From Bispira polyomma (Eukaryota), in contig OZ287748.1 of NCBI GenBank assembly GCA_965649765.1, positions 10,726,001-10,790,000 on the forward strand: a stretch of DNA of 64,000 bases. The letters are read 5' to 3'. This document shows positions 1-64,000 of this stretch, one piece after another. The translations under genes and the position numbers were made by a program. The notes beneath the pieces were generated by a model that saw only the letters and a list, made by a program, of their open reading frames with translations, was not told the DNA's origin and did not search any database. Positions within the stretch are counted from its first letter, which is position 1. Each line of letters starts with the position of its first letter.

Positions 1-3000
1 GTTTCCATTGATGTAATTGTTACAGCCGTTTCAGTATCACTTGGAGAAGTCACTATTGTATCTGGTGTGGTTGTATATGTTGATATTTTATCACTGGAAT
101 ATGTTCCAATGGAAGTAGAGCTAAAATCAATTGCTGATGAAGATGAAAAGTCTAATGTATTTGTCTCAGTAGTAAGTCCATCACTTGATTCTGAGGTTGA
201 TGTAGTAGTTATTATCAGTTCTGTGACTTCTGAAGTTTCACTTATTGTACCATCTGTTGGATCTATTGAGGTTGGTGCTACAGAAGGCATTGTTTCAGAT
301 GTTTGGCTTTGGTCATGACTGGTTTCAGTGAAATTGGGTGGTGTCGTTTCAAATGGTTCAGTGCTTATTTTGATTGTATCTGTTGGCACATCTACTTCAG
401 ATGTCAATGATGTCAAATCGTCAGTAGTCTCAAACAGAATAGATTGTGATGAAAAGCTTTGGGAACTGTTTTCCATGATTTCTGTGGAAACCTGTTCAGT
501 TTTTGTGGCTGCAGTGGTTTCCAGGTTATCAGTTTGAGTAGAGAAAATGTCTGAAGATGAAGCTAACAAAGGATTGCTTGTACCTGTGGTATCCGTCAAA
601 TCTCTTTGGGTAGTATCAGTATTCAATTCGGTGGAAACATCAAGTTTTGTTCCTGTTGTTACTAGTATGTTGTCGGAGGTGGTCACAGATAGAACATTAC
701 TTGTCGAAACAACACTTGTTTGTATGTCTGTAGAAGAATCGGTCACAGTTGATTCTTTGGATGTTTCAGAAACCACAGAATCTTCAGTTGTTTCCATTGA
801 TGTAATTGTTACAGCCGTTTCAGTATCACTTGGAGAAGTCACTATTGTATCTGGTGTGGTTGTATATGTTGATATTTTATCACTGGAATATGTTCCAATG
901 GAAGTAGAGCTAAAATCAATTGCTGATGAAGATGAAAAGTCTAATGTATTTGTCTCAGTAGTAAGTCCATCACTTGATTCTGAGGTTGATGTAGTAGTTA
1001 TTATCAGTTCTGTGACTTCTGAAGTTTCACTTATTGTACCATCTGTTGGATCTATTGAGGTTGGTGCTACAGAAGGCATTGTTTCAGATGTTTGGCTTTG
1101 GTCATGACTGGTTTCAGTGAAATTGGGTGGTGTCGTTTCAAATGGTTCAGTGCTTATTTTGATTGTATCTGTTGGCACATCTACTTCAGATGTCAATGAT
1201 GTCAAATCGTCAGTAGTCTCAAACAGAATAGATTGTGATGAAAAGCTTTGGGAACTGTTTTCCATGATTTCTGTGGAAACCTGTTCAGTTTTTGTGGCTG
1301 CAGTGGTTTCCAGGTTATCAGTTTGAGTAGAGAAAATGTCTGAAGATGAAGCTAACAAAGGATTGCTTGTACCTATGGTATCCGTCAAATCTCTTTGGGT
1401 AGTATCAGTATTCAATTCGGTGGAAACATCAAGTTTTGTTCCTGTTGTTACTAGTATGTTGTCGGAGGTGGTCACAGATAGAACATTACTTGTCGAAACA
1501 ACACTTGTTTGTATGTCTGTAGAAGAATCGGTCACAGTTGATTCTTTGGATGTTTCAGAAACCACAGAATCTTCAGTTGTTTCCATTGATGTAATTGTTA
1601 CAGCCGTTTCAGTATCACTTGGAGAAGTCACTATTGTATCTGGTGTGGTTGTATATGTTGATATTTTATCACTGGAATATGTTCCAATGGAAGTAGAGCT
1701 AAAATCAATTGCTGATGAAGATGAAAAGTCTAATGTATTTGTCTCAGTAGTAAGTCCATCACTTGATTCTGAGGTTGATGTAGTAGTTATTATCAGTTCT
1801 GTGACTTCTGAAGTTTCACTTATTGTACCATCTGTTGGATCTATTGAGGTTGGTGCTACAGAAGGCATTGTTTCAGATGTTTGGCTTTGGTCATGACTGG
1901 TTTCAGTGAAATTGGGTGGTGTCGTTTCAAATGGTTCAGTGCTTATTTTGATTGTATCTGTTGGCACATCTACTTCAGATGTCAATGATGTCAAATCGTC
2001 AGTAGTCTCAAACAGAATAGATTGTGATGAAAAGCTTTGGGAACTGTTTTCCATGATTTCTGTGGAAACCTGTTCAGTTTTTGTGGCTGCAGTGGTTTCC
2101 AGGTTATCAGTTTGAGTAGAGAAAATTTCTGAAGATGAAGCTAACAAAGGATTGCTTGTACCTGTGGTATCCGTCAAATCTCTTTGGGTAGTATCAGTAT
2201 TCAATTCGGTGGAAACATCAAGTTTTGTTCCTGTTGTTACTAGTATGTTGTCGGAGGTGGTCACAGATAAAACATTACTTGTCGAAACAACACTTGTTTG
2301 TATGTCTGTAGAAGAATCGGTCACAGTTGATTCTTTGGATGTTTCAGAAACCACAGAATCTTCAGTTGTTTCCATTGATGTAATTGTTACAGCCGTTTCA
2401 GTATCACTTGGAGAAGTCACTATTGTATCTGGTGTGATTGTATATGTTGATATTTTATCACTGGAATATGTTCCAATGGAAGTAGAGCTAAAATCCATTG
2501 CTGATGAAGATGAAAAGTCTAATGTATTTGTCTCAGTAGTAAGTCCATTACTTGATTCTGAGGTTGATGTAGTAGTTTTTTTCAGTTCTGTGACTTCTGA
2601 AGTTTCACTTATTGTACCATCTGTTGGATCTATTGAGGTTGGTGCTACAGAAGGCATTGTTTCAGATGTTTGGCTTTGGTCATGACTGGTTTCAGTGAAA
2701 TTGGGTGGTGTCGTTTCAAATGGTTCAGTGCTTATTTTGATTGTATCTGTTGGCACATCTACTTCAGATGTCAATGATGTCAAATCGTCAGTAGTCTCAA
2801 ACAGAATAGATTGTGATGAAAAGCTTTGAGAACTGTTTTCCATGATTTCTGTGGAAACCTGTTCAGTTTTTGTGGCTGCAGTGGTTTCCAGGTTATCAGT
2901 TTGAGTGGAGAAAATGTCTGAAGATGAAGCTAACAAAGGATTGCTTGTACCTGTGGTATCCGTCAAATCTCTTTGGGTAGTATCAGTATTCAATTCGGTG

Positions 3001-6000
3001 GAAACATCAAGTTTTGTTCCTGTTGTTACTAGTATGTTGTCTGAGGTGGTCACAGATAGAACATTACTTGTCGAAACAACACTTGTTTGTATGTCTGTAG
3101 AAGAATCGGTCACAGTTGATTCTTTGGATGTTTCAGAAACCACAGAATCTTCAGTTGTTTCCATTGATGTAATTGTTACAGCCGTTTCAGTATCACTTGG
3201 AGAAGTCACTATTGTATCTGGTGTGGTTGTATATGTTGATATTTTATCACTGGAATATGTTCCAATGGAAGTAGAGTTAAGATCAATTGCTGATGAAGAT
3301 GAAAAGTCTAATGTATTTGTCTCAGTAGTAAGTCCATCACTTGATTCTGAGGTTGATGTAGTAGTTATTATCAGTTCTGTGACTTCTGAAGTTTCACTTA
3401 TTGTACCATCTGTTGGATCTATTGAGGTTGGTGCTACAGAAGGCATTGTTTCAGATGTTTGGCTTTGGTCATGACTGGTTTCAGTGAAATTGGGTGGTGT
3501 CGTTTCAAATGGTTCAGTGCTTATTTTGATTGTATCTGTTGGCACATCTACTTCAGATGTCAATGATGTCAAATCGTCAGTAGTCTCAAACAGAATAGAT
3601 TGTGATGAAAAGCTTTGAGAACTGTTTTCCATGATTTCTGTGGAAACCTGTTCAGTTTTTGTGACTGCAGTGGTTTCCAGGTTATCAGTTGGAGTAGAGA
3701 AAATGTCTGAAGATGAAGCTAACAAAGGATTGCTTGTACCTGTGGTATCCGTCAAATCTCTTTGGGTAGTATCAGTATTCAATTCGGTGGAATCATCAAA
3801 TTTTGTTCCTGTTGTTACTAGTATGTTGTCGGAGGTGGTCACAGATAAAACATTACTTGTCGAAACAACACTTGTTTGTATGTCTGTAGAAGAATCGCTC
3901 ACAGTTGATTCTTTAGATGTTTCAGAAACCACAGAATCTTTAGTTGTTTCCATTGATGTAATTGTTACAGCCATTTCAGTATCACTTGGAGAAGTCACTA
4001 TTGTATCTGGTGTGGTTGTATATGTTGATATTTTATCACTGGAATATGTTCCAATGGAAGTAGAGTTAAGATCAATTGCTGATGAAGATAAAAAGTCTAA
4101 TGTATTTGTCTCAGTAGTAAGTCCATCACTTGATTCTGAAGTTGATGTAGTAGTTATTTTCAGTTCTGTGACTTCTGAAGTTTCACTTATTGTACCATCT
4201 GTTGGATCTATTGAGGTTGGTGCTATAGAAGGCATTGTTTCAGATGTTTGGCTTTGGCCATGACTGGTTTCAGTGAAATTGGGTGGTGTCGTTTCAAATG
4301 GTTCAGTGCTTATTTTGATTGTATCTGTTGACACATCTACTTCAGATGTCAATGATTTCAAATCGTCAGTAGTCTCAAACAGAATAGATTGTGATGAAAA
4401 GCTTTGAGAACTGTTTTCCATGATTTCTGTGGAAACCTGTTCAGTTTTTGTGGCCGCAGTGGTTTCCAGGTTGTCAGTTTGAGTAGAGAAAATGTCTGAT
4501 GATGAAGCTAACAAAGGATTGCTTGTACCTGTGGTATCCGTCAAATCTCTTTGGGTAGTATCAGTATTCAATTTGGTGGAAACATCAAGTTTTGTTCCTG
4601 TTGTTACTAGTATGTTGTCGGAGGTGGTCACAGATAGAACATTACTTGTCGAAACAACACTTGTTTGTATGTCTGTAGAAGAATCGGTCACAGTTGATTC
4701 TTTGGATGTTTCAGAAACCACAGAATCTTTAGTTGTTTCCATTGATGTAATTGTTACAGCCGTTTCAGTATCACTTGGAGAAGTCACTATTGTATCTGGT
4801 GTGGTTGTATATGTTGATATTTTATCACTGGAATATGTTCCAATGGAAGTAGAGTTAAGATCAATTGCTGATGAAGATGAAAAGTCTAATGTATTTGTTT
4901 CAGTAGTAAGTCCATCACTTGATTCTGAGGTTGATGTAGTAGTTATTATCAGTTCTGTGACTTCTGAAGTTTCACTTATTGTACCATCTGTTGGATCTAT
5001 TGAGGTTGGTGCTACAGAAGGCATTGTTTCAGATGTTTGGCTTTGGTCATGACTGGTTTCAGTGAAATTGGGTGGTGTCGTTTCAAATGGTTCAGTGCTT
5101 ATTTTGATTGTATCTGTTGGCACATCTACTTCAGATGTCAATGATGTCAAATCGTCAGTAGTCTCGAACAGAATAGATTGTGATGAAAAGCTTTGAGAAC
5201 TGTTTTCCATGATTTCTGTGGAAACCTGTTCAGTTTTTGTGGCTGCAGTGGTTTCCAGGTTATCAGTTTGAGTAGGGAAAATGTCTGAAGATGAAGCTAA
5301 CAAAGGATTGCTTGTACCTGTGGTATCCGTCAAATCTCTTTGGGTAGTATCAGTATTCAATTCGGTGGAAACATCAAGTTTTGTTCCTGTTGTTACTAGT
5401 ATGTTGTCGGAGGTGGTCACAGATAGAACATTACTTGTCGAAACAACACTTGTTTGTATGTCTGTAGAAGAATCGGTCAAGGTTGATTCTTTGGATGTTT
5501 CAGAAACCACAGAATCTTTAGTTGTTTCCATTGATGTAATTGTTACAGCCATTTCAGTATCACTTGGAGAAGTCACTATTGTATCTGGTGTGGTTGTATA
5601 TGTTGATATTTCATCACTGGAATATGTTCCAATGGAAGTAGAGCTAAAATCAATTGCTGATGAAGATGAAAAGTCTAATGTATTTGTCTCAGTAGTAAGT
5701 CCATCACTTGATTCTGAGGTTGATGTAGTAGTTATTTTCAGTTCTGTGACTTCTGAAGTTTCACTTATTGTACCATCTGTTGGATCTATTGAGGTTGATG
5801 CTACAGAAGGCATTGTTTCAGATGTTTGGCTTTGGTCATGACTGGTTTCAGTGAAATTGGGTGGTGTCGTTTCAAATGGTTCAGTGCTTATTTTGATTGT
5901 ATCTGTTGGCACATCTACTTCAGATGTCAATGATGTCAATTCGTCAGTAGTCTCAAACAGAATAGATTGTGATGAAAAGCTTTGAGAACTGTTTTCCATG

Positions 6001-8775
6001 ATTTCTGTGGAAACCTGTTCAGTTTTTGTGGCTGCAGTGGTTTCCAGGTTATCAGTTTGAGTAGAGAAAATGTCTGAAGATGAAGCTAACAAAGGATTGC
6101 TTGTACCTGTGGTATCCGTCAAATCTCTTTGGGTAGTATCAGTATTCAATTCGGTGGAAACATCAAGTTTTGTTCCTGTTGTTACTAATATGTTGTCGGA
6201 GGTGGTCACAGATAGAACATTACTTGTCGAAACAACACTTGTTTGTATGTCTGTAGAAGAATCGGTCACAGTTGATTCTTTAGATGTTTCAGAAACCACA
6301 GAATCTTCAGTTGTTTCCATTGATGTAATTGTTACAGCCGTTTCAGTATCACTTGGAGAAGTCACTATTGTATCTGGTGTGGTTGTATATGTTGATATTT
6401 CATCACTGGAATATGTTCCAATGGAAGTGGAGCTAAGATCAATTGCTGATGAAGATGAAAAGTCTAATGTATTTGTCTCAGTAGTAAGTCCATCACTTGA
6501 TTCTGAGGTTGATGTAGTAGTTATTTTTAGTTCTGTGACTTCTGAAGTTTCACTTATTGTACCATCTGTTGGATCTATTGAGGTTGGTGCTACAGAAGGC
6601 ATTGTTTCAGATGTTTGGCTTTGGTCATGACTGGTTTCAGTGAAATTGGGTGGTGTCGTTTCAAATGGTTCAGTGCTTATTTTGATTGTATCTGTTGGCA
6701 CATCTACTTCAGATGTCAATGATGTCAAATCGTCAGTAGTCTCAAACAGAATAGATTGTGATGAAAAGCTTTGAGAACTGTTTTCCATGATTTCTGTGGA
6801 AACCTGTTCGGTTTTTGTGGCTGCAGTGGTTTCCAGGTTATCAGTTTGAGTAGGGAAAATGTCTGAAGATGAAGCTAACAAAGGATTGCTTGTACCTGTG
6901 GTATCCGTCAAATCTCTTTGGGTAGTATCAGTATTCAATTCGGTGGAAACATCAAGTTTTGTTCCTGTTGTTACTAGTATGTTGTCGGAGGTGGTCACAG
7001 ATAGAACATTACTTGTCGAAACAACACTTGTTTGTATGTCTGTAGAAGAATCGGTCAAGGTTGATTCTTTGGATGTTTCAGAAACCACAGAATCTTTAGT
7101 TGTTTCCATTGATGTAATTGTTACAGCCATTTCAGTATCACTTGGAGAAGTCACTATTGTATCTGGTGTGGTTGTATATGTTGATATTTCATCACTGGAA
7201 TATGTTCCAATGGAAGTAGAGCTAAAATCAATTGCTGATGAAGATGAAAAGTCTAATGTATTTGTTTCAGTAGTAAGTCCATCACTTGATTCTGAGGTTG
7301 ATGTAGTAGTTATTTTCAGTTCTGTGACTTCTGAAGTTTCACTTATTGTACCATCTGTTGGATCTATTGAGGTTGGTGCTACAGAAGGCATTGTTTCAGA
7401 TGTTTGGCTTTGGTCATGACTGGTTTCAGTGAAATTGGGAGGTGTCGTTTCAAATGGTTCAGTGCTTATTTTGATTGTATCTGTTGGCACATCTACTTCA
7501 GATGTCAATGATGTCAAATCGTCAGTAGTCTCAAACAGAATAGATTGTGATGAAAAGCTTTGAGAACTGTTTTCCATGATTTCTGTGGAAACCTGTTCAG
7601 TTTTTGTGGCTGCAGTGGTTTCCAGGTTATCAGTTTGAGTAGAGAAAATGTCTGAAGATGAAGCTAACAAAGGATTGCTTGTACCTGTGGTATCCGTCAA
7701 ATCTCTTTGGGTAGTATCAGTATTCAATTCGGTGGAAACATCAAGTTTTGTTCCTGTTGTTACTAATATGTTGTCGGAGGTGGTCACAGATAGAACATTA
7801 CTTGTCGAAACAACACTTGTTTGTATGTCTGTAGAAGAATCGGTCACAGTTGATTCTTTAGATGTTTCAGAAACCACAGAATCTTCAGTTGTTTCCATTG
7901 ATGTAATTGTTACAGCCGTTTCAGTATCACTTGGAGAAGTCACTATTGTATCTGGTGTGGTTGTATATGTTGATATTTCATCACTGGAATATGTTCCAAT
8001 GGAAGTGGAGCTAAGATCAATTGCTGATGAAGATGAAAAGTCTAATGTATTTGTCTCAGTAGTAAGTCCATCACTTGATTCTGAGGTTGATGTAGTAGTT
8101 CTTTGTAGTTCTGTGACTTCTGAAGTTTCACTTATTGTACCATCTGTTGGATCTATTGAGGTTGGTGCTATAGAAAGCATTGTTTCAGATGTTTGGCTTT
8201 GGTCATGACTGGTTTCAGTGAAATTGGGTGGTGTCGTTTCAAATGGTTCAGTGCGTATTTTGATTGTATCTGTTGGCACATCTACTTCAGATGTCAATGA
8301 TGTCAAATCGTCAGTAGTCTCAAACAGAATAGATTGTGATGAAAAGCTTTCAGAACTGGTCTCTATGATTTCTGTGGAAACCTGTTTGGTTTTTGTGGCA
8401 TCGGTAGTTTCCAGGTTACCAGTTTGAATTGAAAAAATGTCTGAAGATGAAGTTGACAAAGGATTGCTTGTACCTGTGGTATCTGTCAAATCTCTTTGGG
8501 TAGTATCAGTATTCAATTCGGTGGAAACATCAAGTTTTGTTCCTGATGTTACTAATATATTTGGGGTGGTCACAGATGGAGGATTACTTGTCAAAACAAC
8601 ACTTATTTGCACATCTGTAGAAGAATCGGTCACAGTTGATTCTTCAGATTTTCCAGAAACCACGGAATCTTCAGTTGTTTCCATTGATGTAAATGTTACA
8701 AGCATTTGATTATCACTTGGAGAAGTCACAATTGTATCTGGTGTTGTTGTATATGATATTTCATCACTAGAATAT
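1..8775. repeat. Coding tandem repeat, 789-bp unit (263 aa), about 11 copies within the window
   Basis: GTTTCCATTGATG recurs at 1, 790, 1579 and so on; the shadow ORFs recur every 789 bp (547, 1336 ... 7648, 8437); the unit nearest 8.4-8.8 kb is the most diverged. Confidence 0.98.
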
Positions 8776-9166
8776 GTGACAGAAGCAGAATTGTCATCCT
8801 CTACTGTTGAAGCCAGTCCTGCTATACTCTTTTCTTGATCTAAAAAAGTGTTTGGGGAAGTGTTGGAGAAAAATTTGCCCAGAAATTTGGTAGACAAAAA
8901 GGTGAAATCATTTACTGCTGAAGAAGCAGTGCTGAATGCACCTATTTCTGTGTCATTTGCAGTAGATGACATAGGAATAGTTTTTGGAGAGGATGATGCA
9001 TCTTCTGTGGTGCTAAAAATATCACGTTTTTGACTGTGACTAGACTGTTCATTTTCTGGAGTTGTGAAGTTCTTTATCTCTGCTGTAGTAATAGATCTAT
9101 TTGGTGTGCTAGTTGTGCTGAGATCAATTGCGGCTGTATTTACCTTTGTTGTTTTCCCATTGGATT
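1..9166 (-). CDS. Giant exon of a mucin-like (Thr/Ser/Glu/Asp-rich) glycoprotein, 3' incomplete
   Basis: Acceptor attttaatatacAG before 9166. The frame reads SNGKTTKVNTAAIDLSTTSTPNRS... then repeats such as TYSSDKISTYTTTPDTIVTSPSDTETAVTITSMET. No stop seen in the parts translated by hand; the indels in the terminal unit are 3 nt; the frame continues beyond position 1. Confidence 0.9.
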
Positions 9167-9316
9167 CTGTATATTAAAATACTAATGAAATCAAAAATAT
9201 TTAGTTGTTACGGTATAGCAAGGGACGTTTTTATGCACAATTTTGAAAACATTTTGTTTCGTTATATTGACAAGAACTACTCTAAAATATTATCACTGCA
9301 GCATTGATAAACTTAC

Positions 9317-9352
9317 TGTAATTGTAGTTGTGGCATGTTTTATCACTGGATT
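9317..9352 (-). CDS. 36-nt micro-exon 2 of the mucin-like gene (E-SSDKTCHNYNY)
   Basis: Flanked by a ttttaaatctatAG acceptor and a GTAAGT donor; symmetric phase 1-1 and open in frame. Confidence 0.55.
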
Positions 9353-9577
9353 CTATAGATTTAAAAGCATTTGAAAATAAGATGTTTAATTTTGTTTCCT
9401 AAAGTACGTAAACATTCATTTGTATAATTGAAATTACGCTATTGGAGAAACTATTGTGTGTTGCTTTTCTTCAAACTATTATAAACTTACTGCCATTTGT
9501 CGGTTACATGTATTTTATAAACTAACGACCATTAATAAATGAGTAAAATTATTTTAATTCACATCAAATGTACTTAC

Positions 9578-9644
9578 CTAATAAAGAGTATGATACAATT
9601 GCAAGATGCAAATATCTGGATAAACTCCCCGGTGAGATCTTCAT
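9578..9644 (-). CDS. Exon 1 (signal-peptide-like, MKISPGSLSRYLHLAIVSYSLL) of a giant mucin-like gene
   Basis: ATG at 9644; 67 nt ending in a strong G|GTAAGTA donor (phase 1); basic N-terminus then a hydrophobic stretch; phase is compatible with the downstream exons. Confidence 0.75.
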
Positions 9645-9724
9645 CTTAAACTGGTTTTACGTCTGTCGAACTTTACTTAAGATATACTGCATTTTGAAAT
9701 ATTATCCACTGTTATAGGCACACA

Positions 9725-9830
9725 TTTTCTTTATATTTGTGCAGTAGTAAACCCATCCTGTATACTTTGTATCATTTATTTACTAATTATATTTTTGGGG
9801 GTGGTTCTGATAATGTGCTGATAATGTGTT
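9725..9830 (-). promoter_or_regulatory. Candidate core promoter of the mucin-like gene (TATAAAG plus two GATA motifs)
   Basis: Minus-strand TATAAAG near 9729-9735, about 85 nt upstream of the ATG; tandem CTGATAATGTG twice near 9807-9828. Confidence 0.3.
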
Positions 9831-10549
9831 TATATATATGGGGATATTTTAATTGAATTTGGGGGGTGTTTTGTTATGCTGGGTCTATCCTTTATGTAAA
9901 ACAAAACATTATCTATTGTGTCACGTCGAATAAGATATTACTAGTACACTTATTATATATATATATGAATTTATAAGATGGATAGATACACGCTGTTTTC
10001 CAAGGTGTTTTTGTCTTTTTTTTTGGTTGGATTGTTAAATGCATAGTATTTAATTGCTGAACCATAGAGAGCATGATATGCTAAGAAAATACTCTCTCTA
10101 AATTTATCTAATTTAGCCAAGATAAATTTATCTGAAATGTTATAATATGATTACTGCTTTGTTTTAATTATCTTCAAGTGATAACCCAAGCAGTCAGGTT
10201 TTTCAGCTAATTACACAAGTCTATTCTTTATTAAAGTATTGCCTAAATAAAATATTTTTTTGTATTTTAAGGTGAATGAGCCTTCTGAACTTGATTATTA
10301 TAAAAGACAGGCAGCCCAATTGTGTTTTTATTTCCTTGTGTCAAGCGACAAGTAACTTTTCAACAGAACTTCAACCATAATTATGTCCTTTAAAAGAATC
10401 TGTAGAAAAGTGATAAGAAGAAAAGAATAATTGAATAAAGACATGTTACATAATATTAAAAATCAAATGCATCAGCCACACAACATATCCTGTACCACAT
10501 GACAGGTTCAGTTATGTTGACCTAAAAAATTAACAACCAAATCAGCGCT

Positions 10550-11060
10550 TTACAATTAACAAAACTTGGAACAATAAAAATATGTTTTAGACTTTAACCT
10601 ATGATTGTGCATAAGTGGGTATGTAAACACTCACTTCGAAAAACAGAGGACTTGGGTTCTATTCCCCTTCTGAGACGACCAGGTACAGGCATATCCACCA
10701 CCTCAAAATGGATGTCTTCTGCAGGTGGTTCCTATCCTAGCGGCAGGTTGAAAATAACTTCGGTGACCTTGATAACAGGTCATCCCCAATCAATTGGTAT
10801 TAGTTACAAGAATGGTAGTCATTGGTGATGGTTGGCCATATTTGAGAAGTTAACAAAATTAGTGGTTGGAATACCAGATAAAAGCCAGATAAATACATTT
10901 AGTATAAATTTGAATACATTACAATATAGAACTGAGTTTAAAAGCATTGAGAATTTAATGTTTTTTTTTTTTTGCCTGAAACGTAGAATAAAACAAATAA
11001 TACAGACGACTAATATATATTTAATGAGTGCAACCTGTAACTCTGAGCGAATATTCAATG
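10550..11060 (-). mobile_element. Possible highly decayed LINE ORF2 3' fragment
   Basis: Minus-strand translation ...NFSNMANHHQ*LP resembles the FRxxNHxLPIE motif found downstream of the RT domain in non-LTR elements. Confidence 0.3.
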
Positions 11061-11242
11061 CATTACTGTACTTTAAAAACAACATTTTATAGATAGACGT
11101 GAACTTTGACAATGCATAATTATATACCCCGCCCTGTGTTACAAAATTAAACCATTGGGCGTGAGAAACTACACAAAATGCCAACTGATATAGATATGAT
11201 CTATATCACCAAAACAATAGGAGTGCTAGTGAAAAGTTGACC

Positions 11243-11245
<3 letters not shown>

Positions 11246-11269
<24 letters not shown>
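11246..11269. repeat. (TG)n microsatellite
   Basis: About 12 TG units. Confidence 0.95.
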
Positions 11270-11273
<4 letters not shown>

Positions 11274-11495
11274 TACCCCGGCTCCCAACCTAAACAAACC
11301 CCTCCCCTCGGCAGGAGGTGAAAACGTTATAACAAAGAATATGTATCATTTTTTTTTGGTCAAGGAGGCCTCGGTGATGTAGTGTAACACAGTCGTGGGT
11401 TCAAAGCTCGCTTCAAATTTTAGTGACAAGAGTATATGAAAGAGTAATAGAATTACATGTTTGATAAAGACAAAACGACAGAGAACATCCAACCA

Positions 11496-11703
11496 TTAAA
11501 GGGAAGAATATACCTGTCCGATTTTGCTTCAGAATCCGTCATCCGAAATGCTATATGTATATTTAAAAAATCAGCTCCCGAATCTGAGGTGACGCCATCC
11601 AGGTGTATTCTACTTCTCTATTTCGATTTTTTTTCGAATGACAGAAACGGACGTCGGATGACGGATTCGGAAGCAAAATCGGACAAGTGTATTCGCCCCT
11701 AAA
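11496..11703. mobile_element. MITE with about 45-bp terminal inverted repeats (TTAA-type ends, Kolobok/piggyBac-like)
   Basis: Left AGGGAAGAATATACCTGTCCGATTTTGCTTCAGAATCCGTCATCCGA versus right TCGGATGACGGATTCGGAAGCAAAATCGGACAAGTGTATTCGCCCCT. Confidence 0.75.
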
Positions 11704-11944
11704 GGCTGATTAGTCCTAGCAATATATATGTTTAGTGTATGTGGAAAAATTCACTAAAGCCTAGACCGAGTATTCTGCCGCCAATGACAGCTTTTTTTTC
11801 TGATGGACAGCCTTTTCGCAATTCCGTCATCAAGATAACAGCCAGGAATCTCGCCAAATGGGACAGATTATTCGGTCAAACTAAAAGCCAGTGGTTTGCA
11901 GAGCAGAACCTTTTACCAACTGCTCTGCCCTGATTCCACGGCCA

Positions 11945-12025
11945 TTATGCTTCCTGATGGAGCTGAGACTGAACAATTAGTTGACAAGTTGAAGAACCCA
12001 GGCTGGGGATGTAAACTGTAAAGTT
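11945..12025 (+). mobile_element. 3' fragment of SINE family 2
   Basis: GGAGCTGAGACTGAACAATTAGTTGACAAG...CCCAGGCTGGGG is shared with 18420-18470 and 20080-20130. Confidence 0.7.
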
Positions 12026-12120
12026 GGCTGAGACCTCAAAAGAGGCGATATCAGATTATAAACCTACACATATTTACATTTCTTCCACCAGTAAACTGGC
12101 TATGGTGGTATAACCTATGT

Positions 12121-12650
12121 TTAAAAGGGCAAATATCCCTTTTGGCTTTCGTCATCCGTCTCTGAAGTCCATTTTCCGTCATCCAGAAAAATTGAAATCA
12201 AAGCAAATAGAGAAGTAAAATACACCTGGCCGACGTCCCCTCCGAATCAGGAGCCAAATTTTCAAAATCAGCCCAAGACCATTTTTTTTTTCGAATGACG
12301 GAGTGGAATATGACATAAATTTCATAGATTTTCTGAGGTTGGTGACATCTTTATGTAGTACCCATATTTAAAATAAATTATCTCAGCCATTTGTTAACAG
12401 ATTTTAATGCAACTAAAAGCATAATAATTGTTATAAAATAAACTTTGTAACCATATTATTAAGGAACTTTAATCTTCAGTAATTTCAGTTATAAATTGTA
12501 CTATATTAATTTCTTTTCAACACCATGCATGTATGCTAGAAAATTCTGTTAGTTTTTCGGATGTAGCGCATCTGCAAATTCGCACGTCGAATGACGGAAG
12601 ATGGATGACGGATTCAAAAGCCAAATCGGCCAGGTCTGTTTTCCCCTTAA
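12121..12650. mobile_element. Longer member of the same TTAA-ended MITE family as 11496-11703
   Basis: Starts TTAAAAGGGC...CCGTCATCC and ends GGATGACGGATTCAAAAGCCAAATCGGCCAGGTCTGTTTTCCCCTTAA; its internal segment is an inverted homologue of the 11560-11640 interior. Confidence 0.65.
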
Positions 12651-13858
12651 AGCGACGTTAACCTAAACTAAACTAAAATCTATTGGTAATACCTAAATAT
12701 AAAATCATATGGTTGCTGATCCACACAAAATCTTCATTCAATTATGATAGTTTTTTTTTATCTTCAAGTCTTATTCATTGATCAGTTAACCTATGTTTAC
12801 AGTAATAATGATGGAAGAACAAACTTGTGGTACCGCTTTTTCCTGGCAGGTAACACCCTTGTGAGTATTAGTGATTCTTATAATAATTATAGCTTGCATT
12901 TCTATTTAGTTAGTAAGAGTGAAACAGATAAGAGTTAAAAGTAAGATACCACGGTGTATAGGTTACTTATTCAGCCCACGATTCAACACTGCATAGAAAT
13001 AGAAACAAGACAATATATATTGATTATTCAGATTGATCCCAGCACGACACTGCACGATACTGCAATTGGCCTTGTATGAATAAAAAATACAACGTTATGA
13101 CATGTCGTGGGCGATCAGTAAAGCCCTTCACAGTGGACTTTTTTCAAACTTTTTGGATTCAGAACATTATTCTGTATTATGGGCTCATTCAAGCCCTCTG
13201 CCACAACCACAACAATACACACAACGGCTTCGTGTGGTGCATTTAAAATCTACATGCCATAGAGTACTCATCTACGACTTCTTTGATTTTGAAATACAAT
13301 CAACACTACTGTGCAACATATAAGTAGGTGGTTCGGCGAAGCTCTTTCTAGCTTGAACATTCAGGCCCCTTGAAATATCATGTTCTAGAAGACTGAATTG
13401 CTACATTATAGCTAAAGAAGTATCTTTATAAGCAGAATAACAGCAAATCAATAACACACACTCCAAAATACCTGTATTGTAATTAGTTATGAAGCCAAAT
13501 TCTGCATTTTAAATGTTTTTATTTTTCCAACAATTACTATTATCAAATTAACAACTCAAAGATAATAATAAATCATTAATTGGTAGTGCATTTACTAGCA
13601 TGCCATGCACTGCAAAATCAGAACAACTTTCACTGTGAAAAGTCTTGGTACTGATGTAACTGGTAGGAATTCATTACCCACCATTCAAAGAGATCATGTT
13701 TTCGCCCGTATATGTTGTTTTGGTTGACATGATTATGCAAAGTCATTATTAAGCCGATTTGGACCCAAGGTTATGGAGTGCTCGGACATGGGTCCAGAAA
13801 TAGAGCATTCAATTTGTCATTTAAGGAGTATTTTTTAACCTTATATTAGCAGCAAACA

Positions 13859-14068
13859 ACTGGTCTCTCACCTCTGGGTGGGGTGAGTTCAAATCCCGTT
13901 AATGCCTATGTGGGAAAGGTGGTAGTTCCTCACTGTGGGCCGCTGGTTTCTCTGCAGAACCTTGACCGACTGTATGCAGTGTTTCCTCCAGCGTTTCCAA
14001 CTACCCGTCCCAATATAACCTACTAAAAGGTACTAGAGTGGACGTTAAATATCCAAATTCAAATTCAA
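13859..14068 (+). mobile_element. 5'-truncated tRNA-derived SINE (family 1) with an 11-bp target-site duplication
   Basis: B-box GTTCAAATCC, body shared with 48616-48860, (AAATTC)n tail; AGCAGCAAACA at 13848-13858 and 14069-14079. Confidence 0.9.
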
Positions 14069-14203
14069 AGCAGCAAACATATCAGTTCGCTCTTACTGTG
14101 TACTTACCTTGTACTTCTGCAAAAATTACTGGGAAATGCTTTGTTCAAATAATGTATTCATATATTTGTTGATGTGCTATCAGATGGCCGACTATGAGAG
14201 GTC

Positions 14204-14783
14204 CAGGGTCTGTATTTACTAATATTCTTATATTTAGAATTATTCTTATACTTGTAATTATTCTTAGAAAACCCAGGATTTCTGAGAATAATTTTAAGTA
14301 GAAGGATTTTGGTATTCACTAAATTCTTATACTTATACATTTTCTAAGAATGAACTTTGATTCTAAGAAAAAGACATGGCATTCTTATGTATTTGATGAA
14401 TATTAATTTCATGAGCCATTTTGGTTTTTTAAAGCTGGAGTTGGATGTTTGTGTCACCTCCTCAAAGAATATTTTGGACCTATTTCAATAACATTCTTAC
14501 TCCTAAATTTCCTGTTATGCTTTGATATTTAAGAATAGTAAGTAGTAAATAGTAAGTATAATAATTTTGGTATTCATTAAAATCTTATTCTCCATATTTG
14601 GAGATGAGAGTATTGTAAACAGTAGTCACATAATAATCATAAAACATGAATTAATTCTTAGTTAAAAATTGCTTTGCGAACACCATTTCATTCTTAGAAT
14701 AAGAAAATTCTAGATAAAAAAATGTTCTAAGTTTAGGAATAATTCTTATTCTAAGTATAAGTATGTTAGTGAATACGACCCTG
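14204..14783. mobile_element. AT-rich MITE with about 37-bp TIRs starting CAGGG
   Basis: CAGGGTCTGTATTTACTAATATTCTTATATTTAGAAT versus the reverse complement of the right end, CAGGGTCGTATTCACTAACATACTTATACTTAGAAT; internal TTCTTA/TAAGAA subrepeats. Confidence 0.75.
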
Positions 14784-15701
14784 TAGCTGTTGTCCGTAGC
14801 TAAACCATCACTGCTCTTATTATATATGGGATGAATGGGCCATTTTACTGACCAACATATACTAAGTGGTTTAATTAACACATCTGCAAAATGCATAGAA
14901 TACTATAGTGGGCTATAGAAAGGTTAATTCATCCTGTGTAGCTTTCCACGTCCAATTTCATCGTCAAATCCGAACAATCTTGAAACAAGAATAGCCTTTA
15001 AAAAGGCATGTCCGAGGGAGGTGAAGGCTGTCTTTTATACACTTTTATACACTAACTCTTTTGCAAGCAAATATAAATGGTGTAACTGATCCTTATATAT
15101 ATACTAATATAAGTTAGTGGTCTGACGAAGTCAGTGGTTGGATAGACTTATATAATAAGTAAATTACTAACAGTATGTATATTATATTTTAACAGGAAAC
15201 AAAGTTTTACTGTTTGGGTATAAGGTCCTCTATAATGTCCTTTATCATTTCAGTTTTACACTTAAAACTATGAAGTCTAACTTTAAATTTATTAGCATAA
15301 ACTTAACTCCATATTTCAAGTTTAGGTTTAATAGTAAACTTAAACTAAAGTTTTACCAAACCTAAACTTAACTTTATCTTTTCTAAGTTTAGGCTTAAAC
15401 TCAAAATTTTATTTAAAATTTACAAAACTTAAACTTTAAGATTAATTGAAGTTAAGGTAACCTTATGTCCTCTTGTTGTTTTTATGCTAACTGTATATAC
15501 ATATTCTGGTAGTCATATCTTTATATATGAAGTAAACATTTTACCGTAATATTTTCCTCTTGTGTTCTAAAAAATATTTGCACTGCAACATTTCACATCT
15601 TGACTTTTACCCTGAGGAATTGTAATAGGGACGCCCACCTATCGGTCAATAAGACCGTTCTTTTTACTGATTCATCCTCAATCTTTATTGAAATGAATAC
15701 T

Positions 15702-15920
15702 GGTAGTTTACCGATTCACACTTGCCTTGTAAAGATAGTTCCCTGTAGTCGGCACTATTGTCTTATAATTTGGTATGAAGTAGATATGGAACTATGCCTG
15801 ATGTCATACCGGTAGTTTACCGATTCACACTTGCCTTGTAAAGATAGTTCCCTGTAGTCGGCACTATTGTCTTATAATTTGGTATGAAGTAGATATGGAA
15901 CTATGCCTGATGTCATACCG
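15702..15920. repeat. Perfect 109-bp tandem duplication
   Basis: GGTAGTTTACCGATTCACAC...GATGTCATACC starts at 15702 and again at 15811. Confidence 0.95.
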
Positions 15921-16422
15921 ACTAAAAATGTTATTATTGAAACAATATAATATGGTGTTTTGCAACTAACGCCAAACATAGCTCATGAGTTTAGTTGTGT
16001 CCAATAATAAAAATCAGACATATTGATTTCCCCAAAACACGGTTTTCTCAGAATTCACCAGGGTTTTCCAGGTGACGAATTTTTCAGATATGTGCAGTAT
16101 TTAGATTCTTTACTGTAATCATCATCATGGTGATAAATATTATGATTAACCGGATATATGTGGGCACGAGTTTTTTTTTTTATCAGGCTGTCAACTCTCG
16201 TCTGTGATTATGTAAATACTGGATAAGTGCGGAAATATTATTTAAGCTATATTTACTAATCACTTACACTTACTTTCCCAGTCAGAATTTCCTTTTTTAT
16301 CAAATCATTTTAGTTACAAAATTGTCAAGTCAAGTGAAACTTTCTGCATTAGATCCGCCCTCACCACTCCTTTTCCTTCCGTTTGTTTTAATTTTTGAAA
16401 AAGTGACAGTTAACAAATTTCG

Positions 16423-16605
16423 CTTGTCATTGATAAAGTCAGAGTGATCTATAAACTTGTCAGCGATCCTTGTTCAACTTTACCATGCTCTTGTCATTAA
16501 TTAAGTCAGAGCGATCTATGAGCTTGGCAGCAATCCTTGTCCAACTTTACCACGTTCTTGTCATTGATTAAGTCAGAGCGATCTATGAGTTTGTCTCCGA
16601 TCCTT
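16423..16605. repeat. Minisatellite, about 67-bp unit, about 2.7 copies
   Basis: CTTGTCATTGATAAAGTCAGAGTGATCTAT...GATCCTT repeated three times. Confidence 0.85.
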
Positions 16606-17199
16606 CAGAATTTCTTTAGACATTTACATAAGATTCAACACATATTTAAGTTAAATAAAGTATTAGAATATATCAATTAAGAACAGTTTTGATCATATCA
16701 ATTTGCCAGAAAACTTGTCCACACATGACACAATGGTTTTGCATCTGGATATCTCAGGTTTAGTATATGTTGTGCAGAAAACAGCAGGCTAATATTAAGT
16801 TGATGATAACATTCGCCCTCTCTAGCTCCGCAATGAGGTTTGTGTCCTGACTGTATATGGGACGTCTAAGTAGCTAGGGTTAAACCAGGGCCTCCTTCTT
16901 CCACACCTCTGCCAGAACTGAAGCTTAATATCCTAAATTCCAACAACTTATGAAAGTTTTTTTCCAGTCTATTTAGTCTATATTGAGTGAAATGAATGCA
17001 GAAACGTGTAAGATTCCTATATATATATTCCCAAGGATCATTTGTGATAGTTAGTGGCCATTAGTGACCATATGTATTGCTAATGAGACAATATGTCTTG
17101 ATGGAATGGTCAAGTTTATAAGGAGTTGATACAGCCTAGGATGCAAGATAGATTGTAATGGCAGAATCCAATGTATTTGCGCTACTACATGCATTGCAC

Positions 17200-17530
17200 A
17201 AACATGGCAAATCATTGGAAAATTTTGGATTTTTGAACATTTCTGCAATAGTCCGCGAAAAGTTCCTCACAGCAAGGGTGTCGTTTTAGGAATGCAAAGG
17301 AGACCATGCATCGCCAGTACAAGGATCGCATAAGTGGTTGAATAAGGATCACCCTATTTCCATGGACCTTGTACTATGTTCGCCTGGTGCACATTTATTT
17401 AGACCCCCATCGGAAACTATAAAGATAGCAAGTAATGCGTTTTCAAGGCTGTTCCAACTATCAAAAAATAATTGAAATACACTTACAAACTTTATCCTTC
17501 AGCGTGATAAGGTGATTTAGAAGTCATATA
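17200..17530 (+). mobile_element. Internal fragment of the DNA element also present at 55878-56568
   Basis: AGACCCCC...ATAAAGATAG...TCAAGGCTGTTCCAACTATCAAAAA...AACTTTATC...ATAAGGT...AGTCATA aligns with 56250-56380. Confidence 0.65.
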
Positions 17531-17761
17531 ATGTGAGATAATTTAACATTAAACCAGTTTGGTGAGAAGTATGTAACAAGCAAGTGACAGTATGGGAGAG
17601 TAGGTGACAATGTGTGACAGTATGTGGCAAACAAGTAACAGTACATGGCAGTATGTGTCGTTAGGTTTGCATCACATGAGAGAACATGTGACGTCATCTT
17701 GATATTTTTGTATAAGTCTGCTAAAAGTGATGAAGATTGTACATAATAAGTAAAACGTGTG

Positions 17762-18159
17762 TGAATTTGAATTTGGATATTTAACATCTGATAGCACATC
17801 AACAAATATATGAATACATTATTTGAACAAAGCATTTCCCAGTAATTTTTGCAGAAGTACAAGGTAAGTACACAGTAAGAGCGAACTGATATGTTTGCTG
17901 CTTTGAATTTGAATTTGGATATTTAACGTCCACTCTAGTACCTTTTAGTAGGTTATATTGGGACGGGTAGTTGGAAACGCTGGAGGAAACACTGCATACA
18001 GTTGGTCAAGGTTCTGCACTGAAACCAGCGGCCCACAGTAAGGAACTACCACCTTTCCCACATAGGCATCGACAGGATTCGAACTCACGGCGACGAGAGG
18101 TGAGAGACCAGTGATTGTGAAGCACAATGCTTGCTAACCACTAGGCCACTGCGGCCCCC
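17762..18159 (-). mobile_element. Full-length tRNA-derived SINE (family 1) carrying a captured 115-bp segment between two tails
   Basis: Minus strand GGGGGCCGCAGTGGCCTAGTGGTTAG (A-box) and GTTCGAATCC (B-box); tail GTTAAATATCCAAATTCAAATTC at both ~17904-17927 and 17763-17785. Confidence 0.88.
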
Positions 18160-18214
18160 GTGATACACGTGTGTCCATTTGTGTGAGGATTTGTCTGTAT
18201 ATGTCGGGATAAGT

Positions 18215-18500
18215 GTCATGCAGCATAGCAAATTAGGGTGTCAGAGTTTGGATCTAAAAGATCTGTGGCCTCGCTGTTGGCCTGGTGATTATACCATTGA
18301 ACAAGGTACTTTACACAAAGTTGTCTCTCTCTACCCAGGTGTCTAAATGAGTACATGACCTTTAATGGTTGTTAGTCTTTGTGCACTGTATGTGGCAGCA
18401 CGACTAGTGTGGTTCCTGAGGGAGCTGAGACTGAACTATAGGTTGACAATTAGACGAACCCAGGCTGGGGTAATAATGTCAAAGTGCATTAGATAATAGT
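18215..18500 (+). mobile_element. tRNA-derived SINE family 2 with a CORE-like central segment
   Basis: TTGAACAAGGTACTTTACAC...CTACCCAGGTGTCTAAATGAGTAC; homologous to 19875-20130. Confidence 0.7.
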
Positions 18501-19874
18501 GATGTTCATGACTGTGTTATATCAAATAATAATTATTAAAAATTATAATTATGTATGTGTCGTGTACATGACATATAGTGGTTTAAACGAGGTGTGTAGA
18601 TCGTTTCAGTTTATTTAATATCTTTTATTGGTAGTTATGTGAACTCTTGCCTAAAACGTGATCAGAAGGTAGTCCTGAAATGTGATGTTATCATTCTTTC
18701 AGTTCCACACTGAGACCTACGCTTAGTTGCTGAGAAGTGGATCTTCCTTTGCACATGGGGGAGAGTTTTATCAATTAAAAGTTTACACTTTTGATAAAAA
18801 AAAATTTTTTAATGTAGTGAGACTTGAGCAAGACTATAGTACTTAAAATAATAGCTGACAGAGATATTTATTCACATATCTGGTCTTGTTCAATCAGGTT
18901 TCGTATTTATTCATACACTTGTATCAAAGGCTCTTTCATCAACTAATATATATGATTTTGTCACACTCACAAGTAAAAAACTCATCGAGCAGTGAAGTAC
19001 GTTTCATGTAATATTGAACAAATATTTTATGTTTTAAATGTTTTCCATGTCTTGTAAGCCGTCATTGGCTGGATGTTAACATTGTATCTAGTTACTGAAA
19101 GTTTATTGTTAATTAAAAGATATACGATAATATTTGTCACATAAATAAAATATATTCTAATCCATTCTATAGCTCCTATGTATGGAAAAGCCAGTAGGTA
19201 TATTATGTTATTCAGGTGTACATTTATTTTTTAGTCCTTTAGTATGAACGATACTACAGCCTTAAGCAAGGATAGTGAACAGCTACTTGAGGGGAAAAAA
19301 CAACCACTTCAACATTATGCATACAATCAATTTGCATAAATAAAGCTCAATGTATTTTTTACTTCGATGAATCGTAGCAATTTTTCACTTCTATAGAGTG
19401 ATTCTATAAATTATCAATATCCCAAAAAGTCCGATAGGAGGAAAGGCTTGTGATCTTAGGACATATATCAAATATTAGTTGTTTTAATTCCTGAATACAC
19501 CTGACAGAATGGTCAAACATCCATTGGAAGCCAACTGTTAACATTTGTTAACATTATAATCAATTTTTCCTTATTTTCAAATCAGTGTACTTTTTCAAAC
19601 GTTTCTATATTTAGTTTTAAATATTCATATATATTGTGATAGTTTGTCTTTTTTTCATATAGTTTATGAATGCCATAAATAATTTTACATATTACTTGAC
19701 GCATGCATATAAATCATTAATCGAACAACTCGAAATGCTGGGTCCCATTGACTCTTATGGCCTATTATTATATGCACCATGTATCCACATAAAGCATATC
19801 AATGTTATAATTTATTATGTTAATTATTATGCAGCTCAGTACATACTCCACACTTCCTTACAAGCCTGATTGTG

Positions 19875-20130
19875 GTTTCTATGACCTTGCGGTTAGAGTG
19901 TCATACTTTGGATCTGAGGAATCTGAGGGTCCAAGTTGCATCCTTGCTACAGGCCTGGAGATTGTACCCTTGAACAAGTGCTTTACACAAAGTTATCCTC
20001 TCCACCCAGGTGTATAAATGGGTACCTGGCCATTGATGGGTGTTAGTCTGTGTGCGCAGTTTGTGGCAGCATGGCTAGTAGGGAGCTGAGACTGAACAAT
20101 TGGTTGACAAGTGGAAGGACCCAGGCTGGG
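19875..20130 (+). mobile_element. tRNA-derived SINE family 2, present only in the pseudogene copy of the TLR upstream region
   Basis: GCGGTTAGAGTG head and CCCTTGAACAAGTGCTTTACAC...CCACCCAGGTGTATAAATGGGTACC; not seen in the paralogous 26600-26770 region. Confidence 0.75.
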
Positions 20131-20400
20131 TTATGAAAATATTATTCTAAAAATGAAAGTGGGGTTTTTATATTTGCAAATCTACTTTCGGCAAGGGTGA
20201 CATTGTCCAATGTGTCCAAATCAGTTTATGTCAGACCCAGACTTCCACTATAGCATTTATTTGTTCATGGTCTAAAAATATGTATTTAGATACAGCACAC
20301 ACATACAGCAAAAAGTTCTCTCCTCTGTGTAGTTGTTTGTTGAGGTTTTAGGAAATACAGAATCACATTTGTCAGTCTGTAACGATTATCCATAATTAAA

Positions 20401-22608
20401 ATGGAATTGATAAACTTAATAATATTTGTATTTATCAGTTCAGCACATTTTTCAGTATTTTTTTTCAGAAAACCTAAAATACCAGCTGGTATTGTTTGGA
20501 AGAGTCAAACAAATGCCACACAGCATTTAGATGATCATTTGACCTTAGAGCAGTTAAAACATGCATGTTTTCCGCCAAGGGCCAGTGAATATGAAAGGGA
20601 GAAGGTCATGTATGTCACTTTGTTTGGAAATAAAGTGAAATAATTTCTCAATCACACCCAAAGACTCAAACATCACCAAACTGCACATTTCCATTAAGGG
20701 TGCCAATCCAGATGCAAGGGATAAGAATATTATAGATTTGAATAACTTGCAAGGCAGTGACATTGAGGAACTGTGGATAGTCCAGAGTGAAAATACTCCA
20801 TTGGAATATAGCCAGGTACATTACTTTAAAGTGAAGTTAGGTTTTAAAAAGTCACAGAAGCAAAACTCTTATGATCAAACACCATTGTGTCTTAGAAAGC
20901 TATATATACACATGACTTTGGATGAACCAGAATGGTTAGTAAAACTCATCCAGCAAACCAAGTATCTTAGCATTCTGAGTCTAGTTGGTACAGAAAGCTT
21001 GGGTGTCAATTCTGCTTTGAAGAAGATAATGGTGGCTTTGAAAGAGCTTGACCAATACTAATTGATTAACGAGTTTTATGAAGACCACATCAATACAACA
21101 CAGCTGTTTACTCCGCTTGAAAACTCTGCCGTGTAATGTCTTTCACTGAGACAAAATGGACTGAGGTCCATCACCCCCGGTATAACAAATATTTTCCTAA
21201 GTTTAAGGATTGTCGACCTCAGTTATAACTACCTTTTTAATGCAAATAATGGTGCAATGTTGTTAGAACTGCTGCCCATGAGCGAATCAATAGAATTGAT
21301 TAATTTATCAACACAGGGAGACTTCCAGACAGGAACACATGGTTAATATAAACATCATTCTTCTCAGTGGCTATCAATCCCGGACAAAATCAAGGAATGC
21401 TTTAAGATTTTCAACACCAACTTTATTAAAGCTTATAGTCGCTATGTACTAGAGTTTTTCCACAGTTGAGCGTACTTGATTTTTCAAACACAATTATCAG
21501 TGTCATTCCAAAGGATATTTTTTATAATTGCAGTTGTATAACACAAATAAACCTGGCACAAAATGATTTGAGATAAATTATGCTGGACATAAACAAGACG
21601 TCACCTGTGGAATATCTAAATCTTAGTTATAATCAAATTAGAACTCTCACAAAGCCATGAGAGAGACACTTCTGCAATTTGATCATCAACAAGGACTGGT
21701 GATAGACCTTTATCAGAATCAAATGGTATGCGATTGTACAGAAGATGCTTACAAGACTATAGAACAAATTCAACAATCTGAACAACACAATATAACGTTT
21801 TATCAAAGAGATAAATATGAATGTATTTACATGAATCACCCAAATCAGTTTCTAGTGGAGGTAAACTTGTTAGCCAAGCCACTATAAACTCCTTGCTTAT
21901 GTCAGTGTTTCACTATTAATTATTGTTTTAATGGCCATTACCTTGTGGCTTGTACATAAGTACAGGTACCACATCTACACTTGGTACTACAGGTGCAGGT
22001 ATAGTAAATATCGGAAAAGACGAAGCATGCCTGCCAATTACAAATACGATGCTTTCATCTTGTATTGTGCAGAAGATAGAGTTTGGGTGCATGATGTCTT
22101 AATGACGACATTACAAAATAAATATAGTTTTAAGCTGGTGATTCTCCTAAGGGACTTCCTAGTAGGAGAGCATATTGATGATGAAATTGTCCACCACATG
22201 GCTCTTAGCCCCACCAATATCAACATCATGAGTGATAATTCGGTGAAGAAACAATGGCCCAAATTTGAACTGAAAAGAGCATACACTGAGTCGCACACTG
22301 AGAACAAACCCTTGATTGTAGTGAAGTTTGGCCAGATTACTACACCAAAAGAGAAACTGTCAGGACTTGTACAGCAGATATTAGACAGCAAGGTATACAA
22401 TGAGTGGCCAGAGTTTTCTAAGAACAGTGGCAAGACGCTGAAAGCGGTATCAGTCGCAAGAAGGCAAAAATTATTTTGGGAAAAGCTAGCACAAGCTATC
22501 TACGAAAACAGTCAGCCACTGTGGGGATGTGAAAGATGTCAGAACAATGTAGAACCAGTTGATTTCAAAGATACGTTGTTAAATGATTCAGATGAAAATG
22601 ATAATTAA
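20401..22608 (+). pseudogene. Toll-like receptor pseudogene, paralog of 27160-29886; TIR-region ORF 21931-22608 still open
   Basis: In-frame TAA at 20641, ~21134, ~21344 and ~21574; frameshifts at ~20659, ~21045, ~21650 and ~21870; about 500-bp deletion at ~21435 relative to the intact copy. Confidence 0.92.
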
Positions 22609-23139
22609 TGTTTCATGTTATTATCATTAGTATTTTACGATGTAATGCTGCCCTATATATGGTCACATGCTTGTTATATTCTGAAACGATTCAAGAGTTC
22701 ACCTGAGAGTACATGGGCAGCTTGAGTTATGTCTATATGTTATAGTCCGGTAGGCATGCAGATCATGTAAACAGGTTAAAAGGTTAGCAATTAGACAGGT
22801 TTTAAAAATTTGAACTCTGTTTTTGTTATATAGTATATATGAGTCAGTTACTTGTTGGCAGTACAAAGGTACACATAAAATAAAATTAATAATGAAATTA
22901 TAAATCAAAAATAAATTAAAACTTGAATTGCTACATAACAAATGTGAACACAAAATAATAATAAAATGATTTTTTCTATCTGCGTACCTATTTATGTGTA
23001 TCTAGATTTTGTTTACACACATTGAGCTGTATGCCTGCTTACCTGTAGAAAACATTACTAATTTATTGAAGTTATTAATATCAGTTTTATTTACCCACAA
23101 TGTATGTCTAAATAAATATTAGATTAAAATTAAATCACC

Positions 23140-23800
23140 TGGATCTATAAATGGTAAAAAGTTATAAATATTTAGGGATTATCTTTGATGAGCACCTTAA
23201 CTATAAAGAATGTGCAAAAGTTGTCAACAGTTATATAAAAAACCAAATACTGTAATGTTGGCTTTAATATGTATACAAAGTTATGCAATACAGGTGTGAG
23301 ATCTATACTAGAGCATGGGGTTGCCATTTCGAGTAATAATGATAATTATAAACTATGTCAAAATGCACAAAACCGTGCAATTAGATATTTAGAATAGTGT
23401 AAAAAATCCACACAAACCAAAATTAAGAAATTATTTATAAAATTTAAGCAGAAGATAGAAACTAAACATTATCTACAGGTTGATAACATTAGATCAAAGA
23501 GGTCAATTTTTGGTCAACTGCACCTTGAGTTATTTCCCTTACCAGTTGAAACTGGTCGCTGTAATAATTATAGAGTTCCTGTTGGCAATTAATTTTATGT
23601 TAGTATGTTTAGGAGATATAATTAAGAATGACATACATTTCATTTGTAGCTGTGACAGTTATGAACGTAACCTGTTCTTTCGTGAAGTCAATAATAGTGT
23701 TAGAGGTTTCAATAACATTACAGAACATGAAAAGTTTATCAATGTTATGCAATTTAATGCTAAGCAATTGGCACAATTTGTAGAAAATATTTGAAAAAAA
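23140..23800 (+). mobile_element. Decayed non-LTR retrotransposon (LINE) ORF2 3' fragment
   Basis: Translates to YKYLGIIFDEHLNYK (RT thumb), AQNRAIRYL, PKLRNY, and a Cys/His-containing segment ...LVCL..NDIHFICSCDSY; many frameshifts. Confidence 0.8.
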
Positions 23801-24297
23801 AAATGTACATAGGAATACACAACTAGCTAAATAGTAATGATTTAGAGTGACTTAAAAGCCTAAATAAAGGTCTCGGTAATGATTGTTGTTTTGGTAAATT
23901 CATTAGATATCACTATAATAAATAAATCACTAAAAAATAATAAAATGTGCAAGCTAAAAATATGTACCAATTGAATTGAATAACTTTTTTTTCTATATTG
24001 AAAATTATTTTTTGGGAACCAGATCTGTCCAGAGATTTTTATAAAATTTTGTAAATTTAAAATTTGGCTTTTTCACATGGCTGACCCATGTGCTACCTTA
24101 GGGTTTGTCATTTAACCTAGCTTAGGGGCTGTAATGCTCAACCATATAAGACTGTGTTTACTTGAGCTAGATTGTAGTACAGCTACATCCACGATGTTAT
24201 AATGAGGGTATTCTTGCCCTAAAATGCACATTACTTTAAATTTAGGCAAGTCATTAAATTTAAAGTAAAAACCAGTTTACGATCTTGACTTCTCTTG

Positions 24298-24420
24298 ACG
24301 TCAGTTATACACTATATTTTACTAAGATGTGGTGTCAAGGCTTATGCCAAATATGTTATTTAACGTCAGTTATACACTATATTCTACTAAGATGTGGTGT
24401 CAAGGCTTATGCCAAATATT
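24298..24420. repeat. Tandem duplication, about 65-bp unit x2
   Basis: ACGTCAGTTATACACTATATT(T/C)TACTAAGATGTGGTGTCAAGGCTTATGCCAAATAT twice. Confidence 0.9.
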
Positions 24421-24459
24421 GCAATTATGTAAATAGTATGTATTGCACCATTTTGCGTA

Positions 24460-24555
24460 TCTTTTGCTTGCCCCTGGACTTTCCCTTTTTAGATATCAGC
24501 GCCTTAGAGGATGTTCATATCAATTTGGTTCTCTATACATGTTTCAGTTATTATA
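24460..24555 (+). repeat. Dispersed repeat (retroposon 3'-tail-like), second copy at 49027-49120
   Basis: CTTTTGCTTGCCCCTGGAC...GCCTTAGAGGATGTT...TCAATTTG is shared. Confidence 0.6.
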
Positions 24556-26434
24556 TATAGCACATATATTTAAAATACATAGAAGTTAATTAACTTGCTG
24601 TTTTCTTGGCCTATGGCCTTGCTGTGCAGAATTATTGATAATAATCATTGAATGTAAGCCTGGGACAGGCTAGCATACACTATAATGTATTCTTAAAACA
24701 TAATTTTCTTTTACACATAAATTTTATTAAATCTTTTTTCGATTCTTTTCTATGTATATTGTACTTTATATGATTTTAGTAGTATTTAGAATAAATGATA
24801 ACATCCTCTTCGTTGTTTGGTTTAATGAGGGGCAGGAAATGATAGTTCTTTCAGTTCCAAACTGAGACCTGCTCCTAGCTGATAGGAGTAGATCTTCCTA
24901 TGTTATGGAATTAGGAGTGATTTATGTTAAAAAAAAGTTTACCTGTTTGATTTTGTTTTGAAATGAAATAACACTTGAACCTAAGGCAAGGCTTCTGTGG
25001 TTGAAAAAAAATAGTTGGAAGGTGTGTTTATTTACATCTAGAGTCATGTTCCATCAGGTTTAGTTTCAAGCTCTTTTGTCACCTAATGATGTGTTTGATA
25101 AGTAATATGTTTGTTTACTGCTCATACTGCATCTCAGTTCATATAAACATGTAGTCTTGCTCTTAGTTCAAGGTTGTCAAAAAGCCCAATGCATTTGATA
25201 AACATAACATACTCAAATGTATCTTAAGATCTTTCCAAAATCAGAACCTCCTTGGAAGTACATAGATAGATAAATGTAATTAGATTAATTTATATTATTA
25301 ATGTTTTTCATGCCTCGCAAGCCTTCATTGGCTGGATGTTAACAGTGTATGTTGTTACCTAAAGTTTATTGTATATTCAAATTTATATGATAATATGTGA
25401 GACATAAATAATTATATTCTAATCTATTCTATAGCTGTTGTGAAAAAGGCAATAGGTATATTGTTATTTAGGTGTACATTTAATTAGGGTCCTTTAGTAT
25501 TAACAAAATTGAAGCCTTAGACAAGGCTAATAAACAGGTACTTTAAGGAAAAGACAGCCCCAGCAACAAAAAGCTATTTTCATATATGTGTCATATATTA
25601 GATATGCTAAGGACTTGTCAACATTGTTAAAATGTACTTGTAAACTACATTCGATTGATTGGTGTCACTTAAATAACAGGTGAATTCTTAATATCCTTAT
25701 ATTATTCCTTAGGTTTTTAGCCAAGTCAGGCTTTGATCTGTGTGTGAATGTATATCCCTAGGATTACTTTGTACAAATGCAAAAACTAGCAGTAAATCAT
25801 ATAAAAAGGCTCAATTTATTTCTTATTTCGATGAATCTTATTACACAACTTAAATGCAGTTGTTTTAATTCCTGATTACACCTGACAGAATTGTGAAACA
25901 ACCATTGGAAGACAATTTATGACATTTTATTTAACCTTTCTTTGCTCGTAAAATTCATATCTTTCCCAATACCCTACTATATTAAGGAATGTTCCCATTT
26001 TTGGCATAGACTCTATAAACAAATTAAGTCATCTATTGTTTGAAGGTTTGCATGGATTGTGGAGTATCCAATGTTTTGCATAAATAATTCAAATCAGTGT
26101 ACTTGTTTTAAAAGTGTTGTATATTTAGTTATAAATATTCGGATAGTTTGTCATACTTGTCATTTTTCCATATAGTTTTATGAATGCCATGAATTACTTT
26201 TACATATGAATGTATTATGAATCATTAATAGAAAAGTCGAAATTTTGTGTAGATATAGAATTTTAGAAATACCTCACCCTTACAGATTCGATTTTCTTGA
26301 ATTTAAAAAAGAAGACATTTGAAACAATCCAACTTCAACTTACAATGTCTTTATACCATTTATTTCATTGAGCGTCCTGACACCTCCCATCTACCTCACG
26401 ACAAGAGCTTTCTGGTGATACTAAAACAAACATT

Positions 26435-26545
26435 TTAGGTGAAGTATTCACATAGATACAGGCACATTTCCGCCCGTCATCAGAATGTAAAACGGAAACG
26501 GACGTCAGATGACGGATTCAGAAGCACAGGTATATTCACCCCTTA
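26435..26545. mobile_element. Short decayed member of the TTAA-ended MITE family
   Basis: GAAACGGACGTCAGATGACGGATTCAGAAGCA...TATTCACCCCTTA matches the right end of 11496-11703. Confidence 0.55.
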
Positions 26546-27072
26546 TATGGTCCTTAAACGTTTTTCTCAGTTCACACTCCACCCTTACCTTACAAACCAC
26601 ATTATATATCTGAACTATTGGTCAACTCTATAAGTGGTGAACCCTAGAGGATGCCTGGACATGAATTTCAGTGCTATAAAAATTTGTCAGTACATTACAT
26701 TACATAAATATGTTATTTTAATATTTTGGCATAAATCAACCCTCATTTTGACAACAGTACTCTAAAATCGAAAGTAAAAGTGGGGTTTTCATATATTAAA
26801 ATTTTCTTTCAGCAAGGGCGACATTGTCCAATGTATCATAGCCATCAGTTTATCTCAGACGCAGACTTCCACTGCTGCATATATTGATATGGGGGTCTAA
26901 AAACATGTGTTTAAGTACTGTGCATTAGAATTACATCACATACACAGACACACAAGTTCTCTCCTCTGCGCAGTTTGGATCATGCTGCTGCATTGTTTAT
27001 GTATGTACTGATATATAGTCGAAATCAGTTTATATGTTTTATCAGACTGAGTTGGATATACCAGTAGATATA

Positions 27073-27077
<5 letters not shown>

Positions 27078-27108
<31 letters not shown>
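27078..27108. repeat. (TA)n microsatellite just upstream of the TLR ATG
   Basis: About 15 TA units. Confidence 0.95.
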
Positions 27109-27111
<3 letters not shown>

Positions 27112-27159
27112 TGTGTTTGGGTCGCATTTGTCAGTCTGTAAAGATTATCCTTTATACAA

Positions 27160-29886
27160 ATGGAATTTATAAACTTAATAATATTGGTATTTATCAGTTC
27201 AGCAAATAGTTCAGTGCTTGCCAGAAAACCTGAAATACCAACTGTGATTGATTGGAAAACACAGGATTTCGATGATGGTTTGACCTTAGAACAATTGAAG
27301 CATGTATGTTTTCCAACAAGGGACAGTGAATATGAAAGGAAGGACGTCACATATGTCACTATGTTTGGGAATGAAGTAAAATCATTTCTCAATCACACCA
27401 AAGACTCAAATATCACCAAACTGCACATTTCCATCAAGGGCGCCAATCCAGATGCAAGGGATAAGAATATTATGTATTTGGATTACTTGCAAGGCAGTAA
27501 TATTGAAGAACTGTGGATAGTCCCGAGTGAAAATACTCCACTGGAAGATAGTCAGGTGTATTACTTTAAACTTAGGTTATCATTTATGAAACATTTAAAG
27601 GAAGACTCTACTGATGAAACACCATTGTCTCTTAAAAAGCTATATATACACGTGGCTTTGGATGAACCAGAAGGGTTGGTAAAACTCCTCCAGCAAACCA
27701 AGTACCTTAGTATTCTGAGTCTAGTTGGTACACAAAGCTTGAGTGTCAATTCTGCTTTGAAAAAGATAATGATGGCTTTGACAGACCAGCCTATCTCAAT
27801 CTTGAGACTTAACCAATACCAAGATGAGATTTATGAAGACCACATCAATATGTCACAGCTGTTTACTCCACTTCAGAACTCTACCATACAATGCCTTTCT
27901 CTAAGACAAAATGAACTGAGGTCCATCACCCCAGGTATAACAGTCATATTGCCTAGGTTACGGATTCTTGATCTGAGTTACAACTATTTAGTTAATGCAA
28001 ATAATGTGGCAATGTTGTTGGAACTGCTGACCATGAGTAAATCGATAGAATTGATCAATTTATCGACACAGGGAGACTTCCAGCCAGTGACACATGGTCG
28101 ATATAAACGTCATTCTTCTCAGTGGCTATCAATTCCGGATAGGATAAAAGAATGCTTTAAGATTGTCAACACCAACTTGATTAAAGCTTCTCTAAACAGG
28201 ACGGCATGGTGTCAAACGATACAGTGTCTTAACATGTCCATACTTCACGGTATACCCTGTTCTTCATTTCCTTCAGTGCAGCAGCTCTTTAGAGCGTATG
28301 ATGTAACATGTTACCCGCCGATAAAACTACCTGTTTCTCCCAATCTTAAAGAGCTTTACTTAGATTATATTAGCTCTGTGATAAGTGTAAAATACAATCA
28401 TTTTGAAGAATCGTTGCCAACTTGTATTGCAGAGAATCAGTTGTCAACATTAACTTCAGCTTACAATGCTGTTTCATTCAAGAAGTTATATTTTGATAAG
28501 ATGTTGAAAACATCCAGAGTAAGAGGCATGACAAACTTATTTGTTCTTGATATGAGTTTTGGTAAGTTGAGAATTTCTCCGTATGATAGTGCATTCTTGA
28601 AGAGTGTTACACAAGTAAAAAATCTCTATGTACAGGGAAATTTTCTTGACTTTGAAGAAAAAAATAGCTCAAATACATTACAGCCTAGAAGCAAATCACT
28701 ATGTACCAGAGTTTTTCCTCAGTTGAAAGAGATTGATTTTTCAAACACTAACATCAGTGTCATTCCAAAGGATATTTTTTACAATTGCAGTTATATAACC
28801 CGAATAAATCTGGCACAAAATGATTTGACCGAAATTACATTAGACATAAACAAGACGTCACCTGTAGAATATCTGAATCTGAGTTATAATCAAATTAAGA
28901 TTCTTAACAAAGACATGAGGCAGACTCTTCTGCAATTTGATCATCAACAAGGACTGCTGATAGACCTTTATCAGAATCAAATGGTATGTGATTGTACAGA
29001 AGATGCTTACAAGACTATAGAACTAATTCAACAATCTGAACTGCACAATATAACGTTTTATCAAAGAGATAAATATGAATGTATTTACATGAATCACCCA
29101 AATCAGTTTCTAGTGGAGGTAAACTTGTCAGAACTAAGATCTTACTGTCAGCCAAGCTACTATAAACTCCTTGCTTATATCAGTGTTTCACTATTAATTT
29201 TCCTTTTAATGGTTATTACATTATGGCTTGTACATAAGTACAGGTACCACATCTACACGTGGTACTACAGATGTGGGTATAGTAAATACCGGAATAAACG
29301 AAGTACTACTGCCAATTACAAATACGATGCTTTCATCTCGTATTGTGCAGAAGATCGATTTTGGGTGCATGATGTCTTAATGACGACATTACAAAATAAA
29401 TATGGTTTTAAGCTGGTGATTCACCTGAGAGACTTCCTAGTGGGAGAGCATATTGATGATGAAATTGTCCGCCACATGGCTCTTAGCCGCACCAATGTCA
29501 TTATCATGAGTGATAATTCAGTTAAGAAACAATGGCCTGAGTTTGAACTGAAAAGAGCATACACTGAGTCGCACACTGAGCACAAACCCCTGATTGTAGT
29601 AAAGTTTGGCCGGATTTCTACACCAAAAGAGGAGTTGTCAGGACTTGTACAGCAGATATTAGACAGCAAGGTATACAATGAGTGGCCAGAGTTTTCTGAG
29701 AACAGTGGCAAGACACTGAAAGCAGCATCAGTCGCAAGAAGGCAAGAATTGTTTTGGGAAAAGCTAGCACAAGCTATCTACAGAAACAGTCAGCCACTGT
29801 GGGGATGTGGAAGATGTCAGAACAATATAGAGCCAGGTGATTTCAATGACATGTTGTTAAATGATTTAGATGAAAATGATGACTAA
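27160..29886 (+). CDS. Toll-like receptor (signal peptide, LRRs, LRRCT, TM, TIR), single coding exon, 908 aa
   Basis: LRR motifs LSLRQNEL, LRILDLSYNYL, LKEIDFSNTNISVIP, INLAQNDL and YLNLSYNQI; LRRCT NQMVCDC; TM LLAYISVSLLIFLLMVITLWLV; TIR box1 YDAFISY, box2 RDFLVG, box3 FWEKL; AATAAA at 29945. Confidence 0.97.
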   Translation: MEFINLIILVFISSANSSVLARKPEIPTVIDWKTQDFDDGLTLEQLKHVCFPTRDSEYERKDVTYVTMFGNEVKSFLNHTKDSNITKLHISIKGANPDARDKNIMYLDYLQGSNIEELWIVPSENTPLEDSQVYYFKLRLSFMKHLKEDSTDETPLSLKKLYIHVALDEPEGLVKLLQQTKYLSILSLVGTQSLSVNSALKKIMMALTDQPISILRLNQYQDEIYEDHINMSQLFTPLQNSTIQCLSLRQNELRSITPGITVILPRLRILDLSYNYLVNANNVAMLLELLTMSKSIELINLSTQGDFQPVTHGRYKRHSSQWLSIPDRIKECFKIVNTNLIKASLNRTAWCQTIQCLNMSILHGIPCSSFPSVQQLFRAYDVTCYPPIKLPVSPNLKELYLDYISSVISVKYNHFEESLPTCIAENQLSTLTSAYNAVSFKKLYFDKMLKTSRVRGMTNLFVLDMSFGKLRISPYDSAFLKSVTQVKNLYVQGNFLDFEEKNSSNTLQPRSKSLCTRVFPQLKEIDFSNTNISVIPKDIFYNCSYITRINLAQNDLTEITLDINKTSPVEYLNLSYNQIKILNKDMRQTLLQFDHQQGLLIDLYQNQMVCDCTEDAYKTIELIQQSELHNITFYQRDKYECIYMNHPNQFLVEVNLSELRSYCQPSYYKLLAYISVSLLIFLLMVITLWLVHKYRYHIYTWYYRCGYSKYRNKRSTTANYKYDAFISYCAEDRFWVHDVLMTTLQNKYGFKLVIHLRDFLVGEHIDDEIVRHMALSRTNVIIMSDNSVKKQWPEFELKRAYTESHTEHKPLIVVKFGRISTPKEELSGLVQQILDSKVYNEWPEFSENSGKTLKAASVARRQELFWEKLAQAIYRNSQPLWGCGRCQNNIEPGDFNDMLLNDLDENDD

Positions 29887-32800
29887 TGTTTCATGTTATT
29901 ATCATCAGTTTTTTACGATAAAATTAATGTGAAGACAAAATTATAATAAAATATTTGTTTTTGGCTGCGTACCTATTCGCGTCTAAACCTCTTATGTAAT
30001 GTTTTCATATAGGTGGTGTTTTTTAATTATCTGTTGATGAATTCATTTTTCTAAAGATATGTCTTAATATCAGGTGTTGGTCGCACCTTAAGTGATCTTA
30101 AATGGTTTTAAATGTTTTAATCTTTGTATGATCTTGTTCTACTAAGTGTATTAGTGTGTCAGTCATGTATTATCGTGGTTACCGTATTACCATTTAGCTG
30201 CCGCGGTGTTTAAAACTTGTAGTGGTAGCGTCATCAATATTTTAGATGGCTACCATAATGGCCTGGTTTTATTAAGTATAGTAACAGCATCAACAAACTT
30301 TGTGGTGTAGGGTTAGAATGTTATTATCACACACACACATATATATATATTTTATGTAACATTCTGATGCGAGTATAATATGCATGATAATAATAAAATT
30401 AGATGCTTTGCATCTCTGCCGTAATTTATTGTGTTGCATGACCTGATCTTTTAGACTTATATTTAATCACAGTACTTTCCACTGGACCACTAGAGCTGTT
30501 ACATGTTTAGTGACAAGTGTAGAGTCTATCACCTTTTTTTTTCAAAACATAATAAGACAATAAAGCTTTATGTACTTTCAAATTTACTACTATAACATGG
30601 GAAGGAAATTTTCAGATGATAGGACAATTATTGTTTTTGCAGAAAATTCAAGAAACTATACATTATGATTATCTTTAAATCTAAAGCTAGCACGTAGTAT
30701 ATTTTTGTAGCTATAGATTGTTCTGTATGTGGGTGTACAGCTGAATTATATTTGCACAGTGATTATCTGTTACTTAAATGAAGTCCACCATTATCATATA
30801 TATTGTATTTATCCCAGAAGTTGTTGGTTAGGCAAAGCACAAGTATACATATAAAGTAAGGAATCTAAAAATAGAAAAAGAATAACTGTATTTTAGGTAA
30901 AAAAGGCAAATTAGGTGAAGATAAGATTTGTCTTTTATATCTTTTTACTGATGTTGGTATCAGTGACTTTGAATTTATGGCGTGTTTTAAGGTTTATTTG
31001 AAACATCTTGAATTAGTTTATAACTCTAATTAACACTATACTGATTTCCTGTACTTGAAATTGCACCCATTAGATACAATGCCTATCACTTTAACATTGC
31101 TCAGCACCAGTATCTTTTTACAAAGTCAGACTGCCCTCATATAATGCCTGGGACAAAAGGACTTGAAGAAAATTTACACTTTGCATGATTGAAAAGTTTT
31201 AGACCTCTGAACACTGGGATTACAAACCTTTGGCTTCCAATTGGACTACTCTGGTTGGATCTTGATTGGGATATAGACCACATATTATGCATGGACATTG
31301 AAAAAGGGGCTAATCAGTTAAACATTAACAGTATTTATATAAGCATTTAATGCACAAATTGAGCTTTAATCATCTTCCAGTAAAATTGCACAAAGTTTTA
31401 CTTCATATTCGAATATAACATTGCACATTTATCGGCCAGGTTGACTTTTCATAGTACATGTCTAATTTTAATAGTATATATGGCCTAATACTTAATGGTC
31501 AGGAGGTTGTCTTTTTAATCTGAATCTGTCTTTGTTAAAGTTTTGTAGATACACCACACAATTGTATATAGATGCAAAAGAAAATACTGTATATTCTGAA
31601 TTCAAAAAATATATATGTAGGTGATAACACGTTTTTTTACTTGTGTCAAGTGGATGACCTCTATTCTTTTTGTGTACCGTTAGGTAGACGTAAGGTGGTT
31701 GGTTTCAGCTATAGAAAAATGCATCAAATACAGTTAAGCTTACATTAATAATAGAAGTATTTGATGACCCTTGTGAGATTTCACGAGATTGGTAAAGTTA
31801 GGGACTCTATAGGGATATTTACAAAAAAATTGGACAGTGGATTTGATAGGGTCACGGTTTTGACATTTGCACAAAACATAGATGCAGTTTTTCCGAATAA
31901 TTTCAATTGATCAAATGGCTAGATTTATATTAATACTTTGTATAAATTTTTATTCTTATCACTAAAAAAGCTGGTATTATGTACCTTATGATAGGTTTCA
32001 CTAATTTTAATTCAATTGAAATGGTAATGAATACTTCATCAGTTAGTGATGGACTCTGTATCTAAAATTTTCAGAAATGCCAGTTTTTAGAGTGGAAGTT
32101 ATTAAGTGCTCATATTTCAGTAAGTATAGGATAAGTTGATACAGTTTTTTTTCAGATTATCTATAATTGTGAAGCCAGGTGAATATGCTTTCTGGTACTT
32201 TTCATAAAATAAAAATATGTAAAAGATTAGCTGAGAAAGTTGAAATCACTGACTACTTGAGAAATGTAAATAACTAACAAAATTGTGAGGAAGGCAATTA
32301 ATAAAATGAAATTGTCTGAGAGCTATTTAGCCTACAGGTATAACACATATATGATATTTAAGGCAATATATTCTAGTTCATTTTTTTTAAAATGGAAATT
32401 CATTTCATATTACTAAAATAAAACATTTTGAAATGAAAGTTTGTTCAAACTCAAAAATCAAATCTGTAAGGGTGAGGCATGGCTAAAACCATAAGCTGGA
32501 GGTTTTAAGTACTATAAAAAAATGTTTTTTACAGAATCAAAATCCATGGAGTAGTAACTAAGTCATAATTTTTTTCAGGTATCCCATGTTGCTACAATTT
32601 TGTTAGCCTATACATTTTCGGGAGTATTTTATAATAGTTGTTAACCAAATATGACACCCTTTGTTTCTTACCTTACATTACCTTACAAGACTAACTGAAA
32701 ATTAAATTTAAAAAAAATGGGCATAGGAAGGAATATTTTGACATAGCCTCACATAGGAGTAGTATTTTATTCAAATAACACAAATGGGATTGATAAGTAA

Positions 32801-33048
32801 CTTGACAATTTATTAGTCTAGGCCTTCTTTCAGCATATTCCGATGTCGGCCGATTTGTGTGTGTCCGAGCCGATCTGACGTCGGCCCGCGTAGCGCTTCT
32901 TTTCATCAGATATGTAGTAAATATTTTAATATAATTTTTTTTTCTTAATTTTTGTTTAAAAATAGACAGAGACGTTTTCACAACCAAAAAGTAATGAATA
33001 ATTGAATAGGGGAACATTTTGACATTGTGGTATTATTTCCTAAAAAAA

Positions 33049-33840
33049 AGTGGTGATTCCATATTCAAGTTTGATCGGCAAAATGGGCCCGACTTTGAAA
33101 TTGGGGTGGTCAGGGCGAAAAAGGTGGGTAAATCCCCTTTTTTGGGCAGGAAAATTAAAATATGGGGTGACCTTCCCAATCGGACTGATTGCGCCCCGTT
33201 TTGACAGGACACTGACAATGATCAAACTTGAGGTTCATACTAAAACTTCCTCATCCTCCCCGACACAGGTTAGGATCAAACTTACTTGCGGCGTATCACC
33301 CCAGGATCGAACGTATCGGCAATACAATCTGACAAATTCATAACCCAGATCATCAAGATTGAACTTACAAAAAAATCAAAGTCGGGACATTTAAAATTGC
33401 TTTAAAATAGCGTTATTGGGTATAATTACCAAGACTTGTTTCAAAATATATGTAAGTGCAATTTTATTATACATTTGCTATAATCTTACAATTTTACTCT
33501 ATTATCGTTCCATTTGAAGTCTGTTCTAATCAATGTCCACGGGTGTATGTTTTTCTGACAGCCCTGTCTGCCCTGTTTTGGTCACCCGATCTATACCTTT
33601 TGACGGGCTAGTGTTAGGACAGGCCTGGAGTGAGATAAGACCTATCAGACAGAACGTATCACCAATAGCCGAAGCCGACCTATACATTTTTAGAGGTCCA
33701 GGACGCAAGTCGGGGGACTTTTTCAAATTATCAAACATGTTTGATATCCTTGCCGACCTACCAAACCATCCTGTTTTCGCCCCCGACCTATAGGAACTCG
33801 GGAAGGTCGGGAACCAAAGCGACAATGTGGAACCACCATT
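33049..33840. mobile_element. Probable non-autonomous DNA transposon (Harbinger-like) with degenerate TIRs
   Basis: Left TGGTGATTCCATATT versus right AATGTGGAACCACCATT followed by TAA; GC-richer interior with CCCCGAC/GTCGGG subrepeats. Confidence 0.45.
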
Positions 33841-34261
33841 TAAGCTGTAGCATCTTCAGAAGTATCAATGCACTTGGTTGTTGGTCAATAAACTTATTAC
33901 TGCATAAATTATTTTGCTTACTTGTACATCAGATGGATCATTATCAAATCCTGCTTTTTTGCAAAACAAAAATTGTCACTGCATGAAATAGAAAAGGTGT
34001 TCCCTCAAAGTTGTCCTACATCAATAAAGATTGAAATATATCCAAATAAATATAAAATTAAAATAGTAATTTTTTATTCCATAAAACACCACCTTAATTT
34101 TCTTTAATTACAAATGCAAATTGTTGGTATTTGTGACAAAAATAAGCAGAAGTACTGAAATAAATTGCAATCAAAATAATGTATTTCTTAAGATTATATT
34201 ATCTTTTACTTAAATATTGTGTAAAAAATAAACAGAGCAACATCAAAATATAATTAATCCA

Positions 34262-35310
34262 TCAGTTGTCTCCACCTTCTTCATTTACTTCCTGACTCGA
34301 CTCAGATTGATCTGTTAAGTTAGACATTTCAAATATAGCATGATTTTCTCCACTGCTCTCTTCTGTGTGGCTTTCAATTCCTGTGGGTTCTTGCCTCTCA
34401 TCAGCGGTGACCGTTCTGTTTAAAGTATCCATATTTGTGGAAGCACCAACAAGCTCCTGGATAGGAGGCAAGGTAGGATTCGAGAAGATCTGTTGAAAGA
34501 TGGATGGATAAGATTCCTGAGTTGGACTTCCCACAGGCGAAGCAACAGATTCGTGCTCTGGACTACCATAACGAATCGGTGGAGAAGCTGTATGAAGCAT
34601 AGGGTTGTTGGGTAGGGAAGAGCTGCCAGGTGGAATGTCAAAGAAAACAGGCCTGTTTTCGCTGCTGGTGAGATGTGTTTTGTCAATGGCAGAGGTGATG
34701 TTTTGTACTCCGGAACTACCTGTTTGCAGGCTCCTACAGAGGTTACAGGGATTGGAGTTGTATCGGTTATACGTTGGCTGACCAAAAGACATCTGATTTG
34801 GATTTACCCTATCAAGACTTAGTGTTTTAAAAGATTTTAGATTTCCTCCTTTGTTTGAGAATGGTAGAATACCTACAGATTTATTGTGTAACACAGACAT
34901 AGCCTTATTGAGAGCTTCTGGCAATTTTTCCTCATCTCTTATGGGGATGTGTTTATTATGGGAAGTGGAAAATGCCTGGACTACATTATTTGACAAATCA
35001 ATGATAACAAAAGAGCCTCTGGTTTGCAATGACATCACCTCTGTTCTGTGATCTGCTGAAGCTCTGTCAGTAATAGAGCTAGAAATTCTAGGGATTGCTA
35101 TGGCACTACTCATCGTCAGGATTTGGTCTTCTGTTTCTGGCTCTATATTGTCCATAACATCATAGAATTCATCCACCACCATAGGATTAGTACTGCGGGC
35201 CGTCTTCTGTGCCCATGGTATGAAGAACATTATCAAAGCCCCAATGATGACGGGTATCCCCGCAACGTGAAAACTTGCATTGTAGGATCCTGTGACATCA
35301 TAAATCCATC
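34262..35310 (-). CDS. SLC16 transporter exon 4 (TM12 and long C-terminal tail)
   Basis: Acceptor tattttccAG; G-WIYDVTGSYNASFHVAG is the typical SLC16 TM11-12 loop; stop ends at 34262. Confidence 0.92.
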
Positions 35311-35966
35311 CTGGAAAATAATCATATTTAACCCTCATCAGTACACCTGTGTATCCATGCAAACCCAAAACCCATAATTGTTGTCACTCCTTGTGTTTGG
35401 CTTTAGACATAATTACTAGGAAAATAGATGATCTATTATGTAAACTATTTTTGGTGAAAACATAAAAAAACCTGGAAGTAATCGGAGTGCTGGGTATGTT
35501 GGAATAAGACCATACACATTCATGAAATGTCTAGATATGGACATTCTCTGCGTTATAAAGACTCTCCCAAAAAATAAATGTTTAAATATCATGTTTGGTC
35601 ATGTTTCCTTATAATTGCAAGTGGGGCCAGCAAGGCCACATCTGTTGTAAAGTTTTGTATGTCTACTGATGATTAATTAATACATTGTGTTAGTAGTAAA
35701 TTGATAAAATTATTAACTTTTTAATAAGTTTTAATTTCAGGTAGAGCCATCACATCAAGTGAATCTGTCTTATATTTAGAAATATATCCTTCAAAGCTTA
35801 CCAGGTAATAGAAGTGCTCTGAAAAGCACTTGAATGAAACTGCTTGAACAACTTTTTCTTCATATTAACCAGTAAATATATTTTGAAACTTTGAGCTTCA
35901 ATATGTAGGAATATGAAATGAGTTTTGAATGAACTAAAGTTACAACAATAAGTATAATCTCACTAC

Positions 35967-36336
35967 CTGCCACCGGTGGTCCAAGTGTAAATGACACAGA
36001 ACAAATGCCAGTCAGAAACCCCCAGGCCATCACCTTTCTGTCTCCTCCAGCAAATGCTTCTGTTAGTGTTGGGAGTAGAACCACATAGCAACCATCCAGG
36101 AGGCCAGCAACAATAACGTAGGCCAGAAGGCCATAGATGGAACGCGTCAGTGGGAGGAGCATCATGAATGTTCCAGAGATGACCAAGGAGAGCTGATCCA
36201 TACGGAGCCGATCCAGGTATCCTTTGTCAATGATTTTACCAAAACCCACGCGCCCTATGGCTGTACATCCGCCAAGTATCAGCATTAAGATTGATCCAAT
36301 TGTTGCGGAGATTCCAAACTCTTCTGCTAGTGAAAT
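35967..36336 (-). CDS. SLC16 transporter exon 3 (TM8-TM11)
   Basis: Acceptor atttcgtAG; ISLAEEFGIS...IGRVGFGKIID...GLLDGC...LGPPVAG; donor G|GTAGTG, phase 1. Confidence 0.93.
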
Positions 36337-36852
36337 CTACGAAATATTGTTGTAATAGTTGTAGTGTAATAAATTTCATTTAATTATAAGGTATTAATTA
36401 ATGTCCATGTTATTAATGATTTATGAAAATTCAATACAAACTGAAATACTGGTGTGTTAAAATACTGTTTAAAATTTTAATCAGTATAAGTTAGTATGAC
36501 ACACAGATTAGTTCATACACAAACTAGAAACAGAGTAAACCATAACATAACCACATGACATATTGAGTTTGATAGAAAATATTTTGAATTCCTGCAATCG
36601 ATTCAAAACAGATGTTGTATTTGAAAGATTATTAAACTGAAGTCACAACTGTAATTCAAAAAATGAAACCAAGGTAGTACCCCTAATACATATTTTTAGA
36701 TTTATAAAGTCACAATAAATATCTGTACTCTGACTATTACTTTCTGCTATTTAATCCAAATTTAGTTTGACACAAATGTGCCCAACTATCAGACACAGAT
36801 AATGACAATACGCCGACAGTAACTGACATGTGACTGAAAAGGCTATACCTAC

Positions 36853-37430
36853 CAAATAAACATAAGGCACAAAGAAGCCAAACATCACAAAGAAAAGTGC
36901 AAAGAGCCATATTAAGTACACTTTATTTTTCCAGAGCTGCAACTCTTTCATAACTTTTCTTGCTATTGGCACTCTCACTGCATGCTCAATATCTGCCTTA
37001 TCAACTTTGGTCAGCGGCCTCAACTGCAGTGCACAGACGAAGCCAATCACGCAAGTCCCAGCAAAGCAGCGGAATGTTTTTCTCCAGCCGATCCAATCTA
37101 CAAGTACCTGAGATAGCGGGGAGAGCAATAGAGTGCCCACACTTGTGCCAGACATCATGATGCCAGTGGCCAGAGCGACATACTTATCAAAGTAGTCCGT
37201 CGCTATGGTCATACACGGGGTATAGTTCAGTGTACAGCCGACCGCATAAAGGAAAGTGAAGGTACCGTACATCTGAGTGAGGCTGGTGGTATAGGAAGAC
37301 AGGACCAATGCCAGGGCACAGACTACGGAACCGGAAGCTGCCACTGCCTGCTTCCCAAACTTCTTGATCAGTAGGCTAGACAGGGGTGCTAGGAGCATGT
37401 TAATCCCATAGCAGGCTGATCCTACCCAGG
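36853..37430 (-). CDS. SLC16 transporter exon 2 (TM2-TM7)
   Basis: Acceptor tgtgtttcAG; A-WVGSACYG...YFDKYVALATGIMMSGTSVG...GWRKTFR...FGFFVPYVYL; donor GTAGGT, phase 0. Confidence 0.95.
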
Positions 37431-38439
37431 CTGAAACACAGAGAATAGAGCCGGGTATAGTTCAGCTGACTAGTCATCGTATTAAGTAACAAAATTCATA
37501 AAAAAGCAAAAACTTTTATCTAAACTTACTCAAAAATGAAAAAAAAAATAGTTCATGCTGAAAGTACTTCAGCAATCAGTAACAACATCACTTTTTGTGG
37601 CTGAGGTGCTAAAATGTGATCAATTTGAAATGCTAGAAATGGAGTTAAATCAATTTCTAAGAATGCTTGCAACTTCTGCAAAATCGTATATTGGCGATTA
37701 AATGAATTTTATAAGAGATTATATAATTATGAGGGATGAAAAGTCCATTTATTCACATAATGAAAACGTCTTCTGAATAACCAACTTTATGCTTGGTATA
37801 TTAATCCAAAACATTTGCAAATATTTGTATCCGTTGGTATAATTAACATACTTACAAGTTCAAATAATACATTAAAAATACGAACTATCTGTGTTATTAT
37901 ATTATCTCTGCCATGACTTGGTCGACCGAGGTGTCATTATTACAAACTTTTGAAGTCAAATGAAATAGTCATAACAAGTAATACTAATGTGGTCAGCAAA
38001 TGTTTATCAGTAGTACATGCGGACATTATGAACCTGTGATATATCGATCACACACAGTGCATAATAAGAGCACTGTATTTGGAGTAAATCAAGTCAAAAA
38101 CGGGTAATTAAAGTATCCAAGTGTTTGATTGAATTGTGCTTGTTTTCAAGAAAATGAAGATTATATTTATGTTAAAAAAATAAGTGACAATGCAAAATTC
38201 TGTAAGAATGAAAATATTTCCTTGAATTTAGAAGCAAACGCAGTTTACTAGTACAAAATGACGTAAACAGGAAACTAATTTTGCAGAAAAAGACATTTAA
38301 ATTTTACCACAAATTATTTTTGAAAATGATATGCTAAATGCAATAAAAAACGAAAATATTATGAAATATTTTATATTTTAAAACAAATTTTGGTTCAGTA
38401 CCTTCAAAATGTACATATTTCAACCAAAAAGGTCATCAC

Positions 38440-39085
38440 TGGTGCTAAAGTTTTTTAAATGATTGTAGACATGTTTATCAAGGTTCAAAAATGTTTGGAA
38501 ATTCTCACTACAATCAATAAAATAGCGTTTCCTTACAAGTTACTCTCAGAAATATTTATCATACATGTGCATCTGTGATCCAGTTTTAGGTAGATGCTTA
38601 AGAGCATTCCAGGTGGATTGTATGGTTTGTGTATAGACATCTGTTTCACTGTCCATAAATTCAGTAAAGTGTGAGTATCCTTTTTTTCGAGGGGGAAATA
38701 AGCCTAGCAGTCACTATGAATTACATAACCCTTGTGAATGTATTTTTTAATTATTGGTATTAAAGTGGCAGCTGACCTGTCTTCTACTATTTCAAAGAAA
38801 CGTCTTTTGCAAACTCTCTCAATGCCACCAAAAAAACCAACAACTGTCAATCCTTCTTCCCCATGATATTTCCTTTTTCCGAACTTGCTCTCAGTAATTT
38901 CCACAATAACACCTTCTGGGCCACCTATTTATTTCATTATCCAATCTTGCTATATGTAAACAGACTTCTCTAGCAAAGTTATACCAGTCCACTAATGTGT
39001 GGTTACTTCCTATTCGTAATTCAGCTAGCACAAAGTCTAAAAACAATTGTTACACCCAGTGATATTTGAGTTTTACCATATCTTT
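38440..39085 (-). mobile_element. Merlin (IS1595/ISXO2-like DDE) transposase fossil in SLC16 intron 1
   Basis: VDWYNFAREVC, IGGPEGVIVEI(T)ESKFGKRKYH, FGGIER, VEDRSAATLIPIIKKYI, IHSDC*AY and TQTIQSTW; stops and frameshifts. Confidence 0.9.
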
Positions 39086-39126
39086 CAAACAAAGATGACA
39101 CCCTGACAGCCAGCTAACAGTTCTAA

Positions 39127-39755
39127 TGGCCTGGTCACACCTACACGTGTTAACGTCCCACAATGTAGCAAATCAATATAAACTGAAAACGTGGTGCTTC
39201 TTGTCAAAGTGACGTCATTTTCATAAAGGGAGGACTCGATTGTGACGTTTTGTGACGTTTCATGATGTTCCGTGACGATGTTGGTTCTTGTACACACGAA
39301 GAGGGGGCAAAAAACGAGCCATTTACTGGTAGGATATCACTACCTACTGCTATGTAGAGCTACTGTACTGCTACTTACTGGTGCCTTCTGCTTCGTTCTG
39401 CTACCTAGTAAAATAATTACGAGTGGAGACAATATCACTGCTTACTGGGACTTCCTCACTACCTACTACTAAGTAGAGCTACTTACTGATACGTCTGTGC
39501 TACTTTCGGAAACGATCGGGGACGAACAGTGAAACAGGGAGAAACGGGAGCTGTGACTGTAGTGTTTCAAACAGTTTGAAACACTACACACAGAAGACGA
39601 AACAGAGACGTTTCCAGAACGAGACCATCCGTTAATCAACGTCACGGAACAAACGCACCAGGGATCCTCACTTCCTACTACGTTTCAAAATGTTTCCAAA
39701 ATTGACACAACGTGACACAAACGTAGCTCTAGAATGTGTAGGTGTGACTAGGACA
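39127..39755. mobile_element. PIF/Harbinger-like MITE adjacent to the Merlin fossil
   Basis: TIRs TGGCCTGGTCACACCTACAC / GTGTAGGTGTGACTAGGACA, flanked by TAA and TTA. Confidence 0.7.
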
Positions 39756-40589
39756 TTATCGTTTGTTTGAGGTTGCACTTCCTACTACATAGTACATCTG
39801 AACTCATATCCATCTTTGCTGTATGAGGAGTCATTGACAAGATGGAAATTTCCAGTTAGGCAACTATCCCATAAATGTTTATAAATGTCCCATAAATGTT
39901 CATAAATGTCCATTGGCTAATAGTTCCTTGTCTTGTAAATATTTAATAAGTTTATCATTATCCCTGCATATTTTGTAAACATCATCATACACTAATCTAG
40001 ACAAACCCATATTTGTGATTAAAGTAAAAAAGTTAATTATCAAAGCTACCAGAACAACCCATTTGCAGTATCCTTAGCAACATGGCAGTTCTTATAAAAT
40101 ATATGTGTGAATGATGTAGAAAATCAATTTGGCTGTGTTTTGCATTATAGCTGTAGTACAGTTTATTATGATAGAATTTTTGGTATTTTTTAAATTTTTG
40201 AATATAATAATATTTTTGCGATGTCATTTGGTACTGGCAAACTGCATTCTACCATAACTGGAAATGATTCTAGTAGAATAGATAAGGATCGGCCACGTTA
40301 AATTTTGTTTACAATTTGTTTTTTTGTTGGTTTTTTCAAAATGACAGATAATTCTTGGAATCAACCAGTAAATATGGCGAAAAATGTCCAGTCGTTGTAT
40401 AGCCCCCCCCCCCCCCCCCCCCCCCAAACCAACCACAAAAACAACATTAATGATTACAAAAAAATAATATAAAATACTAAACAATAAATAAATAATATTT
40501 AAGGACAAAATGGATATCAAGGCGTCATATTGATACCAGAAGGATATCACGACGTCATATTGATACCAGAAAAGTGAAATGTAGCCGTG

Positions 40590-40852
40590 ATGTCATTGCA
40601 GTCACCATTTATAAATTGTGTCATTGCAGTCAACATTTACAAATTGTGTGACAATATCTTCACATTAATTATGCACACAGGGTTTAGGATAATCTTCCAA
40701 TAAACTATGGAAAATATACATTACCTACTGGGCCGTCATTGCAGTCACCATTTATAAATTGTGTGACAATATCTTCACATTAAGTATGCACACAGGGTTT
40801 AGGATAATCTTCAAATATAAACTATGGAAAATATACATTACCTACTGCGGCC
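40590..40852. repeat. Local tandem duplication (about 117 bp) that copies the SLC16 exon-1 splice donor
   Basis: TAAACTATGGAAAATATACATTACCTACTG at 40701-40730 and 40818-40847; GTCATTGCAGTCA occurs three times. Confidence 0.85.
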
Positions 40853-41088
40853 TTGGAGCTTCCAAACTCCCTGGAAAAGGCCACGAAAAACACACCGAAT
40901 GCATGCAGAAAGCCCACATGTAGGACTTGGATGGTGAAGGAGGAGGCACAGACAAACCACGCCTTCTTACTGTCCTTGAGTGGCAGGATAACAACAGGAT
41001 CATCCCCTACAGATGGACTGGACGTACTGTCACATTCTCCTTCCCTGTTTACTGACACTGTATTCCGAAGTCTCGTGTCCATCTCCAT
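40842..41088 (-). CDS. SLC16 monocarboxylate transporter family, MCT10/MCT8-like, exon 1 (spliced product 747 aa)
   Basis: DSKKAWFVCASSF...G...AFGVFF...F.SS matches the SLC16 TM1 region; donor G|GTAATG; the four exons (247+578+370+1049 nt) join in frame. Confidence 0.92.
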
Positions 41089-41233
41089 GTCAATTGTGGT
41101 TTATAATTTTTTTTTAAAGAGGACAATTTAAAACCAGAAAACAACAAATAATCCTTCATTCATTCCACTGGGGGATTTGTTAAAAGATAAATTCACATAT
41201 CGCCAGTTGCTAATGTATACGTATACACTAGAC

Positions 41234-41320
41234 TGACGTCAGCCGTGACGTCATAAAGAGTTTGCGTTGTATGACGTAACTTTCTGGCTTTACGTCATAC
41301 ATAGACTTTTAGTGACGTTA
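41234..41320. promoter_or_regulatory. Cluster of CRE/ATF-type sites upstream of the SLC16 gene
   Basis: TGACGTCA at 41234 and 41246; TGACGTAA ~41272; TTACGTCA ~41290; TGACGTTA ~41313. Confidence 0.6.
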
Positions 41321-41539
41321 GAAAAACAGCTTGATATTGTCGATGTTACAGCTTAACTGTAGACTGTTTAACCATGACACAGTCTGTTAGTTTTACTGGG
41401 TAATATATTTCATTCATCTTTATCATATGTATAGAACTACCGTGAATATGGTATATAAATAATGTGTCAGAGAGTTCTTATTAGGTTCTCCCATACGACA
41501 GTATGTAAAAAAATGTGAGAGTTATATTATGGTGGAGTG

Positions 41540-41895
41540 CAAAAACTCCAGATGGTCATTCCCCGACCAAGTGTGTGTATTATGGCTGTTGGGTGACCAA
41601 AGGTGGGGTTGATAGTCTCGAGCTCTAATACTAGCTCACTAGGCCAGTCTGCCATGTGGTAGAAATGTCTGGGTGTATGAAAACCCAACTAATTTAACCT
41701 GTTCTTTAGTCATTTTGAAAATTGGCAAAAAATCAATGTTGGACTTATAAAAGAAAAGCTTGAAGATTTAATGCATAGGGAGTGGAGTTCTAAACTTCCT
41801 TCCAAACCAAAATTGAGAACTTATTCCATTTTTAAAAATGAAATTAGCACTAAGGATTATATATGTTTATGTGTACCTAAATTTAAAAGATCTTA
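41540..41895 (+). mobile_element. LINE ORF2 3' fragment
   Basis: Translates to LEDLMHREWSSKLPSKPKLRTYSIFKNEISTKDYI...KRS, a typical post-RT motif of non-LTR elements. Confidence 0.7.
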
Positions 41896-44800
41896 CCCCT
41901 TCAGATTTCATTTCTTTTGGTATATATACTATATGTCACTGTAATAAATAAATAAATTATCAGTATTGAGATATGCTTAAAGTGTTTTGATAAAATAACA
42001 AATGTTATTCTATTACTTTATCATGCACTTGGAATGCATCAAATGTTACCTCCCTCTGACCTTGTGTATTGCCCTCCAACTCTGTCCTTTATTATTTATA
42101 TCATATAAGGTTTGGAAATATGGTTTGGCCATAGCAGACTTATTCATTCAAACTCCTTGTTACTTCAATTGATTGACTTGACTATTATTTAACCATGACA
42201 TAGCCTGTTATTAGCTGTAACTGGGAATATATATTTATTTCAACTTTTACATATGTATACTGTGAATATGTATACCTTGAAATGAACAATATGAATTCAT
42301 GAATTAAGAACAATCTTCAACACTTCAGATTGGCAACTAAATTCAGGATCATAATTTGAACTGGAGTCACTCTTAAGATGGGTCAGATCTCAAATTGGCC
42401 TTCAACAATGATATACTGGCATTATATAATATATCGTTAAACTTCCTGTTATCGATCATTTTCTATTATGGATCAGCAAAAAAAAAAAAAAAAACGTTTT
42501 ATATTAGATCATGTGACCACTATTTAGCATTGAATATTTGGCATTTTTAAATAAAAACTTCAATTGTCTCTAACATTAATTAAGAAAATAGGTAAAAGAA
42601 GGTATTAAATTGTTAAAATACATTTTATGTATTATTCGGATTACGTGAGCGATAAGTGTTCGAGGTGCGAGTATATATTACCTCATTTTAAAACCCAAAT
42701 CAAACTGGATCATTGTTGTTACAAGTTCTGAATATCAAATGTTATTATTGTCACAGAAAGTTGGATACATCAAATAAAACAGTACATACTTGTATATAAT
42801 TGTATCAGACGAAAACTTAATTCGTTTGCAGGGCTGAGGAGTTTTAATTTTTCTAATTAAATTTAAAACAGAGTAAAACAATGAGCAATTTAAATAGAGA
42901 TCTCACTTATGAGTAAAAGTATCATCTGTCCACACATTATAGATCACTGCTCTTAGTGCCATAATACAAAAGTTATTTAATGTCTTAATATCAAACCAAA
43001 AAATAGTAAGGAGACTCTAAAAAAAGGCAATACAAGTAATTTATTAAAATTTACAACAGTACATGTTTTAAAAGGTGTGATCAGTATTCTGTAAAAGTGA
43101 AAATTTAACTAAAAATTAGCCAATAATGAAAATTAATTTATGGGGCATTTCTTAAACATTATAATCTTTAGTGAAATTTTCGTCCAGCTCAAATTTTAGC
43201 TTATACAGTAGACTTTTAAAATCCACTTCATCCAGTATCTTAAAACCAATAAACAGATGGAATCCAAAACCTGCTAAATTAAAGAACAAATGAATCAAAT
43301 ATGCGTTAAATCTGTGTGGACTAAAATGTAATTAGTATCGATAACGGTGGGGCATAAAAACGTCAAGTCAATGTTTTATCTAGGAATCATTTAACCAGTG
43401 TCCTCTTTTTATCAACAGATACTCCCCCGTGTGTGTGTTTTCTTTTAAAATAAAAACAACAATCTATGTGGTTTTAGATCAACAAACACCGATACTATCT
43501 GTCTTTCACCTAGTCGCCAATATTGTGACATTCGAACTATGCAGACTCTATTAAAATCCCATCGAAATTGAAAGAAGAAGATTCAAATTTTTAATTCAAG
43601 AATTAAATGCCCCCCCCCCCACCCCCCCCACCCCCCCACCCCAAAAAAAAATAAAATAAAATAAAATAAATAAATAAAAATATACCGTAGGGGCGTATTT
43701 TTTAAAAACAATCAAGCTCAACTCAGACTTAATCTCAAATCTAACTGAAGTCTACAGATCATTGGCTGGAGTAAGGTTAAATAAATTCTAATTCCAAATT
43801 TTGAGTTCAGCATTCAAAGCACTATTAACATGAATGGTCACAAGTATCGGTTATCTTTAGACAGATACAAGTAACGTATAAACTCATTTAAACTTAAGTT
43901 TGAGGTTGCGTTATATACATTTTTAGTAGAGAAGATAGGGCCCTAATTGTGTTTGACTTGTGTTATTTCAGTGAGAGGGTTGGGGTAGGGGGAGGGGTTT
44001 TGTTCTTTAAATGGAGGTAAAACCCCAATAAATATCATGTAAATCTATCTTGACATGCCCACACCATTGTCCCCTTTTTTCTCTATCTGTTTCTTGTGCA
44101 GGACAGAGAGTTATAAACCCTCTCCCCAGTGGAGCTCTTTTCTCATTGTCAGAGGGGGCCACGTGGCCCACTGAAATGGTCTGCAAAACCAAACTGTTTA
44201 TAAGAGGTGTGGGGCCTTAGGGCAAACCTATTACCAAAATCGCCCCTACAAAACCAAAAAAAGTACAAGGACCGTCCATCATATGGGTCTCTCTAAGACC
44301 TGAGGACGTTATATACATATTTGTTAAGTTAAGACTTAAAGAGAGAATTTAAATTTACGTAATAACAGTCTGGATCTAGAGATTTGAGTATATAGTGTTT
44401 AAATTATTGAACGCTATATGGTATACTTTGTGTACTATATATATTTAGAAGTAAATAGAGACAAGTATAAATAATGGTACCACTTGAACTCTTAAGATCA
44501 TGACTTAAACTATAAGAGAAAATGAAAATAAATTAATGAGGTAAATGGCCGAAAAAAGGGATCAACCCTTCGCAGCCATCTGTTCTGTGTATTTGTGACA
44601 CATACAACAGACTTATAACGGACTTCACCGAATGACGAGGTGAGGGGGAAGGGAAATGGAGTGAGGGAGGGGGAGGGGGGGGGGTGACTGCCACATGATT
44701 AGGGTGATTATCTGTAACAGATAGTTTGTGATTTGGAGCTAAACTGATGTACTGTTATCTTGTCTTTTTGTGTGTGCTCATCTCAATGGAAAATATTCCA

Positions 44801-46914
44801 CATGGAGGAAAATACTTAAACACCCCCCAACCCTTCCCACTGAAACCTATACCCAACACACTACTGGAAAATTAGTGACATGTCATAAACTAAATGAATC
44901 TATCTATGTGACCCCCAAAAAAAGAAAAATCTTATAATACCTTATGGGAAATCATTAAAGTAACATAGACACTTGGACTGGCAATCTTGTAGCCATATGA
45001 TATTGAAAGCTTGACTCGTGGCTGGGCAGTTTTTCTTCTACTAGTAGTAGATAGAGATATATGTGGGTGACCTTATGGCCAGAAATCAGTGCCTTTACAA
45101 ATAATATATGTACCCGTCGGTTACCAATGTTTAAGAAAAGCTTGTCATTAGTGATTAGATGTGGATGGAGATATATATCTGTTTATATGTATGACTGGTA
45201 TTTTGTGGCCAGATTTATGGCACAGATAGCCTTCAAACAGTGTATGTCTCTTACATGATATCCCCTACTATAATCTTTCTTTAGTAGATAGATAGCTGAT
45301 AGTTTGTTTAACCCCTCTTTTGACATTCTTGTTCTACACTGAAAAATGAAGGAGTAATTAAGATAGACAGTTTATTTTTGTTGGAATCTCTAATAACATA
45401 TTTTTGGTTGGATTAGGACATTGTGTGACCTGATGCTATCTACTTTAAGGGCCATCACTGTACAGGGTTGCTGAAATAGTAAATAAAACCACCCTATTTT
45501 ATTTTATAAATTTTTTTTATGTAATATGTAAGGCATTTTGAAAAAAATTCTTTTATTTAATTTTTTTCTTGACATTCTAGTTGTCACAGTTTCAGTTAAC
45601 AGAAAGGACATCAAATAGAACAAAATTTAAAACTGTAAAATCTATGTTACAAAAAGAATAATATCTTTTAATGAAAGTCATTTTAATTTAATTATCAGAC
45701 ATTTACCTCTAGTTAATTTGTTCAGTATTTTGTATGGAAGCCTCTAGGTCGGCACAATACGACCTGCCACCCTGGGGGTCATGCTTAGAACAAGGGTTTG
45801 TAACAGGTTCTTTGGTTAAATTTATCCATTGTTCATGTTAAGCTTGTTCCAGTTCACAATTAAATTTGACGTTTTTTGTTCTTTTTACATCTCTTGATGA
45901 AAGAGCATCCCCCTGGGCAAGTCTTATGTCTTCAAGTGGGTTAATATTGTGTAAAAATGAGGCAAATCCAAATTTTTCTCAATTTTCTTAGGCACGTCTA
46001 TCATCTGTAGAAACCCCTGTATACTCCGCTTTTGATCGATGCGGTCTTTGGTCATTGTAGAGCACGGTTAAACACACGGATTACCAAAAATATTGGTGGT
46101 CAATTAATTTTCAGCTGCATGTTTTTGTCACTCATTTAAAAAAAAAAAAAAACTATTCTAGTATACTTTTTCATTCGAAACATTAACATTTTTCTCCAAA
46201 TTGATATTTCATCAAACAGACTTTAAACAGTTCATAAATAAATGTAACTAGAATCTTAAAGTTGATCACTTCAGTGTTATTTCCTTATAACATTTTAATG
46301 AAATTGAAGCAATATCACATAATTAAAAAAAAATATTTGAAAACTAGAAACCCCATTTTGCAAGACAGAGACAAAATACTGCTAAATAATAAAGAGTTAA
46401 CTGATTTTTCTACTAAATCAAAATTTTTTAAAAACCTATTTAAACATTTACACCACCTTCCTGTCTTAAAAGCAGGGATTTCAGTTAATCAAATATACAA
46501 TACAATATATTTTAACTCTTGATAAACTAGGAAGCCCCTCCCTCCCCTTCTTTAGTATTACAGATGGGTAAAGCGTGCAGTAAATTACCTCTATCCCCCG
46601 GAGCTGTTCATTTAACTGTCTGACAGGGCTAGCTGGTCACCTTTCTAATTATCTCAGCAGGTATATCAGGACAAATTCACTTTTAATGGCACGAGCACGT
46701 TGTATGGCACTTTTAGTAGCCTGGCATAGACCCTTTTGTCCAAAAAAAAAAAGAAACATAGAAATATCTACTCGTGTAAGTTTAGTAGTGAATGTTCTTA
46801 TCAGATTATATTTGATGATATTGTATGCAGGTAAGGATAAGATTGTCACTGAGGAAATGTGGGTAACATGCTAGCTAAGGAACGTAGAGGATCTGGGAGG
46901 GTCCAATGTGACCC

Positions 46915-47115
46915 ATTTGTTAGAAGCATCAGCTTTAAAATCACTGGCCTCTCACCTCTGGGGATCGAATCCCACAGATTCCTTCTTCATGTGAGAAAGT
47001 TTTTTAGGTACTTGCCGTAGATTGGTGGATTATAAGGCATCAGAACTGGTTACCCCAACACTAGTGATGCTGTTGAAAGAGACGTAAAACGCAAATATAA
47101 ATTCAAATAAATAAA
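46915..47115 (+). mobile_element. Diverged tRNA-derived SINE related to family 1
   Basis: AATCACTGGCCTCTCACCTCTG...TCGAATCCC...ATGTGAGAAAG...GACGTAAAAC followed by an AAAT-type tail. Confidence 0.6.
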
Positions 47116-47117
47116 TT

Positions 47118-47380
47118 AGAGGATCTGGGTTTGATCGCAAGCCTGGGGCGATCAGATACAGACAGATACATAATAGCTCGGATGACCACATAAATTAGTG
47201 GTCATTTTGTCATTAGGCCGTATCCAAACTGTCAGGCTAAAGAACCTTGGGGATGTTGATAAATGGTCATCCTCAATCCTCTGTCTTTGAGTTAGGGGAA
47301 CATCAGCTTACTGGTGCTGGTTGGCTGTACTTAAGTAGTCAGGATAAGATTAAAAGGCGCTTTAAAACCAGATAATGTAT
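47118..47380 (+). mobile_element. SINE family 3 fragment (Meta-domain-like), second copy at 49843-49945
   Basis: GCTCGGATGACCA...GGTC..TTGTCA.TA...AAGA.CCTTG.GG...TTGATAAA.G.TCAT.CTCAA is shared by both sites. Confidence 0.5.
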
Positions 47381-48615
47381 AAATTTAAATACAAATACAA
47401 GAATATATACAATACAATCTACCCCAGTCAGAAGTAATTTAAAAAAGTTCTAGCAATAATATATGATCTTTTCAGAGCTCCTGCTAGGCTTTTAATAGTT
47501 GAATCCCCCCGTCTTAGTAAGTCTTGATCATGAAATGATTTTGTAATCACAAAATGATTTGGTGCTGACAATTAATTATATTATCTGGTGAGCATGAAAT
47601 TGGGCTTGACTTGATCATGACATTAAATGCTAAACACCAACTTGCTAAGTCGCGATTACAACTTAAAGCGGTGAGCTAGACTTAATGAGTTCTAAGCACA
47701 AAACAATCTCATAATGACAAAATCATCTATCTGATGCTCTCACTGCTTAATTTAATTATATCATTTGGTGCTTACGACTTATTAAATCATACACACAATA
47801 TGATGTCGTGAACATGAATATTAGTATCAGGGCGAAAATATATGGATGTCTTCATTGCGGCTTCTTTACGATCTTTATTGAATGTGTACATCGTTTTAAA
47901 CGGTCACAAATATGATGAGCTGTTTTCTGAGCCTAAAACAAGGCTAGGCAGTGGGTTATTTGTAAGGTCTGGGGTTAAAGGGGCAAGGTGCCAGTACAAA
48001 GACAAACCAAGGGGTCTTGTAATTGGAATGCCCTCCTATAAATCTTTCAAATTTCATCTCAAACTTTTCGAAAAGCAAACTTAAAAAATGTTTTTTAAAC
48101 CATAAATCAAACATGGAAACTGATTTTTTAAACATTTATTGGTTTATTATGTAAGAAATTACTTTTGTCCATATTTTTTGTTGTTTGTTAATAAAAAAGT
48201 AAATAACTCATTTATATTTATTCTTTATTGAATCCAAGATTTGAATATCAGATAGATACACTGAATTTGAGTGCATCAATTAAACATATCATGCTATGAA
48301 GTAAAAATGTGACCATATCCATAGAAGGTTGAGTGAAAACTTGTCCAGAATATTGTAAGATTTAATGTTATGAAATATCTAGCAGTTTTAAAAATTCCTA
48401 TCATATCATATTGCAGCCTATATATACATCACCCACCTTAGTGACATCTCCATTGATGTCCCTTTAAAATGTGTTAATATTAACAACCTCTGGTTGGAAT
48501 GAATTTTTGATTAGTGGTGCATTGGAGTTACCAGTTGTTATTTATACTTTCTTGAGGGGAAACGAGTGAAAGGAAGTTAAAGTATTTTTTTATATAGACT
48601 ATCCTATTACTTGTG

Positions 48616-48860
48616 GGGGCCGTGGCGGCCTAGTGGTTAGCAAGCAGTGCACTTCACAATCACTGGTCTCTCACCTCTGGGCAGCTTGTGTTCGAATCCC
48701 GTCGATGCCTATGTGGGAAAGGTGGTAGTTCCTTACTGTGGGCCGCTGGTTTTAGTGCAGAATCTTGACCGACTGTATGCAGTGTTTCCTCCAGCGTTTC
48801 CAACTACCCGTCCCATTATAACCTAAACAGGTACAAGAGTGGACGTTAAATATCCAAATT
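48616..48860 (+). mobile_element. Full-length tRNA-derived SINE (family 1)
   Basis: GGGGGCCGTGGCGGCCTAGTGGTTAG A-box, GTTCGAATCCC B-box, 3' GTGGACGTTAAATATCCAAATT. Confidence 0.9.
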
Positions 48861-50669
48861 AAAAAGAATTCATATCATCTGTGGAAGACAAAAAAGTCAT
48901 AAAGTCTGTATTTCACTTGAATAGCGGTTAACAACAGCGTTAAATTAGTTTTCTGTATTATAAACTCTCTAATTGGATTAAACACCAGGAAACTATTTAT
49001 TATCTTGCTTTTCGCAAATGGCATACCTTTTGCTTGCCCCAGGACCTTCCTTTTTTGAATATAAGTGCCTTAGAGAATGTTTCTCATCAATTTGACACTC
49101 TATAAATGCTTCAATTATTATTTCTATAAAGAATTTTTGAACTATGTAATATACGCTGTAAGTTGTATTAAATATAAACTATTTTACCAGAGCTTATATT
49201 CTCGAAAGAAACTCAAACCCAGACTCAACTTAACTGAAGGATGTGTAGAAATCCTTGTACATGAAATAAACCTATACTTGGGACCATTCATTGTAATAGC
49301 GGCCTCAGCGGTCAAATATACAGTCCAATTTCACTTAACTCTACTGTAGCCAGAGAAATGGGAACTTTAGATTTGTGCTCAAGTCTAGGTTGAGTTTAGG
49401 ATGGCCACTGGATCAATCTACCCAAATGTGATATATAAAATAATGCGATTAGGTATCCGCAACTTTCAGTCTTTATATAGTGGTCACACAGATGCATTTT
49501 CTTAATACTTTGCCAGGATAAAACTTAATAGCTTTTGCACTACATCATTACTTGTGCATTAGGAAAATAGGGCAATACCATGGAACCTCTATTAACCGAG
49601 ATTCTAGAATAAGAGTATTTGATTTGTGAACATCTACACATTCTCCTATTATTTTGTACTAAAATGTCTCTTTCTAATTTAATGAACCTTCTATTATCTG
49701 AGCAAAATCTTGCCCCCCCCTCCCCCTCCACCTCCTCCCCCCCCCAACACATTTGAATATTAGAGGTTATACTGTGTGTTTCGCTGATTTCATTTGGTTG
49801 GATAACATCCTTATGCGAGATGAAAACACGTGTTTGCCTAGTGGCTCGGATGACCATTTAAAATGGCGGTCCTTTGTCACTAAGTTATATCTTTAGTGTG
49901 AAATTAGAAGATCCTTGTGGACATTGATAAAGGTTCATTCTCAAGCAAGCCTTTGCATCCATAGTAGCTTGCTATGAGGTAGCCCATTTGAAATGGTCCT
50001 ATGTTGTATAAGTGCACTATAACAAAGGTCATATTTCATTGCATTATTTCATCTATAAGTACATCTTAACCAACCTTGCCTTTGACAACCAACACCTTTC
50101 TGGATACTACCCTTCCTTGTAAAAGATAATAAATAAAAAATTATGTAAAAAAATCCAGAGGATCTTATTATTCCCAGCCCTCATTTATGTCCCAATTTTG
50201 TCCCCTGCTACTAGCAACGCCCCACCACCCCGTTGGAGGTATATTATACCTCCGGCCAAAAGGAAAAAAAAACTCCACGTCACTTCGAGTCATGTCCACT
50301 ACTATAGTGAGCATCATCTGAAGCAGTCTTCCCTCCTTTGATCTCTACTTATTTACCACAGTAATGGGATTGAATAATTAGAGGGTTGTTCTTTCCCTCT
50401 GATCTGAGAGGCTTGATGCTGAGGGGTTTGGAATGATGTGCTCCATATTACTTTACATGGGGACCCCTTTTTTGTGGTGACATAGGGTGATAATATAGTG
50501 TTTTGAATATCTACTTAAATAGCCATTCACACTTCACATTTCATTAGAGAAATGAGGCGGGCGAGTGGGAGGGGCTGACGACAGGTTCTGCACCAGTCTG
50601 GAAGGAGGCTCTGAACTTAAACACTAGCCCTTTCTCAGGCTCAGAATAGTTATATATTATTTTGGAATT

Positions 50670-50830
50670 ATTATTAATACCTTTATATTGCACTCTATTG
50701 ATATAGCATTATCTAAGGCGCTTGTTCTCCGAGCTCATTCTTCCAATCACCAGATGAATCCCCTGCTAACTGGGAATCAAACCAGGGGCCTTCTGACAAT
50801 CAGGCCAACTCCCTAACCACCTGGCCATGC
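50670..50830 (-). mobile_element. Short tRNA-headed SINE remnant
   Basis: Minus strand TGGCCAGGTGGTTAGG (A-box) and GGTTTGATTCCC (B-box); 3' AAGCGCCTTAGA...GCTATAT tail. Confidence 0.55.
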
Positions 50831-52611
50831 AATACCACATATATAACTGTATATATTTATACCACGAATGTTAATTCTTTTATGAATCGACATATCTCCT
50901 GGGGTTTTTCAATCATATTTATAAATTTAAGAAATAGAGATATGACGGATATCTGTATGCTGATGCTGAGGGGTTTGCGCATTATATGTCTGGACAGGAT
51001 TTGCTGATCAATTTAGTTATGACATCACTTGTGTGTTTGAAAAATTACTACCTATTTTAGGCATTTTATTTGATTATAGAGGCTATGACTTTCCCTTTGT
51101 GGTTTCCCTGATTAAATTATGGTTTAAACTGAATTATGGCTCAATAAATAATGTAATTCTTATAGAGATTTAATAAATATCAATTGTTTATAAAAATTGA
51201 TGAAAAAAGATCAAACCATATTTGACTGTTTAGAATCAAAAGCCAATAAAAGGGCCTAACAGTGGCCTTAAGACATAGTAATATTTAAATGAAATTTAAT
51301 ACATTATTGTCTGTATACTTCTGGGGTAGTGAGTGGAATTTGACTACTTCCATCCTGTTAAAAAATATACCAGATACTTAAGGGCATTGCATACTCAGTC
51401 CGATGCATTATGATCTGAAAATTCACGATCCCACGGAAATTTACAAACTGTGCAAAACATACTTAAAACACACATGCCCACATAATCTGAGCCAGTCGTA
51501 TACATGACATCCGCTATGAACATTTCTAAAAATGAGATTTCACTATTTTTTTGGCCCTATTGTATGAGGAGGGACATTGGAATTTGTGGTTCACGCATGT
51601 TTATAAAAAAAAAAAAAAATTCTCTGATTAATTTCATGGATCATTTCCTTTATTTTACTTTTGATCGTATTTTGTCAAACCTTGTTCTACAACTCCCTTT
51701 ACTCTGTGTGACCGGTTTACACTATACAGTACTATACTGATTCCTCTATTGTAATAGATTCATTCACACAAAAAGAAATTTGTCCTTTCAAATATTACAT
51801 CAAGATGATCTTATTCAAGTCAAACTCAAATATATATACATTTTTATGTGACAATAATGAAAAATATTTAGCCTGACCAAGACTATTTCATTTCATGGTA
51901 GACTGGGCTGGCCACACGCAGGTATATGGTTTTCCTTTTTTTCAATTTAGAACTTAGATATCTAATTTAGATCATAAAGATTACAAGTGCTCACTAAGGG
52001 GGGGGGGGGGGTACTTTTATCTTCTGGGCTCCAAGTTATATATCAGTTCTTATATTTCAGTTATTTAAAATGAGTTTCCTTTAAATTATTACAACATACC
52101 TTTCATCTAGAGTCTATTCCAGTGTATATTTTGAAATATTTAAGTACATATCATCAGCAAAGTGTAATATTTGTCAATATTAGCAATATAATTTTACTAG
52201 GAATTCTGGGAACATATATATATAGTCGGTGCAACGGATATCGAGGACGTAAGCAAGCGCATACTAAAATCAAAAGTATCTATGCATTTTAATGCAATTT
52301 GTTTATATTGCTCTTGATTATTTATACTGACAATATTGTTTTCTTCCACTAATAAAAAATTGCCATTCTACATATTTAAAACCAAACCAAAATACCAATT
52401 TCCAAATTTGGATGCTTCTTGATATCCCATACACTAACTATAGCTATACTTTTCCTAATATAGTCTGTTACCCCAAGAAAATAAGTTAAATATGTTTAAA
52501 ATGTGAAAGGTAAATGCTTTAATTGATGGTATAACCCCTCCTGTGTTTCGAATTATGTGGATGTGTACATTTATACGTAGACACCAGGAACTCTGGGACC
52601 AGAGATATCGT

Positions 52612-52762
52612 AGCAGTATATCTATACTTTACTCTTTACAACAGTTTTTCTCTACTGTACTCTTTACAGCAGTATATCCATACTTTACTCTTTACAGCAG
52701 TATATCTATACTTTACTCTTTATAGCAGTATATCTATACTTTACACTTTACAACAGTATATT
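52612..52762. repeat. Minisatellite, about 27-28-bp unit, about 5 copies
   Basis: CAGCAGTATATCTATACTTTACTCTTTA repeated. Confidence 0.85.
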
Positions 52763-54200
52763 TCTGTGAGAATGCCAACGAACGGTGTTAATTCTACGTA
52801 AATATAAGATTCTATGGAAAAAATCACCCAATTAGGAATCCAGAAGAAATCGTAAACATATCTACTCCTTATTATATAGCACCCTAAATCAACAATTGTT
52901 AATTGTGAGAAAATATGGTAATAATTAAGCATTTTTGTAATGTAAATTGCAAATTAAAGATAAAACTAAGATTTAGGAAAATGCATCAAAAATGTACATA
53001 TAAGTATATGTAGCATATGGAGCTAAATGTGTCTGATCAAGGTTTTTTTCTGCAGAATTAAGTCAGATTGGACTGTGTCACCTCTTATGCTATTGGGGCT
53101 AAGTGGTACTCATTGTTGATATATGACTAGTACTTAATGAGGCAAAAACATACTTATGCATTATAGATAATGTGGGCATTACTAATGAATATGTCTTCTT
53201 TATTGTAGTTTATGTGTGTTCTTATAACAGGAAATGAGTACTGCTCTAGTAAATTAGTTAGGATTCAGAACAGTGATCAATATTACATGTAAAAATGCAC
53301 TAGTTTCTCTTATAAGGAGGACCATGGAATGATTGAAGTTATAAATAATTTATTGTTGACTTCTATCTTTTAACCTTTTTATATATGAATTTAACCACCT
53401 CTTAAAAGCAGTTAGTTAATTACCAATTACCAGGTACAACGTCACAGGAGATGCTAGGCCCTGATTTCGAAGGAAATTATTATACAAATTTTTCAAGTAG
53501 CAGTATTAAGGATAACAAATATAACAAAATAAATAAATAAATATATAACAGTTGATTAATATTATAAAATAAAGTAGAGTCAATATGAAGTATATGTATA
53601 CGAAGAAGATATTATTATCACAATTAAATTACTTGACTACAATGCAATGCTATTCAAGGTCTCTGTGTAACAAATCACAATACATCAATTTACTAAACTG
53701 AAGTAGAAGATAAGCTAGACTTCCTTGTTACTTTGTATTTAATAAATCTGTTCTGATATATATATTCTCTAATATAGAGTCTCACTGATTAACACACCAA
53801 AAAAGTTAATATTAGTTATCACACCATGTATATATCACAGAACACTTAAAAACAAATACACCAGTCTCCTGCAAATAAATATCTGCTAGCTATGGTTTGA
53901 TATGTCATGAACATAGAAGTATTCAACACTAATAAACTACTCATCAATACTTATGCATCTATACAGTTCCTTGGCACTAAATGCCTCGTATGCCAAAAGG
54001 TTGCAGACATACAGCTGCTAAATATGATGAAGATATCTCTGGATTGCAGACAACATACTTCCCAATGTTCTAAGTTTAAGGTCAAAGCAGTACTTATCAA
54101 TGCTAATGTGTAAATGGAGGCTAACATTTATAGAAAAATGTAATACATACTTTCTAAATTGTTGCACACAAGTTATTTATTACAAGAACGTTCCATACTT

Positions 54201-55220
54201 TTAATTCTCACAGAGCTGAAAAAACTTTTGTTCACCAGCTACTATTGTGTCTGCCCAACTTTGGACAGCCTTCAAAATGGTATCATCTTTCTTCTCATAC
54301 CTCATTATAAAATGCTTTGCCATTGCTTCCCTTCTCCTGGTCATCCTATCTTTATCCTCAAAGTCAGTCCTTTGAACCCTAGCCTCCAGCACTGTCTGCT
54401 GGTCCTCTGTCAGCACATCATTCTTAAACAAATCTAGTTGAATTACATCCCATCCTGCTTCACCATCTATATCCACATCAAAAACTTCCCATTCATCTAG
54501 CCAAGGGCGTAGTTGTTGTGTAAAACAGCCATGGGTTTCATCTGGATCACAAACTCTAACAAAATCATCTTTATGCGATGGCCATGCCACACCTTCAAGA
54601 TCTGTATCAAATGTCACATAATCTGGGGTGTAATACCATCGAAGATCCTCTGGATTTAGCCAATCAGGACATAAGGGAAAGACACATTTATTAGGGTCAT
54701 CACCGGGTTGAATATTCTTGGTGCGTAATCTACCTCTTTTGTTAAAATATTCAGTTGTCTTTATCCTTTCCCTGCACCTGTCTGTGTACTCTTTTCTCCA
54801 TGATGCTGGCTTCCAATTTCCACCATTTTGTGCCCATGCTGGTAGCCACCCCAAATCCTCCTCCGGTTTTTCTTCATTCTTGTAATATGTGATCTCTTCA
54901 TTGAGAGTCTCCATGATGAGGCCAATATGTTCTCGGTATTCACTTTGTAATTGTTCATCATGTTCTTTCAGGCTCTTCTTACTTCCGTTGGAAGACAAGC
55001 TGATAATATCATCAGTAACAGCATTCCCAGCCCTGGAGGATTTAAGACTCTTTGCAGACAAGCTCCCACTCCCTTTCCATGGTACTTCAGTTTTAGTATT
55101 CACCTGTTTGCTTGCAGACAACCCAGACTGTGTTCTGGTCACATTGGGAGTTGGTTGTCTACCTATCACATCACTGGTAGTTTCCACTGTCTTGGTTGAA
55201 CTACTGCTACCACAACCCAT
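54201..55220 (-). CDS. Uncharacterised 339-aa protein with N-terminal myristoylation/palmitoylation motif (short paralog)
   Basis: Intact ORF starting MGCGSSS; C-terminal ~250 aa strongly conserved with the 607-aa paralog; upstream acceptor at 55277 and non-coding exon donor at 55706. Confidence 0.9.
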   Translation of the reverse strand: MGCGSSSSTKTVETTSDVIGRQPTPNVTRTQSGLSASKQVNTKTEVPWKGSGSLSAKSLKSSRAGNAVTDDIISLSSNGSKKSLKEHDEQLQSEYREHIGLIMETLNEEITYYKNEEKPEEDLGWLPAWAQNGGNWKPASWRKEYTDRCRERIKTTEYFNKRGRLRTKNIQPGDDPNKCVFPLCPDWLNPEDLRWYYTPDYVTFDTDLEGVAWPSHKDDFVRVCDPDETHGCFTQQLRPWLDEWEVFDVDIDGEAGWDVIQLDLFKNDVLTEDQQTVLEARVQRTDFEDKDRMTRRREAMAKHFIMRYEKKDDTILKAVQSWADTIVAGEQKFFQLCEN

Positions 55221-55706
55221 TACAGAAACTTTTATTTGGTTGAATAAGCCAGAAAATTTAGAATCCTTATTTTTATCTGTAAAATAAAAATGTATAAATG
55301 CAGTAGTTTGTTAGTATAGGTATGTACTTGTAATGTTTGATATGGCTGAACTATTCTTGCATTCTTACCACATAGTTAAAAAACAAATAGAATGTAGGCT
55401 TCAGTATGAGTACTAAAAATAAATTTGATGGAAATAAATTTAATGATCAAAATAAATTTATTGAGTGTAATACACAATACATGATCTACATAAATGCTGT
55501 TTTAACATTTTTTTGTTTTATGCACCAACATAATTTCTAGGTTTACATATTTCATTTATTACTGTTTCAGAAATGTATTTACCCATTAAAAGATTTTCAA
55601 TGACATTCATTGTAATTTAAATATGTTAATTACATCATAAGTTTTCTTTTCTTAATTCTGCAATATATTTTTTCTGATAAACAATAATATTTCCTTAAAG
55701 TCCTAC

Positions 55707-55875
55707 CTGTTTTGTCTGATAACTAGTGTATATATCCTATAATTCCCTGGTAATGTTAGGTAACACCAAGTGTATTAACTTTATAAACAGATATCTTTAT
55801 CAGCAGAAAATATTGTAATTAACTCTGATAATGCACACCCAATGGGTGTACTAAATACCGTTCAATAATTGAACT
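55707..55875 (-). promoter_or_regulatory. Non-coding first exon and TATA/GATA core promoter of the short MGCGSS gene
   Basis: CAG|GTAGGA donor, TATAAA at 55780-55785 and GATA motifs; the block is conserved at 62481-62645. Confidence 0.55.
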
Positions 55876-55877
55876 TA

Positions 55878-56568
55878 TGTGTGGCTCACACTTATGTGTT
55901 TGCTAAAGAGACACCCGTGCGTCTGCTGTGAGAACGCTGTGAGAAGCTGGTCGCTATAATGGCCCCAATAACGAGGTCGGGAGGTGTTATAATCACATAG
56001 AATGCAAGCAAGATTACAAAATTCAGAATTTACCTTCTTTGTAGTATGCATTGTACAAAACTGCACAAAATGCGCCAGGCATTTGTGAAAACTGCATGCT
56101 AACAGCATGGTCACAGCAGGATGGATGTTCTAGAAACACAAGGATCGAGTTGATAATACATCGCCATCGCAATAAATGTGTAGTAATGGTGTAGAGATCG
56201 CCCTATTCGAGTGGAGCAGGTACAACATTAGTCCTGTGCACGCCTAATTAGACCCCCCCCCACAGAAAGTATAAAGATAGATGGTGGTGCATTCTCAAGG
56301 CTGTCCCAACCATCAAAAATGACTTAAAAATACATTACAACTTTATCTTTCATCATTTATAAGGTAACTTGGGAGTCATATGCAGTGAAAACATAGACAT
56401 GCAGTGGCCGCATAAATTGCATAAAGAACGAGTTGTCATTGTGTTAGGGTCGAATTAAGAATGCATGGCAACTGCTAAAAAATATGCACCGTTCAATGTC
56501 GACGATTCATAGAAATCATAGTTTGTATGGGAATCCCTTGTTTAGATCGTGTAAGTGTGACCCGGCCT
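55878..56568. mobile_element. PIF/Harbinger-like non-autonomous element with TTA target duplication
   Basis: Absent from the paralogous site (~62650), where the flanks are contiguous; TTA at 55875-55877 and 56569-56571; TIR core GG(C/G)TCACACTTA. Confidence 0.8.
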
Positions 56569-56881
56569 TTAAGTTTCCACCACTGGATGTTCATGTACAC
56601 AAACCAAAATGCGATACTGAGAGTTATACCAAATCATTAACAATAAGTAAACTAATACATCACGTCTTCTTAAATAGTAAAAGGTCTCTTCAGTGTATTG
56701 GGACACGTAACTGCATTTTAAACGCTTGTACTGGTCTATTTTTAGCAGTTAGATGATTTCATTATCATCTTAAAGTATTGTTGAATCTCTCCCAGGTATT
56801 TCATGTATTAAGTTCTATTATATACTAATTAAAGATTTACAGTGCCTCTATTAAAGTTAAGGAATAAAGTATATAATAATA

Positions 56882-57087
56882 TTAGTATTTGCCCTTTGTA
56901 TAAATCACTACGAGATAAATATATCCCTTATGCCTCAATTTGTAACTATTTAAATTTTATAAATATAATGTCATCTCAGAACCCATCTAAAATTTCTAAC
57001 TTATCATGTTTTTTATATCATAGTTTTAAAGTAAAAGAATTGTTTTTGATTTGTAATCAGTGTTATTGAAAAAAAAAAAAAAAAAAA
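56882..57087 (+). mobile_element. LINE extreme 3' end with poly(A)
   Basis: ICPLYKSLRDKYI...FINIMSS..NLSCFLY is a typical LINE ORF2 C-terminus; A-run at 57069-57087; similarity to the paralogous unit stops here. Confidence 0.75.
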
Positions 57088-57625
57088 TTTACCTTGCCTT
57101 CAGACCACAAAAGTTACCTGGATTGACCCAGATTAAAGCAGATATGGTGTCAGACTGAACGTTCCTGATCTAAGTCAAACCATATAAAAAGGAATCCTAT
57201 TCCAGTGGTGGCTTTGAGCAGATTGACCCTTGTTGAGCTCAATCTGTGTTGAGTGGGGTTATAGTGTGAAGTACTGTAAGGCTTTGGATTTTAGCAGAGT
57301 GGGCTATAGATTGTAATCCAATCTGGTAGACTCCTCTTCCGACAGGGCTATAATAGAGTTAGAGGTGGATTACTCTTGGTTAGGTCCCGGTCCCACTGGA
57401 TTTACGTTAGGCTATGTTACTCCCGCAGGGTCACGCAGATATTCAAAATTCCACTCACAAGCAAAATAATTATTTCAGAACCTTAAACCTATGCTAAAAC
57501 TTATATCAATGTATGCAAAAACAGTCATTTGACGACGCGAGGAGATGCATTATTTTATGTTGAAGCCCATTAGACTAGGTGAATATCTAAGTAAAGCCAT
57601 GTTGTTTTACACTGAGAGTTGCTAA

Positions 57626-58141
57626 TGGGCCAGTCCCACCGGATTGACGTTAGTCTATGTCAACCACGCAGGGCTCTCGCAAATATTCGCAGAAGTCCAC
57701 GCAGTTGAAAACCCTACGCGAAAATCTATTTATTTACATTAAAGACTTTAAGTTACGCACAGATACACGTATTTGTATGTCAATACCTGTAAAGACACAC
57801 AGCTGATGCAAAAATTCACGTAAATGTGTACGCAAAGACACGCAAATACCTGTAAGACGACGCAAATGCAGACGTCAGAGGCCGTAATATTACGTTAAAC
57901 CATGTCATTTATTATGTTATATGTACGTTTTCCTATGTAATCTGTCACAAGGTTATGTTTTTTACGTTAATATAGGTAATGGTACGTTGATTTGTATGTA
58001 ATCTTACACTTTATTACCATCTCTAACGCCAGGTTATGCACCTTAATGTATGTCACGTCAGCTCCTGCCAATACCACACAAACCCTATGCAGAATTAATT
58101 TCCTAACGACCACTTACGTGAAAGCCGGTAGGACTGGCCCA
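57626..58141. mobile_element. PIF/Harbinger-like MITE
   Basis: TAA-TGGGCCAGTCCCACCGG ... CCGGTAGGACTGGCCCA-TTA; ACGCA-rich interior. Confidence 0.8.
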
Positions 58142-60176
58142 TTAAGGACTCTAGACTACGCCCCCTCTCGTATAACCATATAAATATTTACGTTTACACA
58201 CTTTAAATCTGACAGGCTTTTTATGAGCAACTTTCAAAAATTTTAATTTCTTGCAAACCATCTCAGAAGCCAGGTTATGTGCATGCACATACAACATGGC
58301 AAAGCATGCAAACTCCATGCAAGCCCCATGCCAACTTATTTTTTACACGAGATCTAGCGTGATGACCGGTGGGACCCAGACAATAACAACTTCACTTTCT
58401 TGATGCTTTGACACAAATAGCTAGAAGACTTCTGTACCTGATTGCAATTTTTATCTCACCCAGAATTATTAAAGTTGTGGCACTGATAACTAATCATTGA
58501 AATTTCTGGTAGAAATAAAAAACAAGATATGCTTTAAGTTGTTTATGCAATACTAGTTATCAATGTCCTAAGACAGGTAATAGATAAATTTTCTTTGTAT
58601 TTTAAAATGGAAATATAAGAGAATGATCCTCTTTGTTGATGCTTAATGTCTGTGAGATAGTTCGATTACACAAATAGAACACTTCAGAAGCTTGATTGTA
58701 CTGTCTGTAGTCCTAAATTATAAGTTTACGAGATTGACACTGATTACTGATTACGCATTAATTTCTCTAGTCTGGATGCTTAACCCAGATTCAGTTAAAT
58801 CTGTTTTAATCCGGATCAATCAGGATTATTCTAGAAAGATGTCATTTCGTCGTAGTCATCTGATATCTGAGATTAACATACTTGCTCATAATTTTGCTTC
58901 TCATTAATACACTCAGTGTAATATATGGCAAACCTTTTTAGACAAGTCATGGTCTTATTTATTCCAAATAATGAGTTGTAAGGAGAGTGCTTTAATGGTG
59001 TTTTCTATTTCATTATAGATGTTCTGATTTAAGCACACACACACGGGTCCTCTTTTTATATTGATCACATTTTTTGGCTTGTTCTCAAGTCCTAATTATA
59101 ATGCGTTAAAAAAGAATGTACACCAGATGATATAATAAAATGTGTAAAAGCACCTTGGCCATTAGATTAAAAACCTCCTTGTTTGATCCATTTTTTCCAG
59201 GATTTTCATTATCATGGGTTACTATGGGCTTTTAGTAATATTAATGTATCATGGAGATTTTAACTGTGGTAATTAACTGTGGTAACTGTGGTAATTGTGG
59301 CGTTGGAAACTCAGAATCCACTTAGCTAATCTAGATTTGTTTGTAATGAAGTTATTTCTTGGATTAGCTGAGTTTTGTTATGGAATTTTGGTTGTTTATT
59401 GAGTTTTGTTATGAGTGACTAGTACTTAATGAGACAGAAATTACAAACTGATTCCTGCATTGCAGATAATGCATATGTCTTCTTTATTGATGTTTATGTG
59501 AACCCATACAGCAGGAATAAAATGCTGCTCTTGTCAATTATAGTTAAGAATCAGTACAGATATAAATGTTGCAATGCACTAGTTTCTCTTATTAGGAGGG
59601 CCAAGGAATGATTGAAAAGATAAATAATTTACTGGTCACTTGTAGCTTTTAACTTATGTTTCTGTAAATTCAAATACCTTTTAAAAACAATTAGTTAATT
59701 AACCATTACAAAGTACAATTTCTAAGAAAATTATTGTCCAAATTGTTAAAGTAAAAGTATTAAGGATAGCAGATATAACAAATAACAAGCATATTATAGT
59801 TGATTGAAAATAAACAGTATTAAAAAAGATATAGACAATATGCAATATTCAGATTCTTTGTGCAACAAATTACAATAACATCAATTTATTAAACTGAAGT
59901 AGACGATAAGCTTGTCTTTCTTGTTACTTGGTATTTAATAAATCTGTTCGGAAAAATATTCTCTGATATAGAGTACCACAGATTAACACCAAAAATATTA
60001 ATAGCTTTCAGTTTGGATTAACATATATATCCCACCTATGTATGTATCACAGAATACTTGCCATTAAAAAAACAACATACACCAGCATCCTATAAAATTA
60101 TATCCTATAAACTCTGTAAATTATTGCACAGTTTTGCTTTCAGTCCAGTTATTTATTACAGAAACTCGCCAAACGT

Positions 60177-62000
60177 TTATTTCTCACAGAGCAACAGAAA
60201 ATGCTGTTCATCAGCTACTATTGTGTCTGCCCAACTTTGGACAGCCTTCAAAATAGTATCATCTTCCTTCTCATATTTCTTCATAAAATTATTTGCCATA
60301 TTATCCCTTCTTCTAGTCATTCTGTCTTTATCCTCAAGGTCAGTTCTTTGAGCTCTTGCATCCAGTACCGCCTGTTGGTCCTCTGTCAGCACATCATTTT
60401 TAAACAAATCTGGTTTAATGACATCCCACCCTGCTTCACCATCTATATCCACATCTAATGCTTCCCAATCATCCACCCAAGGGCGTAGTTGCTCTGCAAA
60501 ACATCCATGGATTTCATCCGGATCACAAACTCTAACAAAATCATCTGCATGAGATGACCATGCCAAATTGTCAATATTGGTATCAATTGGCACATAATCT
60601 GGGGTATAGTACCATCGAAGATCCTCTGGATTCAACCAATCAGGACATAAGGGAAAGACACATTTATTAGGATCATCACCGGGTTGAATATTATCAGTGC
60701 GTAATCTACCTCTTTTATTGAAATATTCACATGTCTTTATCCTTTCCCTACACCTGACTGTATACTCTTTTCTCCATAATTCTGGCTTCCAATTTTCACC
60801 ATTTTGTGCCCATGCTGGTAGCCACCACAAATCCTCCTCCGGTTCTTCTTCATTCTCGTAATATGTAATCTCTTCATTGAGGGTGTCTATGATGTTGCCA
60901 ATATGTTCTCTGAACTCATTTTGTAATTCTTCTTCTTCCTCAGGTGTTAACTTCTTAATTTTGATTACACCAGATTGACCATTATCTACAGCATCATCCT
61001 CTTTCAGGCTCTTCTTACTTCCTTTGGAAGATAAGCTGACAAGATCATCCGTGACAGCTTGTAGCATCCCATCTCCTTCGGTGTCGTTTTGACTAATACT
61101 GTTTGCTGCAACTTCTTCCTTCAAACTGCCATGACTCTGTTCTGAAGTGAAACTCATAGCATCTTCTCTGGCGTGATTTCCTTCTGTCTGTGTGGCATTG
61201 CTTTCAGGGTCCACACTTCCTTCTTCTTTTAATGATCTGACAGCTGACGATAAACTAGTATTGCTCTTTGTAACATAAGCATCATCCGGCTCTGTCTCAC
61301 TTTCTGCTTGATGTTGGACATTACCAGCCACACTTTCAGCCTTTAAGCTATTATGGCTTTTTGAAGACAAACTGACATTACTTTTGTTAATGTCATCTTG
61401 TTCTGGTTTTGCTTCACTCTCTGCTTGTACAGTACTATTTGTTGAAATACTTTCAATCTGCAAGCTCTGCTCACTCTTTGCAGACAAGCTAAGGTTACTT
61501 CTAGTCACATCACTTGGTTCAGTTTTAGCCTCACTCTGTCGTTTAACACTAGTGTTGCTTAATACACTTGCTGCCCTGGAGCTTTTGAGACTCTTGGAAG
61601 ATAAACTAGTATGGCTTTGTCTGATGCTATCCTGCAGGTCAGTCTTGGTTTCATGATTCCTTGCCACGGTACTGCTACTTAGGTTACTTCTGACCTTCAG
61701 ACTCTGTTGGCTCTTCAAAGATAAAGTAAGGCTTCGTCTGCTAACATTATCCTGAGGAGTCTGAGTCCCATTGTATCGTTTAGTACTATGGTGACTTGCA
61801 GCACTCCCAGCCCTGGACGATTTGATATTTTTTGCAGACAAGCTCCCACTTCCTTCCCGTGATACTTCAGTTTTAGGATGCACCTGTTTGTTTGTAGACA
61901 ACTCAGACTGTATTCTGGTCACATTGGGAGTTGGTTGTCTACCTGTGACATCACTGGTAGAGTTAACTGTCTTGGTTGAACTACTGCTACCACAACCCAT
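60177..62000 (-). CDS. Uncharacterised 607-aa protein with N-terminal myristoylation/palmitoylation motif and Ser/Lys repeat linker (long paralog)
   Basis: The ATG is at 62000 (the track starts one codon early at GTG); MGCGSSS; about 8 SLSxKSxxSLK-type repeats; conserved C-terminal domain. Confidence 0.92.
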   Translation of the reverse strand: MGCGSSSSTKTVNSTSDVTGRQPTPNVTRIQSELSTNKQVHPKTEVSREGSGSLSAKNIKSSRAGSAASHHSTKRYNGTQTPQDNVSRRSLTLSLKSQQSLKVRSNLSSSTVARNHETKTDLQDSIRQSHTSLSSKSLKSSRAASVLSNTSVKRQSEAKTEPSDVTRSNLSLSAKSEQSLQIESISTNSTVQAESEAKPEQDDINKSNVSLSSKSHNSLKAESVAGNVQHQAESETEPDDAYVTKSNTSLSSAVRSLKEEGSVDPESNATQTEGNHAREDAMSFTSEQSHGSLKEEVAANSISQNDTEGDGMLQAVTDDLVSLSSKGSKKSLKEDDAVDNGQSGVIKIKKLTPEEEEELQNEFREHIGNIIDTLNEEITYYENEEEPEEDLWWLPAWAQNGENWKPELWRKEYTVRCRERIKTCEYFNKRGRLRTDNIQPGDDPNKCVFPLCPDWLNPEDLRWYYTPDYVPIDTNIDNLAWSSHADDFVRVCDPDEIHGCFAEQLRPWVDDWEALDVDIDGEAGWDVIKPDLFKNDVLTEDQQAVLDARAQRTDLEDKDRMTRRRDNMANNFMKKYEKEDDTILKAVQSWADTIVADEQHFLLLCEK

Positions 62001-62480
62001 CACAGTAACTCTTCTTTGGTTAGAGTCAGGAATGTTAGAATCCTTATTTGTATCTCTAAAATATAAATATATATATATATATATATAAATATATATATGC
62101 AGGACTTATTTTATTTGTTGGTACAGGTATGTAATCTCTGATATGGCTAAAATATGCTTGCATTCTTGCAATAGTTAAAACACATAAAATGTAGGCTCCA
62201 ACACGAGTGCTTAAAATCCATTTAATGAAAATAAATTTAATGGAGGTCATGCACAAATACATTATGTATATAGATGCTGTTACAATACATTTTTGTTTTA
62301 TGCATCAATTTAATTTAGCTAACATAATATCTAGGTTTCCAGTATTCATTTATTACTATGTTATAACCTTATTTACCCATTCAAACTTTTCAAATGAGAT
62401 TTACTGTTATTAAAATATATTCTTTATCGGCAATGATATATATATTCTAATAAAACAGCAACATTTCTTTAAAGTATTAC

Positions 62481-62645
62481 CTGTTTTGTTTGGTGCTGTG
62501 GTGTATATCCTATAATTCCCATGACATGTTAGGTAACACCAAGTGTATTATCTTTATAAACAGATATCTTTTTCAGCAAAACACCTTGTAATTAGCTCTG
62601 ATAATCCATGCCTACTAAGTGTACTAAATACCGTTCAATAATTTG
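62481..62645 (-). promoter_or_regulatory. Non-coding first exon and TATA/GATA core promoter of the long MGCGSS gene
   Basis: CAG|GTAATA donor at 62480 and TATAAA at 62553-62558; conserved with 55707-55875. Confidence 0.55.
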
Positions 62646-64000
62646 ACTTTGGTTCCACAATTAGTTGTCCATGTACACAAACCAGTATGTTTTGTTGTGA
62701 AGGGATACTGAAAGCCATGACAAATAAATAAAAATTAATTAACCAGTACATCATCATATCTCCATAAAAAGTAAAAGGTCCCTTCAGCATATTTGGCTGT
62801 TGTATAAAATAACACAAAACTCCACAACACCAGCTAAAGCTTTCCTCTTTATTTGGGGCCATAATGGCATTAAGAGTAAGCATTTTGTTCATAATGGAAT
62901 TGAATGGTCCATTAAGCTCTCCAATACTCGAGGGATATATAGCTGGTAATATCTCCATTCATAGATTAGAAGGCGCTGGTACTCTCAACGGATTTTGGAT
63001 ATTTTCAGCAGTTATAGATGAACGAAAATTTAATTTTTCGTCTTGAAGTAATGTTAAATCTATCCTAGCTATTTCATGTATTTCAAGTTTCAAGTTTTTC
63101 CATTATATACTAATTAACGATTTACAGTTCCCCTATTAAAAGTTAAGGAATAAAAGTTTATATACTTATTTCACAAAACCTCTGCTTTACATACACATAC
63201 ATAACCACAGGAGATTGATGATTTTCATTTTTATTTGACCAAAAGGGGGAAGAGGTTTATCCTACTTTGGCTCTATTAATGTTTTTTTGCCCCTTCTAAA
63301 TGTCGATTTCTTCAAAATGTAAGTATTTAAAACAACAAAATAAAAAACAAAACAACAAGTTCATTCATATTAGTTATGCTACAGGTGAAGTGTTACTATT
63401 AACTGGTAATAAGGTTGTTTTTTGTTACCTAATATGTTTGTCACCTAATATTTACACACACACATACCTAGTTCAAATGACTTATTTCGTAGTCTTCGTG
63501 TATTATCTGAGATTGACATATTTACTCAGAAGATTGATTCTGATCAATACACCGAAGGTAGTATGTGACACAGTCTGATTTATGCCAAATAATGACATAT
63601 TATTACAAAGTTTAGTTCTATTTTTTTAATATAGATTTTCCGAAGATGCCTAGCATCAATAAAGCGTAATAAAAATGCATAACAATTTAACCCTTTCAAT
63701 CCCAAGAGAAAACTATTGTCAGGAACTAAAGGAAATTTTTTTGGTTAATAGGTTACAGATAGCTGGAGTCAGTAAAACACACACCACTTCTGGCATTCAA
63801 TGACAAAGTCACATATAATTTGTAAAATAATAAAGTAGTCTGGCATACTAACAATTTTCTATTCTGAGTAACTGAGGAAAAAAATATAATATTCATGGGA
63901 TATCGACTGCTTTCCGGCAGATATAGGTTCTGGGAGTAATGAATGCTGTCGATTGCTTGCCGACAATGTATTGAGTTGAACACACAGAAGTTGTCTTTCC

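Follow-up and report, generated by a model that had tools for sequence, protein, structure and literature searches.

Two minus-strand genes in the 64,000-nucleotide stretch of Bispira polyomma DNA analyzed here (the window) encode proteins that end in a conserved C-terminal module, and this module is under purifying selection and fits no described protein family. The genes belong to a tandem cluster of three single-coding-exon paralogs, two of which lie inside the window, and to a previously undescribed family whose named members are known only from lophotrochozoans (molluscs, annelids, and a brachiopod). We propose, with our belief about evenly divided, that the proteins begin with an acylation signal, continue through a disordered Ser-rich spacer, and close with a duplicated Trp/acidic unit and an Arg-rich helical end, and that they act as membrane-tethered adaptors or binding modules.

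The tandem cluster and its paralogs

The ORF list contains two minus-strand ORFs in the window, both intact at full length and both opening with MGCGSSS, as a preliminary description of this DNA had reported. The listed ORF of gene 2 spans 60177..62003 (608 aa) and is counted from a GTG one codon upstream of the ATG. The features of the two genes are as follows.

54176..54181 (-), AATAAA after gene 1, 20 nt past the stop codon (from the sequence)
54201..55220 (-), gene 1 CDS, short form, 339 aa plus stop (ORF list, BLASTP against gene 2, relatives P0001 and P0002)
54204..54950 (-), gene 1 conserved C-terminal module, residues 91-339: a helical hairpin, two Trp/acidic units, and Arg-rich helices
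54951..55199 (-), gene 1 Ser/Thr/Lys-rich low-complexity spacer, residues 8-90, 31% S+T and 1% aromatic
55200..55220 (-), gene 1 MGCGSSS, predicted N-myristoylation (Gly2) and S-palmitoylation (Cys3), with Ser6 (sequence and consensus)
55277..55316 (-), probable 3' splice site of a gene 1 5'-UTR intron: TACTAAC, a T-rich tract, and a CAG ending 56 nt before the ATG; conserved in gene 2 (inferred from sequence)
60152..60157 (-), AATAAA after gene 2, 20 nt past the stop codon, in the same context as in gene 1 (from the sequence)
60177..62000 (-), gene 2 CDS, long form, 607 aa plus stop from the ATG at 62000 (ORF list, BLASTP against gene 1)
60180..60926 (-), gene 2 conserved C-terminal module, residues 359-607 (BLASTP and genome comparison)
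60927..61979 (-), gene 2 Ser/Thr/Lys-rich spacer, residues 8-358, 29% S+T and 1% aromatic
61164..61631 (-), four tandem repeats of ~39 aa in the gene 2 spacer, with an S-x-S-L-S-S/A-K motif at residues 132, 171, 210, and 249 (spacing exactly 39)
61980..62000 (-), gene 2 MGCGSSS, predicted acylation signal as in gene 1 (sequence and consensus)
62054..62059 (-), probable 3' splice site upstream of gene 2, a T-rich tract then TAGAG, aligning with the gene 1 site (inferred from sequence)

BLASTP aligned the C-terminal 248 residues of the two proteins with 200 identities (81%), zero gaps, and an E value of 1e-155, and 52 of the N-terminal 69 residues (75%) are identical. The middle of gene 2 is longer than that of gene 1 by about 268 residues, and indels are present in the flanks of the conserved region. 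The preliminary description had likewise pointed to a near-identical end of ~250 aa with indel-rich flanks, and the five sequence blocks that it quoted occur in both translations, the last opening with KDD in gene 1 and with EDD in gene 2. It had counted only a pair of genes, and here it fell short: a third paralog (start MGCTSSK, 244 aa), which is older than genes 1 and 2, lies 1.4 kb past the end of the window at contig position 10791385-10792116 (-). A family-profile search of the 1.04-Gb genome, which multi-exon members could escape, found these 3 copies in one cluster.

The C-terminal module is under purifying selection. Between genes 1 and 2 its dN/dS (omega) is 0.29 (95% bootstrap CI, 0.18-0.46; Fisher p = 4e-8), a value that is not near 1, and omega reached 1 in 0 of 2000 bootstraps; over the N-terminal 69 codons omega is 0.78. 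Differences within the module number 28, 19, and 48 at codon positions 1, 2, and 3, which upholds the excess at third positions that had been noted from the sequence; the omega value upholds the selection that had been proposed.

Three relatives of these genes (P0001, P0002, and P0029) come from another species, where each is placed on a contig of 818,164 bp, presumably the same one. Within-species pairs are 80% and 75% identical versus 60-66% for cross-species pairs, and the paralogs group by species in a quick tree (SH-aLRT 87 and 96) from which 4 of 106 rows with a core shorter than 130 aa were dropped. Despite this grouping, the long spacer is common to gene 2 and P0001 (46.5% identity). 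Pairs of the gene 1/gene 2 type could have arisen either by independent duplication or by gene conversion.

Gene 2 from 60177 to 61942 shows 0 differences in contigs of 3 runs (2 samples, 1 study), which are perhaps the assembly's own data and not independent support, and no zero-difference contig piece lies over its first 58 CDS bases (61943-62000). Variants at 61945-61965 were considered as polymorphism and rejected, since the source contig runs on into the gene 1 upstream region and reflects paralog cross-mapping. Contigs of the 3 runs span intergenic DNA too, and a dispersed repeat sits in the intergenic region. Of the 3 runs listed for this organism, 0 are recorded as RNA.

A protein family with lophotrochozoan members and no match to a known fold

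When 1.84 billion representatives were scanned exhaustively with phmmer, 102 related clusters, defined at 50% identity, reached E<=1e-3, and 57 reached E<=1e-10. The proteins are thus not the orphans that they had been taken for, with relatives in three phyla: an organism name is attached to 11 members, which represent 7 molluscs, 2 annelids, and 1 brachiopod, and all are labelled "uncharacterized" or similar. A search of the texts of papers gave no account under the family accessions or as a lophotrochozoan-specific myristoylated family; members may be listed in supplementary gene tables.

The family-wide core of the module is ~170 aa long. Its parts in gene 1 are as follows.

54582..54644 (-), Trp/acidic unit A, residues 193-213, LRWYY..FD..GVAW (pattern and profile)
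54450..54512 (-), Trp/acidic unit B, residues 237-257, LRPW..W..FD..I.GEAGW, with near-invariant G253 and W257 (pattern, conservation, and profile)
54204..54410 (-), Arg-rich helical end, residues 271-339, with T271, Q274, R281, R284, R296, R297, and L336/C337 near the C terminus (conservation and model)

The near-invariant positions, in gene 1 numbering, are D175, N177, R194, G253, W257, T271, Q274, R281, R284, R296, and R297, which form the family patterns D-x-N, R, G...W, T..Q, R..R, and RR; Q274 is kept in 106 of 106 aligned members and R281 in 105 of 105. With a family profile of unit B, 60 of 101 members give a match in the unit A region (E<=0.01), compared with 0 of 101 shuffled controls; the match of this profile to unit A of gene 1 itself is weak (E 0.47). 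This profile test supports a putative internal duplication of a Trp/acidic unit (L-R-x-W ... W-x-x-F-D ... G-E-A-A-W) in the family core. The WLPAWAQNG..NWKP block is an insertion that only 4 of 106 aligned members carry.

The preliminary description could not assign the module to any family, and the searches agree. Pfam hmmscan of genes 1 and 2 gave PF14706 as its sole match (E 0.092, 13 bits versus a cut-off of 24), and Pfam matched nothing over the module in the 106 family members; sporadic matches to Vasohibin, T-box_assoc, and Tropomyosin, in one member each, were set aside as apparent gene-model fusions or low-complexity matches. PDB sequences yielded nothing by phmmer or by the family profile (best E 0.081 and 0.12, respectively). 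Among PDB folds, Foldseek returned chance-level helical hairpins only (best E 4), and the best VIA-align hit was also at chance level (Z 5.9 over 46 residues), with the middle of the model (~86-193) barely covered by either search; structure prediction followed by Foldseek had been suggested as a check. In the ESM Atlas, the best score for the window domain was 0.83, below lead level, and P0061 had no usable match. The module's first two helices superpose on the bMERB/helical-hairpin folds of MICAL1 and EHBP1 (Z 6.5-6.6 over 63-66 residues) with an rmsd of 6.8-7.9 A and 8-10% identity. We treat this likeness as chance, the Z values being in a range common for helical models.

The structure model has a global pTM of 0.35 and a pLDDT of 74. 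A folded domain had been claimed, and the claim is upheld in part: the helical ends are confidently modelled (the last 70 residues are helices with pLDDT 83-93), but the Trp/acidic center has a pLDDT of about 53-70 and may either fold or consist of several linear motifs.

With at least 102 clusters, about a dozen strictly conserved positions, and a textbook membrane-targeting signal in a third of its members, this family, absent from Pfam and PDB, is clearly delimited and could be taken up as a new domain and studied by structural and cell-biological methods. Several lophotrochozoans are important in aquaculture and neurobiology, and many of their lineage-specific genes have no assigned function. 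Since uncharacterized lineage-specific families are common, this is no surprise of principle, and a new mechanism is not yet indicated.

Predicted membrane anchor and spacer

The M-G-C start is found in all three paralogs and in P0001, P0002, and P0029, and Ser6 is present in genes 1, 2, and 3. The start ATG of MGCGSSS is conserved in relatives, with the probable 3' splice site 56 nt upstream. Among 103 database members, 35 start with MGC, and 34 of these have Ser6; 61 begin with Met without MGC or MG, 5 lack an initial Met, and 2 have MG without Cys. These other starts may reflect either poor gene models or true absence of the motif. Met-Gly-Cys is given as the consensus for dual acylation, with myristate on Gly2 and palmitate on Cys3, and Asn at position 6 precludes myristoylation (PMC2132482); dual acylation of M-G-C is described as giving rapid plasma-membrane anchoring (PMC2132482; PMC2200018). 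The M-G-C-x-x-S start fits that consensus, as had been noted earlier, and the products of genes 1 and 2 are probably lipid-anchored to membranes. Genes 1 and 2 have M-G-C and Ser6 in common with SH4-type N termini (the Src-family kinases Fyn and Lck; G-alpha o/i). The likeness is limited to the first ~7 residues, however, and Pfam finds in genes 1 and 2 none of the kinase, SH3/SH2, or G-alpha domains of those proteins.

The spacer that follows is 83 residues long in gene 1 versus 351 in gene 2. Its composition suggests that it is disordered, and it is probably a phosphorylatable tether. The repeats in the gene 2 spacer were not picked up by TRF, as their divergence at the DNA level is too great.

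Under the reading that we favor, the SH4-like start would be myristoylated on Gly2 and palmitoylated on Cys3 and would thereby hold the protein on the cytoplasmic side of the membrane. The lipid anchor would place the C-terminal module beside the membrane, where it may bind a partner, possibly an anionic ligand held through the invariant arginines, and the paralogs would differ chiefly in tether length. A role in binding rather than catalysis is what we infer for the module.

Alternative functions and related modules

An enzyme of new fold, acting on a membrane substrate such as a lipid head group or a membrane protein, would account for eleven positions, polar or charged, that at least 90% of the 106 sequences retain, a conservation stricter than that of many pure scaffolds. 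An active site could just as well be built from the invariant D-x-N, T..Q, and five R, and the lipid anchor would carry the protein to its substrate. Yet the family alignment contains no conserved Cys, His, or Ser nucleophile and no metal-ligand set, no Pfam or PDB enzyme is matched, and helices and low-confidence coil make up most of the models, with no pocket-forming sheet; we therefore regard catalysis as quite unlikely. Slightly less so, although still unlikely, is a functional analogy to GAP43, MARCKS, and BASP1, which are acylated, largely disordered membrane-associated proteins. By this analogy the basic amphipathic helix R292-K311 might reversibly bind acidic phospholipids, calmodulin, or both, under regulation by phosphorylation of the spacer. 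A lipid anchor (predicted for genes 1 and 2), a long low-complexity region, and a basic helix are common to both sides of the comparison; in genes 1 and 2 the region is rich in Ser, Thr, and Lys, and the helix is strongly basic, conserved, predicted at high confidence, and carries R..R and RR. Those three proteins, however, lack the long, strictly conserved, aromatic-rich end module of genes 1 and 2 (12% W+F+Y), whose helices are confidently modelled. Moreover, neither an IQ nor another calmodulin motif was identified, and there is no sequence similarity to any known protein.

The conserved C, C, C, H, and C residues had been put forward as a metal-binding or active site. C179, C184, C224, H230, and C232 are indeed kept in gene 1, gene 2, P0001, and P0002, the four closest sequences, but across the family C179 is retained in 11 of 101 members, C184 in 4 of 99 (80 have Pro at this position), C224 in 4 of 10, C232 in 7 of 92, and H230 in 54 of 90, and the adjacent third paralog keeps the His and lacks all four Cys. 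Because these residues are subfamily-specific, such a site cannot be the function of the family, and a Cys/His/Asp metal-binding or redox domain is very improbable. It is scarcely credible that the genes are non-functional, whether as decaying duplicates, transposon cargo, or chance ORFs. An intronless coding part and a dispersed repeat in the intergenic region would suit such an origin, but both ORFs are intact at full length, omega in the module is 0.29 with 0 of 2000 bootstraps at 1, the 1.04-Gb genome holds only 3 copies in a single cluster by family-profile search, and there are relatives in three phyla.

In the longer members of the family an additional module, with the signature H-N...W...V-Y-D, lies upstream. 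Of the 106 members, 2 match the Pfam family Cyt-b5 (PF00173; best E 5e-4), and the P0061 model superposes on rabbit cytochrome b5 (Z 4.7, rmsd 4.7 A, 79 of 94 residues) and on the HERC2 b5-like domain (Z 4.5, 80 of 92); the likeness in the longer relative is weak (Foldseek E 5-7). H-P-G-G, the cytochrome b5 heme motif, is absent from the family consensus. Genes 1, 2, and 3 are without the upstream module, and the window proteins have no PF00173 match. Speculatively, and with far more doubt than confidence, the ~170-residue core may be a new fold that serves as a lophotrochozoan-specific, membrane-proximal signalling or trafficking module, in which the duplicated Trp/acidic units would be docking sites and the invariant arginines would read an anionic ligand (such as a phosphoinositide or a phosphoprotein). 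Its ancestral form would have been coupled to a degenerate, heme-less cytochrome-b5-like sensor, and genes 1, 2, and 3 would be reduced, lipid-anchored forms set apart by the length of their tethers.

Several smaller motifs were also considered. An EF-hand reading of D-V-D-I-D-G-E was rejected, as the positions are not conserved in the family and the spacing also misfits the EF-hand loop consensus. A C-terminal Cys is kept in 78 of 102 family members; it lies anywhere between 0 and about 4 residues from the end, and a CaaX box with prenylation was rejected for this reason. The C terminus of the module may hold an AKAP-like amphipathic helix. Of 126 sequences scanned, 69 contain one or two copies of a W..F[DE] pattern, and gene 1 has one (WEVFD); these copies may correspond to W-x-x-F-acidic endocytic docking motifs, which would bind the adaptor appendage.

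Two genes under selection and a third copy

Two intact open reading frames (ORFs) in the window encode proteins with a shared MGCGSSS start, and a genome search recovered a third member of the group beyond it.

54201-55220, minus strand: gene 1, an ORF of 339 aa from ATG, with an MGCGSSS start
60177-62003, minus strand: gene 2, an ORF of 608 aa from GTG, or 607 aa from the ATG at 62000, the latter with an MGCGSSS start
G000:C1:10791385-10792116, minus strand: gene 3, 244 aa from MGCTSSK, 1.4 kb past the window

The ORF listing and BLASTP confirmed the common start and the near-identical C-terminal region reported in the preliminary description, with 200 of the last 248 residues identical between genes 1 and 2 (81%, 0 gaps, E = 1e-155). 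Their N termini are identical at 52 of 69 residues (75%, BLASTP), and gene 2 has about 268 additional residues between the two conserved parts. In both genes AATAAA lies 20 nt past the stop codon, in a window of about 35% G+C from a genome of 1.035 Gb in 75 contigs. A T-rich tract with a terminal AG, about 55 nt upstream of the ATG, is conserved in both genes and is preceded in gene 1 by TACTAAC. We read it as a probable 3' splice site belonging to an intron in the 5' UTR. The earlier wording of a single coding exon is then correct, but "intronless" may not be. Over 60177-61942 the gene 2 coding sequence is matched without a single difference by contigs from three runs (two samples of one study, kind not on record); because contigs of the same runs also span intergenic DNA, these are DNA data, possibly the assembly's own.

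Differences between genes 1 and 2 in the conserved C-terminal module (gene 1 residues 91-339, gene 2 residues 359-607) number 28, 19 and 48 at codon positions 1, 2 and 3, the third-position excess noted earlier. The proposed dN/dS comparison likewise bore out selection (Nei-Gojobori dN 0.099, dS 0.345, omega 0.286), with a bootstrap 95% CI of 0.18-0.46, 0 of 2000 replicates reaching 1 and a Fisher p of 4e-8. For the N-terminal 69 codons, which offer few sites, omega is 0.78 (CI 0.35-2.4) and indistinguishable from neutrality. Genes 1 and 2 are real, and their module is under selection.

The duplication unit of genes 1 and 2 includes non-coding flanks, which are 77-83% identical across some 650-700 nt upstream, with downstream patches reaching about 960 nt. 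What had been described as a pair is a group of three, with gene 3 at 27-32% identity, and a profile search of this genome found no further copies. A word-indexed search returned close relatives that are likewise a long and a short form (P0001, 559 aa; P0002, 314 aa), and P0029, 64% identical to gene 3, is the counterpart of that gene. Each of the three is recorded on a contig of 818,164 bp, presumably one and the same, so the three-gene cluster probably exists in another species as well. In a quick ML tree (102 of 106 rows kept, SH-aLRT support), genes 1 and 2 pair (87), P0001 and P0002 pair (96), and the two pairs form a joint clade (100), far from which gene 3 groups with P0029 (100); gene 3 is thus an old paralog. 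Among genes 1 and 2, P0001 and P0002, the modules of proteins from one species are 80% and 75% identical and those of proteins from different species 60-66%, and the long spacers of gene 2 and P0001, the stretches between MGC start and module, are 46.5% identical. The short forms may have originated separately; alternatively, gene conversion made the modules alike, in which case dS dates the last conversion event rather than the duplication.

The family is also clustered in tandem in an annelid, Paralvinella palmiformis, where P0075 (LSH36_150g01005) and P0028 (LSH36_150g01000) have adjoining locus tags on a single contig of 980 kb. Upstream of gene 3 and outside the window, a short ORF containing G-x-D-G-L-P-x-E-F-Y (L003 2939-3127, plus strand) presumably resembles a LINE-type reverse transcriptase fragment.

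Range and conserved core of the family

The genes are not orphans, as they had been called: phmmer, run exhaustively against 1.84 billion representatives, returned 102 related clusters at E<=1e-3, of which 57 reach E<=1e-10 and one reaches E<=1e-30. Matches fall mostly within the final ~170 query residues. Organism names were available for 7 of 30 representatives looked up (Mizuhopecten, Aplysia, Mactra, Paralvinella with two proteins, Owenia and Lingula) and for 4 of 11 matches of another search (Littorina, Saccostrea, Nucella and Batillaria), giving 11 named proteins from 10 species. Checked lineages place two of these species in annelids and one in brachiopods; the remaining seven we take to be molluscs. 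As far as the named members show, the family is limited to Lophotrochozoa. Nine of the 11 named proteins are labelled uncharacterized, hypothetical or unnamed, and one further cluster member bears an automatic "pakD-like" name. This is a real and fairly large family, and neither Pfam nor PDB nor the searchable literature describes it.

The MGC start is found in 35 of 103 database members, with Ser at position 6 in 34 and Cys in 1. Five others lack an initial Met (fragments), two begin with MG but have no Cys after it, and the remaining 61 have other starts, some of which may reflect wrong gene models. A Met-Gly-Cys start is the consensus signal for adding both myristate and palmitate and drives rapid membrane binding (PMC2132482; see also PMC2200018), and Asn6 prevents myristoylation (PMC2132482). 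Spacers are 28-36% Ser+Thr and 0-1% aromatic, and the module is 11-12% aromatic and 21-23% acidic. In the gene 2 spacer, S-x-S-L-S-S/A-K recurs exactly every 39 residues, at 132, 171, 210 and 249.

Residues kept in the family alignment (106 sequences; gene 1 numbering)
D175: 96/100
N177: 98/100
F181: 90/102
R194: 96/100
G253: 99/104
W257: 103/104
D268: 92/106
T271: 102/106
Q274: 106/106
R281: 105/105
R284: 95/105
M293: 88/106
R296: 96/106
R297: 98/106
L336: 92/103
C337: 78/102

The WLPAWAQNG..NWKP block is an insertion present in only four sequences of this alignment. A Trp/acidic unit is duplicated within the family-wide core (~170 aa), where L-R-x-W ... W-x-x-F-D ... G-x-A-W is found twice, at gene 1 residues 193-213 and 237-257. 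Searched with a profile of the second unit, 60 of 101 members match at the first-unit region with E<=0.01, a count somewhat inflated by short members with a single unit, and 49 do so with E<=1e-3, whereas none of 101 shuffled controls does. Gene 1's own match is weak (E 0.47). In several members (P0004, P0025 and P0028) a single protein holds two or three copies of the core.

C337, in the context F..L-C, lies 0-4 residues from the C terminus, and because this distance varies it cannot be a CaaX box; it may be a second palmitoylation site or have a structural role.

Predicted structure and proposed function

An AlphaFold2 model of the gene 1 module (53-row alignment; pLDDT 74.2, pTM 0.35) has predicted helices at 2-24, 48-71, 136-152, 182-192, 200-218 and 224-248, with pLDDT of 83-93 in the last 70 residues and about 53-70 in the Trp/acidic centre. 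The model of P0061, a compact longer relative (337 aa, 69 rows; pLDDT 83.6, pTM 0.50), repeats the pattern, with an upstream module and C-terminal helices above 90 and a centre of 53-69. The suggested Foldseek search against PDB gave nothing better than E 4 for either model and barely covered their middles. VIA-align against 48,161 chains gave best Z scores of 5.9 (46 residues) for the gene 1 module and 6.5 (66 residues, rmsd 7.9) for P0061; we rejected these as fold relatives because all are helical hairpins in a range the tool reports as common. This search too barely covered the model middles. Cytochrome b5 (Z 4.7, 79 of 94 residues) and the b5-like domain of HERC2 (Z 4.5) are weak structural matches to the upstream module of P0061, and Pfam Cyt-b5 matches 2 of 106 family members. 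Longer relatives plausibly carry a degenerate b5-like module, which the genes of the window lack.

In the arrangement we favour, the MGC start would anchor the proteins to the cytoplasmic leaflet, the Ser-rich spacer would act as a flexible, probably phosphorylated tether, and the C-terminal module would be a binding unit kept near the membrane, where its invariant arginines could recognise an anionic ligand. We put the whole package at about an even chance. A lipid/calmodulin switch like GAP43/MARCKS, a close variant of it, is improbable. We prefer binding to catalysis because the family conserves neither a nucleophile nor a set of metal ligands and because the models consist of helices and extended Trp/acidic segments with no apparent pocket, which makes a new enzyme quite unlikely. 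The preliminary description had proposed a metal site at conserved C, C, C, H and C residues, but these are not kept across the family (C179 in 11/101, C184 in 4/99 with Pro in 80, C224 in 4/10, C232 in 7/92 and H230 in 54/90), and such a site is very doubtful. That the genes have no function is barely credible, since they are intact, selected and conserved. The earlier interpretation stands in part, as a selected and undescribed family, and falls as an orphan pair with a metal site. The family would make a good new domain entry and a good subject for simple cell-biological tests; at present it amounts to a function-unknown family on a well-known targeting signal rather than a new principle.

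Surroundings in the window

The window is eukaryotic DNA, with animal genes as neighbours of genes 1 and 2 and with a tandem satellite.

21931-22608, plus strand: TIR-domain ORF, 225 aa (PF01582, E 3.8e-14)
27160-29886, plus strand: Toll-like receptor with LRR and TIR domains, a single ORF of 908 aa
36751-37398, minus strand: Major Facilitator Superfamily ORF (PF07690, E 1.1e-22), likely a single exon from a transporter gene
1-8800: tandem satellite, period 789 bp, at least 11 copies, 97-100% identical, strong GC skew (+0.24)

No link was found between the TIR and Toll-like receptor ORFs and the MGC genes. The satellite was missed by TRF, which has a limit of 500 bp; its period is divisible by 3, and an ORF of 210 aa inside it (3631-4263, plus strand) has no Pfam match. 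Between genes 1 and 2, contig word depth at 57500-57900 is 30-90 times that of the adjacent DNA in each of the three runs, and loose ends are numerous; this stretch is a dispersed repeat.
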